Source of the DNA: Paracoccaceae bacterium
GTDB taxonomy: Bacteria > Pseudomonadota > Alphaproteobacteria > Rhodobacterales > Rhodobacteraceae
DNA length: 42,013 nucleotides
Reading direction: 5' to 3'
NCBI GenBank assembly: GCA_024226455.1
Contig: JAAELR010000446.1
Coordinates: forward strand, 1 to 42,013
The translations under genes and the position numbers were made by a program. Positions 1-42,013 of this stretch are shown piece after piece (the first letter of the stretch is position 1; each line of letters starts with the position of its first letter). Under the pieces are notes generated by a model. The model saw only the letters and a program-made list of their open reading frames with translations, had not been told where the DNA came from and ran no database searches.

Positions 1-195
1 AAGCAGCGCGGACCTTCTTGCCGGAGACGGCTGGAAGAGACGGAAAAAGTGAAGCAGTTTCGGTCATGGCAGCAGGGCAGTTTTTGTCCGGAGGAAAGGG
101 AGGTTCACACAACCATTTCTTTACACTAAATCAAAGCATTATGCCACCGCCGTCAGCCGAATTGCGCGTGCCGGTGAATAATCCGGGATAGGGCA

Positions 196-256
196 GCGCC
201 CGCGCGCTTTGCGGAGCGCCCACCCACCCGCCCCGCTCCGCAAAGCGCGCGGGCGC
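196..256. repeat. Perfect 23-bp inverted repeat (GCGCCCGCGCGCTTTGCGGAGCG / CGCTCCGCAAAGCGCGCGGGCGC) around a 15-nt C-rich loop (CCACCCACCCGCCCC); very stable stem-loop about 160 bp upstream of the aldo/keto reductase gene
   Basis: Right arm (234..256) is the exact reverse complement of the left arm (196..218), read directly from the sequence. Confidence 0.6.
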
Positions 257-414
257 CGGCACCCCGGGCCGGTGTTTCGTGCATTGCCCGAGCGATGCGT
301 TGCCGCCAAGCGATTGCGGGCAGTCGCCGAACGGCCGGAACTGCGCGCAATGCTTGCTCATCGCCAGGAATTTCATCAACCTCTGACTGGCTACGCGGCA
401 GGTCAGGAGGATAG

Positions 415-1419
415 ATGGCGATGAAGATGCGGGAACTGGGTCAGGGCGGACCGCGGGTCCACCCGATCGGCATCGGCGCGATGAGTTTTTCGGATTTCTA
501 CGGACCCACCGACGAGGCCGCCAGCCACGCCATCCTCAAAGCGGCGGCAGAGGCCGGGATCACCCATATGGATACCGCCAATGTCTATGGCATGGGCGCG
601 TCCGAGGACGCCATCGGCAGCTTTGTGAAAGCCCGCCCCGGGATGCGCGATCATTTCACCATCGCCACCAAGGCGGCGATTGCCCGCGACGCCGGGGGCA
701 ACCGCTGTTTCGACAACTCCGCCGCGCATTTCGAGGCGGAACTGGACAAGTCCCTGCGGCGTATGGGTGTCGACTGCGTCGATCTTTTCTATGCCCACCG
801 CCGCGACCCCGGCATATCCATCGAAGAGGCGACCGGGAACCTTGCGGGGCTGGTGCAGAAGGGCAAGGCGAAATCCATCGGCTTTTCCGAGATCGCCCCC
901 AGCAGCCTGCGCCGGGCCCATGCGGTGCACCCCATCGCCGCGGTGCAGTCGGAATACTCGCTTTCGGCGCGCTACCCAGAGCTTGGCCTGGTGCAGACCT
1001 GCGCCGAGCTGGGGGTGACGCTGGTCGCCTTTTCACCGCTGGGCCGGTCGCTTTTGACCGACAACCCGCTGGGCTATGACGCGGTGCAGGCAACCGGATT
1101 TCTGGCGCCGAACCCGCGCTTCAACGAGCCCAACTATTCCGCCAACATCGCCGCTACCGAAGGCTTCCGGGGGTTGGCGGCGCATATGGGCGTGTCGGCG
1201 GCGGGGCTGGCGCTGGCCTGGGTGCTGGCGCAGGGCGAGCATGTGGTTGCAATTCCGGGTACCCGGTCGGTGGCGCATTTCAGGGAGTATCTGGATGCAC
1301 AGCGGATCGATCTGGGGCCGCAGGAACTGGCCGCGATCGACAGGGTTCTACCCGTGGGCTGGGCGCATGGAGACCGCTATTCGGAGGGGCAATGGGATGG
1401 ACCAGAGAAGTACTGCTGA
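415..1419 (+). CDS. Aldo/keto reductase family oxidoreductase
   Basis: 334-aa ORF. AGGAGG SD 6 nt upstream of ATG 415. AKR hallmarks present (GIGAMSFS..., ITHMDTANVYG, conserved catalytic region). Followed by a palindromic hairpin. Confidence 0.9.
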   Translation: MAMKMRELGQGGPRVHPIGIGAMSFSDFYGPTDEAASHAILKAAAEAGITHMDTANVYGMGASEDAIGSFVKARPGMRDHFTIATKAAIARDAGGNRCFDNSAAHFEAELDKSLRRMGVDCVDLFYAHRRDPGISIEEATGNLAGLVQKGKAKSIGFSEIAPSSLRRAHAVHPIAAVQSEYSLSARYPELGLVQTCAELGVTLVAFSPLGRSLLTDNPLGYDAVQATGFLAPNPRFNEPNYSANIAATEGFRGLAAHMGVSAAGLALAWVLAQGEHVVAIPGTRSVAHFREYLDAQRIDLGPQELAAIDRVLPVGWAHGDRYSEGQWDGPEKYC

Positions 1420-1423
1420 GCCG

Positions 1424-1441
1424 GTGTCCCCATGGGGACAT
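1424..1441. repeat. 18-nt palindromic element GTGTCCCCATGGGGACAT, copy 1, 5 nt after the AKR stop codon
   Basis: An identical 18-mer recurs at 21907..21924, also just after a stop codon (ychF). The core TGTCCCCATGGGGACA is a perfect 16-bp palindrome. Confidence 0.7.
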
Positions 1442-1510
1442 ATAGGTACTGCATTGTTTTTGCTGAAGATAGCGCTAATAGGCGCGGCTTTGTGCAGGGC
1501 ATTCCATAGT

Positions 1511-2302
1511 ATGATGCGGGTCGCGGCAGAGAGGTGGAACCCGGCCTTTCGCTCGCCGGGCGCAGTGCTGCCGCAGGCCGTCGCCGCGATCTGGGCGCTG
1601 TCTATGGCAACGCCGCTGGCGGCCCATCCGCCATATCTGGCGGACAGCGCGCTTTGCAGGCTGGCCGGGGACATCACCATCACCACTATCCATGGCGACG
1701 GGCTTTTTGGTCCGGACCCGGTGGCGCTGGTGGTGGTGGATGCGGGCGGACATGTGCTGGGCTATCACGATGTGGCGGTGTCATTCACGATGTTCCGCCG
1801 CCACTCTTGCGCCTTTGCAGATTGGCGGGGGCGGGTGCTGCTGGTCCCCGATCCGGCGCAATTCCGGCCCGGGCCGAAGATCGTTGGCGGCGATGCCGAG
1901 GCGTGGGAAAGCCGCTGGGCCTTTGAGCCGAATTTGCGTGCCGGGTCCCATGGGTTCGAGACGCAACCCCTGACCGGGCTGGTCTGGGTCGAGGCATTCA
2001 TGCGCTACATTCTGTGGCAGTGGCAGGACTATCTGGTGGTGCTGGTGACCGCGCTGGGGCTCGGCGGGGTGCTGGGCGGTTTTGCGCTCGGGTATCGGCG
2101 CCATGCGGGCTGGGTGATTCTGGGACAGGTCGTGCTGGCGCTGATCGGCGTGCCCGCAGGGTTGCTGGTATTTGTCGGTTTCGTTTTCGGTTCGGCCAGC
2201 CCGCTTGCCGTGGCCATGGTGGCAGGGCTTGGCCTGCTGATCGTGGCGTTGATAGTGATCCGTCTGCGCCTTGGCCTGCGTGCGCGGGGCGATCCGGGAT
2301 AG
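1511..2302 (+). CDS. Hypothetical membrane protein: N-terminal soluble/periplasmic part, three C-terminal hydrophobic helices
   Basis: Tail of the 1076..2302 ORF after the AKR stop. First in-frame ATG after the overlap is at 1511. C-terminal Gly/Leu/Val-rich TM segments. No family recognised. Confidence 0.4.
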   Translation: MMRVAAERWNPAFRSPGAVLPQAVAAIWALSMATPLAAHPPYLADSALCRLAGDITITTIHGDGLFGPDPVALVVVDAGGHVLGYHDVAVSFTMFRRHSCAFADWRGRVLLVPDPAQFRPGPKIVGGDAEAWESRWAFEPNLRAGSHGFETQPLTGLVWVEAFMRYILWQWQDYLVVLVTALGLGGVLGGFALGYRRHAGWVILGQVVLALIGVPAGLLVFVGFVFGSASPLAVAMVAGLGLLIVALIVIRLRLGLRARGDPG

Positions 2303-2630
2303 GCGAATAATGCCTGTTTGTCCTGGTCGGTGCCCGGGCGTTGGCGCCGGACACGGCGGCGCATTGCCATTGGTCTATGGCCTCTATGATGCCGGTTCGC
2401 ACCACGGCGCGCGGACGGGCTTGCCTTTCGGGCAACGGCCACGTATATCCGCGCGCGTCGATAAGGCGGAAACCGCCGCGAAATTGAGAGTGAGCAGGGC
2501 CGGACCACCGGCCCTCTTTGTTTTGCGGATCCGCTGACCAACGAAACCCGTCCCGCCAAAGGCGGGCAGCAAACCCCAGACCGGCGGAGACAACCGCTCG
2601 GCCAGAAAACGTCAAAAGGAACTGAAACAC

Positions 2631-4313
2631 TTGGCTAACGCAACCATGGAGGAATTCGAAGCCCTCCTCGCTGAAAGCTTCGAGATCGACACGCCCGCCG
2701 AAGGGTCTGTTGTCAAAGGCAAGGTCATCGCGATTGAAGCGGGACAGGCCATCATCGACGTAGGCTACAAGATGGAAGGCCGTGTCGAACTGAAAGAATT
2801 CGCAGAACCGGGCGAGACGCCCAAGGTCGAGGTCGGCGACGAGGTCGAGGTTTACCTGGACCGGGTCGAAAACGCCCGTGGCGAGGCCTCTATCAGCCGA
2901 GACAAGGCACGTCGCGAGGCAGCCTGGGACCGTCTGGAAAAGGCCTATGCCGACGAGAACCGCGTCGAGGGCGCGATCTTTGGCCGGGTCAAGGGTGGCT
3001 TTACCGTCGATCTGGGCGGCGCCGTGGCGTTCCTGCCCGGCTCTCAGGTCGATGTGCGCCCGGTGCGCGACGCCGGCCCGCTGATGGGGCTCAAGCAGCC
3101 GTTCCAGATCTTGAAGATGGACCGCCGCCGCGGCAACATCGTGGTCTCGCGCCGCGCCATCCTGGAAGAAAGCCGCGCCGAGCAGCGCGCCGAGGTCATC
3201 GGCAAGCTGCGTGAGGGCGATGCGGTTGACGGCGTGGTCAAGAACATCACCGAATACGGCGCATTCGTCGATCTCGGCGGTGTCGACGGCCTGCTGCACG
3301 TCACCGACATGGCCTGGCGCCGGGTCAACCACCCGTCCGAGATCCTGTCGATCGGCGAGACCGTCAAGGTTCAGGTCATCAGGATCAACAAGGAAACCCA
3401 CCGCATCAGCCTGGGCATCAAGCAGCTGCAGGACGATCCGTGGGATGCGGTGACCGGCAAGTACCCGCTGGATACCACCCATACCGGCCGCGTCACCAAC
3501 ATCACCGACTACGGTGCGTTCGTGGAACTGGAGCCGGGCGTCGAAGGTCTGGTGCACGTTTCCGAGATGTCCTGGACCAAGAAGAACGTGCATCCCGGCA
3601 AGATCGTTTCGACCAGCCAGGAAGTCGAGATCATGGTGCTGGAGATCGACACCACCAAGCGCCGCGTGTCGCTGGGTCTGAAGCAGACCATGCGCAACCC
3701 CTGGGAAGTGTTCGCCGAGCAGTACCCGTCGGGCACCGAGGTCGAGGGCGAGGTCAAGAACATCACCGAGTTCGGTCTGTTCGTGGGTCTCGACAACGAC
3801 ATCGACGGCATGGTCCACCTTTCGGACCTTTCCTGGGACCAGCGTGGCGAAGAGGCGATCCAGAACTACCGTAAAGGCGATGTGGTCCGCGCCGTGGTCA
3901 CCGAGGTCGATACCGACAAGGAACGCATCAGCCTGTCGATCAAGGCGATTGGCGGCGATCCGTTCGCCGACGCCGTGGACGGGGTCAAGCGCGGCTCGAT
4001 CATCACCGTGGCGGTGACCGCGATCGAGGATGGCGGCGTCGAGGTGGAATACGAGGGCATGAAATCCTTCATCCGCCGCAGCGACCTGTCGCGCGACCGT
4101 GCCGAACAGCGCCCCGAGCGCTTTCAGGTCGGTAACAAGGTCGATGTGCGCGTCACCAATGTTGACAGCCGGACCCGTCGTCTGGGCCTTTCCATCAAGG
4201 CCCGCGAGATCGCCGAAGAGAAGGAAGCGGTCGAGCAGTATGGTTCGTCCGACTCCGGAGCCTCGCTGGGCGATATCCTGGGCGCGGCGCTGAAGGGCGG
4301 CGACGACAGCTGA
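2631..4313 (+). CDS. rpsA: 30S ribosomal protein S1
   Basis: 560-aa ORF with repeated S1 domains (KGKVIAIEAGQAIIDVGYK..., DGVVKNITEYGAFVDLGGVDGLLHV etc.). AAGGA SD 10 nt before TTG 2631; an internal ATG at 2646 is an alternative start. Confidence 0.95.
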   Translation: MANATMEEFEALLAESFEIDTPAEGSVVKGKVIAIEAGQAIIDVGYKMEGRVELKEFAEPGETPKVEVGDEVEVYLDRVENARGEASISRDKARREAAWDRLEKAYADENRVEGAIFGRVKGGFTVDLGGAVAFLPGSQVDVRPVRDAGPLMGLKQPFQILKMDRRRGNIVVSRRAILEESRAEQRAEVIGKLREGDAVDGVVKNITEYGAFVDLGGVDGLLHVTDMAWRRVNHPSEILSIGETVKVQVIRINKETHRISLGIKQLQDDPWDAVTGKYPLDTTHTGRVTNITDYGAFVELEPGVEGLVHVSEMSWTKKNVHPGKIVSTSQEVEIMVLEIDTTKRRVSLGLKQTMRNPWEVFAEQYPSGTEVEGEVKNITEFGLFVGLDNDIDGMVHLSDLSWDQRGEEAIQNYRKGDVVRAVVTEVDTDKERISLSIKAIGGDPFADAVDGVKRGSIITVAVTAIEDGGVEVEYEGMKSFIRRSDLSRDRAEQRPERFQVGNKVDVRVTNVDSRTRRLGLSIKAREIAEEKEAVEQYGSSDSGASLGDILGAALKGGDDS

Positions 4314-4338
4314 TCGTCAAGGCACAGCCCCAAGATGA

Positions 4339-4370
4339 TAGGCCCCGCTTCGGCGGGGCCGATTCTTTTT
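4339..4370 (+). terminator. Rho-independent terminator after rpsA
   Basis: GC hairpin AGGCCCCGCTTCGGCGGGGCC followed by ATTCTTTTT. Confidence 0.8.
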
Positions 4371-4603
4371 CACCCCTCGAATCGGATGGCGCAGTCAAAC
4401 TGCAACCCCAGGATTTGCCCCGGGAACGGCGCAACGGTGCCCTGTTGTCTTCGCTGATGCCCGACAAACCCGCCAAAACCCTGAAATAATGACCGAATCC
4501 GCAAGGCTTTCTGTTTTGTGCTTGGCTTTTTGGTTCTATACTTGGTGCAGCTAAAGGGTCGGCTTTGACCGGGCTCGCGACGTGCAAACAGGGGGAAGAC
4601 ATC

Positions 4604-4885
4604 ATGATCCGCTCGGAACTGATCCAGAAGATCGCCGACGAGAACCCGCATCTGTTTCAGCGGGATGTTGAGCGGATCGTGAACACGATCTTCGAAGAGG
4701 TCATCGAGGCGATGGCCCGGGGTGATCGGGTTGAATTGCGCGGTTTTGGCGCGTTTTCAGTCAAACAGCGCGATGCGAGGGTCGGGCGCAACCCGCGCAC
4801 CGGCGAATCCGTGCAGGTCGAGGAAAAGCACGTGCCTTTCTTCAAGACCGGCAAGCTGTTGCGGGACCGTCTGAACGGCAACTGA
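4604..4885 (+). CDS. ihfB: Integration host factor subunit beta
   Basis: [11 protein letters not shown]...[29 protein letters not shown]... is canonical IHF-beta/HU fold. GGGGGAAG SD before ATG 4604. Conserved rpsA–ihfB synteny. Confidence 0.9.
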
Positions 4886-4900
4886 CACGAAGGCATTTAG

Positions 4901-5266
4901 ATGCGCTATATCCGTTACGGTATTCTGGCCGTGATCGGCGCCCTGCTGATCACGGTGGCGCTGGCCAATCGCGGGCCGGTAACGCTGCAACTGCTGCCCG
5001 GGGGGCTGGCGGAACTGCTGCGGTTCCCGGCGGCGCTGAACTCTGTGACGTTGCCGCTTTTCCTGGTGATCTTCGCGGGCATCGTGGCCGGGGTCCTGCT
5101 GGGCTTTGTCTGGGAATGGCTGCGCGAGCACAAGCACCGCGCCGAGGCGGCTCGCGGTCGGCGCGAGACGGAACGTCTGGGTCGCGAGGTGTCGAAGATG
5201 CGGACCGACAAGGCCGAAGGCGACGAGGTGCTGGCGCTGCTTGAGGAAGCCGGACCGACGCGGTAG
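4901..5266 (+). CDS. LapA-like (DUF1049) small inner-membrane protein
   Basis: Two TM helices flanking a [11 protein letters not shown] motif, then a basic tail. The position downstream of ihfB matches the conserved alphaproteobacterial arrangement. Confidence 0.65.
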
Positions 5267-5276
5267 GCGGCGGGTG

Positions 5277-5915
5277 ATGAGCGAAATCCGGGTCAAGATC
5301 TGCGGGCTGACGACGTCCGCCAGCGTCGCCGCCGCCGCGGCGGCGGGTGCGGTCTATGCGGGGTTCGTGTTCTTTGCCAAATCACCACGGCATCTGCAGG
5401 TGGCGCGCGCGGCAGGGTTGGCCGCATCGGTGCCGCCGGGCCTGTGCAAGGTAGCTCTGACCGTCAATGCCGATGATGCGACGCTTGACCGGATCCTCGG
5501 TGCGGTGCCCATCGACATGCTGCAGCTTCACGGGCACGAAAGCCCGGACAGGGTGGGCGCGCTGCGCGACCGCTTCGGCCTGCCGGTGATGAAGGCGGTG
5601 GGTGTCGCGGGCGAGGCCGATCTGCCGGCGCTGGTGGAATACGGGCGCGTCGCCGACCAGTTGCTGGTCGATGCCAAGCCGCCGAAGGGGGCAGAACTGC
5701 CGGGCGGCAACGGGCTGGCCTTTGACTGGCGGCTGATTGCCGGGCGGCGCTGGCCGGTGCCCTGGATGCTGGCGGGCGGGCTGACGCCCCGAAACGTGGC
5801 CGAGGCGGTGCGCCTGACCGGGGCGCGGCAGGTCGATGTCAGTTCCGGGGTCGAGAGAGCGCCGGGGGTCAAGGACCCGGGCCTGATCCGGGGGTTTCTG
5901 GACGCCTGCAAATGA
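5277..5915 (+). CDS. trpF: N-(5'-phosphoribosyl)anthranilate isomerase
   Basis: [13 protein letters not shown]..., LQLHGHES..., VDVSSGVE... are TrpF motifs. The longer upstream ORF start (5106) overlaps lapA and is rejected. Confidence 0.9.
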
Positions 5916-6364
5916 CCGTGCGGTTTCGCAAAGCGACACGCGCGGACATTCCCGCAATTCTGGCCCTGTTGCGCGACGACGTGCTGGGGGCGGCGCGAGA
6001 GAACCGACCGCCCGGCGACTATCTTGCCGCCTTCGACAGGATGCAGCAGGAGGCCGCCAATTGGGTCATCCTCGGCCAGGAGGATGACGGCAGCATTGTC
6101 GCCACTTATCAGCTGACCTTTGTCTCGGGCCTCTCGCTTGGCGCGACGCGGCGGGCCCAGATCGAAAGCGTGCGCGTCTCCGGCACCCGGCGCGGCCAGC
6201 GTATTGGCGAGGCGATGATTGCCGATGCCGAGGCCCGGGCCCGCGACGCCGGTTGCACCTTGCTGCAATTGACCATGAACGCAGCCCGTGACGATGCGCG
6301 CCGTTTCTACGAACGTGCCGGCTTTACCGCCAGCCATATAGGCTTTAAACGCGATCTGACCTGA
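5912..6364 (+). CDS. GNAT family N-acetyltransferase
   Basis: 150 aa. Acetyl-CoA-binding motif ([22 protein letters not shown]) and a C-terminal ...FYERAGF... segment. Start overlaps the trpF stop (ATGA). Confidence 0.8.
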
Positions 6365-6380
6365 GCGGAGGGCAAGCGAC

Positions 6381-7628
6381 ATGGCCGAAGATCTGATCAA
6401 CAGCTTCCTGTCCGGACCGGACGAAAACGGACGGTTCGGCAAGTTCGGCGGGCGCTTCGTTTCCGAGACGCTGATGCCGCTGATCCTCGATCTGGAAGCG
6501 GAATTCGAGAAAGCCAAGACCGACCAGAGCTTCTGGGATGAGATGGACTATCTTTGGAAGCACTACGTGGGCCGCCCCAGCCCGCTCTACTTTGCCGAGC
6601 GCCTGACCGAACGGCTTGGCGGTGCCAGGGTCTATTTCAAGCGCGATGAGTTGAACCACACCGGTGCGCACAAGATCAACAACGTGCTGGGCCAGATCAT
6701 CCTGGCTCGCCGCATGGGCAAATCCCGCATCATCGCCGAGACCGGTGCCGGCCAGCACGGCGTCGCCACCGCCACGGTCTGCGCCAAGTTCGGGCTGAAA
6801 TGCATCGTCTATATGGGCGCCCATGACGTGCGGCGCCAGGCGCCGAACGTGTTCCGCATGCGGCTGTTGGGCGCCGAGGTGATCCCGGTCACTTCCGGTC
6901 GCGGCACGCTGAAGGATGCGATGAACGACGCGCTGCGCGACTGGGTCACCAATGTGCGCGACACGTTCTATTGCATCGGCACGGTGGCAGGCCCGCATCC
7001 CTATCCGGCCATGGTGCGCGACTTTCAGTCGATCATCGGCAAGGAAGCCAAACAGCAGATGGCCGAGGCCGAGGGCCGCCTGCCCGATACCGTCATCGCC
7101 GCCATCGGCGGTGGCAGCAACGCCATGGGCCTGTTCTATCCCTTCCTCGACGACAAGTCCGTCAGGGTCATCGGTGTGGAAGCCGGCGGCAAGGGCGTCG
7201 ACGACCGCATGGAGCATTGTGCCAGCCTGACCGGCGGCCGTCCCGGTGTGCTGCACGGCAACCGCACCTATCTGCTGCAGGACGATGACGGCCAGATCCT
7301 GGAAGGTTTCTCGATCAGCGCCGGGCTCGACTATCCCGGTATCGGGCCAGAGCATTCCTGGCTGCATGAAACTGGCCGGGCCGAGTATGTCTCAATCACC
7401 GACGTCGAAGCGCTGGAGGCGTTCCAGCTTTGTTGCGAGACCGAGGGCATCATCCCGGCGCTGGAGCCGAGCCATGCCCTGGCCCATGTGATGAAGATCG
7501 CCCCCTGCCTGCCCGCCGACCACATCATCTGCATGAACATGTGCGGTCGCGGTGACAAGGACGTGCAGACCGTCGCCAAGCATCTGGGCTTTGACATGAG
7601 CGACACCGAAGGCCGCGACGCAGGGTGA
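6381..7628 (+). CDS. trpB: Tryptophan synthase beta chain
   Basis: 415 aa. [13 protein letters not shown]..., HTGAHKINN (PLP lysine region) and GGGSNAMG motifs. Confidence 0.95.
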
Positions 7629-7640
7629 AACAACCGAAAA

Positions 7641-7658
7641 CCCCAAATCGCTTTGGGG
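7641..7658. terminator. Terminator-like hairpin CCCCAAA-TCGC-TTTGGGG downstream of trpB
   Basis: Perfect 7-bp stem 12 nt after the trpB stop. The U-rich tract is on the opposite strand only, so function on the + strand is uncertain. Confidence 0.4.
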
Positions 7659-7904
7659 ACGGTTCGGAGCGGGCGCTTGGCCGGTCGCCATTTTCATTTA
7701 TTGCGCAACTGCGCAATTTTGTTGCGTGAGCGTCACAGCGGCAGTTGGACCGGAAATCAAGGTTTGAGCGAATCCCATCCGATACCCTATGCATGGCGTC
7801 CCGAGCCTGTTGGATCGGACCCTAGCGGGCAGGGGTGATCACCCTCCCTGTGCGGACGGGCACTGCCCGTTGCCGTATGCCAGGGCCGTGACGGGGGTTT
7901 GGGC

Positions 7905-7980
7905 GCGATCATGTAGCTCATCGGTAGAGCATCAGATATTTAATCTGACTGTAGCGGGTTCGAGTCCCGCCATGGATCGC
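7905..7980 (+). ncRNA. tRNA-like element or tRNA pseudogene: canonical D-arm and T-arm, noncanonical anticodon loop UAUUUAA (A at position 33) and imperfect acceptor stem; overlaps the next tRNA by 2 nt
   Basis: D-arm TAGCTCATCGGTAGAGC and T-arm GCGGGTTCGAGTCCCGC are textbook. Anticodon stem TCAGA/TCTGA is perfect, but the loop TATTTAA is AT-rich with A33. Acceptor pairing needs either 2 mismatches (GATCATG/CATGGAT) or a 9-bp stem with a 1-nt bulge (GCGATCATG/CATG-G-ATCGC). No encoded CCA. Confidence 0.35.
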
Positions 7981-8065
7981 AAATGAGGCGAAACTGGTTG
8001 ACGCGCATCGTTCAGGGCGATGTGACCGAAAGGTCATACGGGTTCGAATCCCGTCATTTGCTCCA
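7979..8065 (+). tRNA. tRNA-Leu (anticodon CAG), class II with long variable arm and encoded CCA
   Basis: Acceptor GCAAATG/CATTTGC (7 bp perfect). D-arm GCG-AAACTGGTTGA-CGC. Anticodon stem CATCG/CGATG with loop TTCAGGG (CAG, U33, G37). Variable arm GACC-GAAA-GGTC. T-arm ACGGG-TTCGAAT-CCCGT. Discriminator T + CCA. Confidence 0.8.
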
Positions 8066-8423
8066 CGCCCGAAAGGGCGCCGGCCTGTCACGCCGGACCG
8101 TTCTAAAAGCGGTTCAACATATCGGGGTCCGGGATTGTCCTCGCGGGGGCGGTCCCAGCCAACGCGGCCTTCGGTTGGCAGAGGAGGGGCTTGCTTTCGC
8201 TCTGGCCGGAGACAGGATGACGGCCAGGCGCCAAGTGGCCGGGCAGGTGGGTTCAGCCCGCCGCCCCGCCGGGTGGTCCCTTAGGCCCGCTCGCCTGCCT
8301 TCCGCTTCGGGACATGGCAGAGGGCGGTTCCGGGCCTTACAGATTTCTGCCTGTTGGCAATGGTGCCCATAGCTCACACCTGACATGCGTTACCGCATGC
8401 AACTCACTGCAAACCAAAGGGGA

Positions 8424-8436
8424 TCGCAAATTGCGA
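8424..8436. promoter_or_regulatory. Perfect palindrome TCGCAAATTGCGA about 32 bp upstream of the SPFH gene start; candidate operator
   Basis: Read directly. Lies between the putative promoter region and the strong AAAGGAGAG SD. Confidence 0.3.
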
Positions 8437-8467
8437 CGACGATAGGACGACACGAAAGGAGAGACCA

Positions 8468-9544
8468 ATGATGCGGCTTATCGAACATATGATCGTGATA
8501 GACCGGTTCACCGTCAGCGAGACCCAGCGCGTGCTGGTGCTGCGGCACGGGCGCTTTCACGCCATTCTCGGCGCCGGAGAGCACCGCCTGAAGCGGCGCG
8601 GAACCGAGCGGCATGTCTTCGATGTGCAGGCTCTGCGTTTCGTGACGCCTTTCGAGGATGCCCTGTGGCGCGAGCGCCCGGAACTGGCCCACGCGCATCT
8701 GACGCGCTTTGAGACCGGGGCCGGCGAGCTGGCCGTCATCTTTCGTGACGGTCGTCCCGCAGAGGTGCTGCGGCCCGAAACCCGCGCCACCTTCTGGACG
8801 GACGCGGGGCCCTGGACCGCCGAGACTGTGGACGTGGGCGAGACCCTGGCGGTGCCCGCCGCGATGGCGCGGCGTCTGCAGCGGCTGGTCCGCGTTCCGG
8901 TGACGGCCGTAGAGGTGCCCGAGGGTCATGTGGGCCTGATGAGCGTCGATGCCGAGGCAGGCGGCATTCTGCGGGCCGGTCTGCACCGGTTCTGGGATGT
9001 GGGCCGCAAGGTGGCGGTGGAGCTGGTGGATACCCGCTGGCGGACCCATGACGTGACGGGCCAGGAGATCCTGACCCGCGACCGTGTCACCCTGCGGGTC
9101 AACATCGCGGCGGCGTTCCGGGTCACTGACCCCGAACGTGCGGTGGCCACGGTGAAGGACTTCACCGAGGCGTTGCACAAGGCGCTGCAGTTGGCCTTTC
9201 GCAAGACGCTGGGGGCGCTGACGCTGGACGCGATGCTGGCCGACAAGGTCACCGTCGACGCCGAGGCCGCCGCGGCGGTTCGGGCCGAGATGGCGGAGAT
9301 CGGCATCGAGGTGGGCGAGATCGCGCTGAAAGACGTGATCCTGCCCGGCGAGATGCGCGAGATCCTGAACCAGGTCGTGGCGGTGCAGAAAGAGGCCGAG
9401 GCCAATGTCATCCGGAGGCGCGAAGAAACCAACGCCACGCGCAGCCTGCTGAACACCGCCAAGGTGATGGCCGAGAACCCGGTGATGCTGCGGCTGAAAG
9501 AGCTGGAAGCTCTGGAGGCGATTGCGGCAAGGTCGAACGGCTGA
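8468..9544 (+). CDS. SPFH/band-7 (slipin/stomatin-like) domain protein with an approx. 170-aa non-membrane N-terminal extension
   Basis: C-terminal half matches the SPFH fold (TRDRVTLRVNIAAAFRVTDPERAV..., EIALKDVILPGEMREILNQVVAVQKEAEANVIRRREE). No N-terminal TM helix. Strong SD before ATG 8468. Confidence 0.8.
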   Translation: MMRLIEHMIVIDRFTVSETQRVLVLRHGRFHAILGAGEHRLKRRGTERHVFDVQALRFVTPFEDALWRERPELAHAHLTRFETGAGELAVIFRDGRPAEVLRPETRATFWTDAGPWTAETVDVGETLAVPAAMARRLQRLVRVPVTAVEVPEGHVGLMSVDAEAGGILRAGLHRFWDVGRKVAVELVDTRWRTHDVTGQEILTRDRVTLRVNIAAAFRVTDPERAVATVKDFTEALHKALQLAFRKTLGALTLDAMLADKVTVDAEAAAAVRAEMAEIGIEVGEIALKDVILPGEMREILNQVVAVQKEAEANVIRRREETNATRSLLNTAKVMAENPVMLRLKELEALEAIAARSNG

Positions 9545-9844
9545 CGGTCCATAACGGGACCGAGGGCCTGATGACAGACCTGGTGCGCCTGCGCGATCAG
9601 GGGTGACCAATAGGGCCGGTTCGGGGCAACCCGGGCCGGCCTGTTTCATGGTCCGGGAAAAAGATTCCTCATTGCAAAGTCGCCGGTACCTGTCGATGCC
9701 GGTCCAGTACCTGCTGGCGCATGGGCACCACCGATCGCCGGGCTTCGGCCCGGCAAAGCCGAACTCGGTCAGCGGATCGCGCGAACAGGGCGGCAAGGGT
9801 TGGCCGAGGACATGGGCCGGGGGATCTATCTGATTGGGTGTCGT

Positions 9845-10873
9845 TCAGGTTTCCTGCGGTTGCCAATCTACCCAGCGGCAGTGGAAATCGGCGCGGCCAA
9901 GCTGCAGGCGACGGTCGCCCGGCCAGAGCCGCAGGGTCAGGGCGGCGCCGGACGTGTCGTCGTCAGCCTCCATTCCGAACCAGGCCAGCGGGGCGTCGGG
10001 GGTGGCGCGGGTGCCGGCGGTCTCGATCAGCGCGGTGGCGCGCAACTGGACGGCAGGGGGGAAATACTGCCAGGCGACAGTGTGACATATCAGGTGGGTG
10101 CTGCCCGGGGCGGGATCTGCCAGCCGGGTGGCCAGCCAGTCGGCGGCGTCGGCCTGGTCGACGGTGGCGCGGGCGCCGGCGATGGCGGCGCGGGTACGGT
10201 TCAGGCGGTCCGGCTGGTCGGGCCAGATATAGGCCAGAAGCCGGGTAGTTCGGGCCGGATCGAGCGGGGTCAGGTCGGTGCCGCGGCGCCCGGTCACGGT
10301 TGGCGTGGTGGGTGGTGGCGGCGGGCCTTTCCAGTCTGGGCGAAGGGTCAGGGCGGGTGCGTCCGGGCCGAAGCGGCATTCGCCGATCTGCAGCGTGTAA
10401 CGGTCCCACATCAGGTTCAGCCCGGCGCTGGCGCCAAGCTCGGAGAGTGTGAGCGGCAGGTGGTATTCGGTGGTCAGCCAGTGGCCCAGGGCGATCAGCA
10501 CGGCACTGCGGCCGACCTCGTTGGTTTGCGGCGGGCGGTTGAGCCAGGCGTCGATGCGGGGCGCGTGGGTGGTGAGAGCGGCGTCGATGGCCGACCATAG
10601 GGCATCGTCGGGGGTGGCGGCGTTCGGCGGATAGTGGGCGGCCAGCGCCGGGGCGGCGCCGTCCAGTACCAGCCCGTGCAGCGCACCCGCGATGCGCAGC
10701 GGCACCGACTGGGTCCGGGCCGAGATGTCGCCGGGCCATTGCAGCAGGCGGTCTGTCAGGGGGGTGCCTTGCCGCAGGCGGTCGGCCAGAAGGCGCAACA
10801 GGCGCGCGGTGAAGGGCGAGCCGAGCCGGCGGCAGGCGATCGTCTGGGTACGCAGGGCGTGGCGCAGGCTCAA
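9845..10873 (-). CDS. Hypothetical protein, probably DUF2332 family
   Basis: 342-aa ORF with TTG start overlapping the pth stop (TTGA). Family assignment is from memory of the DUF2332 N-terminal pattern (...GSPFTARLLRLLADRL...) and is not verified. Confidence 0.5.
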   Translation of the reverse strand: MSLRHALRTQTIACRRLGSPFTARLLRLLADRLRQGTPLTDRLLQWPGDISARTQSVPLRIAGALHGLVLDGAAPALAAHYPPNAATPDDALWSAIDAALTTHAPRIDAWLNRPPQTNEVGRSAVLIALGHWLTTEYHLPLTLSELGASAGLNLMWDRYTLQIGECRFGPDAPALTLRPDWKGPPPPPTTPTVTGRRGTDLTPLDPARTTRLLAYIWPDQPDRLNRTRAAIAGARATVDQADAADWLATRLADPAPGSTHLICHTVAWQYFPPAVQLRATALIETAGTRATPDAPLAWFGMEADDDTSGAALTLRLWPGDRRLQLGRADFHCRWVDWQPQET

Positions 10874-11565
10874 CAGAACCGGTCGACGAGTTTTTGCAGG
10901 GTGCTGCGGGTGTCGGGCGCCGGTTCGGCGGGGCGCTCATCAGGCCTTTCGGCCTTCCTCGCTTGGGTTGCGTCCGCCGCGGATTTGGAAGAGCGCGGCG
11001 GCGCGGTGCGCAGGGCGACGGCGTTCATGAAGCGCCCGGTGTCGCCCGCGGCCAGTTCTGCCGCGCCATCCGAGATGCCGCGCATCAGGTCGTCGAGCCA
11101 GTCGGCATCGGCACGCGCGAAATCGTGCAGCACATAGGCAGAGACCCGGTCCTTGTGGCCGGGATGGCCGATGCCGAGACGCACGCGGTTGTAGCCCTCG
11201 CCCAAAGCTGCATGGATCGAGCGCAACCCGTTATGGCCCGCATGGCCGCCGCCGGATTTGACGCGGGTCTTGCCGGGGGCCAGGTCCAGCTCGTCGTGGA
11301 ACACGGTGATCTGTTCGGGGTCGAGCTTGAAGAACCGTGCCGCCGCGGCGACCGACTGGCCAGAGCGGTTCATGAAGGTCCCGGGCTTCAGCAGCAGGAT
11401 CTTGGTCGACCCGAGCCGGCCCTCGGCGATATGGCCCTGGAACTTGCTACGCCATGGCCCGAAACCGTGATCGGCGGCGATGCGGTCGACGGCCATGAGG
11501 CCGATATTGTGCCGGTGGCCGGCGTATTGCGCGCCCGGGTTGCCGAGGCCGACGAAAAGCTTCAT
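10870..11565 (-). CDS. pth: Peptidyl-tRNA hydrolase with an extended acidic/Pro-rich C-terminal tail
   Basis: MKLFVGLGNPG...HNIG..., GHNG motifs of Pth. Conserved rplY–pth neighbourhood. Confidence 0.9.
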   Translation of the reverse strand: MKLFVGLGNPGAQYAGHRHNIGLMAVDRIAADHGFGPWRSKFQGHIAEGRLGSTKILLLKPGTFMNRSGQSVAAAARFFKLDPEQITVFHDELDLAPGKTRVKSGGGHAGHNGLRSIHAALGEGYNRVRLGIGHPGHKDRVSAYVLHDFARADADWLDDLMRGISDGAAELAAGDTGRFMNAVALRTAPPRSSKSAADATQARKAERPDERPAEPAPDTRSTLQKLVDRFC

Positions 11566-11763
11566 GGGGTTTGTCCGGTTGCTCGTGGGTTTGGGCCGCT
11601 ACCTATGCCAGTCGGCGGATGCGTGCAATGGCTGGTCCGGAGCGTCGCAGACGGCGCTCGGCAAGCCCTTTCGGGCTTTTCTCGCCGTCAGGCGAGGTCC
11701 GCGAGGAGCGTTGCGAAGCGAGCGATGAGCGGCTTGTCCAACTGCGGGTGCGGGTTGCCGGGT

Positions 11764-12630
11764 TCAACGGGACCGGGAGGCGCGTCGCAGCGCTACCAGG
11801 TTCGACACCAGCAGGCCCCCGATCACCACTGCGCCGCCCAGCAGAGCCCATGGGCCGGGGTCTTCGCCGATCACCGCCCAGACCAAAAGCGGCGCCAGCA
11901 CCGATTCCAGCAAGATCAGCAGCGACACCTCGGTCGAGCTGATATAGCGCGGGCCCAGAGTCAGCAGGCAGGTGGCGAGGCCAATGAAGGCGCCGTGGCC
12001 GACAAACAGCTGCCAATGCAGCGGGAAGACCTGCCAGGGGTCGGTGAACAGCCCCAACGCAAAGGCCGCCCCGAAATAGGCTGCCGGGATCGCCGGGATC
12101 ATCGAGATGTCACGCACCTTGCGCACCGCGGTCAGCGCCCCGGCATAGGCGAACGAAACATAGAGCGCCCAGAGGTCGCCCTTCCAGGATGCGATGCCGG
12201 ACGATCCAGAGCCGTAAGCGATGATCGCCAATCCCGCCAGCACCACAGCCATGGTTGCCACCATGCGGCGCCGGATCGGCTCGCCCAGGAATACCCGGCT
12301 GAGGATGGCGGCGAAGATCGGGATCGAGGCGAAGATGAAGACGACGTTGGCGACAGATGTGTTGGTGATGGCCAGCACGAACCCCGGAGTGGTCGTGGCG
12401 ATGATCACGGTATAGAGCGCGCCTGCGCGGCCAGAGCCCAGCACGGCGCGAAAACCGCGTGGCCCCTGAAACAGCAGCACGAAGACCAGCACCACGGTAC
12501 CGGCGGTCAGCCCGCGCCAGAAGGCGGTGACCATCGGGTCGGCCCCGATCAGCCGGACAAAGAGCGAATCCGGCACCACGAAGAGCACGCCCACCGTGGT
12601 GATGGCCAGACCTTTGAGATGCGTGTTCAT
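11764..12630 (-). CDS. DMT superfamily (EamA-like) transporter
   Basis: About 10 TM helices with duplicated EamA-type halves. Start chosen at MNTHLKG (ATG 12630) rather than the upstream in-frame extension. Confidence 0.8.
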   Translation of the reverse strand: MNTHLKGLAITTVGVLFVVPDSLFVRLIGADPMVTAFWRGLTAGTVVLVFVLLFQGPRGFRAVLGSGRAGALYTVIIATTTPGFVLAITNTSVANVVFIFASIPIFAAILSRVFLGEPIRRRMVATMAVVLAGLAIIAYGSGSSGIASWKGDLWALYVSFAYAGALTAVRKVRDISMIPAIPAAYFGAAFALGLFTDPWQVFPLHWQLFVGHGAFIGLATCLLTLGPRYISSTEVSLLILLESVLAPLLVWAVIGEDPGPWALLGGAVVIGGLLVSNLVALRRASRSR

Positions 12631-12691
12631 GGGCCAAGCGAGTGCCGGTTTTGCAGGCAAAGTAAAGCCCCCTGTGCCGATGGGCACCGAC

Positions 12692-12720
12692 AAACGAAAA
12701 CGGGGCCCGCCGGGCCCCGT
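12692..12720 (-). terminator. Rho-independent terminator downstream of rplY (minus strand)
   Basis: Hairpin CGGGGCC-CGCCG-GGCCCCG followed on the minus strand by TTTTCGTTTG. Confidence 0.6.
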
Positions 12721-12747
12721 CTTGCAGATCGTCCGGACCGGGACGGG

Positions 12748-13410
12748 CTATTCTTCTTCGGTCGCGGCCTCGTCATGTGCTGTGGGCACCTCATCGGCGG
12801 CGATCGCTTCGCCGTCTTCGTCTTCGTCCTCGGATTTGAGGCCGGACGGCGCCGACACGTTGGCGACCACGAAGTCACGGTCGATCGTCGGCTTGGTGCC
12901 TTCGGGCAGAGTGATCGACGAGATGGTCAACACGTCGTTGATGTCAAGCTCGGACACATCGACGTCGATCTGCTCTGGGATCTCGCCCGCCGTGACCACA
13001 AGCTCGATCTCGGGGCGCACCACGGTCAGCACACCGCCGCGCTTGATCCCGGGAGAAGCGTCTTCGCCGGTGAACTCGACCGGGATGAACAGCTTGACCT
13101 TAGTGGTGCGGTGCAGGCGCATCAGGTCGAGATGCGTGGGCAGATCCTTGACGACGTCGCGCTGCACGCCGCGGCAGATGACGCGCACGTCGTCATGGCC
13201 CTCGACCTGAAGGTTGAACAGCGTTGACAGGAAGCGGCCCTGCTTGAGGCGCTTGAGCAGCACGTTGAAGGGGATGTTGATCGGCAAAGGACCGGTGCCG
13301 CCGCCATAGACGATGCCGGGCACCTGATTGTCACGGCGTGCCTGACGGGCGGCCCCCTTGCCTGTCCCCGTCCTTACCGTGGCCTGAAGATCTGGAATCG
13401 AACCAGCCAT
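12748..13410 (-). CDS. rplY: 50S ribosomal protein L25 / general stress protein Ctc
   Basis: ...[26 protein letters not shown]... N-terminal L25 signature with an acidic C-terminal tail. Start MAGSIPDL at 13410. Confidence 0.9.
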
Positions 13411-13859
13411 TGGAATTCTCCTGAAGTTATGGGCATCCTCCAAGGGTGTATGCCCGGTTGAAGCCGCGCTGATAGGTCAGATTCGGGTGAATTGAAAGGG
13501 GGTTCGCGCGTTTCGGCCGTTGTCGACGGTCTCGTGGATAATAGCGCCGGTTTCCGTCTGCGAAAGCCTGGCCCGGGTGGCCTCGATCCCCGGCGCGGCC
13601 CTGCGCGAACCCGGCCGGTGACGGTGCATCCCTGCAGCGCCGGACGGGCGGCGATGGCGCTGGCCGTCTAGCGCGGGGCCGATGATGCCGAAGCGGTCCT
13701 TTGGGGTCATGATCCGCTCAAGGATGATTCTGTCGGGAACCATGCACGACGGTTACGCCATTAACGGTGCGCGACCGTCAAGGTTTGCCGGTGGCCGCTT
13801 GGCAACGGCGGACCGTGCCGATAGGGTCGCGCGATCGCGGTGTTTTCAGGGTTTCGGAA

Positions 13860-15011
13860 ATGTCCATTCTCACAGCTTTGCGCCTGTCGCGAGAGCCCGG
13901 CGCCGGGCTTGCGCTGGTCGGAGTGCTCTGGGGCGGCATCGCTGCCTCGATGCCGGATATCAAGCTGGCGGTGGGAGCCTCGGATGCCCAGCTTGGGTTT
14001 GCCCTGCTGATGTCGGCGGCGGGGGGGCTGCTGGCGATGGCGGTGGCGCCGCGGCTGGGCCGGGCCATGGGGCGCTGGGTCTTGCCGGTGCTGGGGCTGG
14101 CGGCGGCGGCGGGTTTGTGGTTTCCGCTGGCGGCCTGGGACGTTGCGACACTGGGCGCGGCGATGTTCGGGCTGGGCATCTCGGTGGCGGCGCTTGATAT
14201 TCTGACCAATGTCGAGATCAGCGCCCGCGAATCCCGGCACGGGCTGCACCTGATGAACGTGAACCATGCGCTTTTTTCGCTGGCCTTCGCGGCATCGGCC
14301 TATGCCACCGGCCTGGCGCGGCAGGGCGGGGCGGGGCCGGGCGGTATCCTGCCCTGGTTGTCGGGGATTTGCGTCGTGCTGGCGCTGGCGATGTTGTCGG
14401 GCCGCGGCGGCGGGCCTGTGGGAGACGACGCCGATACCGGGACCGCCAAGGCCCGGCCGCCTTGGGTTGCCATCGGGCTGACCGGGGTGATCCTGTTTGC
14501 CGGTTTCGTCGGCGAGAATGCCACCGAAGCCTGGTCGGCGCTGCATATCGAGCGCACGCTGGGGGCGCCGCCGGGGTTTGGCAGCTTTGGCCCGGCGACG
14601 CTGGGGCTGGTGATGGGGATCGGCCGGCTGTCCGGCCAGATGGTGGCAGAGCGGCTGGGCCATGCGCGGCTGATCGCGGCTTCGGCGGTTACCGGCATTC
14701 TGGGTGCGCTGTGCATCGCCGCGGCGCCGACGCCAGGCTGGGCGATCGCCGGTGTCGGAGTAAGTGCGCTGGGAATGGCGGTGATCGTGCCCTCGGTCAA
14801 TTCGATGCTGGGGGCGCGGGTGACCGGGGTGCAGCGGGCGCATGCGCTGTCGCGGGCCTGGATGCTGGGCATTGTGGGGTTCTTCGTCGGCCCGGCGATG
14901 ATGGGCGCGATTGCCGAAGGCTTCGGGCTGCGTATGGCGTTTGCCGCAGTGGCGGTGATGGTGGCGTTGATTCTGCCGGCGGTGCGGCTGCTGCAGCGTC
15001 TGGGGCGCTGA
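13860..15011 (+). CDS. MFS transporter
   Basis: 12 predicted TM helices, Gly/Ala-rich. First ATG of the hydrophobic region is at 13860. Confidence 0.8.
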   Translation: MSILTALRLSREPGAGLALVGVLWGGIAASMPDIKLAVGASDAQLGFALLMSAAGGLLAMAVAPRLGRAMGRWVLPVLGLAAAAGLWFPLAAWDVATLGAAMFGLGISVAALDILTNVEISARESRHGLHLMNVNHALFSLAFAASAYATGLARQGGAGPGGILPWLSGICVVLALAMLSGRGGGPVGDDADTGTAKARPPWVAIGLTGVILFAGFVGENATEAWSALHIERTLGAPPGFGSFGPATLGLVMGIGRLSGQMVAERLGHARLIAASAVTGILGALCIAAAPTPGWAIAGVGVSALGMAVIVPSVNSMLGARVTGVQRAHALSRAWMLGIVGFFVGPAMMGAIAEGFGLRMAFAAVAVMVALILPAVRLLQRLGR

Positions 15012-15159
15012 ACGGCCGGGTCGGCCCCGGCGCCTTGCAAAGCTCCCGCCCGCCCACCCCGCTTCGCAAGGCGCCGGGTACCTGGAGGTTTCGGGCACCA
15101 TCGGGGGGGCTGATGGATTTCCAGCGATAGCGCCTGCCCGCCGCCGGCGCGGGTGGCGC

Positions 15160-16323
15160 CTATTGCCAGCGGCCCCCGAAATCTTCTGGTACCAGCAGCA
15201 CATCGCGGTCAAGCTGGTCCACCCGCCGCCGCCCGCAGAGCGCCATGGTGATGTCGATCTCCTTGTGGATCACCTCCAGCGCTCTGGTCACGCCCTGCTG
15301 CCCCCTGGCCCCCAGCCCGTAGATGAAGGCGCGACCGATATAGGTGCCCCTGGCCCCCAGCGCCAGCGCCTTCAGCACGTCCTGGCCAGAGCGGATGCCG
15401 CTGTCGAGATGCACCTCTATCTTGTCGCCCACCGCGTCCATGATCGCCGGCAGGGCGCGGATCGAGCTAAGCGCCCCGTCGAGCTGGCGCCCGCCATGGT
15501 TCGACACGACTATCGCGTCCGCCCCCACGTTCAGCGCCATCTTCGCGTCCTCGGCGTCAAGGATACCTTTCAGGATCAGCGGCCCGTCCCACATTTTCTT
15601 GATCTCTTTCACCCGTTCCCAATCGAGCTTGGGGTCAAAGCTTTCGGCGGCCCAGGTTGCCAGCGAGGCAAGGTCGCTGACGCCGTCGGTATGACCCACG
15701 ACATTTCCGAAGGTCCGGTGTTTCGTCCCGGCCATGCCCGCGATCCAGCGCCATTTCGTGGCGAGGTTGGCGATATTGCCCAGCGTCGGGCGCAGCGGCA
15801 CGGTCAGCCCGTTCTTGAGGTCCTTGTGACGCTGGCCCAGGATTTGCAGGTCGAGCGTCAGCATCAGCGCCGAACAGCCCGCCGCCCTGGCCCGTTCGAT
15901 GGCACGCCCGGTAAACTTCCGGTCGCGCATCACATAAAGCTGGAACCAGAAAGGTTTGCTGGTGTTCGCCGCCACATCCTCGATCGAGCAGATCGACATG
16001 GTCGACAGCGTGAACGGCACCCCGAACGCCTCGGCTGCCTTGGCTGCCTTGATCTCCCCATCCGCCGCCTGCATCCCCGTCGAGCCCACCGGCGCCAGCG
16101 CCACCGGCATCGATACCTCCTGACCGATCATCTTCGATGCGGTCGAGCGCTCTGTCATGTCGACGGCAACGCGCTGGCGCAGGCGGATCTGGTCGAAATC
16201 GGTTGTGTTCTCGCGAAAGGTCTGTTCGGTCCAGCTGCCGCTTTCGCAATAGTCGAAGAACATCCGCGGCACCCGGCGGCGGGCGAGTTGCTTGAGATCG
16301 TCGATACAGGTGATCACGGGCAT
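15160..16323 (-). CDS. FMN-dependent alpha-hydroxy-acid dehydrogenase (L-lactate dehydrogenase LldD-like)
   Basis: 387 aa. ...RRVPRMFFDY..., ...SNHGGRQLD... are characteristic of the glycolate oxidase/LldD family. Confidence 0.85.
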   Translation of the reverse strand: MPVITCIDDLKQLARRRVPRMFFDYCESGSWTEQTFRENTTDFDQIRLRQRVAVDMTERSTASKMIGQEVSMPVALAPVGSTGMQAADGEIKAAKAAEAFGVPFTLSTMSICSIEDVAANTSKPFWFQLYVMRDRKFTGRAIERARAAGCSALMLTLDLQILGQRHKDLKNGLTVPLRPTLGNIANLATKWRWIAGMAGTKHRTFGNVVGHTDGVSDLASLATWAAESFDPKLDWERVKEIKKMWDGPLILKGILDAEDAKMALNVGADAIVVSNHGGRQLDGALSSIRALPAIMDAVGDKIEVHLDSGIRSGQDVLKALALGARGTYIGRAFIYGLGARGQQGVTRALEVIHKEIDITMALCGRRRVDQLDRDVLLVPEDFGGRWQ

Positions 16324-16468
16324 GAGCTGTCTCTTTCGGCGTCACTGGTAAGGTTGCTTTACCAATCCGGGGCAGGTCTGGCAATGCGTTCCCTGACGCC
16401 TGCGTCTGATATCCACCCCGCGCCCGGGGCGACCGCGGCACACCCGTTGCGCTGGCTGTTTCACCGAG

Positions 16469-17065
16469 TCATTCGGCCTCACGCCGCCTCAGCGCCCGAA
16501 GCGTGTAACGCTGCGCCACCGGGCCAAAGACCTGCGGCTCGAAATCCGGGTCGGTGGGCAGGCATCCGCGGCCGCACAACTGGCGCACGGTACCCGCCTG
16601 GCCATCGATGAACCAAACCCGCCCTCCGGGGGTGGCGACATAGCCGTGCAGCCCCTCGTAACGGTCGCCCAGAACGTCGTCGACAGAGGGTACTTCGCTG
16701 TCGGCATCGGGGTCGAAACCGGCATGGGTGTGAAAGCTGGCCACGACCATGACCGCGCCGGGGGGATCCTCGGGCAGGCAATGGTCGCGCCCGCCGCGGC
16801 GGGCATGGCTGGCGACCAGGTGGCCGGCTGCGTTGAAACCTATGGTGCCGCAGTATTCGCGATTGGACCGGAACGAACCGGCCTGCGCGGCAGAGAGCAC
16901 GCGGCGGGCGAGTTCGGAAACACTACGGTCCTGCGCCGCGGCCGGTTGTGTCGCGCCGAGCATGGCGAGGACGAGCACGGCAAGGCCTAGGCGGTGGCGC
17001 GGCGGCAACAGCGGTGCCGGGCCGTTGCCGGTCTTTTGATAGTCAAAGCTCATCGCGTGCGCCAT
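16469..17065 (-). CDS. Secreted hypothetical protein (signal peptide; possibly DUF4329-like)
   Basis: Hydrophobic leader LGLAVLVLAMLGATQPAAAQ then a His-rich core (SFHTHAGFDPD). Start ambiguous: 17113, or 17065 as chosen here. Confidence 0.45.
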   Translation of the reverse strand: MAHAMSFDYQKTGNGPAPLLPPRHRLGLAVLVLAMLGATQPAAAQDRSVSELARRVLSAAQAGSFRSNREYCGTIGFNAAGHLVASHARRGGRDHCLPEDPPGAVMVVASFHTHAGFDPDADSEVPSVDDVLGDRYEGLHGYVATPGGRVWFIDGQAGTVRQLCGRGCLPTDPDFEPQVFGPVAQRYTLRALRRREAE

Positions 17066-17225
17066 GGCGCCAGCATAGCTGATCGGGGCGCGGTGGTTCA
17101 ACATTTGAGGCACCCGGTTCGGTTGTATCCGCTCGCCGCGCCGAACCTGCCCGCCTGGGCGAAGATTGCCCCGGACCGGCGGGCCAACAGCCGGGGTTGC
17201 ATGTGGTGCGACTTGGTACTACATA

Positions 17226-17237
17226 TTGCGATATCGC
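17226..17237. promoter_or_regulatory. Perfect 12-bp palindrome TGCGATATCGCA 20 bp upstream of the Tat-protein/MarR operon start; candidate MarR operator
   Basis: Read directly. Flanks extend the dyad imperfectly (ATTGCGATATCGCACT). Confidence 0.35.
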
Positions 17238-17256
17238 ACTACTCTGGAGCCGAATC

Positions 17257-18363
17257 ATGAATATCTCAAGACGCAGGGCTATCTTTCTGATGGGTGGTGG
17301 AGTGGTCCTTGCCGCCGCCGCTGGGGCAGGCGGTTTTCTGACCACCCGGACGCCGACCACTGCCATCGCTCCCTGGGGCGCCGCCGGTACCTATACAGAG
17401 CCCAGAAAGCGCGCGTTATCCTACGCGATCCTGGCCCCCAACCCGCATAACCGACAGCCCTGGGTCGCCGAAATGCGCGGCGACACCGGGCTGGCGATCT
17501 GGCGGGACAAAACCCGAAATATCCCCGAAACCGACCCGTTTGACCGGCAATTGACCATTGGCATGGGCTGTTTTCTGGAGCTTTTGCGCATGGCAGGTGC
17601 CGAGGACGGCTGGCGGACCGACACGACGCTGTTTCCCGAAGGCGAGGACGGGCCGGTTGCGCTGATCGATTTCGCCGCCGGAGGAGTCGCCGACCCGCTT
17701 TTCGCCCATGTCCCCGACCGCCACACCAACCGCAATCCCTATGACGACCGGCCGGTTGATGCGCAAGCCGTCGATGCCTTGCAGCAATATGCGACGCTGG
17801 TAACCGAACCCGATGCGGTGTCGGATCTGCGCGAACTGACGGTTGAGGCGATGAATATCGAGATGACCACTCCGCATACCTTCCGCGAAAGCGCTGATCT
17901 GATTCGTTTGGGCAAGGCCGAGATTCAGGCCAATCCCGATGGCATCTCATTGGGCGGGCCATTTCTGGAAAGCCTGATGCTGGTCGGATTGCTGACCCGC
18001 GAGGGTATGGCCGACCCCGACAGCGCACAGTTCCAGCAGGGGCTGGACATGCAGAAAACCAGCCTGACGGCGACGCCGGCCTACGCGGTGATCACCAGTC
18101 CGGGCAACACGCGCCACGACCAGATAGGCGCGGGCGCGGCCTGGCTGCGGCTGCATCTGGCGGCCACGGGGCAGGGGCTGGCGATGCAGCCTGCAAGCCA
18201 GGCGCTGCAGGAGTACCATGAAATGGCAACGCTTTACACCAAAGTGCACGACATGCTTGCCGCACCGGGCGAGACGGTTCAAATGCTTGGGAGGCTGGGC
18301 TATTGTCAGCCCGTGGGCCCCAGCCCGCGCTGGCCATTGGAGAGCTGTCTGAAACATGCCTGA
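17257..18363 (+). CDS. Twin-arginine signal protein, nitroreductase-like (Acg-family FMN-binding protein)
   Basis: N-terminal SRRRAIFLMGGGVVLAAAAGAG is a Tat motif. Family call from the conserved ...ILAPNPHNRQPW... pattern. Confidence 0.7.
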   Translation: MNISRRRAIFLMGGGVVLAAAAGAGGFLTTRTPTTAIAPWGAAGTYTEPRKRALSYAILAPNPHNRQPWVAEMRGDTGLAIWRDKTRNIPETDPFDRQLTIGMGCFLELLRMAGAEDGWRTDTTLFPEGEDGPVALIDFAAGGVADPLFAHVPDRHTNRNPYDDRPVDAQAVDALQQYATLVTEPDAVSDLRELTVEAMNIEMTTPHTFRESADLIRLGKAEIQANPDGISLGGPFLESLMLVGLLTREGMADPDSAQFQQGLDMQKTSLTATPAYAVITSPGNTRHDQIGAGAAWLRLHLAATGQGLAMQPASQALQEYHEMATLYTKVHDMLAAPGETVQMLGRLGYCQPVGPSPRWPLESCLKHA

Positions 18364-18811
18364 CACACCGGTCGATCCCTACATCGCGCTGCAATTCGAA
18401 GTGGGGATCATCCATCAGATCGGCATCGCGTTTCTTGAGGCCCGGCTGCCGGATGGCCTGCTGGTGTCGCATTTCTCGGTGGTCAGTCACTTGGTTCGCG
18501 TCGCCGACGGCGCCACCCCCCTGCAACTGGCGGCCGCGTTCCAGGTGCCGAAGACCAGCATGTCGCATACGCTGGCCGGGCTGCAACGGCGCGGTCTGGT
18601 GGATATGCGCGCCAACCCCGATGACAAACGCTCTAAACGGGTCTGGCTGACGCAGGCCGGGCGGCAATTCCGCGACGATGCGCTGGCTGCGATGGCGCCG
18701 GTCTCGGCAGAAATTGCAGCGCGGTTCCCGCGCGAGAAGATTGCACAACTGCTGCCCGGCCTGGCCGAATTCCGCGCCGTGATCGACAGGCTGCGCGACG
18801 AGATATCGTGA
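18356..18811 (+). CDS. MarR family transcriptional regulator
   Basis: 151 aa. Winged-helix region (...PLQLAAAFQVPKTSMSHTLAGLQRRGLV...). Start overlaps the stop of the preceding gene by 8 nt. Confidence 0.85.
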   Translation: MPDTPVDPYIALQFEVGIIHQIGIAFLEARLPDGLLVSHFSVVSHLVRVADGATPLQLAAAFQVPKTSMSHTLAGLQRRGLVDMRANPDDKRSKRVWLTQAGRQFRDDALAAMAPVSAEIAARFPREKIAQLLPGLAEFRAVIDRLRDEIS

Positions 18812-18821
18812 CGATTGACGT

Positions 18822-19613
18822 TCAGGCCCGATGGGCTCCGTCGGCCAGCGATTTCACGAACTCCAACACGTCGGTGACGCTGTCGCCGGCGCCGATTCTG
18901 GCCACGATGGCCGAGCCGACCACAGCGCCGTCGGCGACGCGGGCGATGGTCTCGGAGCGCTCTGGCGTCTTGATGCCGAAGCCCACCACCACGGGCAGGT
19001 CGATCGCTGCCTTGATGCGCGCCACCTCTGGCCCGACATCTCCGGCCTCGGCATCCGCGGCACCGGTGATGCCGGTGATCGAGACGTAATAGACGAAACC
19101 GCTGGTGTTGGTCAGCACCTTGGGCAGGCGGGCGTCGTCGGTGGTGGGGGTCGCCAGGCGGATGAAGTTCAGCCCCGCTCTCTGCGCCGGGATGCACAAT
19201 TCCTCGTCCTCTTCGGGCGGCAGGTCGACGATTATCAGCCCGTCGATGCCTGCCGCTTTGGCGTCGGTCACGAACTTGTCGACGCCGCGGCTGTAGATCG
19301 GGTTGTAATAGCCCATCATCACGATCGGGGTCCCGTTGTCGTGTTTGCGGAACTCGGTGGCCATATCCAGCGTCTTTTGCAGGGTCTGCCCTGCCGCCAA
19401 AGCGCGCTGCCCGGCAAGCTGAATGGTCGGGCCGTCGGCCATCGGGTCGGTAAAGGGAATACCCAGTTCGATGATGTCGACCCCGGCGCCGGGCAGGCCC
19501 TTCACGATCTCCATCGAGGTTGCATAGTCGGGATCGCCCGCCATGACATAGGCCAAAAAGGCCTTCTTGCCTGCGGCGTTCAGGGCAGCGAATTTGGCGT
19601 CGATCCGGGTCAT
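18822..19613 (-). CDS. trpA: Tryptophan synthase alpha chain
   Basis: [11 protein letters not shown]...[15 protein letters not shown]...GFGI... The upstream 107-codon in-frame extension of the ORF is rejected (no similarity, runs into an AT-rich intergenic region). Confidence 0.9.
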
Positions 19614-20013
19614 GGGCGTCTCTTTCCTGTCGGTTTGCCCGATGTGCAGAAATTCCGACCGGAAATCAATCGGGCATCTTGACAGCGTGGCGCGCCAGCC
19701 GGTCTCGCGCGATTGTCCGGTCAAGAGGGAAGCGAGCCCTACCCTTTGCCCGGGAAATGGCGGTTCTCGACGAGGATTCGTTGCACGGCCCTTTCGATGC
19801 CAGGTCGAGTTTCTTGGGCGGGCAATGTTTTTTGAACCTGGAAAAAACCGGTAAATCGAAGGGGTTTCCGGCAAGTGGTGCGGCTTTGTTTCGGCAGAGG
19901 GTGGGGGCAGATTGCCGCATATGGCAATATTCATATATTGAAATGAATGAGTATGCTACATGATTGTCATCGACGACATGACCGGCGATGCCGCCGACAA
20001 AGAGGAGATTGTC

Positions 20014-20622
20014 ATGGAACTAAAATCGCTGACCCTGTCGCTTGCCATCGCAACGGCTACCGTCACCGGCGCCTTCGCCGCAGAAACCGGCGTCACCGCC
20101 GAGGCTGCCGAAGCCACCAGCACCACCACCGCCCCGGCGGTTACGGCCGCCGCCGAGACCGGGTCCGACGCCTGGATCGGTAGCGAGACGATTGAGATCT
20201 ACGGCGTGCGCGTCGCCAATCCGCTGGACCCCGCCACCTGGTGGGAAGCCTCTGGCGAGGCGATGGATCATGCCAACATGGAGCCGATCCTGATCAACCC
20301 GATCGATCCGGAATTCTGGGTCGCTTTCATCGACCCCCAGCGCCACTCGCGCCTGCATATGACCCTGGCGAACCCCGCCACCATGGGCCAGTTCCTCGAC
20401 CCCGAGACCTATACCGCGATGATGGATATGGGCATCTGGATGAAGTGGATGGACCTGGACAGCTTCGCACCGCTCTACAAGCTGGAAACCTATAGCTACT
20501 GGATGCAGCCCGGCGCCTATCTGCACGCCATGGATCCGGCGACCTATGCCTCGTGGGTCGACATCGACGCCTACACTTCGCTGCTGTCCGCCGCCGCCGA
20601 GACCATGGGTATCGAAGGCTAG
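20014..20622 (+). CDS. Secreted hypothetical protein with at least four tandem (N/M)P-x-DP-(A/E)-T-(W/Y) aromatic repeats
   Basis: AGAGGAG SD 6 nt before ATG 20014. Signal peptide MELKSLTLSLAIATATVTGAFA. Thr/Ala-rich linker. Repeats NPLDPATWW, NPIDPEFWV, FLDPETYTA, MDPATYASW. An unusually AT-rich promoter region lies upstream. Confidence 0.5.
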   Translation: MELKSLTLSLAIATATVTGAFAAETGVTAEAAEATSTTTAPAVTAAAETGSDAWIGSETIEIYGVRVANPLDPATWWEASGEAMDHANMEPILINPIDPEFWVAFIDPQRHSRLHMTLANPATMGQFLDPETYTAMMDMGIWMKWMDLDSFAPLYKLETYSYWMQPGAYLHAMDPATYASWVDIDAYTSLLSAAAETMGIEG

Positions 20623-20799
20623 GATTTTCTCCCCTCCTGCCACCCTCCCGGCAGGCTTCTGGCCGCTCCACGCCAACGGGGCGGTCTTTTTCATTGGCAA
20701 TGAGCAGCCTTTCGGGCGCCGTGCACGGGCCTGCTTGCGAAGCCGCAGCGCGCGCGGTACACGCGGCCCGGATCACAAGGGCGCGAGAGGCAGGATATC

Positions 20800-21897
20800 A
20801 TGGGGTTCAGGACCGGCATCGTCGGGCTGCCAAATGTCGGCAAGTCGACGCTTTTCAACGCGCTGACGCGGACCGCCGCGGCTCAGGCGGCGAATTTCCC
20901 GTTCTGCACCATAGAGCCCAATGTGGGTGCCGTTGCGGTGCCCGACGCGCGGCTAGACAAGCTGGCGGCGATTGCCAATTCCAAGACCATCGTCCCGACG
21001 CAGATGACCTTCGTCGACATCGCCGGGCTGGTGAAGGGCGCCAGCAAGGGCGAGGGGCTGGGCAACCAGTTCCTGGCCAACATCCGCGAATGCGACGCGA
21101 TTAGCCACGTACTGCGCTGTTTCGAGGATGGCGACGTCACCCATGTGGAAAACCGCATCGATCCGGTCGCCGACGCCGAGACCATCGAGACGGAACTAAT
21201 GCTGGCCGATCTGGAATCCATCGACAAACGCCGCGCCGGACTGGTGCGCAAGCTCAAGGGCAACGACAAGGATGCGGTGCAGCAGGATCGCCTGCTGGCG
21301 GTCGCGCAGGCGTCGCTGGAAGACGGCAAACCGGCCCGCTCGGTCGCCGTCGATGCCGAGGACGCCAGGGCCTGGAAGGGGCTGCAGCTGCTGACCGCCA
21401 AGCCGATCCTCTATGTCTGCAACGTGACAGAGGATCAGGCCGCCACCGGCAACCAACACTCCGCCGCGGTTCAGGCGATGGCCGCCGAACAGGGCGCCGC
21501 CGCGGTGGTGATCAGCGCCCGGATCGAAGAGGAAATCGCCCAGCTGGAACCGGATGAACAGGCGATGTTTCTCGAAGAACTGGGGCTGCAAGAGGCCGGG
21601 CTGGACCGGCTGATCAAGGCCGGTCACGACCTTCTGGGCCTGATGACCTACTTCACCGTCGGCCCCAAGGAAGCCCGCGCCTGGACCATCGAAAAGGGCA
21701 CCCTGGCCCCCCGGGCCGCCGGGGTGATCCATGGCGATTTTGAGCGTGGCTTCATCCGGGCAGAGACCATTTCATACGACGACTTCATCCGCCTCGGTGG
21801 CGAGCAGGCCTGCAAGGACGCCGGCAAGATGCGGGCCGAGGGCAAGGGCTATGAGGTCCGCGAAGGCGACGTGCTGCACTTCCTGTTCAACACCTGA
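20800..21897 (+). CDS. ychF: Redox-regulated ribosome-binding ATPase YchF
   Basis: [19 protein letters not shown]-loop. TGS domain at the C-terminus. 365 aa. Confidence 0.95.
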
Positions 21898-21906
21898 TTC
21901 TGCCGC

Positions 21907-21924
21907 GTGTCCCCATGGGGACAT
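21907..21924. repeat. 18-nt palindromic element GTGTCCCCATGGGGACAT, copy 2, 10 nt after the ychF stop
   Basis: Identical to 1424..1441. Confidence 0.7.
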
Positions 21925-22065
21925 GGGCGTAACCGGCTGACATCCAACGCGGTAACGCTAACAGTATGCGCGCCCGAAACCCCGGTAAATCAGCCCTCTG
22001 CCGCCTCGCCCCGCTCTGCCGCGTCGATCCGGGCCAGCAGGTCGTCGCAGCGTTCGGTATGATGC

Positions 22066-23478
22066 TCAGAGCCTTCGGCAAACACCTCTAGCGCCGCCGC
22101 CACATGCGCCCGCGCCTGATCCAGCAACTCCGGGCCGGGCGCCAGCCGGTACCGCGCCAGCGCCAGATCGCCCTGGTTCCAGCGGGGTTTGTGCCCAGAG
22201 GAAAGGAACGGTATCGGGCCGCAATTCCTCGAGGCACAGTGCAAAGTCGGTCTGCGCCAGATCGAAATGATCAGCTTGCCCTGTCAAAGCCCCAAGCCAG
22301 CGATGGGCCAGACCGAGATTGCTCTGAGTCTTGGCCCAGTCCATCGGCACGGCCTCCCGCGTGCGCACGGTCAGCGCTTCCTCATAGGCCGCTATGGCCT
22401 CGCGCAGGCGGGCCGGGTCCTGTTCGCGCTCGCCTAGGGAACTCAGTGCGTTGCCCAGGTTGTTCTGGGTCACGGCCCAGTTCTCTGCATCCTTGCGTCG
22501 GGGCACCAGTTTCAGGCACCCGGTGTAGGCGTTGATCGCCGATTTCAGATGCCCGGCATTGCCCGAACGTTCGCCGATGGCGTTTTGACAAATGCCGATG
22601 TCGATGAGCGAGACACCCTTTTGCCCGCCTCTGGCCCGCTTCCAATTGCCTTTTGCCAGCGCCACCTGCAGATCGAACGGCGGGCCCTGTTTTTCGCCGC
22701 GGTCCCGCCACTCGATGATCAGATCGCGGGTGGCGTTCCAGACCCCGCCCGGCGGGGCGCTGGCGCTCAGGTTGCGGATCAGTCGGCTGGCGGCCTCTGC
22801 CGGGCGGTTGCGCACCCGGTCCTGTTCCAGTTGCAGATTAAAGATGCTGTCGCGCTCCGCCTCCAGCCACTGCATCTCTGCCTCCAGCAGCTCCGCGGCC
22901 TCGTCGCGCAGGTCGGCCTCATTGAGCCGCGCCACCTCTCGCATGATCCGCTGCACCTGATCGCCGGTATTTGACGGCAGCTCGCCCCGCTCCTTGATCT
23001 TTTGCGCCGCCTCCAGCGCCGAGCGCAGGCCCTGATAGGAGGTCTGCAGGTCGAGGAACTGACCCTCGGCGAACTCATAGGCCAGCGCGATCAGCAGCGC
23101 CTGCCCGGTGTCGGGGGCAACCTCTTCGCGCCGGGCCCGCGACAACAGCCGTTCGGCGTCGCGGTCGGCTTTGGTGATCTCGTCCTGCTGAACCGCGTTT
23201 TCACCAAGGAACGGGTCGAGCAGGGATTTGTCTAGGTCGAGTTCGGTAACGAGCTTGCCCGCGGTCAGCGCCGAGATCTGGCGCTTGCCCTTCTCTATCT
23301 GGGACAGGAACCCCTTGGCCCCGTCGCGTGCGAGGGCCAGTGTCCCGAGGTCTTCGAGCGTCGCACCCCGCAACGTACGGGCTTGCTTCACCGCCCGCCC
23401 GAAGGTCTCGAGATCGTCCTGTGAAACTTTCTGCAACTTTGGCACCACCCGGTGAACCATCCGGCCACTGGGTGCCAT
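22066..23478 (-). CDS. XRE-type HTH + tetratricopeptide-repeat protein; the 3' end appears frameshifted (true end probably at 21990)
   Basis: N-terminal HTH (FGRAVKQARTLRGATLEDLG), then TPR-like repeats (AVTQNNLGNALSSLG, AKTQSNLGLAHRWLG). The last approx. 40 codons of this frame are low-complexity, while the overlapping -strand ORF 21990..22244 encodes a plausible continuation (GDLALARYRLAPGPELLDQARAHVAAALEVF...). Confidence 0.65.
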   Translation of the reverse strand: MAPSGRMVHRVVPKLQKVSQDDLETFGRAVKQARTLRGATLEDLGTLALARDGAKGFLSQIEKGKRQISALTAGKLVTELDLDKSLLDPFLGENAVQQDEITKADRDAERLLSRARREEVAPDTGQALLIALAYEFAEGQFLDLQTSYQGLRSALEAAQKIKERGELPSNTGDQVQRIMREVARLNEADLRDEAAELLEAEMQWLEAERDSIFNLQLEQDRVRNRPAEAASRLIRNLSASAPPGGVWNATRDLIIEWRDRGEKQGPPFDLQVALAKGNWKRARGGQKGVSLIDIGICQNAIGERSGNAGHLKSAINAYTGCLKLVPRRKDAENWAVTQNNLGNALSSLGEREQDPARLREAIAAYEEALTVRTREAVPMDWAKTQSNLGLAHRWLGALTGQADHFDLAQTDFALCLEELRPDTVPFLWAQTPLEPGRSGAGAVPAGARPGVAGSGAGACGGGARGVCRRL

Positions 23479-23569
23479 CGGCAGTTTCGCCCGGGCAGTC
23501 GAACATGGCCATGTTCGAACACGACCTTACCCCAAGGCGGGCCCGCCGCAACATCGAAAGGAATAAAAC

Positions 23570-23729
23570 GATGATGTGGCTGATAGAAATCTGGATGGCC
23601 GGGTTCTTCACGACCCAAGGCATCAACGCGGTCTTCGCGACCCTGATGCTGGCGGCGGCCATGGGCGCGGATGCCCGGCTGGCGGCGGCCCTGTCGGCGG
23701 CGCTATATCTGGCGCTGGTCTTCGTGTGA
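23570..23729 (+). CDS. Small hydrophobic protein (53 aa), hypothetical
   Basis: AAGGAATAAAACG then ATGATG start. Two predicted TM segments (MMWLIEIWMAGFFTTQGINAVFATLMLAAAMG...LYLALVFV). Divergent from the HTH–TPR gene. Confidence 0.3.
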
Positions 23730-23831
23730 AAAACCCGTCACCCCGGCCCCTTCTTCTCTTTGTCAAATACCTCGGGGGGTCCGGGGGGCTGGCCCCCCGG
23801 TCGGTCGGGTCGCGTCAGCGACCCGAATTCC

Positions 23832-25139
23832 CTACCCAAGCACCGAAAAGCTCGATTCCTCGTTGATCTCCCGGTTGCGCGAATAGAACCCCACATCCGT
23901 CTGCCGCCCGATATAGGGCAGTTCGAACTGCAGCGGAGCCGCGTCGTGGTCGCCCCCCGCTTCGCAATAGTCGATCAGCGCGGCCATCATCTTGCCCGCG
24001 ATCGGCGCGTTCTTGTACTGGTTGCCGCTGGACCCGCAGGCCATGTAGTACCCGCCCAGCGAGGATTTGTCGTAGATCGGGATCCAGTCGGTCGAGGCAT
24101 CGTAAAGGTCGACCACGCCCCTGGTGCGGCTCGGGATGCCCAAGGAAGGCACCCGCTGGGCATAGCGCATGGCTTGCGTGGTCCATTGCTCGGTGAAGTT
24201 GGTGTCATAGCCGGTATCGGCCTCGACCCAGTAGTGATCATCGCATTCAGGATCCTCGCTGCCCACCAGTATGTGGTTGCCATGCTCTGGCCGGCAATAG
24301 GCGCCGATATCGTTGTCCGAGATCACCGGCGCGGTGCCCTCGAAATCGAAACCTTCGGGGGCGGGCATGTGCACCACCTCTTGCCGCAGGGGCCGGGTCT
24401 TGATGTTCATGTCATCGCACACCCCCGCCATGGCGTTGACCAGCGAAGAGCCGGGGCCGGCCACGTTCACCACCACCGGCGCGTGGATCTCCTCGCCCGA
24501 GGCAAGCCTTACCCCGGTCACGCGGCCGCCCTGTTGCAGTATCTCCACCACCTCGGCAGAGGTGCGGAATTCGGCGCCGTGCAGGCGGGCGGCGTCGGCC
24601 AGGTTCTGCGACGACAGGGCCGGGTCGGTGATATAGCCGCCGTTGGGCCAGTAGACAGCGCCGTGCAGGTGCCGCCCGTTGGGCTGGCCGAACCCGGCGT
24701 CATCGCGGGCCTTTGGCGGGTAGTAGCTTTCCAGCGAATAGATCGGCAGGCAGTCGAGGATCTGGGCCTCGTCCCATTCCTCGAACGGGATCTGCAGCAG
24801 GCGGCTGTTTTTGATATGTTTGCCCAGTTGGTCGTTTTCCGGCGTCTTCATCACCATGCAGCCGCATTGCCGGAACTGCGCCAGATCGGCGCCCGCCGGC
24901 AGGCCCAGATAGGCCGCCCAGTCGCGCCAGTAGTGATAGCCCTCCCAGGCAAACGCGGTGCCGTCGAGGGTGGAGTAATGCATCCGGATGATGGCGCAGG
25001 AGCCGGCGGTCGAGCCGTGGCCGATTTGCGCGTTGCGGTCCAGCGACAGGGTTTTCCAGCCGTTCTTGGCCATCTCGAAGGCGGTTGCGGTGCCGATCAC
25101 CCCGGTTCCGATGATGATCGCGTCGTAGCTATTGGTCAT
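23832..25139 (-). CDS. FAD-dependent oxidoreductase (DAO/sarcosine-oxidase-beta-like)
   Basis: MTNSYDAIIIGTGVIGTATAFEMAKNG Rossmann motif. 435 aa. Start overlaps the TetR stop (ATGA). Confidence 0.85.
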   Translation of the reverse strand: MTNSYDAIIIGTGVIGTATAFEMAKNGWKTLSLDRNAQIGHGSTAGSCAIIRMHYSTLDGTAFAWEGYHYWRDWAAYLGLPAGADLAQFRQCGCMVMKTPENDQLGKHIKNSRLLQIPFEEWDEAQILDCLPIYSLESYYPPKARDDAGFGQPNGRHLHGAVYWPNGGYITDPALSSQNLADAARLHGAEFRTSAEVVEILQQGGRVTGVRLASGEEIHAPVVVNVAGPGSSLVNAMAGVCDDMNIKTRPLRQEVVHMPAPEGFDFEGTAPVISDNDIGAYCRPEHGNHILVGSEDPECDDHYWVEADTGYDTNFTEQWTTQAMRYAQRVPSLGIPSRTRGVVDLYDASTDWIPIYDKSSLGGYYMACGSSGNQYKNAPIAGKMMAALIDYCEAGGDHDAAPLQFELPYIGRQTDVGFYSRNREINEESSFSVLG

Positions 25140-25819
25140 GTGGTCTCTCTCCCGGTCGCCGCCTCGACATAGGCGGTGAAGTCGTCGATTTCCGATTGCG
25201 CCGCCTGCTGCCCGGTGAAGGCAAAAAGATACATCGGCACGTTGCTCAGCCTTTCGCGGCTGGTTTCGTTGAGATCGGCCAGATCGTAGCCGAGCTGCAT
25301 GAAATATAGCACCCGGGCGCGGATCGTGGCCTCGTGATCGCCATAGCCATGGCGGGCGAACATTGCCGCCAGCGTGTCGAGCCGGGTCTGGTCGGAGCGG
25401 TCCAGCACCCGGCGCACCTTTCCCGACCGCCGCGCCCAGTCGCGCACCGCGAAGTCGAGCGCGTTGTTGAACAGCCGCTCGTCGATCACGCAGCGGAACA
25501 CATGGCACACGGCCTGGGTGATGCTGGCGGCGGGGGTCTCGGCCTGGGTGACGATGGCGGCGGTATTGGTGTCCTGCCAAAGATCGAGCAGCGCGTCCAG
25601 AAGTTCCTGCCGGGATTTGAAATACCAGTAAAAGCTGGATCGCGACACGCCCAGCCGGTTGCCCAGGTTCAGCACCTTGACCTGTTCCACCCCGTCGCTG
25701 ACCAGCACGTCCATCGCCACGTTCAGCCAGTCGTCACGGGTGACCTTGATGTTGCCCACCAGGGGTTCCTTGTCGGGGTCGTCGCGGTGCAGGACGGGAC
25801 GGTTGCGGTCATTGGCCAT
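25136..25819 (-). CDS. TetR/AcrR family transcriptional regulator
   Basis: HTH VKVLNLGNRLGVSRSSFYWYFKSRQELL. Embedded in the co-directional catabolic operon. Confidence 0.85.
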   Translation of the reverse strand: MANDRNRPVLHRDDPDKEPLVGNIKVTRDDWLNVAMDVLVSDGVEQVKVLNLGNRLGVSRSSFYWYFKSRQELLDALLDLWQDTNTAAIVTQAETPAASITQAVCHVFRCVIDERLFNNALDFAVRDWARRSGKVRRVLDRSDQTRLDTLAAMFARHGYGDHEATIRARVLYFMQLGYDLADLNETSRERLSNVPMYLFAFTGQQAAQSEIDDFTAYVEAATGRETT

Positions 25820-25823
25820 CGGG

Positions 25824-27362
25824 TCAGCTTTCCGGCGGGGTGCCGCCGGCCTTTGTGCGTGCTTCGATCCACGCATTCATGGCCTCGCACCTCGCGCCGT
25901 CAAGGGCCGGGCGCCGGTCGGCGGAAAGGATGTCCTTCCAGACTTGCGTGGCGCGGGCGCTGGCGTCGCGGCTGCCGCGCTCGGCCCAGGTGCCGAAATT
26001 GGCGTAGTCGTGCAGGATGGGCTGATAGAACTCGGTCTGATAGCGCTCCATGGTCTGGGCGGCGGCAAAGAAATGCCCGGCAGGCGGGGTCTCGGCCAGG
26101 GCGTCGAAACCGATCTCGGCCGCACTTGCCCGGGCACCGGCACAAAGCTCGGCCACCATGTTCAGCACCTCCACGTCACAGATCAGCTTTTCATAACCGA
26201 CCGTCAGACCGCCTTCCAGCCAGCCCGCCGAGTGGATGATCACCGTGGCTCCTGCCATCAGGCAGCCCCATAGCCCGAACTGGTTTTCGTTTGCCGCCTG
26301 CACGTCGCCCAGGTTCGCCGCAGAGCCTGCCGCCGAACGCCAGGGCAGGCCGATCAGGCGCGCCAGTTGGCCCGCCGCCAGCGAGGCCTGAAAATGCGCC
26401 GGTGTGCCGAAGGCGGGAGCGCCAGACTTCATGTCGACATTGCTGGTGAAGGTGCCATAGCAGACCGGCGCGCCGGGTCTGGCGAGCTGGGTCAGGGTGA
26501 TCGCGGCCAGCGCCTCGGCATGGCTCAGCGTGATGGCGCCCGCCACGGTGATCGGCGCCATGGCGCCCATCAGGGTAAATGGCGTGACGATAGCGACCTG
26601 GCGCGCGCGGGCGAAGTCGATCAGCCCCTGGGCCATGGGCCCATCCAGCACCCTTGGGCTGTTGGTGTTGATGATGGTGTAGCAATGGGGCTCGGCGTGA
26701 AACTCCGCGTCCGTCAGGCCGCGGAAATCGCGCAGCATCTCGAAGCTCTCGGTGACCTGCGGCGTGCCGCGGGCATAGACGAAGGGCAGCTTGTCGGTCA
26801 GCGTCAGCTGCGCCTGCATGGTGAAATAGTGGCGCAGGTGGGTGGCGACGTCCTGCGGTTCGATCAGCGGCGGCATCATCTGCAGCACGTCGAAGTGGTG
26901 GGTGATCTGCAGCAGTTCGCGAAAATCGCGCGCTGTGCCGGGGCGGCGGCCCCGTTCCAGATCGCTGGCATGCGGGGCGCCCGCACCGGGCTGGAAGTTG
27001 AGCGCGCCAAGTTCCAGCAGCACGTCGCGGTCGCGCGCCCCGGCGCGGGCAGTGATAGAGCGCGGCGCGGTGGTCAGTGCCGCCTCGACGATCTCGCGGC
27101 CGATATGCACCATTTCGCCCTCGACCCGCGCGCCGGCCTGTTTGAAAAGCGCCCGAGCCTCTGGCAGCAGCACCTTGACGCCCAGCTCTTGCAGCGTCCT
27201 CAGCGACGCCTCGTGCATGGCGGCGATCTCGTCGGCGCTGAACACGTCCATCGGCGGGAACGGGTTGCGCAACTGGCGGTAGTTCACCTGGCGCGCGGGC
27301 ACAGCGTCGCCACGCGGCGCGCGATTGCGGCGGCCCCTGGTGGGGCCTTCGTTCTCTCTCAT
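25824..27362 (-). CDS. Trimethylamine methyltransferase (MttB) superfamily protein, non-pyrrolysine type (quaternary amine/betaine methyltransferase-like)
   Basis: 512 aa. Arg-rich N-terminus typical of MttB-family members. No in-frame amber codon. Start overlaps the upstream gene stop. Confidence 0.85.
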   Translation of the reverse strand: MRENEGPTRGRRNRAPRGDAVPARQVNYRQLRNPFPPMDVFSADEIAAMHEASLRTLQELGVKVLLPEARALFKQAGARVEGEMVHIGREIVEAALTTAPRSITARAGARDRDVLLELGALNFQPGAGAPHASDLERGRRPGTARDFRELLQITHHFDVLQMMPPLIEPQDVATHLRHYFTMQAQLTLTDKLPFVYARGTPQVTESFEMLRDFRGLTDAEFHAEPHCYTIINTNSPRVLDGPMAQGLIDFARARQVAIVTPFTLMGAMAPITVAGAITLSHAEALAAITLTQLARPGAPVCYGTFTSNVDMKSGAPAFGTPAHFQASLAAGQLARLIGLPWRSAAGSAANLGDVQAANENQFGLWGCLMAGATVIIHSAGWLEGGLTVGYEKLICDVEVLNMVAELCAGARASAAEIGFDALAETPPAGHFFAAAQTMERYQTEFYQPILHDYANFGTWAERGSRDASARATQVWKDILSADRRPALDGARCEAMNAWIEARTKAGGTPPES

Positions 27363-29767
27363 CCCCGCATCGCCTTGCCTTTGGGGTCATAGGGCGAGGC
27401 GGCGATGACGCGGGCCTTGCGCAGAGCGCCCACCACATGCACCGACAGCTCGGTGCCCTCGACCGCGCGATCGCGGTCGACCAGCGCCATGGCGAGCGAT
27501 TTTTGCAGGTGGTGGCCGTAGCCGCCCGAGGTGACAAAGCCCACCTTGGCGCCATCCGCCGCCCAGACCGGCTCATAGCCGCTGGCGTCAGAATCGCCCG
27601 GCTCGATCTCCAGCGTCACTTGGCATCGCCCGGGGCCGTCTCCGTCGCGTTCCGCCAGCGCGGCCTCGCGGCCTGTGAAGTCGCCCTTGTCCCAGTCGAT
27701 CCAGCGGTCCATGGCGGTCATGGCCGGTGTGCGGTCCTGGGTAAACTCCGCCGACCAGATGCCAAAGCTTTTTTCGATCCGGGTCGACAGCATGGCGTTG
27801 AAGCCGACCTCGCGGATGCTTTCATCGGCCCCGGCCTGCAGCAGCATGCGGCGCAGGGCGATGTGGTCGCCCATGCGGCAGTTGATCTCATAGCCCATCT
27901 CTCCGGTGACACTCATGCGCGCCACATGGGCGCTGACCAGACCGATATCGAATTGCCCGCAGCCCATGAAGGGCAGGGCGCCGATATCCTGTTCGGCCAG
28001 TTTTTCTACCACGGCGCGGGATTTGGGGCCGATGACTGCGAAACCGCAAATCTCCTCGCCCAGATCGCGGATGTCGACACCGTCGGCGAGATGGTCGTTG
28101 AACCAGCGCATGTGCCAGGCGCGCAAATAGTAGCTGCCCATGATCCAGTACCTGCCATCGCCCCAGTTCAGCAGCGTCAGGTCGCCCTTGAGCCGCCCGT
28201 TCGGCGCCAGCATCACCGCCAGCCGGGCCCGGCCCGGTGCGGGCAGTTTGGTCGAGAACAGCTTGTCGAGCCATTGGGCCGCGTTGGGCCCGGTCACCTC
28301 GTAGCGCGAAAAGCCGGTGATATCGAGCAGCCCGACACCGGTCCGGACCGCCTTGCATTCTTCGGCCACGATGGGAAAGGCGTTGGAGCGTTTCAGCGTC
28401 TGGGTTTCCTCAAAGCCATGCGGCGCGAAGTAAAGCGGCACTTCCAGATCCCAGCTAACCCCCCATTTGCAGCCCGCTTGCCCCATGGCGTCATGCGCCG
28501 GTGCCATCTTCAGCGGCCGTCCGGCGGGCAGCTGCTCGTTGGGGTAGGTCATCACGAAACGGCGGCTGTAGAACTGGCCGGTGGTTTCGCGGATATAGCG
28601 CTTGTTCTGGGCATAGTCGCCGTAGCGCGCCACATCCATCGACCAGGCGTCGGCCTCGGGCTCGCCCTCGATCATCCATTCGGCCAGCGTCTTGCCGACG
28701 CCGCCGCCCTGCAGGAAACCTGCCATGACGGCGCAGGCGCTCCAATAGCCTTTCTTGCTCGGGACCGGACCCACCAGCGGGTTGCCGTCGGGCGAAAAGG
28801 TGAAGGCGCCGTTGACCCAGGTCTTGATGCCTGCGTCCTGAATTGCCGGGTAACGTTCGAAGCCCAGCGTCAGTTCGTTCTCGATGCGGTCGAGCTGCTC
28901 CTGAAACAGCTCCTCGCCGTAGTTCCACGGCGCGCCGTCCATGGCCCAGTGTTCGTGGTTGATCTCGTAGATGCCGACCAGAACGCCCTGCTGGTCCTGG
29001 CGCATATAGGTGAAGCCCTCCAGATCGACGGTCATCGGCATCTCGAAATCCGACGCGGCAATCTGGGGTACCGTGTCGGTCACGAGATAGTGGTGCTTGA
29101 GCGGGCTGACCGGCAGTTCCACCCCGGCCATGCGCCCCACCTGCTTGGCCCAGAGACCGGCGGCGTTGACCACGTGCTCGCACGCTATGGTGCCCTTGTC
29201 GGTGACCACCTGCCAGCCGTCGGCGGTCTGGATCAGCTCTTCGACCTTGGTTTGCTCATAATACTCCGCGCCGCGCTTTTTGGCGGCGGTGGCATAGGCC
29301 TGCACGGTGCCGGTGGTGTCGAGATAGCCCTCGCGGTCGGCCCACATCGCCCCCAGCACGCCATCGGTGGACATGATCGGGCAGCGTTTCTGCGCCTCTT
29401 GCGGGCTCAGCAGTTCGCAATCATCGATGCCGATCGACTGGAAGATGCGGTAATTGGCCTGCAGCCATTCCCAGCGCTCGGGCGTGCCGGCCAGGGTCAG
29501 CCCGCCGGTCATGTGCAGGTTGATATGCTGACCGCTCTCCTTTTCGATCTCGCTGAGAAGGTCGATGGTATAGGCCTGCAGGGCGGCCATGTTGGGGTCA
29601 GCGTTCAGCGCATGGATGCCGCCCGCGGCGTGCCAGCTGGAACCGGAGGCCAGCCGCCGCCGTTCCAGCATGACCACGTCGGTCCAGCCGAATTTGGCCA
29701 GATGGTAAAGCACCGAGGCCCCAACCACCCCGCCACCGATCACAACGACGCGATACTGCGATTTCAT
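27359..29767 (-). CDS. FAD-dependent oxidoreductase fused to a GcvT/aminomethyltransferase domain (dimethylglycine/sarcosine dehydrogenase family)
   Basis: MKSQYRVVVIGGGVVGASVLYHLAK dinucleotide motif. Approx. 800 aa with a C-terminal T-protein-like folate-binding region. Confidence 0.9.
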   Translation of the reverse strand: MKSQYRVVVIGGGVVGASVLYHLAKFGWTDVVMLERRRLASGSSWHAAGGIHALNADPNMAALQAYTIDLLSEIEKESGQHINLHMTGGLTLAGTPERWEWLQANYRIFQSIGIDDCELLSPQEAQKRCPIMSTDGVLGAMWADREGYLDTTGTVQAYATAAKKRGAEYYEQTKVEELIQTADGWQVVTDKGTIACEHVVNAAGLWAKQVGRMAGVELPVSPLKHHYLVTDTVPQIAASDFEMPMTVDLEGFTYMRQDQQGVLVGIYEINHEHWAMDGAPWNYGEELFQEQLDRIENELTLGFERYPAIQDAGIKTWVNGAFTFSPDGNPLVGPVPSKKGYWSACAVMAGFLQGGGVGKTLAEWMIEGEPEADAWSMDVARYGDYAQNKRYIRETTGQFYSRRFVMTYPNEQLPAGRPLKMAPAHDAMGQAGCKWGVSWDLEVPLYFAPHGFEETQTLKRSNAFPIVAEECKAVRTGVGLLDITGFSRYEVTGPNAAQWLDKLFSTKLPAPGRARLAVMLAPNGRLKGDLTLLNWGDGRYWIMGSYYLRAWHMRWFNDHLADGVDIRDLGEEICGFAVIGPKSRAVVEKLAEQDIGALPFMGCGQFDIGLVSAHVARMSVTGEMGYEINCRMGDHIALRRMLLQAGADESIREVGFNAMLSTRIEKSFGIWSAEFTQDRTPAMTAMDRWIDWDKGDFTGREAALAERDGDGPGRCQVTLEIEPGDSDASGYEPVWAADGAKVGFVTSGGYGHHLQKSLAMALVDRDRAVEGTELSVHVVGALRKARVIAASPYDPKGKAMRG

Positions 29768-29828
29768 GGCCAATCCTCCTGCGGCATGCCTTGTGGGATT
29801 TGCCATAGTCCGTCGCCAGCCGGAAATC

Positions 29829-29844
29829 TAGACATTTGTGTCTA
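29829..29844. promoter_or_regulatory. Inverted repeat TAGACA-TTTG-TGTCTA 62 bp upstream of the dehydrogenase operon start; candidate TetR operator
   Basis: Perfect 6-bp arms with a 4-bp spacer, placed in the promoter region of the operon that encodes its own TetR regulator. Confidence 0.35.
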
Positions 29845-30192
29845 TTGCCCGGGCTGCGGGCCGGGGCGCCTGTGGTTTCTGTGTGGAGGTGGGTTGAAAG
29901 AGTCGTGGCGGCTTTGGTCCGGAACGGACATTGGCACGTAGCGCCAACGCGCGGAATCAAGGGCCGCAGGCCCGCCGCGCGATCGCCAGACCGCCCGCAG
30001 GGCTGGCGATTTGTCGAGGCTCCCGCATTGCTCATAGCTTGTTCGGAGTTCCCGCGGTAAAGTACTCCGCCCCAGTGGCGGATCGCCACCCCGCGTCTGG
30101 CAATCGCGCGGCTCATCTCTCGAACGCCCGCTTCAGACCAGTTTCGCCGATTCCGGCGCGCGCCTCTCTTGATCCTGCGGTACCGCTGCCGG

Positions 30193-31023
30193 TCAGGTGG
30201 TGCGCAGGCCCAGAATCTCGCGGGCCTGGGCGGGCGTGGCGACGGGGCGGTTGTATTTCGCGCAAAGCTCGACTGCACGGGCAACAAGCGCCGCGTTCGA
30301 GGGCGCCAGCCTGTCGCGGTCGAGGCGGACGTTGTCTTCCAGCCCGGTGCGGGTGTGGCCGCCCTGCGCGATGCTCCATTCGTTGACCAGTATCTGCCCG
30401 GCGCCGATACCGGCGGCGCACCATTCGGCATCCGGCGCGTGACGCTTCAGCGTTTCGATGTAGAAATCGAAGACCGGCTTGTCCACCGGCATGGCGTTCT
30501 TCACGCCCATCACGAACTGCACATATAGCGGCCCCTCGATGCGCCCATCGGCCGCCATCTTCGCGGCCTGCAGGATTTGGCTGAGATCGAAGGCCTCGAT
30601 CTCGGGCTTCACGTGGTACTTTCGCATCTCACCAGCCAGCCAGTCGACCAGATCGGGCGGGTTTTCATAGACCCGGGTGGGGAAATTGCTCGAGCCCACG
30701 GTAAGCGAGGCCATGTCGGGGCAGAGCGGCAGCATGCCGCCGCGTTCCCCACCGGCGCCCGACCGCCCGCCGGTGGAAAACTGCACGATCATCCCGGGGC
30801 AGTGCTTTTCCAGCCCTTGTTTCAGGGCGGCGAATTTTTCGGGGTCGCTGGTCGTGCTGCCGTCGTCGTTGCGCACGTGGCAATGGGCGATCGAGGCGCC
30901 TGCCTCAAAGGCCTCGTGGGTCGAACAGATCTGTTCGGAAAGAGTGATCGGCACGGCGGGATTGTCTGCCTTTGTGGGCACAGAGCCGGTGATTGCGACG
31001 CAGATGATGCAAGGTTTGGACAT
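30193..31023 (-). CDS. BKACE family enzyme (3-keto-5-aminohexanoate cleavage enzyme-like, DUF849)
   Basis: 276 aa. MSKPCIICVAITGS...HCHVRNDDGS... matches Kce/BKACE, including a dehydrocarnitine-cleavage-type signature. GGAGGCTCC SD before ATG. Confidence 0.85.
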   Translation of the reverse strand: MSKPCIICVAITGSVPTKADNPAVPITLSEQICSTHEAFEAGASIAHCHVRNDDGSTTSDPEKFAALKQGLEKHCPGMIVQFSTGGRSGAGGERGGMLPLCPDMASLTVGSSNFPTRVYENPPDLVDWLAGEMRKYHVKPEIEAFDLSQILQAAKMAADGRIEGPLYVQFVMGVKNAMPVDKPVFDFYIETLKRHAPDAEWCAAGIGAGQILVNEWSIAQGGHTRTGLEDNVRLDRDRLAPSNAALVARAVELCAKYNRPVATPAQAREILGLRTT

Positions 31024-31527
31024 GGAGCCTCCGGATTTGCCGGAACGTTACGCCGGGTTCCGGGCGGGCGCAAATCTTTGCGGAGGATCTGACCCAAAGT
31101 TTCCGGGGTTGGCCTGTTGCGGCACGGGGGCGGGCGGGCCTAGGCGTGGCCGGTTTCGCGGATGAATTCGGTCGGGACGCGGGCGTACCATGCTTAGTTT
31201 CCGACCCCGTGGCATGGCCGCGGCCGCAAACCCGGGGCCGCAGATAACACGAATCTCACATTCATGATTTTTAGTCTCCAGTCAAGTGTCCTTGTAGGCA
31301 ACGTCACGAAGGCGATACGCGGCAACTTACTTTTTCCGCGTATCGCGTTAAGGCTGGGTGCCGACGAGCGTGCGCGCCCTAGAGGGGAGTTCATCACATG
31401 CCTTGTGCGAAAAGGTGCGGCGATGGGTGCGGTTTGGGGGCGCTGTGGGGCGGGCCGCCGTCCAAGGCACCGGCGCTGACACCGCGCGCATCCGCGGTGG
31501 CGAGATCAGAGGACACCGGCAACGAGA

Positions 31528-31586
31528 AGGGTGGGCAGTTCTGCCCGCCTCAGTGCGGTATGTTGATGGGCAGTTCTGCCCACCCT
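31528..31586 (-). terminator. Terminator-like composite inverted repeat directly downstream of the EEP gene stop (two copies of GGGCAGTTCTGCCC within larger AGGGTGGGCAG...CTGCCCACCCT arms)
   Basis: 11-bp outer stem possible on the minus-strand transcript. The stop codon TAG sits at the edge of the structure. The downstream U-tract is weak. Confidence 0.45.
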
Positions 31587-32787
31587 ACGAGGTTCTGGCC
31601 CCGCCCATCCGGATATGCGCCATGATCTGGCCGTGGTCCGAGGCCAGCTTGTTATAGGGCGCTTCGGGGTGGCTGCCGTCGGTCAGATGGTCGTTCAGCA
31701 CGCTGAAATACTCCATGTTGCCGAGGCGCTCGGGATTATCGGGGTGAAAGTGGCGCGACATCAGGATCTGGTCGATCGACTCGAAATTGCCGCCGAAGGC
31801 CGCAGTATAGACCATGTCGCGCAAGGACTTGCGAACAAAGAGTTTCTCGGCGCTGTGCAGGCGCACTCGCTCGATATCCCCGGCGATCTGTTCCGCCTCT
31901 TGCCGACTGTAGCGGTCGTTGGGTTTTTCCGCGTCGTGGCGCCGCATCCAGGCGTAGTTCTTGAACGGGGTCTCGCCGGTGATGATCTCGGTCGAAACCG
32001 CGTGCTCGCCATCGTTCAGGTCGCCCAGCACCATCACCGGGCGGCCCCGGTCCAGTTCGTCAAGGATCAACCCGCGCAGCACCCAGGCCTCTGCCATGCG
32101 GCGCAGCCCGGCGCGCAAGGCCCCCAGCATCCGGCCATGGGCGTTATAGCGCAAAAGGTCGGCCTCGGGCGCGTGGGGCGCACCCTGGGGCGTGATGAAC
32201 TCGCCCAGCTTCGACTTCAAGTGGCAGTTGAAAATGCTGATCACCTGGTCGCCGACGGGCACGCGTACCTTCAGGATCGGGCGCGACAGGCGGTTGATGG
32301 TGAAACCGCCGGCACCGTCATGGCCAAGGTCGCGAAAGTCGATGGTCGGGGCCGGGTCCAGATCCTGCACGATCTCGGGCTCGCCAACAAAACCGAACCG
32401 CGACAGCGTCGCCACGCCGGGGCGGCGCTCTCCGGGCTCTCCATCGTTGGAATTCGGCGCAAAGGCCAGCGAGGCACCCTCGTAAAGCTCGGATTTCAGT
32501 TTCCGGAAAATCGCCTTTCTGCGGTACTTTTTCGAGCGGTCGGGCAGGGCGGCCTCGTTCAGTTCGCGGCCGCGCGCATCGGCCTCTTCGATCACCGCGC
32601 GCAGGGCGTCCTCTTCGAATATCTCCTGCAAACAGACGATATCGGCGTCCAGCGACAGCAACTGATCGGCCAGCCAGTCCTGTTTCCAGGCATGTTCCTC
32701 GGCGGTGTATTTCTCGAAGCGGTAATACTCCTTCTCGGCCCCGATGAGGTTCTTGACGTTGAAGCTGGCGATGGTGAAGTCTGTCAT
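31585..32787 (-). CDS. Endonuclease/exonuclease/phosphatase (EEP) family protein
   Basis: 400 aa. N-terminal IASFNVKNL and internal ...VMVLGDLND... / ...SDHGQIMA... are EEP catalytic motifs. GGAG SD. 11 nt downstream of the macro gene stop. Confidence 0.8.
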   Translation of the reverse strand: MTDFTIASFNVKNLIGAEKEYYRFEKYTAEEHAWKQDWLADQLLSLDADIVCLQEIFEEDALRAVIEEADARGRELNEAALPDRSKKYRRKAIFRKLKSELYEGASLAFAPNSNDGEPGERRPGVATLSRFGFVGEPEIVQDLDPAPTIDFRDLGHDGAGGFTINRLSRPILKVRVPVGDQVISIFNCHLKSKLGEFITPQGAPHAPEADLLRYNAHGRMLGALRAGLRRMAEAWVLRGLILDELDRGRPVMVLGDLNDGEHAVSTEIITGETPFKNYAWMRRHDAEKPNDRYSRQEAEQIAGDIERVRLHSAEKLFVRKSLRDMVYTAAFGGNFESIDQILMSRHFHPDNPERLGNMEYFSVLNDHLTDGSHPEAPYNKLASDHGQIMAHIRMGGARTS

Positions 32788-32798
32788 TACGGAGCCTT

Positions 32799-33263
32799 TC
32801 AGGCGTTGTGGTCGGGCAGCACGACCAGCGTATGGTCAAGTCCGGCAAGCTCTGTGTCAATCAGCGGCGCGATCACAGTCCAGTCACCGCCGGCCAGCCC
32901 GGCGCCGATCAGCGGATAGCCGATGCGCGCGTCGGGGAACCGTTCCGCGATGGTGCGAAAAGCGCTGGCGATGGCGTCATAGTCGGCCTTTCGCCCAACT
33001 CCGCGATAATCGAACTGGGTGTAGGCGTTCACGATTGTGAGGTCGTGGTCGCCCACCCTGACGTGGGCGCAGGAGATCGTCCCAAGCTTGTCGCGGTCGC
33101 CTTTCGGTGTGTCCCGGTCGGCCTGCAGCGCCTGGGGAAAATCGCGGCCGATGATCTTGGCGATACCGGCACCCATCGTGTGAATACAGTTGCAGCCATG
33201 CACGATCACGTCGAACCGCCCGGCCTTTGCCAGCGCGATCAGATCTCCGGTGATGGTCTTCAT
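32799..33263 (-). CDS. Minimal macro domain protein (ADP-ribose / Appr-1''-p binding or processing type)
   Basis: 154 aa. DVIVHGCNCIHTMGAGIAKII and IGYPLIGAGLAGGD correspond to the two Gly-rich phosphate-binding loops of macro domains. Start overlaps the upstream stop (ATGA). Confidence 0.6.
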   Translation of the reverse strand: MKTITGDLIALAKAGRFDVIVHGCNCIHTMGAGIAKIIGRDFPQALQADRDTPKGDRDKLGTISCAHVRVGDHDLTIVNAYTQFDYRGVGRKADYDAIASAFRTIAERFPDARIGYPLIGAGLAGGDWTVIAPLIDTELAGLDHTLVVLPDHNA

Positions 33264-34243
33264 CCGCCGTCTCGGTATTTCTGCAAGGCTTTGGCGAACA
33301 TTACCGCATCCACGTTGCCGCCAGAGGCCACCGCGATCACCGCGTCGCCCGCCACGGTGCCCGGGTGATAAAGCGCCGCCGCCAGTGCCACCGCGCCGCC
33401 GGGTTCGATCACCACCTTGAGCCGGGCGAAGGCGGCAGCCATGGCGCGCAGGCAATCGTCCTCGCTGACCACCATGCCGGGGCCGCAGAGACGGGCCATG
33501 ATGGGGAAGGTGATCTCGCCCGGCGATGGCGTGATGATGGCGTCGCAGATAGAGCCGCTGGCCCTGGCGTTGCTCTCTATCCGGCCCGAAGCCAGCGAGC
33601 GCGCGGTGTCGTCGAATTCCTGCGGTTCCACCGGGCGCGGCCGCAGCCCGGGCGCGTGCGCCTCCAGCGCCAGGGCGATACCGCTGGTCAGCCCGCCGCC
33701 GCCGCAGGGGATCAGCACGTCGGCGGTCTCGACCCCGGCCCGCGCCGCCTGTTCGGCGATCTCCAGCCCCGTCGTGCCCTGCCCGGCGATCACCTGCGGC
33801 TCGTCATAGGGCTTGATCAGCGTCAGGCCGCGTTCGCCGGCCAGCACGGCGCCGATCTCTTCGCGGCTTTCAAAGTTGGCACGGTCATAGGTGACCACCT
33901 CGGCGCCCAGCCGCCTGGTGTTGTCCAGCTTCATCGCAGGCGCGTCGGCAGGCATGACGATGACGGCGGGAATGCCATGCATGGCCGCGGCCAGCGCCAC
34001 GCCCTGGGCGTGGTTGCCGCTGGAATAGGCGATGACGCCGCGCTTGCGCGTGGCCTCGTCCAGCGCCGAGACCGCCGAATAGCCGCCGCGGAACTTGAAG
34101 CTGCCGGTCTGCTGCAGGCATTCGGTCTTGACCAGCACCCGCCTCCCGGCGATCTCATCCAGAAACGGCGAGCTTAGCAACGGCGTGCGCCGGGCATGGC
34201 GCTTCAGCCGCCCGGCGGCGGCCTCGATCAGGTTTATGTTCAA
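33260..34243 (-). CDS. PLP-dependent serine/threonine dehydratase family enzyme
   Basis: 327 aa. ...KTECLQQTGSFKFRGG... (PLP lysine motif SFKxRG) and GGGGL glycine loop. Start overlaps the upstream stop. Confidence 0.85.
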   Translation of the reverse strand: MNINLIEAAAGRLKRHARRTPLLSSPFLDEIAGRRVLVKTECLQQTGSFKFRGGYSAVSALDEATRKRGVIAYSSGNHAQGVALAAAMHGIPAVIVMPADAPAMKLDNTRRLGAEVVTYDRANFESREEIGAVLAGERGLTLIKPYDEPQVIAGQGTTGLEIAEQAARAGVETADVLIPCGGGGLTSGIALALEAHAPGLRPRPVEPQEFDDTARSLASGRIESNARASGSICDAIITPSPGEITFPIMARLCGPGMVVSEDDCLRAMAAAFARLKVVIEPGGAVALAAALYHPGTVAGDAVIAVASGGNVDAVMFAKALQKYRDGG

Positions 34244-35070
34244 CGCATCACCTCCAGCCAGTCGCGGATCGCCGCAACGGCCTGCGGTTCATCGAGAAAC
34301 GGCACATGGCCGCGGTCGGGAATCTCGGCAAAGATCATCTGCGGCATCCGCCGCCGCATTTCTGCCGCCGTCCCAACCGACAGCAGGTCGGAATTCGCCC
34401 CGCGGATCAGCGCCAGCGGCAGCCCGGTCAGGGCGTCGAAGACTGGCCAGAAATCGGTCGGCGCCGGGTCGGCCCCGGGCTTGGCGGCGTCGAAAATGCG
34501 GGCTAGGTCGGGGTCATAGTTGATCTTCAGCCCGTCGCCGGTTTCGATCAGGTGCATGCGCACCTCGCGCATCCAGCGCTCACGGGGCACATTGCTGAAA
34601 TCGCGATAGAAGGCCTCGCGTGCCGTGGCGGCTTCTTCATAGGTTTTCTGGGGTGGGTTCCTGCCCAAATAGCGCTGGATCAGCGCCAGCCCGCCGGGCT
34701 CTACCACCGGCCCGATATCGTTGAGACAGACGCCAAGCAGCCGGTCCTTGGCACCCTCCGCCAGCGCCATCGCAATCAGCCCGCCGCGCGAGGTGCCCAG
34801 CACCGCCGCCTTTTCCAGCCTCAGATGGTCTAGCAGCGCCAGCGCGTCGCGCGCCTCGACCGGCACGGTGTAGGTGGCGGGATCGGCCCAGTCCGACTGG
34901 CCGCGGCCACGGTAATCCATGCGGATCAGCCGCACATCGGCAAGGCAGGGCGCCACATAGTCGAAATCGGTGCTATTGCGCGTCAGCCCCGAAAGACACA
35001 GCACCGCAAGGCCCTCGCCCTCGTCGCGATAGGCCAGTTCCGGTCCGTCGAAGGTTTTGAATTTCTGCAT
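34240..35070 (-). CDS. Alpha/beta-fold hydrolase
   Basis: Start MQKFKTF at 35070 overlapping the HAD stop. Nucleophile-elbow-like GTSRGG. Approx. 276 aa. Confidence 0.8.
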   Translation of the reverse strand: MQKFKTFDGPELAYRDEGEGLAVLCLSGLTRNSTDFDYVAPCLADVRLIRMDYRGRGQSDWADPATYTVPVEARDALALLDHLRLEKAAVLGTSRGGLIAMALAEGAKDRLLGVCLNDIGPVVEPGGLALIQRYLGRNPPQKTYEEAATAREAFYRDFSNVPRERWMREVRMHLIETGDGLKINYDPDLARIFDAAKPGADPAPTDFWPVFDALTGLPLALIRGANSDLLSVGTAAEMRRRMPQMIFAEIPDRGHVPFLDEPQAVAAIRDWLEVMR

Positions 35071-35756
35071 CAGTTCGCCTTTGCAATCTCGGGTATCGTG
35101 GTCAGGTCGCAAAGCACCCGCGCCGGTTTCCAGGGCAGCCGGTCCATCGGCTCGCCGGCCCGGTTGACCCAGACCGAGTGGAACCCGAACCCTGCCGCAT
35201 GCGCCGCGTCCCAGCCGTTTGACGACACGAACAGCACCTGATCCGAGGTGGTGCCAAAGCGGTCGTTGACCATCTGGTAGACAGAAATGTGCGGCTTGAA
35301 GACGCCCACGTCCTGCACGCTAAGCACATCGTCCAGCAACGCGGCCACGCCGGCGCTGTCGACTGCGCCCTGCAGCATCTTCGGCTCGCCGTTCGACAGG
35401 ATCGCGGTGGCGAAACCGGCCTGTTTCAGAGCCGCCAGCATGGCGGGCACTTCCGGGTAGGCGCTGAGTTCGAAATAGAGTGCCAGCAGGAGTTCGCGCA
35501 GTTCCGGATCGTCCAGCGCGCTGGCCTCGAGCGCCCAGTCGAGCCCGTCCTGTGTCACCTGCCAGAAATCGGTATGGGCATCGGCCACCGCGCGCAGCCA
35601 GGTGTATTGCAGCTGTTTCAGCCGCCAGTCGCCTGCCACCTTTTGCCAGACCGCGGCGAAGGCTTCGCGGCCCGGTTCGGTGGCGGCCTCGCGGGCGGCG
35701 GCAGCGACGTCGAACAGCGTGCCATAGGCATCAAAGACGCAAGCCGTGATCGGCAT
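35070..35756 (-). CDS. Haloacid dehalogenase type II ((S)-2-haloacid dehalogenase, HAD superfamily)
   Basis: MPITACVFDAYGTLFDV (DxYGTL nucleophile motif), ...KPH..VY..., FVSSNGWD..GA..FGF. Close match to the L-DEX family pattern. The 431-aa ORF in the track is an upstream in-frame artefact. Confidence 0.85.
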   Translation of the reverse strand: MPITACVFDAYGTLFDVAAAAREAATEPGREAFAAVWQKVAGDWRLKQLQYTWLRAVADAHTDFWQVTQDGLDWALEASALDDPELRELLLALYFELSAYPEVPAMLAALKQAGFATAILSNGEPKMLQGAVDSAGVAALLDDVLSVQDVGVFKPHISVYQMVNDRFGTTSDQVLFVSSNGWDAAHAAGFGFHSVWVNRAGEPMDRLPWKPARVLCDLTTIPEIAKAN

Positions 35757-35870
35757 GGGCGGGCTCCTTTCGGGCGCAAACTGACAGATGGGCCGCAGAA
35801 GGGAAAGGGGCGACCGGGCGGGGGGAATCGGGTAGAGTGGCGCAGGTGCAATGGAGAGGGAATGTATGTG

Positions 35871-36263
35871 ATGTCGGACAATCATGGGCTGGTCTGGTGG
35901 ACCGAACTGATGACCCGCGATCTGGAGCGGGCGGTGAAATACTACGCCGATACCTGCGGCTGGAGCTATGACACGATGGATATGATGGACGGCTCTGGCA
36001 CCTACTACGTGGCCAGGGTCGGCGACCGGCCGGTGGCCGGGCTGATGGACATGTCGTCGATGCAGCATCTGGCCGAGGTGCCGCCGCACTGGTTTTCGTA
36101 TTTCGCCGTGGATGACGTGGAGGCAGCCGTTGGTGCGACGCGCGCGGCTGGCGGGCAGGTGATGCGAGAGCCCTTCGACGTGGCGGGAATTGGCCGTATC
36201 GCGATCCTGACCGATCCGACCGGTGCGGCGATGGGCCTGATCACCCCGGCACCGAAGGGCTGA
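35871..36263 (+). CDS. VOC (glyoxalase/bleomycin-resistance fold) family protein
   Basis: Approx. 130 aa. GGAGAGGG SD. Divergent from the HAD operon. Start ambiguous among ATG 35862, GTG 35868 and ATG 35871. Confidence 0.7.
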   Translation: MSDNHGLVWWTELMTRDLERAVKYYADTCGWSYDTMDMMDGSGTYYVARVGDRPVAGLMDMSSMQHLAEVPPHWFSYFAVDDVEAAVGATRAAGGQVMREPFDVAGIGRIAILTDPTGAAMGLITPAPKG

Positions 36264-36286
36264 GCGCGCACAAAGCGCCATGGGCA

Positions 36287-36322
36287 ATGCGGGGACGACC
36301 GCAATGGTCGTCCGGGTTGTCT
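36287..36322 (+). terminator. Terminator-like hairpin after the VOC gene (GGACGACC-GCAAT-GGTCGTCC + GGGTTGTCTGTT)
   Basis: 8-bp perfect stem followed by a T-rich stretch. Confidence 0.5.
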
Positions 36323-36566
36323 GTTCGGGCGCGAGCCGGCGGTCTTCATGTTCGCCCGGGCGCACCGGCTGGGCTGGTGGATTTCGTCGCGGTCAGGCCC
36401 GGCGGATGACGCATCGCTGGTAAATCGAGGCGCCTTCGGCGCCGCTTTGTTCTCTCCATCTTCGCCTTCGGCTTCGACGGAGCCTGCCTCGCGCGTTGCG
36501 GCGTTGCGCGCCGGAGCCTGCGTTTTGCAGATTGCGGGCGGGTGAACATCCGGCGTATGCGGGTTC

Positions 36567-37931
36567 ATGACCGAACGCCCGGCATATCGCGCCCATGCCC
36601 GCACCCTGCTGGTGCTGGGGTTGCCGTTGGTCGGCAGCCATCTGGCGCAGATCGCCATCGGGGTGACCGACAACCTGATGCTGGGCCGTTACAGCGTCGA
36701 GGCGCTGGCTGCTGCGACGCTGGCGTTTTCAACCTATTTCGTGTTGTTTCTCGTCGGCTCGGGCTTTGCTTTCGGGGTGCTGCCGCTGGTTGCGGCTGCG
36801 TCGGCCGAAGACGACGTCACTCAGGTGCGGCGGGTCACCCGGATGGGGATGTGGATCTCGGCCGGATTTGGCGCGGCCACCATGCCGCCGCTGATCTGGT
36901 CGGAGCCGATCCTGCTGGCGCTGGGCCAGAAGCCGGTGATCGCGGCGCTGGCGGGGGACTATCTGGCGATCTTTGCCTTCGGCATGGTGCCGTCACTGAT
37001 CGTGATGGTGCTGAAGAGCTACCTTGCGGCGCTGGAACGCACCCAGGTGGTCCTTTGGGTCACCGTGGCGGTCGCGGTGCTGAATGGGGTGTTGAATTAT
37101 GTGTTGATCTTCGGCCATTTCGGGGCACCGGAACTGGGACTGGTGGGGGCGGCCATCGCCTCGGTGATCATGCAGGTTGCGGCTTTCGCGATCATGGCGG
37201 TCTATTGCGCGTGGGCGACACCGCAATACGCTTTGTTCCAGAGGCTCTGGCGGTTCGACGGCGAAGGCACGCGCGGTGTGTTTCAGATTGGCTGGCCGAT
37301 CGGGCTAACCATGCTGGCCGAAAGCGGGCTGTTCTCGGCCACGGCGCTGATGATGGGCTGGCTGGGGGCGCTGCCACTGGCGGCACACGGCATCGCGACG
37401 CAACTGGCCGGGATGACCTTCGTGGTGCATCTGGGGTTAAGCCAGGCCGCCACGGTGCGGACGGGCCGCGCCCTGGGCCGCGGTGACGGGGCCGGTCTGC
37501 GCCAAGGGGCTCTTGTGGCGGTGGTGCTGTCGGTGGGCTTTGCGCTGATGGCGGTGGTGCCGTTCCTGATGGTGCCCGAATTCCTGCTGGGCCTGTTTCT
37601 CGACAGTGCCGACCCGGACCGCCCGGCGATCATCGCCGTCGGGGTGACGCTGCTGGCGGTGGCGGCGGTGTTCCAGCTTATGGACGGGGCGCAGGTGATC
37701 GCGCTGGGGCTGCTGCGTGGCGTGCAGGACACCCGCGTGCCGATGATCCATGCGGCGGTCTCGTACTGGCTGATCGGCATTCCGGCAAGCTATGTTGCGG
37801 GGTTCTGGCTGGGCTGGCAGAGTGTCGGCATCTGGCTGGGACTGGTGCTGGGGCTGAGCTGCGCGGCCGCACTGCTTATGCACCGGTTCTGGACCAAAGG
37901 CATTGCCCGCGTGCCGTTGCAGACCGGGTGA
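36567..37931 (+). CDS. MATE family efflux transporter
   Basis: 454 aa, 12 TM helices. N-terminal ...LLVLGLPLVGSHLAQIAIGVTDNLMLG... typical of NorM/DinF-type MATE. Confidence 0.9.
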   Translation: MTERPAYRAHARTLLVLGLPLVGSHLAQIAIGVTDNLMLGRYSVEALAAATLAFSTYFVLFLVGSGFAFGVLPLVAAASAEDDVTQVRRVTRMGMWISAGFGAATMPPLIWSEPILLALGQKPVIAALAGDYLAIFAFGMVPSLIVMVLKSYLAALERTQVVLWVTVAVAVLNGVLNYVLIFGHFGAPELGLVGAAIASVIMQVAAFAIMAVYCAWATPQYALFQRLWRFDGEGTRGVFQIGWPIGLTMLAESGLFSATALMMGWLGALPLAAHGIATQLAGMTFVVHLGLSQAATVRTGRALGRGDGAGLRQGALVAVVLSVGFALMAVVPFLMVPEFLLGLFLDSADPDRPAIIAVGVTLLAVAAVFQLMDGAQVIALGLLRGVQDTRVPMIHAAVSYWLIGIPASYVAGFWLGWQSVGIWLGLVLGLSCAAALLMHRFWTKGIARVPLQTG

Positions 37932-38147
37932 TGCGCGCCGCCCCTCGGGGGGCGGCTATGCGTCAATCGAAGACCGTGCAACGTGGTCGGCGGCAAAGAT
38001 GCAGGACTAGGACCTCGTGATACCCCCCCCCTTGGTCCGCGCCTGAACCCGCGACGGCATCGCACAGCCCGGCAAGGTCGCCCGGTCGGGCGCTGCAAGA
38101 GGCTTGCGGTTCAGATTGCCTGGCCTGGCCCCGGTCTATTCAATGGC

Positions 38148-38570
38148 CTATTCCCCGGCCAACCGCTTCTTGGCGGCCTTCTGCAGCCGGTCCGCCTTTT
38201 TGCGCACCAGGACCGCGCGCAGATCGTGCATTGCCAGTAGCAGGGTGTCGGTGACCTCGTCGAGTTCGTCATCCGATGCGGAGGTGTTCACCCAATGCGC
38301 GGTCTGGTTGAGATAGTCGACCGCCCGGTGGATGTCATCGATCTTGCGCTGCTCCAGCACCACATTGCGTTCGGTCATCCAGTCGGTGATTGCTGCCATA
38401 TCCGCCTTGGAAAGGATCCGGTCGCCATGCGGCTTGATCTGACCGCTGCGGATGTTGACCACCGCGATCTGGTCCATTTCGATACGCCGCTGGCGGCTCT
38501 GGGTCTCGACACGGAACACGAAAGCGCCGTTGTCGCGGACACGAAAATAGTATTCCGGTAGATCGTTCAC
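38148..38570 (-). CDS. Hypothetical protein (140 aa), no family recognised
   Basis: Clean ORF convergent with the MATE gene and divergent from the chemoreceptor. Soluble, charged. Confidence 0.45.
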   Translation of the reverse strand: MNDLPEYYFRVRDNGAFVFRVETQSRQRRIEMDQIAVVNIRSGQIKPHGDRILSKADMAAITDWMTERNVVLEQRKIDDIHRAVDYLNQTAHWVNTSASDDELDEVTDTLLLAMHDLRAVLVRKKADRLQKAAKKRLAGE

Positions 38571-39028
38571 GTGGGGTTTCCCTAACTGGGTCTGCCATTC
38601 AATCTATTTTGCTGCAGGGTAACTGTCAAAGGCTCGATAGGGGATCTGCCGCATTGCCGCGGGCGCAAGGCTCAGCGGTGGGTCGGCGGCCATGGCGAAT
38701 GGCCTGACAGGCACCGCAACCAGGTCAAACCACGGGTCTTGGACGCCACAGCAGCCCTGGGGATCACGGCCCGCCGGTCTCCTTTTTAGCGAGTGCCCGC
38801 TGTGCGGGACGTGGACGAAGCCGCTGTCGCGGCAATGGTGCTTGTGGCTGGCGGCGGGCGGCCCGCCTATCCCATATGGATCAGGGTCTTGGGCGGTTTG
38901 GCGCCCGAGGGCGGGGTGCCGTTTCACCGGCGTTTGCGGGCTTGGGGTATTCGCGACCACCGAGGTCGTTAAATGAATTTTCATCGTACACATTTAGTTT
39001 TCCGTTCAAACTACAAATCGGGTATAAA

Positions 39029-41467
39029 ATGTCGAGATCTCTTTCGGTCCAGAAATTGTCCGTAACGTTGGTCTCGATCATCGTTGCGATTGGCGTCATC
39101 CTGTCGCTCGGGTCGTTATACAGTTTTGTCCAAATCGGCCGGTCGCAAGACGCATGGACAACCTACCAGATCGCGAAATCGGCGCGCGCACGCGCCGTTT
39201 CTTCGGTTGTCTCGGCCATGGGCTATGACGGGATGATCCACCAGTTCAAGAACTATGTTCTGCGCCAGGATCAAGGACGGGTCGCAAAAATCCAAACCCG
39301 CATAGGCGCGACACTGCAGGCGCTGGACGCGCTTGAAAACATCACCGGGTCTCAGGCGGAATCCGATGCCATCAAGAAGATCCGATCTGTTGCACAGGCC
39401 TATCTGGCGGCTCTGGCTACCGCGCAGCTGGAGGCCGCGCTGGGTCGTAGCCCGGCTGAAATCGACCAGCGGGTAAAGGTGGATGACGGGCCGGCGCTAG
39501 AGGGTCTTGAAACCCTCTTTTCGCATAAGCCGTCAAGTGAGCATGGGGGATCCTCCACCAAAGGCCGCCTATTGGGAGATCTACGGCGGACCATGGGATT
39601 TGGCGGCATGATCCATCAATTCAAGAACTACGTCTTGCGCGGGGACCAGCCGAGGATTGCAAAGGTCGAGACCGCGATCGGCGCGGCCCGCGCGGTTCTG
39701 GACGGATACCGGTCATTGCCTCTTTCCGACGATGAAGTCGCAGCCCTGAAGGCCATCGAAGGCACGATTTCGGCCTACGAGTCCGGTCTCGCAACAGCGA
39801 TCAGGCTGGTCAATGACGGGCGCAGCCCGCGTGAGATCGATTCTTCTGTCAAGGTCGCCGACAGCCCGGCGATCGAAGGTCTTGCCGTTCTTGAGAAGGT
39901 TATTTCCACCGAGACCGCGCAGGCACAGGGTGTGTTGACGGATGTTCTGGTTGCCACCCGGCTTTACAGCATCTTTGCGGCAATTGCAGTCGTGTTGCTT
40001 TTGTCGGGGCTTGCGATGACGGCCTACCTGTTGCTGGTGCGCAAAGTGGCACAGCCGGCGCGGCATCTCGCGGGTGAGCTTGAAAAACTGGCGGCGGGAA
40101 AGATCGACATCGACGTTGAAGACCTCATAGGGGATACCGAAATCGGTCTTATCGCGAGGGCATCTGGGACTTTCAGGCAGAACATCCTGGAATCCAAGGT
40201 GCTTGAAGAAGAAAAAGAAGCGGCGGCGGAACGTGAAAAGAAACTGCTTCAGGAAAACTCGGAACAAGAAAAGAAAGCGGCTCTGGAACGCGAGGAAAAG
40301 GCACGCGATGAGCGTGCCCGGCACCTGGAAGTGGAACGCGTCCAGCAACAGGTCGGAATAGTGATCGCCGCCGCCGCCGAGGGCGATTTCTCAAAAAGGG
40401 CAGAAGTCGACGTTTCCGACGAGAACCTTGCGAGAATGACCAATTCGATCAATCACCTTGTGGCCGGAGTGGAAACAAGCCTCGCCGAAACCGGCCGTGT
40501 TCTGGTTGAACTGACGAGGGGGAACCTTGGCGAACGAATGGAAGGTGAATACAAGGGCGTGTTCGCCGAGCTTCAGGACAACGTGAACCGGACCCTGGAA
40601 ACGCTCTCGGGGATGGTTCAGGAGATCGCCGAGAGCGGGCAGTCTGTAGCCGCGAATTCGGATGTTATTGGGTCGTTGGGCGACCAATTGGCCCGGGGCA
40701 CCGAAAAGAACGCGGCCTCTCTTCAGGAATCCGCGGCCGCTATCGAGACAATCAGCAGTTCCGTCAAATCGGTATCTGAAAACATCACCAGCACCAATGC
40801 CAGCGCATCGCAGGCCGAGGAGGATGCACGCGCAGGCCGGTCGGTTGCGCAACAAGCGGTCGACTCGCTGGATGAAGCCTCCAAGGCCACAGCAAGCATC
40901 GAGAATGTCGTTGGCGTCATCGAGGACATCGCGTTTCAAATCAATCTTCTCGCGCTGAACGCCGGTGTCGAAGCGGCGCGAGCGGGGGAAACCGGTCGGG
41001 GATTCGCGGTTGTTGCGTCAGAAGTGCGGGCCTTGGCACAAAGATCGTCCGAAGCCGTGGGGGATATCACCTCGATGGTTACGGAAACGACGTCTTCTAT
41101 GGAAAGAAGCGTTTCAATGGTAGCCGAAGCCATGGGAGCTGTATCGAATATCACAATCTCAATCGAGGCAATTTCCCAGCAAACGGAAAAGGCGGCCGAA
41201 GCTGTCGACAGACAAGCCAACGATCTGGCTGAAATCAGCGCGGCCATCGGCGAATTGGATAGAGAAACTCAGAAAAACGCGGCAATGTCGGAGGAAGTGA
41301 ACGCTTCCAGTCACGAGCTACGGAGCGAGGCTGCCAATCTGGAGGCATCAATCTCGAAACTCGATTCCGACAACGCCTCGCGTTCTACCGTGTCTTCCCG
41401 CCTTGTTCATCCAATTCCGCCGGAAACGTTGCGTGCTCCTGAAAGCGTTGTAGATTCAAGCTACTAA
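39029..41467 (+). CDS. Methyl-accepting chemotaxis protein with an internally duplicated periplasmic sensor module, HAMP and a Lys/Glu-rich coiled coil
   Basis: N-terminal TM helix. Two approx. 125-aa repeats sharing MG(Y/F)(D/G)[12 protein letters not shown]...GRSP(A/R)EID..VKV.D.PA(L/I)EGL. Second TM helix, then HAMP. Approx. 60-aa [15 protein letters not shown] coiled coil. MCP signalling domain ([35 protein letters not shown]). Confidence 0.9.
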
Positions 41468-41469
41468 AC

Positions 41470-42013
41470 AGACCCCCACAGCAGCATCAGACGCACGCAT
41501 AGATGAAACGCATACGCCATTCACACCCCGGTTCAATGGCTCGCTTCGGATCGAAAGCCGGGCGGAACGGTTGAGGAAGCGGATGAACTCCTGATGCCTG
41601 TGGCGCTGCATATTCTGTCCGATGACCGAGCCGTCTAACACATTCAATGCGGCGAAGAGCGTGGTTGTGCCGTTGCGTTTGTAATCGTGGGCCATGGTCG
41701 GGCCGCGTCCCTTCTTCAGAGGCAGACCTGGTTGCGTTCGGTCAAGCGCTTGTATTTGTGACTTTTCATCTACCGACAGCACCACTGCATGCGCGGGCGG
41801 CTAGACGTCTAGGCCTACCACATCGTGCAGTTTTGCCGCGAAGGCTGGATCATTCGACAACTTGAACTGACGCCATCGGTGCGGCGAGAGGCCATGCGCT
41901 TTCCTGAGCGCGCGCACGGTAGAAGCCGCCAACCCCACTGCCTCGCCCAGCGCACGAACCGTCCGGGGCGTCGCCTCAGGCGGCGGTGGTTCCTAGGTCA
42001 AACGGATGCCCTC
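41470..42013 (-). mobile_element. IS630-family transposase remnant (pseudogene; continues beyond the window end)
   Basis: Minus-strand translation gives ...[92 protein letters not shown]...[13 protein letters not shown]. There is an in-frame TAG, and similarity to IS630 transposases stops around 41570. Mapping is approximate. Confidence 0.75.

Follow-up and report, generated by a model that had tools for sequence, protein, structure and literature searches.

The window, that is, the whole 42,013-nt stretch of Paracoccaceae DNA analyzed here, carries a gene for a slipin (Band-7/SPFH) protein between trpB and pth, and two abutting tRNA-shaped elements lie on its 5′ side. The context is a housekeeping one and the GC content around the locus is unremarkable. 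A predicted leader of approximately 750 nucleotides (nts) (about 7700-8467) precedes the gene and holds a mini-uORF along with as many as three anticodon-arm mimics. The features are as follows.

7700..7726, + strand: conserved upstream motif ATTGCGCAACTGCGCAATTTTGTTGCG with the dyad GCGCAA-N5-TTGCG, from the Rhodobacterales alignment
7727..7906, + strand: 5′ domain of the predicted leader/ncRNA, with blocks including GACCCTAGCGGG, a GC-rich hairpin and GTATGCCAGGGCC (7875-7887)
7907..7978, + strand: element B, a class I tRNA-like module (b7a-tRNA core) with a Lys-UUU-type loop and A33, from ARAGORN, RF00005 and our model R1
7979..8065, + strand: element A′, a class II tRNA-like module with loop UUCAGGG (Leu-CAG type), A8, U73 and CCA
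8066..8079, + strand: small GAAA-capped hairpin CGCCC-GAAA-GGGCG, read from the sequence and also present in L025
8080..8096, + strand: element D, a third anticodon-arm mimic with stem CCGGC/GCCGG and 7-nt loop CUGUCAC, from a hairpin scan
8097..8416, + strand: 3′ domain of the leader, rich in GC and in hairpins, with a conserved GGTCCGGG block at about 8127-8134
8417..8445, + strand: Shine-Dalgarno (SD)-like AAAGGGGA, then the mini-uORF TTG CGA CGA CGA TAG (8431-8445)
8468..9544, + strand: slipin (Band-7/SPFH) gene, 358 aa, from Pfam PF01145 (E 1.6e-30) and sequence matches to stomatin in the PDB

ARAGORN called 7907-7978 as tRNA-Lys(ttt) and 7979-8065 as tRNA-Leu(cag). RF00005, whose gathering score is 29, gave them 48.6 and 47.1 bits (E over the whole 42-kb window, 1.6e-7 and 4.1e-7), which is far beyond chance. 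Both methods thus confirm the two abutting tRNA-like elements of the original prediction. In element B, the anticodon stem UCAGA/UCUGA (7932-7936 with 7944-7948) encloses the loop UAUUUAA (7937-7943) with A at position 33, and the D arm GCUC/GAGC and the T arm GCGGG-UUCGAGU-CCCGC are canonical; reading the sequence therefore bore out the textbook arms, the perfect anticodon stem and the A33 claimed earlier. The acceptor can be drawn in both of the registers that had been proposed, either as 7 bp with G1.U72, A2xA71 and U3.G70 followed by four Watson-Crick pairs, or as a 9-bp helix with one bulged G that recruits 7905-7906 and 7979-7980. The discriminator is C, and, as already noted, there is neither CCA nor any spacer to the next element. 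The predictors did call a standard UUU anticodon, an outcome that had been expected to reveal a wrong loop assignment, but the assignment of A33 is correct.

Element A′ is of class II shape, with the acceptor GCAAAUG/CAUUUGC, read just as originally described, and an encoded CCA at 8063-8065. It deviates from the tRNA consensus by A instead of U at position 8 and by U at position 73. Its counterpart is missing from the same locus in a 77% relative (L004) and is reduced to a hairpin and a T arm in many other Rhodobacterales, in which this domain lies 3′ of B and aligns with the variable arm and T arm of A′. A′ is the CCA-bearing partner of B, located here 3′ rather than 5′ of it, and L049 likewise has an A element of class II. 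The class II fold of the supposed well-formed tRNA-Leu(CAG) stands, but rather than being a housekeeping tRNA, A′ belongs, judged by the alignments, to the same element as B.

The pair is not peculiar to this genome. ARAGORN reported one or two tRNA-like genes 400-560 nt 5′ of slipin in most of 60 scanned loci from three orders. Model R1, which was built from alphaproteobacterial copies only and gives 78.6 bits to the window's element B, detected B in 80 of the 80 slipin loci of Rhodobacterales, Rhizobiales and Sphingomonadales that have enough upstream sequence. B was on the slipin strand, 300-530 nt (median 402) 5′ of the slipin ATG, and slipin was the sole protein family common to all loci. 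In 28 relatives the locus follows trpB in syntenic order, and 11 more slipin-linked copies were found in metagenomes. By this sequence comparison, the modules are strictly co-inherited with the slipin gene.

The fold of element B is maintained as well. Cloverleaf pairing was present in 93.3% of alignment cells versus 73% in shuffles, doubly changed cells numbered 256 versus 79, compensatory changes occurred at all five anticodon-stem pairs, and positions 15 and 48 covaried (U-A 27, G-C 15, other 8). The outer three acceptor pairs were often unpaired (33/51, 16/53 and 13/53) and CCA was absent from most B copies, while the A-type partners often had loops of 6 or 8 nt. The A element of Rhizobiales has G3.U70, A73 and CCA. 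These data show that the modules fold as L-shaped tRNA mimics, and the compensatory changes together with the occurrence in all 80 loci of three orders support one of the possibilities raised in the original prediction, a tRNA-like structural RNA.

Searches outside these loci returned little. Against Rfam release 15 (E<=5), the intergenic region matched only tRNA and, below threshold, the T arm of YrlA. The DNA of 7660-8470 gave only generic tRNA-level matches (62-72 nt, 78-83% identity) in phage and plasmid collections, the A33-UUU loop pattern had no match on viral contigs, and the one distant slipin match on viral contigs proved to be E. coli, so a phage link was not found. The metagenome search with a Rhodobacterales-chassis pattern had no match, and that with a Rhizobiales-chassis pattern hit 39 contigs; this latter pattern is non-specific because 13 of the 24 informative contigs lacked slipin and were apparently ordinary tRNA genes with the same arm sequences.

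The remainder of the leader is also conserved. The motif at 7700-7726 probably serves the predicted leader RNA as its promoter or operator; a simple scan also flagged it as a terminator-like hairpin, and no sigma-70 consensus was found. The blocks of the 5′ domain are kept over 16 Rhodobacterales loci, with compensatory changes in the hairpin, and Mesorhizobium holds a homologous GTAT[GA]C block. Downstream of A′, the loop of element D, CUGUCAC, is the anticodon loop of tRNA-Asp, and 58 of the 80 loci have a corresponding hairpin whose loop follows the variable pattern [CU]U-NNN-R-N (position 36: C 26, G 15, U 10, A 7). In the alignments of Mesorhizobium and of Rhodobacterales, the 3′ domain shows conserved blocks, compensatory changes and indels whose lengths are not divisible by three, and an ORF scan of 8066-8467 found no protein gene with coding-like GC3. 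The earlier description of 8066..8467 as gene-free therefore holds for protein genes of this kind, but the region is not empty, as it contains a conserved structured RNA and the mini-uORF. This uORF has five codons, with its start codon within the dyad TCGCAA-A-TTGCGA, and 29 or more Rhodobacterales loci share it, its frame preserved and its stop alternating between TAG, TAA and TGA; Rhizobiales and Sphingomonadales have equivalents of one and two codons. Together with its conserved SD, it lies 25-50 nt 5′ of the slipin SD.

Two other ideas on the RNA were considered. Pairing of the B loop with a site in cis was rejected as unsupported: the 6-mer complement of the loop was enriched in cis (13 loci versus 5.7 ± 2.1 in shuffles), but the sites were scattered and partly common to close relatives, and no cognate codon was found at a fixed cis position. 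The other was a split tRNA, with a mini-A element and the hairpin/T-arm domain folding around B into a single class II structure; the closing helix obtained for it with RNAalifold was weak, comprising only 3 bp.

We then compared the anticodon loop with the rest of element B. The 78 loops of the orthologues carried 22 anticodons, while Y32, U33, R37 and A38 were largely retained, and the single B chassis bears anticodons for at least 11 amino acids. A34 was observed in 0 of 53 NNU versus 7 of 21 NNG anticodons, in ACG and AAG only (Fisher, 6e-5). The predominant types were an ANN-decoder in B, Leu/Pro in A and a GNN-decoder in D. In 66 Mesorhizobium pairs, identity was 0.47 at the anticodon, 0.77 at four-fold sites of slipin and 0.93 in the B body; the anticodon thus diverges faster than the four-fold sites, a comparison that is indicative only, because strict neutrality does not hold for four-fold sites when the genome is GC-rich. 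Some of the loop variability could come from relaxed constraint at positions 34-35.

The same turnover is seen between strains. Over the 159-nt pair, the window differs from a 99%-identical relative (L001) only at loop positions 32 and 33 (7937-7938), and A33 of the window is a double substitution at the strain level. Since L001 carries CUUUUAA, the canonical loop of Lys, A33 arose recently, inside a variable loop. U33 was lost in 7 of 9 Lys-type loops, copies with CAUUUAA also occur, and U33/U34 is the cut site of Lys-specific anticodon nucleases. These results show that the anticodon-type loops copy genuine tRNA loops yet swap identity between species and even between strains.

The slipin has no apparent N-terminal hydrophobic helix. 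Its AlphaFold2 model (pLDDT 83) combines beta modules at the N-terminus with an SPFH domain and a long helix at the C-terminus, and in Foldseek the full-length model aligned with the major vault protein (MVP) over 406-461 columns (E about 1e-11). The N-terminal 185 residues alone had no significant PDB match, with a probability of only 0.23 for MVP; the likeness to MVP is therefore confined to the shared SPFH shoulder and helix. The idea of a bacterial vault was accordingly rejected, as the N-terminal part has no significant fold match despite the full-length alignment of more than 400 columns. PADLOC found no defence-family match for the slipin.

Homologues of both partners occur in RNA repair operons. 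In Burkholderia (L088), the order is rtcR, tRNA-like gene, Band-7, RtcB (PF01139, 2e-130) and RlaP (PF10127, 3e-95). The L088 Band-7 protein is 37.6% identical to the window slipin over residues 13-338 (tblastn, E 7e-53), and the tRNA-like gene at 4663-4736 scores 58.2 bits with model R1 (E 6e-17); its anticodon arm is capped by a GAAA tetraloop. A tandem of a truncated and a full element is also found in Burkholderia. These matches place the window slipin in the same Band-7 family as the proteins of RtcB/RlaP operons and show homology of its tRNA-like RNA with that of the ligase-linked operon. In Citrobacter and E. coli, slipin is followed by a gene for an RlaP-type nucleotidyltransferase, with rtcR adjacent and divergent in Citrobacter. 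What can be detected 5′ of slipin in enterobacteria is no more than a T-arm-like remnant, so not every member of the family has a complete tRNA mimic. The predicted enterobacterial RNA begins right after a sigma-54-like promoter and extends into slipin; PGAP annotates nothing there in E. coli.

As described in a 2018 preprint (bioRxiv 10.1101/312249), Burroughs and Aravind 2016 (NAR 44:8525) predicted a b7a-tRNA with a Band-7 scaffold in RNA-repair operons and a role of this pairing in tRNA damage repair; the b7a-tRNA was experimentally unvalidated as of 2018 (bioRxiv 10.1101/312249). RlaP acts on damaged RNA 3′ ends, and aminoacylation assays showed that it is needed for restoring function to heavily damaged tRNA (PMC12776372). 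In the alphaproteobacterial loci, neither RtcB, RlaP, RtcR nor another repair enzyme was found within 3 kb of slipin, and no RNA ligase, RlaP or RtcR was among the window proteins scanned against Pfam. As repair enzymes are not neighbours here, the link to repair rests on protein homology at 33-43% identity.

Taken together, we consider it likely that 7907-8065 comprises two b7a-tRNA modules at the front of a conserved leader/ncRNA of approximately 750 nt, which precedes a cytosolic slipin gene and acts as the RNA partner of its product. By analogy to Ro60 and its tRNA-like Y RNA, YrlA, the RNA may be the cognate partner of the Band-7 scaffold and respond to tRNA damage by anticodon nucleases. 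Towards enzymes recognizing anticodon loops, the displayed anticodon arms could then act as baits, decoys or specificity adaptors, and the loop turnover would reflect an arms race with these enzymes. The CCA-ending module would probably be freed by RNase P and 3′ processing, with the remainder staying on the slipin mRNA.

A purely cis-acting role is a possibility to which we give little weight. The modules would then supply RNase P/RNase Z signals and a stable 5′ structure in the slipin leader, which with the mini-uORF set mRNA stability and translation, and they would have no role in trans and no protein partner. Position and strand are indeed fixed relative to the slipin start codon, between the modules and the ATG the non-coding sequence is both conserved and structured, no intrinsic terminator was found between the modules and slipin, and the SD with the mini-uORF just before the slipin SD and the enterobacterial RNA running from its promoter into slipin fit as well. 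A processing signal, however, needs neither natural-type loops, A34 avoidance nor three anticodon-arm mimics, and the divergence of the loops beyond that of silent sites is left unexplained. The cis-acting role is compatible with the RNA-partner explanation, and both could hold.

A further reading is doubtful in our estimation. In it, the leader would be an array of up to three baits (ANN-, CNN- and GNN-decoder) whose loops are under diversifying selection to match or resist the tRNA targets of the anticodon nucleases that a lineage meets. The slipin cage would be turned on in cis when a bait is cleaved or bound and ribosomes stall on the CGA-rich mini-uORF.

It is rather improbable that the elements are genuine supernumerary decoding tRNAs, sharing a transcription unit with slipin and switching anticodons according to decoding needs or to tRNAs destroyed by toxins. 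Both lie well above the predictor thresholds, the tertiary 15-48 pair covaries, loop positions 32, 33, 37 and 38 and the restriction of A34 to ACG and AAG follow tRNA rules, L001 has a perfect Lys loop, and arm sequences of Rhizobiales B recur in apparently ordinary tRNA genes not beside slipin. Against this, B often lacks pairing in the outer acceptor and mostly lacks CCA. Bacterial tRNA-Lys identity relies on A73, whereas the window's B has C73 in addition to A33 and A2xA71, and its orthologues do not keep the UUU anticodon; E. coli LeuRS requires A73 and the U8-A14 pair, whereas A′, apart from its class II shape, has U73 and A8, and its orthologue is absent from L004 and reduced in many other Rhodobacterales. 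One chassis carries anticodons for at least 11 amino acids, so the acceptor identity mismatches the anticodon in most cases, and the 6-nt or 8-nt loops of A-type partners and the GAAA tetraloop of the Burkholderia homologue do not suit decoding either.

Finally, a decayed tRNA gene (perhaps formerly Lys-UUU) next to a bona fide tRNA-Leu, or a scar left where a mobile element integrated at tRNA-Leu, both suggested originally and favored by A33, the acceptor mismatches, the missing CCA and the AU-rich Leu acceptor of one strain, is refuted by the comparative data and scarcely credible, as the body is constrained (93% versus 73% in shuffles) with compensatory changes in all 80 loci of three orders and only the loop varies, being CUUUUAA in L001, the remaining intergenic region is conserved too, the trpB-pth context has ordinary GC, synteny after trpB extends to the 28 relatives, the window proteins scanned against Pfam included no integrase, and no direct repeat of the tRNA 3′ end was found in 5000-12000.

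Band-7 with b7a-tRNA is one of two predicted pairs of scaffold and ncRNA cofactor in bacterial RNA repair, the other being Ro60 with Y RNA. The present results add that the pair lies 5′ of every slipin homologue sampled in three alphaproteobacterial orders as a stand-alone unit, that the predicted RNA is far larger than a tRNA and has several anticodon-arm mimics, and that these mimics follow natural anticodon rules yet vary, even between strains, faster than silent sites as far as that indicative comparison goes. The loops, nucleotides and strains listed here offer testable handles on the recognition target of the RNA, and hence on the function of the cytosolic SPFH cage. On the practical side, annotators will miscall the elements as extra tRNA genes of arbitrary isotype, which skews analyses of tRNA repertoire and codon usage in alphaproteobacteria. 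If the bait array were real, it would constitute an RNA-encoded, fast-evolving sensor of tRNA-targeting toxins without a dedicated adjacent ligase.

Several known systems resemble the locus in part. Like the vault, with the SPFH-like shoulder of MVP and vault RNA, it combines a putative cage-forming SPFH-type protein without a membrane anchor and a small structured RNA; the resemblance of the slipin is limited to what SPFH proteins share, and the relation is one of analogy, not of membership. Phage-encoded tRNAs with altered anticodon loops reportedly escape anticodon nucleases (van den Berg et al. 2023; Burman et al. 2024). As in those tRNAs, the change is restricted to the anticodon loop and the tRNA body is otherwise conserved; they are, however, decoding tRNAs of phage genomes, whereas the present element is chromosomal and linked to slipin, together with which it was not found on viral contigs.

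YrlA (RF02553), the partner of Ro60/Rsr in rsr-yrlBA-rtcBA operons, is likewise a tRNA-mimicking ncRNA beside a ring or cage scaffold in an Rtc context, and b7a-tRNA and YrlA occasionally exchange partners (bioRxiv 10.1101/312249). The window scored 18.6 bits with RF02553 against a gathering score of 69, with the match confined to the T-arm region, and the window proteins scanned included no Ro60/TROVE protein. The window elements retain a complete anticodon arm, in contrast to YrlA's effector domain.

The closest likeness is to b7a-tRNA, since a tRNA-shaped gene lies directly 5′ of a Band-7/slipin gene on the same strand and the window slipin is homologous to the L088 Band-7 protein over nearly its full length. 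The contrasts with the b7a-tRNA of Burroughs and Aravind 2016, drawn from the description in the 2018 preprint, are that the alphaproteobacterial module has no adjacent RNA ligase, RlaP or RtcR, that its anticodon arm has natural-type, quickly switching loops instead of the GAAA tetraloop of Burkholderia, that the second module of the window is class II and 3′ of B, and that it is followed by a structured spacer of 400 nt containing a third anticodon-arm mimic and a mini-uORF. Because the class is defined by the pair of Band-7 and tRNA-like RNA (bioRxiv 10.1101/312249), the missing repair neighbours are a variant feature and not a ground for exclusion, and on the homology of both partners, the alphaproteobacterial form is best described as a stand-alone variant of this class without a neighbouring ligase.

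Exactly two tRNA genes were called by ARAGORN in the 42-kb window, and both scored far above the RF00005 (Rfam) gathering score of 29. They lie in the 839-nt gap between trpB and a slipin/Band-7 gene, on an ordinary Rhodobacteraceae-type chromosome where the gene order is rpsA, a gene for an HU/IHF-family DNA-binding protein, lapA, trpF, a GNAT gene, trpB, gap, slipin/Band-7, DUF2332 and pth. The features of this region are listed below.

6381-7628 (+): trpB
7907-7978: element B, class I tRNA-like module, called as tRNA-Lys(ttt), RF00005 48.6 bits
7979-8065: element A', class II tRNA-like module, called as tRNA-Leu(cag), RF00005 47.1 bits
8080-8096: D, third anticodon-arm hairpin, loop CUGUCAC
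8417-8445: Shine-Dalgarno-like AAAGGGGA and mini-uORF TTG CGA CGA CGA TAG (uORF 8431-8445), 5′ of the slipin Shine-Dalgarno sequence
8468-9544 (+): slipin/Band-7 gene

According to our reading of the sequence, B has canonical D and T arms and a perfect 5-bp anticodon stem closed by the loop UAUUUAA (7937-7943), with A at position 33. The top of its acceptor is G.U, AxA and U.G; alternatively, the stem can be drawn as nine base pairs with one bulged G, in which case two bases come from A'. The discriminator is C, and neither an encoded CCA nor a spacer to A' is present. Element A' is of class II; its acceptor stem is AU-rich and its CCA is encoded. The original prediction was borne out, including its loop assignment; A8 and U73 of A' are additional to it. 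The feature is genuine and non-random. The trpA gene lies at 18822-19934 (-), about 11 kb from trpB and on the opposite strand, with the slipin module, pth, the L25 gene and transporter genes in between.

Slipin homologues were obtained by exact-protein look-up and by scanning a single genome for each species; the 80 loci compared are from Rhodobacterales, Rhizobiales (Mesorhizobium, Devosia, Breoghania, Rhizobium), Sphingomonadales and unclassified MAGs. With ARAGORN, most of a set of 60 loci showed a tRNA-like gene or an abutting pair of them 400-560 nt 5′ of slipin on the same strand, the 'anticodons' being highly varied and some loops having 6 or 8 nt. A covariance model of the downstream element, trained on 53 copies, detected B in 80/80 loci with enough upstream sequence, its end being 300-530 nt (median 402) from the slipin ATG. 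Slipin was the sole protein family common to all loci. This result shows that the tRNA-like RNA is co-inherited with slipin. In the 77% relative (L002, 2436-8085), and also in L003, slipin is followed by two large co-directional ORFs (373 aa and >1457 aa), and neither of those in L002 had a Pfam match.

The fold of B was evaluated in the 53-sequence alignment. Paired cells accounted for 93.3%; shuffling lowered this to 73.0%, and sliding the 3′ partner to 37-44%. Compensatory changes were found at 5/5 anticodon-stem pairs and three T-stem pairs, and the D stem was invariant. In the acceptor stem the four inner pairs were kept and the three outer pairs were often unpaired, and the tertiary 15-48 pair covaried (U-A 27, G-C 15, other 8). 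Therefore, B is a tRNA mimic of L shape, loose at the acceptor end. Exact Rhizobiales-type B arm sequences also occur on thirteen metagenomic contigs with no slipin downstream (L090, L096, L097, L099, L100, L102, L104, L105, L113, L114, L122, L123, L125), with loops UUUCUAA, CUUCUAA, UUGUGGA and similar. These copies look like ordinary tRNA genes of Arg-UCU and His types, and thus genuine tRNAs differ very little from the B chassis.

The upstream partner of B in other loci, A, was called by ARAGORN in 48 loci, 32 of which have a copy ending in CCA. In Rhizobiales/Sphingomonadales-type and a few other loci, A has G1-C72, C2-G71, G3.U70 and mostly A73, with variation at the neighbouring pairs; 19 of the 48 copies have G3.U70 (L049, L050, L051, L055, L061-L065, L068, L070, L072, L075-L077, L081, L082, L085, L004). 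These features make up the identity set for alanine that tmRNA also has, which suggests that A may be alanylated. The window class II element has A3-U70 where many A copies have G3.U70. The A loop often has 6 nt (UUUGGG) or is Leu/Pro-like (UUNNGGU). In many Rhodobacterales A is shrunk to an anticodon-arm hairpin 5′ of B, and a 'hairpin + T arm' domain lies 3′ of B; A' aligns with this domain and is its most complete form. Hairpin D, whose 5-bp stem is capped by a natural-type loop of 7 nt, is found in 58/80 loci and favours C36 (26/58).

From the upstream motif to the ATG the leader is conserved throughout; its hairpins change in a compensatory manner, and its indels have lengths not divisible by three. 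The mini-uORF ends 22 nt before the slipin ATG. It encodes fMet-Arg-Arg-Arg-stop in at least 29 Rhodobacterales loci, the stop being TAG, TAA or TGA, and its counterparts are ATG ACN TGA in Rhizobiales and GTG AGC TGA in Sphingomonadales; it could be a sensor of tRNA-Arg(ICG) supply or a mere ribosome hold. Two dyads with common half-sites, GCGCAA-N5-TTGCG (7704-7726) 5′ of the RNA and TCGCAA-A-TTGCGA (8423-8435) at the uORF start, are conserved in Rhodobacterales and might serve a single regulator as operators, or else form RNA hairpins; the dyad at 7704-7726 was also flagged as terminator-like. That the leader acts purely in cis is compatible with our main reading, a partner RNA of the Band-7 scaffold, and we consider it unlikely as the whole account.

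We found 22 anticodons in the 78 seven-nucleotide B loops. Position 32 was C/U in 76, position 33 U in 63 and position 38 A in 67, with A (69) or G (9) at position 37 and mainly U (53) or G (21) at position 36. Loops CUGUUAA, CUCAUAA, CUACGAA, UUUAGGU and CUGUCAC, which are identical to those of genuine tRNAs, recur across orders. A34 was found in 0/53 NNU anticodons versus 7/21 NNG anticodons, there only as ACG and AAG (Fisher 6e-5), in agreement with the rule for real tRNAs. U33 was present in 2/9 Lys-type loops (UUU or CUU) versus 61/69 other loops (Fisher 7e-5), and CAUUUAA occurs in L025, L038 and L040; A33 in the window is therefore part of a recurrent pattern. Identity at slipin four-fold sites, B body and anticodon was 0.77, 0.93 and 0.47 in Mesorhizobium (66 pairs), and 0.71, 0.89 and 0.48 in Ruegeria (21 pairs). 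The closest relative, L001, differs in slipin at 3/1077 nt and in the 159-nt pair at 7937 and 7938 only, giving it the canonical B loop CUUUUAA. These data are indicative of loops that change faster than silent sites, with strain-level switches. The leader (window 7629-8467, L001 5162-6000) differs at 13/839 nt against the 3/1077 of slipin, so the non-coding RNA evolves faster than the downstream gene. The tRNA-like loops would suit real decoding tRNAs, but the acceptor and identity defects and the anticodons for many amino acids on one chassis make this rather improbable. An integration remnant at tRNA-Leu, as originally suggested, or a pseudogene is hardly credible. No integrase was found among the window proteins scanned against Pfam, and no repeat of the tRNA end in 5000-12000.

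The slipin sequence has no obvious N-terminal hydrophobic helix. Its AlphaFold2 model (pLDDT 83) starts with beta modules at the N terminus, followed by an SPFH domain and a helix of 60 residues, and Foldseek matched it to stomatin and HflK, and over long gapped alignments to MVP. Residues 1-185 (window 8468-9022; pLDDT 87), the beta-rich modules ahead of the SPFH core, matched nothing in the PDB significantly when searched alone with Foldseek, and for this reason a vault-like protein is not claimed. From the model, they may be an undescribed domain in place of the usual membrane anchor.

Literature searches for tRNA-like RNA joined to slipin/SPFH found none until an RlaP neighbour gave a lead: a contig of the viral collection with a distant homologue of slipin proved to be of E. 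coli, and an RlaP gene (PF10127) directly follows this homologue. Damaged RNA 3′ ends are extended by RlaP by one or two nucleotides, and in aminoacylation assays the enzyme was needed for heavily damaged tRNA to regain function (PMC12776372). The Burkholderia cenocepacia operon (L088, NZ_CP091013.1) is rtcR (divergent), tRNA-like gene, Band-7, RtcB and RlaP. Its Band-7 protein is 37.6% identical to the window slipin (E 7e-53), and its tRNA-like gene, with an anticodon arm closed by GCCGGC-GAAA-GCCGGC, scored 58.2 bits with R1, the model of B made from alphaproteobacterial copies. Directly 5′ of it is a truncated element (4612-4661) with acceptor GGGGCGC/GCGCCCC and a T arm. These results show that the window module is homologous to the RtcR/RtcB/RlaP-linked module. 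An accessory slipin and RlaP-type operon is present in 1632/5426 complete E. coli genomes, PGAP annotating no RNA at this locus, and in Citrobacter rtcR is divergent from slipin and an RlaP-type gene. In both E. coli (L087 5860-6168, NZ_CP104371.1) and Citrobacter (L089 4690-5015) a sigma-54-like TGGCAC-N5-T(C/G)GCA (TGGCAC-N5-TGGCA in Citrobacter) precedes the leader, and only the T-arm-like remnant CGGGUUCGAUUCCCG is retained.

For the band 7-associated tRNA-like RNA (b7a-tRNA) class, bioRxiv 10.1101/312249 cites Burroughs and Aravind 2016 and describes the RNA as experimentally unvalidated at the time. Going by this 2018 preprint, the window feature is a member of this little-known class predicted in 2016. 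We regard it as probable that the RNA is such a member and would work together with the Band-7 scaffold, as its partner, in responding to tRNA damage. Enzymes that recognise anticodon loops might meet the anticodon arms as baits, decoys or adaptors, and processing might free a CCA-bearing module; any specific bait mechanism is much less certain. The proposed pairing of Band-7 and RNA would parallel that of Ro60 and YrlA. Taking the 2016 class as that preprint describes it, the alphaproteobacterial form is a distinct variant: unlike the repair-linked class it has no adjacent repair enzymes (none were found among the Pfam-scanned window proteins or within 3 kb of slipin in the alphaproteobacterial loci), and its leader is large and structured, containing a mini-uORF and as many as three mimics of an anticodon arm.

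Follow-up and report, generated by a model that had tools for sequence, protein, structure and literature searches.

The locus described here lies on the minus strand of a 42,013-nt stretch of DNA from a Paracoccaceae bacterium (GCA_024226455.1, JAAELR010000446.1:1-42013), hereafter the window, and all positions are counted from its first letter. The ORF map contains five co-directional genes in the order HAD, ABH, PLP, macro and EEP, which encode a haloacid dehalogenase family protein (35070..35756), an alpha/beta-fold serine hydrolase (34240..35070), a fold-type II PLP enzyme (33260..34243), a macro domain protein (32799..33263) and an EEP-superfamily phosphoesterase (31585..32787). An initial annotation made from the sequence had called these five minus-strand genes; the ORF map and the junction sequences agree with it on their positions, and profile searches with Pfam and NCBIfam models returned the domain it had named for each protein.

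The same annotation had described three ATGA overlaps followed by an 11-nt gap. When the junctions are read from the sequence, HAD and ABH overlap by 1 nt (cTGATGc), ABH and PLP overlap by 4 nt (gTTGAa, with a TTG start codon for PLP and GGAGG ahead of the start), and only the PLP/macro junction is a genuine ATGA. The 11-nt spacer between macro and EEP was recovered as described and reads AAGGCTCCGTA. The gene calls of a 99%-identical relative (L081) have identical overlaps of 1 nt and 4 nt. The HAD gene, the first of the five, carries AGGAG 9-13 nt 5' of its ATG. It is separated by a divergent intergenic region of 105 nt (35757..35861) from a plus-strand VOC/glyoxalase gene (approximately 35862-36263 on the ORF map), and a Glyoxalase gene is also divergent from HAD in the gene calls of L081. 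This intergenic region is presumed to be the promoter region of the operon; a search for a sigma-70 consensus match within it found none. The genes share one strand, have overlapping or very short junctions and form a tightly coupled co-directional cluster; with the order conserved across taxa, this predicts transcription as an operon. The flanks of the locus are ordinary chromosomal genes.

Protein families

HAD (228 aa) was recovered by PF00702 (74.8 bits) and by the type II (L-2-) haloacid dehalogenase model TIGR01428 (184 bits, cutoff 125). Its best solved relative is DehIVa of Burkholderia (2no4, 169 bits), and L-DEX YL of Pseudomonas scored 144 bits; the motifs FDAYGTL, WRxxQLxYxW, SNG, KP and SSNxWD all align. 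The protein thus carries the full type II signature, consisting of the nucleophile Asp in DxYGT together with Arg, Ser, Lys, Tyr and Ser-x-Asn-x-x-Asp, whose roles we take to be those established in the L-DEX YL and DehIVa literature. The profile score and the signature together predict a bona fide L-2-haloacid dehalogenase-type enzyme. We know of no described operon in which DehIVa or L-DEX YL is encoded together with ABH, PLP and EEP genes. A (S)-2-haloacid dehalogenase is present in 94% of marine vs 21% of non-marine Rhodobacteraceae (PMC5437341).

ABH (276 aa) matched the Abhydrolase_6 and Abhydrolase_1 profiles (65 and 56 bits) and has the nucleophile elbow G-T-S-R-G; its best solved relative is 3bwx (160 bits), a protein of unknown function. 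PLP (327 aa) matched the PALP profile with 241 bits, and its best solved relatives are 1ve5 and serine racemases. Its best NCBIfam model, the threo-3-hydroxy-L-aspartate ammonia-lyase model NF005454, reached 313 bits against a cutoff of 452, and the BhcB model NF045641 reached 236 against a cutoff of 550, so that only the broader serine racemase / Ser-Thr dehydratase group can be predicted for PLP. In the NCBIfam search, no equivalog model scored above its cutoff for ABH, PLP or EEP.

The stand-alone macro protein (154 aa) scored 26.8 bits with PF01661 (cutoff 22) and is a member of this Pfam family; the two glycine-rich motifs quoted for it initially lie at residues 22-35 and 114-122. Structure prediction, which had been suggested as a check, yielded a macro fold: the AF2 model (pLDDT 90) gave 213 Foldseek matches in the PDB at E <= 1e-3 with macrodomains on top, including TARG1, DarG, Poa1p, BT1257 and SCO6735. 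Among solved structures, 5e3b (SCO6735) was the best match (E = 5.8e-9), with 2fg1 at E = 5e-6. In the HMMER alignment to 5e3b, the numbering of which was corrected for a 20-residue tag, Asn25, Gln83 and Gly122 align with SCO6735 Asn27, Gln85 and Gly128, whose roles have been described (PMC9411070), and none of the three varies among 53 orthologues. Gln83 corresponds to the essential Gln85 of SCO6735 and occupies the position of the catalytic Lys in TARG1 (Lys84) and DarG (Lys80). This Gln, the conserved Asn and the PB-loop Gly are the residues expected of the SCO6735/BT1257 subclass, and macro is predicted to be an ALC1-like ADP-ribosylhydrolase of this type with Gln83, Asn25 and Gly122 as catalytic residues.

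Like SCO6735, macro is a single-domain, stand-alone protein. However, the two are only ~27% identical, the pairwise alignment shows macro to be 2 residues short in the loop that follows the catalytic Gln, and macro is encoded within a hydrolase operon. Moreover, Lys34 of SCO6735, a residue that matters for its activity on DNA, is replaced by Ala32, making a DNA activity of macro uncertain. A DarTG system was considered and rejected. Macro shares the ALC1-like class with DarG and weakly matches the DarG models of NCBIfam (39 bits, cutoff 250) and PADLOC (37 bits), but it has Gln in place of the catalytic Lys and, with 154 vs ~340 aa, lacks the C-terminal DarT-binding domain of the two-domain DarG; its neighbours are PLP and EEP, and there is no adjacent DarT gene. 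Beyond the weak DarG match, PADLOC found neither DarT nor any other system component among the five proteins.

EEP (400 aa), encoded by the last gene of the operon, is assigned to the Mg-dependent phosphoesterases of the EEP superfamily by its profile score (PF03372, 45.2 bits, cutoff 24.5), its fold and its catalytic Asn, Glu, Asp-x-Asn and Asp-His motifs; in the alignment the catalytic residues are intact and invariant. With the catalytic Asn already at residue 10, the protein has no signal peptide and is predicted to be cytoplasmic. The core fold carries about 160 aa of family-specific insertions (helices 59-80, 216-246 and 295-320). Structural neighbours include Nocturnin (an NADP(H) 2'-phosphatase), ANGEL2 (a 2',3'-cyclic phosphatase) and PDE12, and identity to the CCR4/Nocturnin/ANGEL2/PDE12, neutral sphingomyelinase, TDP2 and ExoIII branches is 10-20% with no branch preferred, so that EEP is placed in an uncharacterised subfamily. 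Its probable substrate is a phosphoester in a small molecule or lipid, not bulk DNA. The family is small, with 572 representatives at E <= 1e-3 in 1.84 billion. Among distant relatives there are fusions with SLOG/LOG and trypsin-like domains, a hint that the wider EEP family may act in nucleotide signalling or conflict.

Conservation of the cluster

Gene neighbourhoods were compared in a census of 80 species genomes anchored on EEP, a design that is blind to the frequency of HAD-ABH-PLP without EEP. The complete HAD-ABH-PLP-EEP order without macro was found at 49 of the 80 loci, and 20 more lacked one upstream gene, with HAD missing at 11 loci (Aliiroseovarius-type), ABH at 4 (Marinosulfonomonas-type) and PLP at 4 (Cognatishimia-type). 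Other loci comprised EEP alone (2/80), PLP-EEP or ABH-EEP (2/80) and clusters with macro (8/80). Upstream of EEP, HAD was present at 65 loci, ABH at 73 and PLP at 73. At most of the macro-less loci the PLP stop codon overlaps the EEP start (ATGA). Phaeobacter has the four core genes without macro, and EEP is vertically conserved, with 70-80% identity across genera. In Limibaculum, all four core genes occur in order between unrelated flanks, with an EEP that is just 44% identical. At many loci the synteny reaches beyond the cluster, to fabA-fabB-fabI and an FKBP gene on the upstream side; at 61 of the 80, the gene directly downstream is a second ABH.

The cluster without macro is therefore a four-gene HAD/ABH/PLP/EEP operon that is conserved across marine Rhodobacterales. 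The initial annotation had proposed checking whether the five genes are conserved together, and in this census the answer is yes for these four and no for macro. It had also not recognized the combination as a described pathway or defence system; in agreement with this, a literature search found no published description of the five genes together.

Macro is an optional gene, present in about one genome in ten: it lies between PLP and EEP at 8 loci and is missing from the other 72. Where present, it occupies the PLP/EEP junction immediately 5' of EEP, and this holds for at least five genera. On the EEP tree, loci with macro take scattered positions, and the macro tree is star-like, with copies from the operon and from elsewhere interleaved. 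At one locus that is sister to a macro-positive one (L079), part of the 3' end of macro survives in a 456-nt spacer next to an intact EEP, and at three others (L002, L065, L073) unrelated small ORFs occupy the junction. Macro orthologues with 54-68% identity stand alone in very diverse bacteria, and close orthologues occur in unrelated contexts in Sulfitobacter, Ruegeria, Aliiroseovarius crassostreae, Acinetobacter and a Propionibacteriaceae MAG. Among 57 informative metagenome loci anchored on macro, EEP was downstream in 2, and no neighbour was conserved. EEP is equally conserved with or without macro (69-78% identity). Because macro is an optional insert in a conserved four-gene operon, there is no dedicated macro/EEP system at this locus.

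Interpretation

We consider it probable (roughly 0.7) that the locus is a conserved, translationally coupled four-gene operon with a facultative, co-expressed macro insert, that is, an uncharacterised but ordinary operon with a passenger gene. The core operon of marine Rhodobacterales would have gained its fifth gene in this lineage precisely at the PLP/EEP junction. Macro would thereby use the ATGA-coupled start that EEP has in the usual arrangement, and would for this reason simply be co-expressed with the operon. The core enzymes may detoxify or scavenge small organic compounds from the marine environment by hydrolysis, with ABH cleaving an ester or amide and PLP deaminating or racemising a hydroxy- or halo-amino acid. 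Macro, as a member of a widespread and highly conserved family that has no fixed genomic partner, may act as SCO6735 does and take ADP-ribose off thymidine in DNA or Glu in proteins, a housekeeping protection that would be unrelated to the chemistry of the operon.

The extended synteny around the cluster, together with the separate loss of each of the three upstream genes, would also be expected if the four core genes were functionally unrelated neighbours in a conserved block of the core genome. We regard this as unlikely, as the stop/start overlaps are kept across genera and Limibaculum retains the four genes side by side despite its wholly different flanks and divergent EEP.

It is less likely still that macro and EEP, where both are present, form a two-enzyme module, in which macro would release or dephosphorylate an ADP-ribose derivative and EEP would cut the resulting phosphoester, or EEP would process nucleic acid after de-ADP-ribosylation. 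The constant position of macro directly 5' of EEP in scattered genera is consistent with such a module, as are the structural neighbours of EEP, the ADP-ribose-1''-phosphate phosphatase Poa1p among the fold matches of macro, and the nucleotide-binding SLOG/LOG domain fused to a distant EEP relative. Each partner, however, usually occurs without the other (72 of 80 EEP loci, 55 of 57 macro loci), EEP is no better conserved in macro-positive genomes, unrelated small genes use the same junction, and at L079 macro has decayed beside an intact EEP. What weakens the passenger reading is that macro recurs at exactly one junction across at least five genera, which might result from selection for its co-expression with EEP. 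Since EEP is normally present without macro, two proposals of the initial annotation lose their basis, namely an ADP-ribose salvage or detoxification module and a catabolic route whose end product is handled by macro and EEP, although an occasional functional link may exist.

The broader form of the latter, in which all five enzymes would break down a halogenated or hydroxy-amino compound along a single linear pathway, is very doubtful. The tight translational coupling and the retention of four of the five genes, even in the different chromosomal context of Limibaculum, speak for it, but 90% of the operons are without macro, no known pathway model was matched, and HAD, ABH or PLP can each be lost while the other genes persist, which does not fit a strictly linear pathway and makes any single-pathway reading of the operon weaker. 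A type II-like toxin-antitoxin or defence pair with macro as antitoxin and EEP as toxin, also proposed initially, is scarcely credible and was rejected because EEP normally lacks its supposed partner, occurring entirely alone in 2 genomes and being inherited vertically; the weak DarG-model matches, the nuclease activity possible for EEP enzymes and the fusions of distant relatives to domains typical of conflict systems are outweighed by the DarG score far below cutoff, the short macro protein without the DarG C-terminal domain, the lack of DarT or other PADLOC matches and the ordinary chromosomal flanks.

Inverted repeat downstream of EEP

A terminator-like inverted repeat (31528..31586, minus strand) begins at the EEP stop codon. 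The palindromic unit GGGCAGAACTGCCC occurs in it twice, at a distance of 35 nt, and CCCUUCUCGUU comes next; its arms (31528-31546 and 31568-31586) are 89% complementary, and the predicted RNA fold has -40.5 kcal/mol (z = -2.5). The motif does not recur in the window at 0 mismatches. The initial annotation had described an unusual composite inverted repeat at the end of the operon, and the repeat does lie directly after the EEP stop, but L081 has a single palindromic unit that forms a plain hairpin, GGGTGGGCAG-AA-CTGCCCACCC, followed by TTCTCGTT. Pairwise alignment of the window with L081 attributes the difference to a 35-nt indel on the minus strand (about 31547..31581), which comprises the duplicated palindrome plus 21 nt and whose boundaries are ambiguous within a 14-nt direct repeat. 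The composite appearance is a terminator-like hairpin combined with this strain-specific indel.

The locus at 31585 to 35756 is an ordinary, uncharacterised conserved operon that carries a passenger gene. In the window sequence it comprises five consecutive ORFs on the minus strand, which encode a haloacid dehalogenase (HAD; 35756..35070, 228 aa), an alpha/beta hydrolase (ABH; 35070..34240, 276 aa), a PLP enzyme (34243..33260, 327 aa, TTG start), a macro domain protein (33263..32799, 154 aa) and an EEP phosphoesterase (32787..31585, 400 aa). HAD and ABH share 1 nt (TGATG), ABH and PLP overlap at TTGA (the TTG start has GGAGG 9 nt upstream), PLP and macro overlap at ATGA, and macro and EEP are separated by an 11-nt spacer. 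Identical overlaps and gene order were present in the independently made gene calls of L081, a contig with a macro protein 99% identical to that of the window. As a whole, the initial annotation was partly confirmed: profile searches upheld all five of its domain calls, and its 11-nt spacer and PLP/macro ATGA stand, whereas its "three ATGA overlaps" do not, the HAD/ABH and ABH/PLP junctions being TGATG and TTGA. A sigma-70 promoter scan gave no match, and no Rfam family was matched over 30900-36600 at E <= 1.

A genome scan with the EEP protein yielded at least 545 confirmed relatives, of which the 80 best loci were taken with 10-kb flanks and their arrangements scored by tblastn with the proteins of the window. 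The arrangement HAD-ABH-PLP-EEP was found in 49 loci, followed by ABH-PLP-EEP (11 loci), HAD-ABH-PLP-macro-EEP (8 loci), HAD-PLP-EEP and HAD-ABH-EEP (4 loci each), EEP alone (2 loci) and other arrangements (2 loci). Macro-less forms of the operon, such as that of Phaeobacter, typically have the PLP stop overlapping the EEP start (e.g. ...GGAGACGGATCATGACC). ORF clustering revealed wider synteny in many genomes, with fabA-fabB-fabI and an FKBP gene upstream. The four genes also occur together in Limibaculum (EEP 44% identical) despite different genes on both flanks (NAPRTase/VTT upstream, RmuC/MutL downstream), which argues for a real operon unit and not for passive synteny. The four-gene core is conserved and translationally coupled across marine Rhodobacterales. 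HAD, ABH and PLP are each individually missing from some EEP-anchored loci, and this dispensability speaks against the linear catabolic pathway proposed earlier, at least in a strict form. A second alpha/beta hydrolase gene, absent from the window, directly follows EEP in 61 of the 80 loci; it lies at +1200 to +2030 from the EEP start (e.g. 7300-8091 in the relative locus L091) and is often followed by a third such hydrolase, a Lyase_1 protein and an MFS or ADH gene. In the window, which lacks this extension, EEP is followed by a terminator-like hairpin and then by a BKACE gene.

The HAD protein falls within the L-2-haloacid dehalogenase family (PF00702, 74.8 bits; NCBIfam equivalog "haloacid dehalogenase type II", 184 bits against a cutoff of 125). 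The top-scoring relative of solved structure is DehIVa (2no4; 169 bits). The nucleophile motif (FDAYGTL) as well as WRxxQLxYxW, SNG, KP and SSNxWD all align with it, so that an L-2-haloacid dehalogenase-type enzyme is a credible prediction. The ABH and PLP proteins are placed in broad groups only. ABH matches Abhydrolase_6 and Abhydrolase_1, and its best solved relative (3bwx) is of unknown function; an Asp-nucleophile dehalogenase of the fluoroacetate or haloalkane type was ruled out because the nucleophile elbow, G-T-S-R-G, carries Ser as the nucleophile. The PLP enzyme (PALP, 241 bits) groups with serine racemases and catabolic Ser/Thr dehydratases (1ve5, 5cvc, 1v71); identities as threo-3-hydroxy-L-aspartate ammonia-lyase (threo-3-hydroxyaspartate dehydratase; 313 against a cutoff of 452) and as BhcB (236 against 550) were dropped because the scores are under the cutoffs. 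(S)-2-haloacid dehalogenase occurs in 94% of marine and 21% of non-marine Rhodobacteraceae (PMC5437341). From this marine enrichment, the type II family of HAD and the flanks of the window operon (a divergent VOC/glyoxalase gene and a MATE exporter), we infer with modest confidence that the core would detoxify or scavenge small marine compounds by hydrolysis. The operon includes the haloacid dehalogenase type that separates marine from non-marine Rhodobacteraceae and has no assigned substrate, which makes it worth screening, by fitness or biochemical assays, in tractable strains (Phaeobacter and Ruegeria, for example).

The macro gene is a facultative insert in this operon. In the window, the ATGA that starts EEP in macro-less loci now starts the macro gene, which was therefore inserted precisely at the PLP|EEP junction. 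In three relative loci the same junction holds other small ORFs that are unrelated: L002 (4880-5420) has a protein of ~150 aa with an apparent signal peptide, and L065 and L073 (Thalassovita; about 9400-9940) have a protein of ~180 aa (MANIGKLTI...). The junction is thus a recurrent insertion site. In a further relative locus, L079, it holds a 456-nt non-coding spacer (9545-10000) in which part of the 3' end of the macro gene survives (22 nt, 91% identical; roughly 18 aa); this locus is sister to a macro-positive one, and the remnant indicates macro loss by decay. Macro-positive operons are scattered on the neighbour-joining (NJ) EEP tree (the window; Psychromarinibacter and Pseudoruegeria; Aliiroseovarius subalbicans; two Roseovarius groups), and the NJ macro tree is star-like and unresolved, with copies inside the operon and elsewhere interleaved. 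Either one old insertion followed by many losses or repeated gains could account for this distribution.

The macro protein (PF01661, 26.8 bits against a cutoff of 22) was modelled with AlphaFold2 (pLDDT 90), and the best structural matches of the model were TARG1, DarG, Poa1p, BT1257 and SCO6735. The best sequence match among solved structures was SCO6735 of Streptomyces coelicolor (5e3b; E = 5.8e-9), in which mutational analysis showed Gln85 to be essential, a position taken by Lys84 in TARG1 and Lys80 in DarG (PMC9411070). In the alignment, macro Gln83 stands at the position of Gln85, Asn25 at that of Asn27 and Gly122 at that of Gly128, whereas Lys34 of SCO6735 is replaced by Ala32. The three matching active-site residues are invariant among 53 orthologues and, on sequence grounds, add the protein to the SCO6735/BT1257 subclass of ALC1-like ADP-ribosylhydrolases as a new member. 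By analogy with SCO6735, its likeliest activity is the removal of ADP-ribose from thymidine in DNA or from glutamate in proteins, a function that most likely has no bearing on the chemistry of the operon.

Numerous macro orthologues have 60-75% identity, and their contexts differ: inside the operon in Shimia biformata, after an ABC transporter in Sulfitobacter mediterraneus, after rpoC in Ruegeria halocynthiae, after an enoyl-CoA hydratase gene in Aliiroseovarius crassostreae, and isolated in Acinetobacter and a Propionibacteriaceae MAG. A macro-anchored metagenome scan gave 80 loci (L092-L171; 54-68% identity over about 150 aa), around which ORF clustering found no conserved partner gene. The stand-alone protein is unusually conserved, across contigs whose GC content ranges from 0.29 to 0.71 and also in Acinetobacter and the Propionibacteriaceae MAG, which points to strong constraint or frequent horizontal transfer, or to the two together. 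The very widespread family to which it belongs has the same unusual active site as SCO6735, built on Gln, and the protein may by analogy protect generally against ADP-ribosylation of DNA or proteins.

There is no obligate macro/EEP association. The macro/EEP module suggested by the initial annotation is not supported, macro being present in only 8 of the 80 EEP loci and EEP downstream of macro in only 2 of the 57 metagenome loci having at least 500 nt downstream, and this distribution also speaks against a toxin-antitoxin system. Nor does it belong to DarTG: the DarG model scored 39 against a cutoff of 250, and the window macro has neither the C-terminal domain of DarG nor a DarT partner. When the five proteins were scanned with PADLOC, a weak DarG-macro match was the only hit, and no defence system was recognised. 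Follow-up work on the pair as a novel system, whether enzymatic or of the toxin-antitoxin kind, can therefore be spared.

The EEP protein (PF03372, 45.2 bits against a cutoff of 24.5; predicted model with pLDDT 82) has canonical catalytic residues (N10, E55, D256, N258, D384, H385) that are invariant in 56 homologues; since the catalytic Asn is already at position 10, the protein lacks a signal peptide. Insertions specific to the family account for about 160 residues. Homologues with 70-82% identity occur across many Rhodobacteraceae genera, and the subfamily to which the protein belongs is small and uncharacterised, with 572 representatives at E <= 1e-3 out of 1.84 billion. The protein is predicted to be cytoplasmic, is constitutively present and has no immunity partner; a role as a phosphoesterase acting on small molecules or lipids, or in a specific repair reaction, is more probable than one as a general nuclease. 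Several family entries (P0002, 504 aa, from a Sulfitobacter MAG; P0071; others) are named "alpha-1,4 polygalactosaminidase", which is probably a propagated misannotation because their domain content is PF03372 only. Two distant relatives with 33-41% identity to the window EEP are fusions, P0246 (745 aa) with an N-terminal trypsin-like peptidase domain and P0292 (735 aa) with a SLOG/LOG-like domain; domain combinations of this kind are characteristic of systems for conflict or nucleotide signalling. The SLOG/LOG fusion, the presence of Nocturnin, ANGEL2 and PDE12 among the structural neighbours of EEP, and the constant position of macro at the same junction, directly before EEP, in several genera would fit an undescribed HAD-ABH-PLP-EEP pathway of marine Rhodobacterales in which EEP acts on an ADP-ribose-related or nucleotide-derived phosphoester and macro was recruited, not hitch-hiking. 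We consider this improbable and prefer a conserved operon with macro as a passenger. No description of the gene combination or of a macro/EEP link was found in the literature.

The operon ends in an inverted repeat after the EEP stop codon (31528-31586), with two palindromic units GGGCAGAACTGCCC 35 nt apart and a predicted RNA fold of -40.5 kcal/mol (z = -2.5). The repeat had been described as an unusual composite; it is present, and in L081 it is a single unit, a plain hairpin GGGTGGGCAG-AA-CTGCCCACCC followed by TTCTCGTT. Comparison of window 31547-31581 with L081 7679-7720 places a 35-nt indel inside the hairpin, so that the composite form reflects strain-level variation in a simple terminator-like hairpin; the indel may have arisen by duplication in the window or, in L081, by deletion between direct repeats. 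As a dispersed REP-like element, GGGCAGAACTGCCC was sought in the window, where it has one site, and among 171 loci, where it was found in the near-identical relative only. The terminator scan did not flag the repeat, whose loop is longer than the scan permits.

Downstream of the operon, window 25824-31023 (minus strand) carries the BKACE (beta-keto acid cleavage enzyme) gene, an 815-aa DAO/FAO_M/GCV_T dimethylglycine-dehydrogenase-like gene and an MttB-family methyltransferase gene, a set characteristic of the catabolism of quaternary amines of the carnitine or glycine-betaine type; the EEP-BKACE distance varies among relatives. The GC content of the window falls from ~0.65 to 0.57-0.58 across the last ~3 kb. 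A 140-aa ORF (38148-38570, minus strand), with no Pfam family on record in L081, precedes an 863-aa HAMP/MCP chemoreceptor gene (38876-41467, plus strand), which lies in this low-GC stretch.
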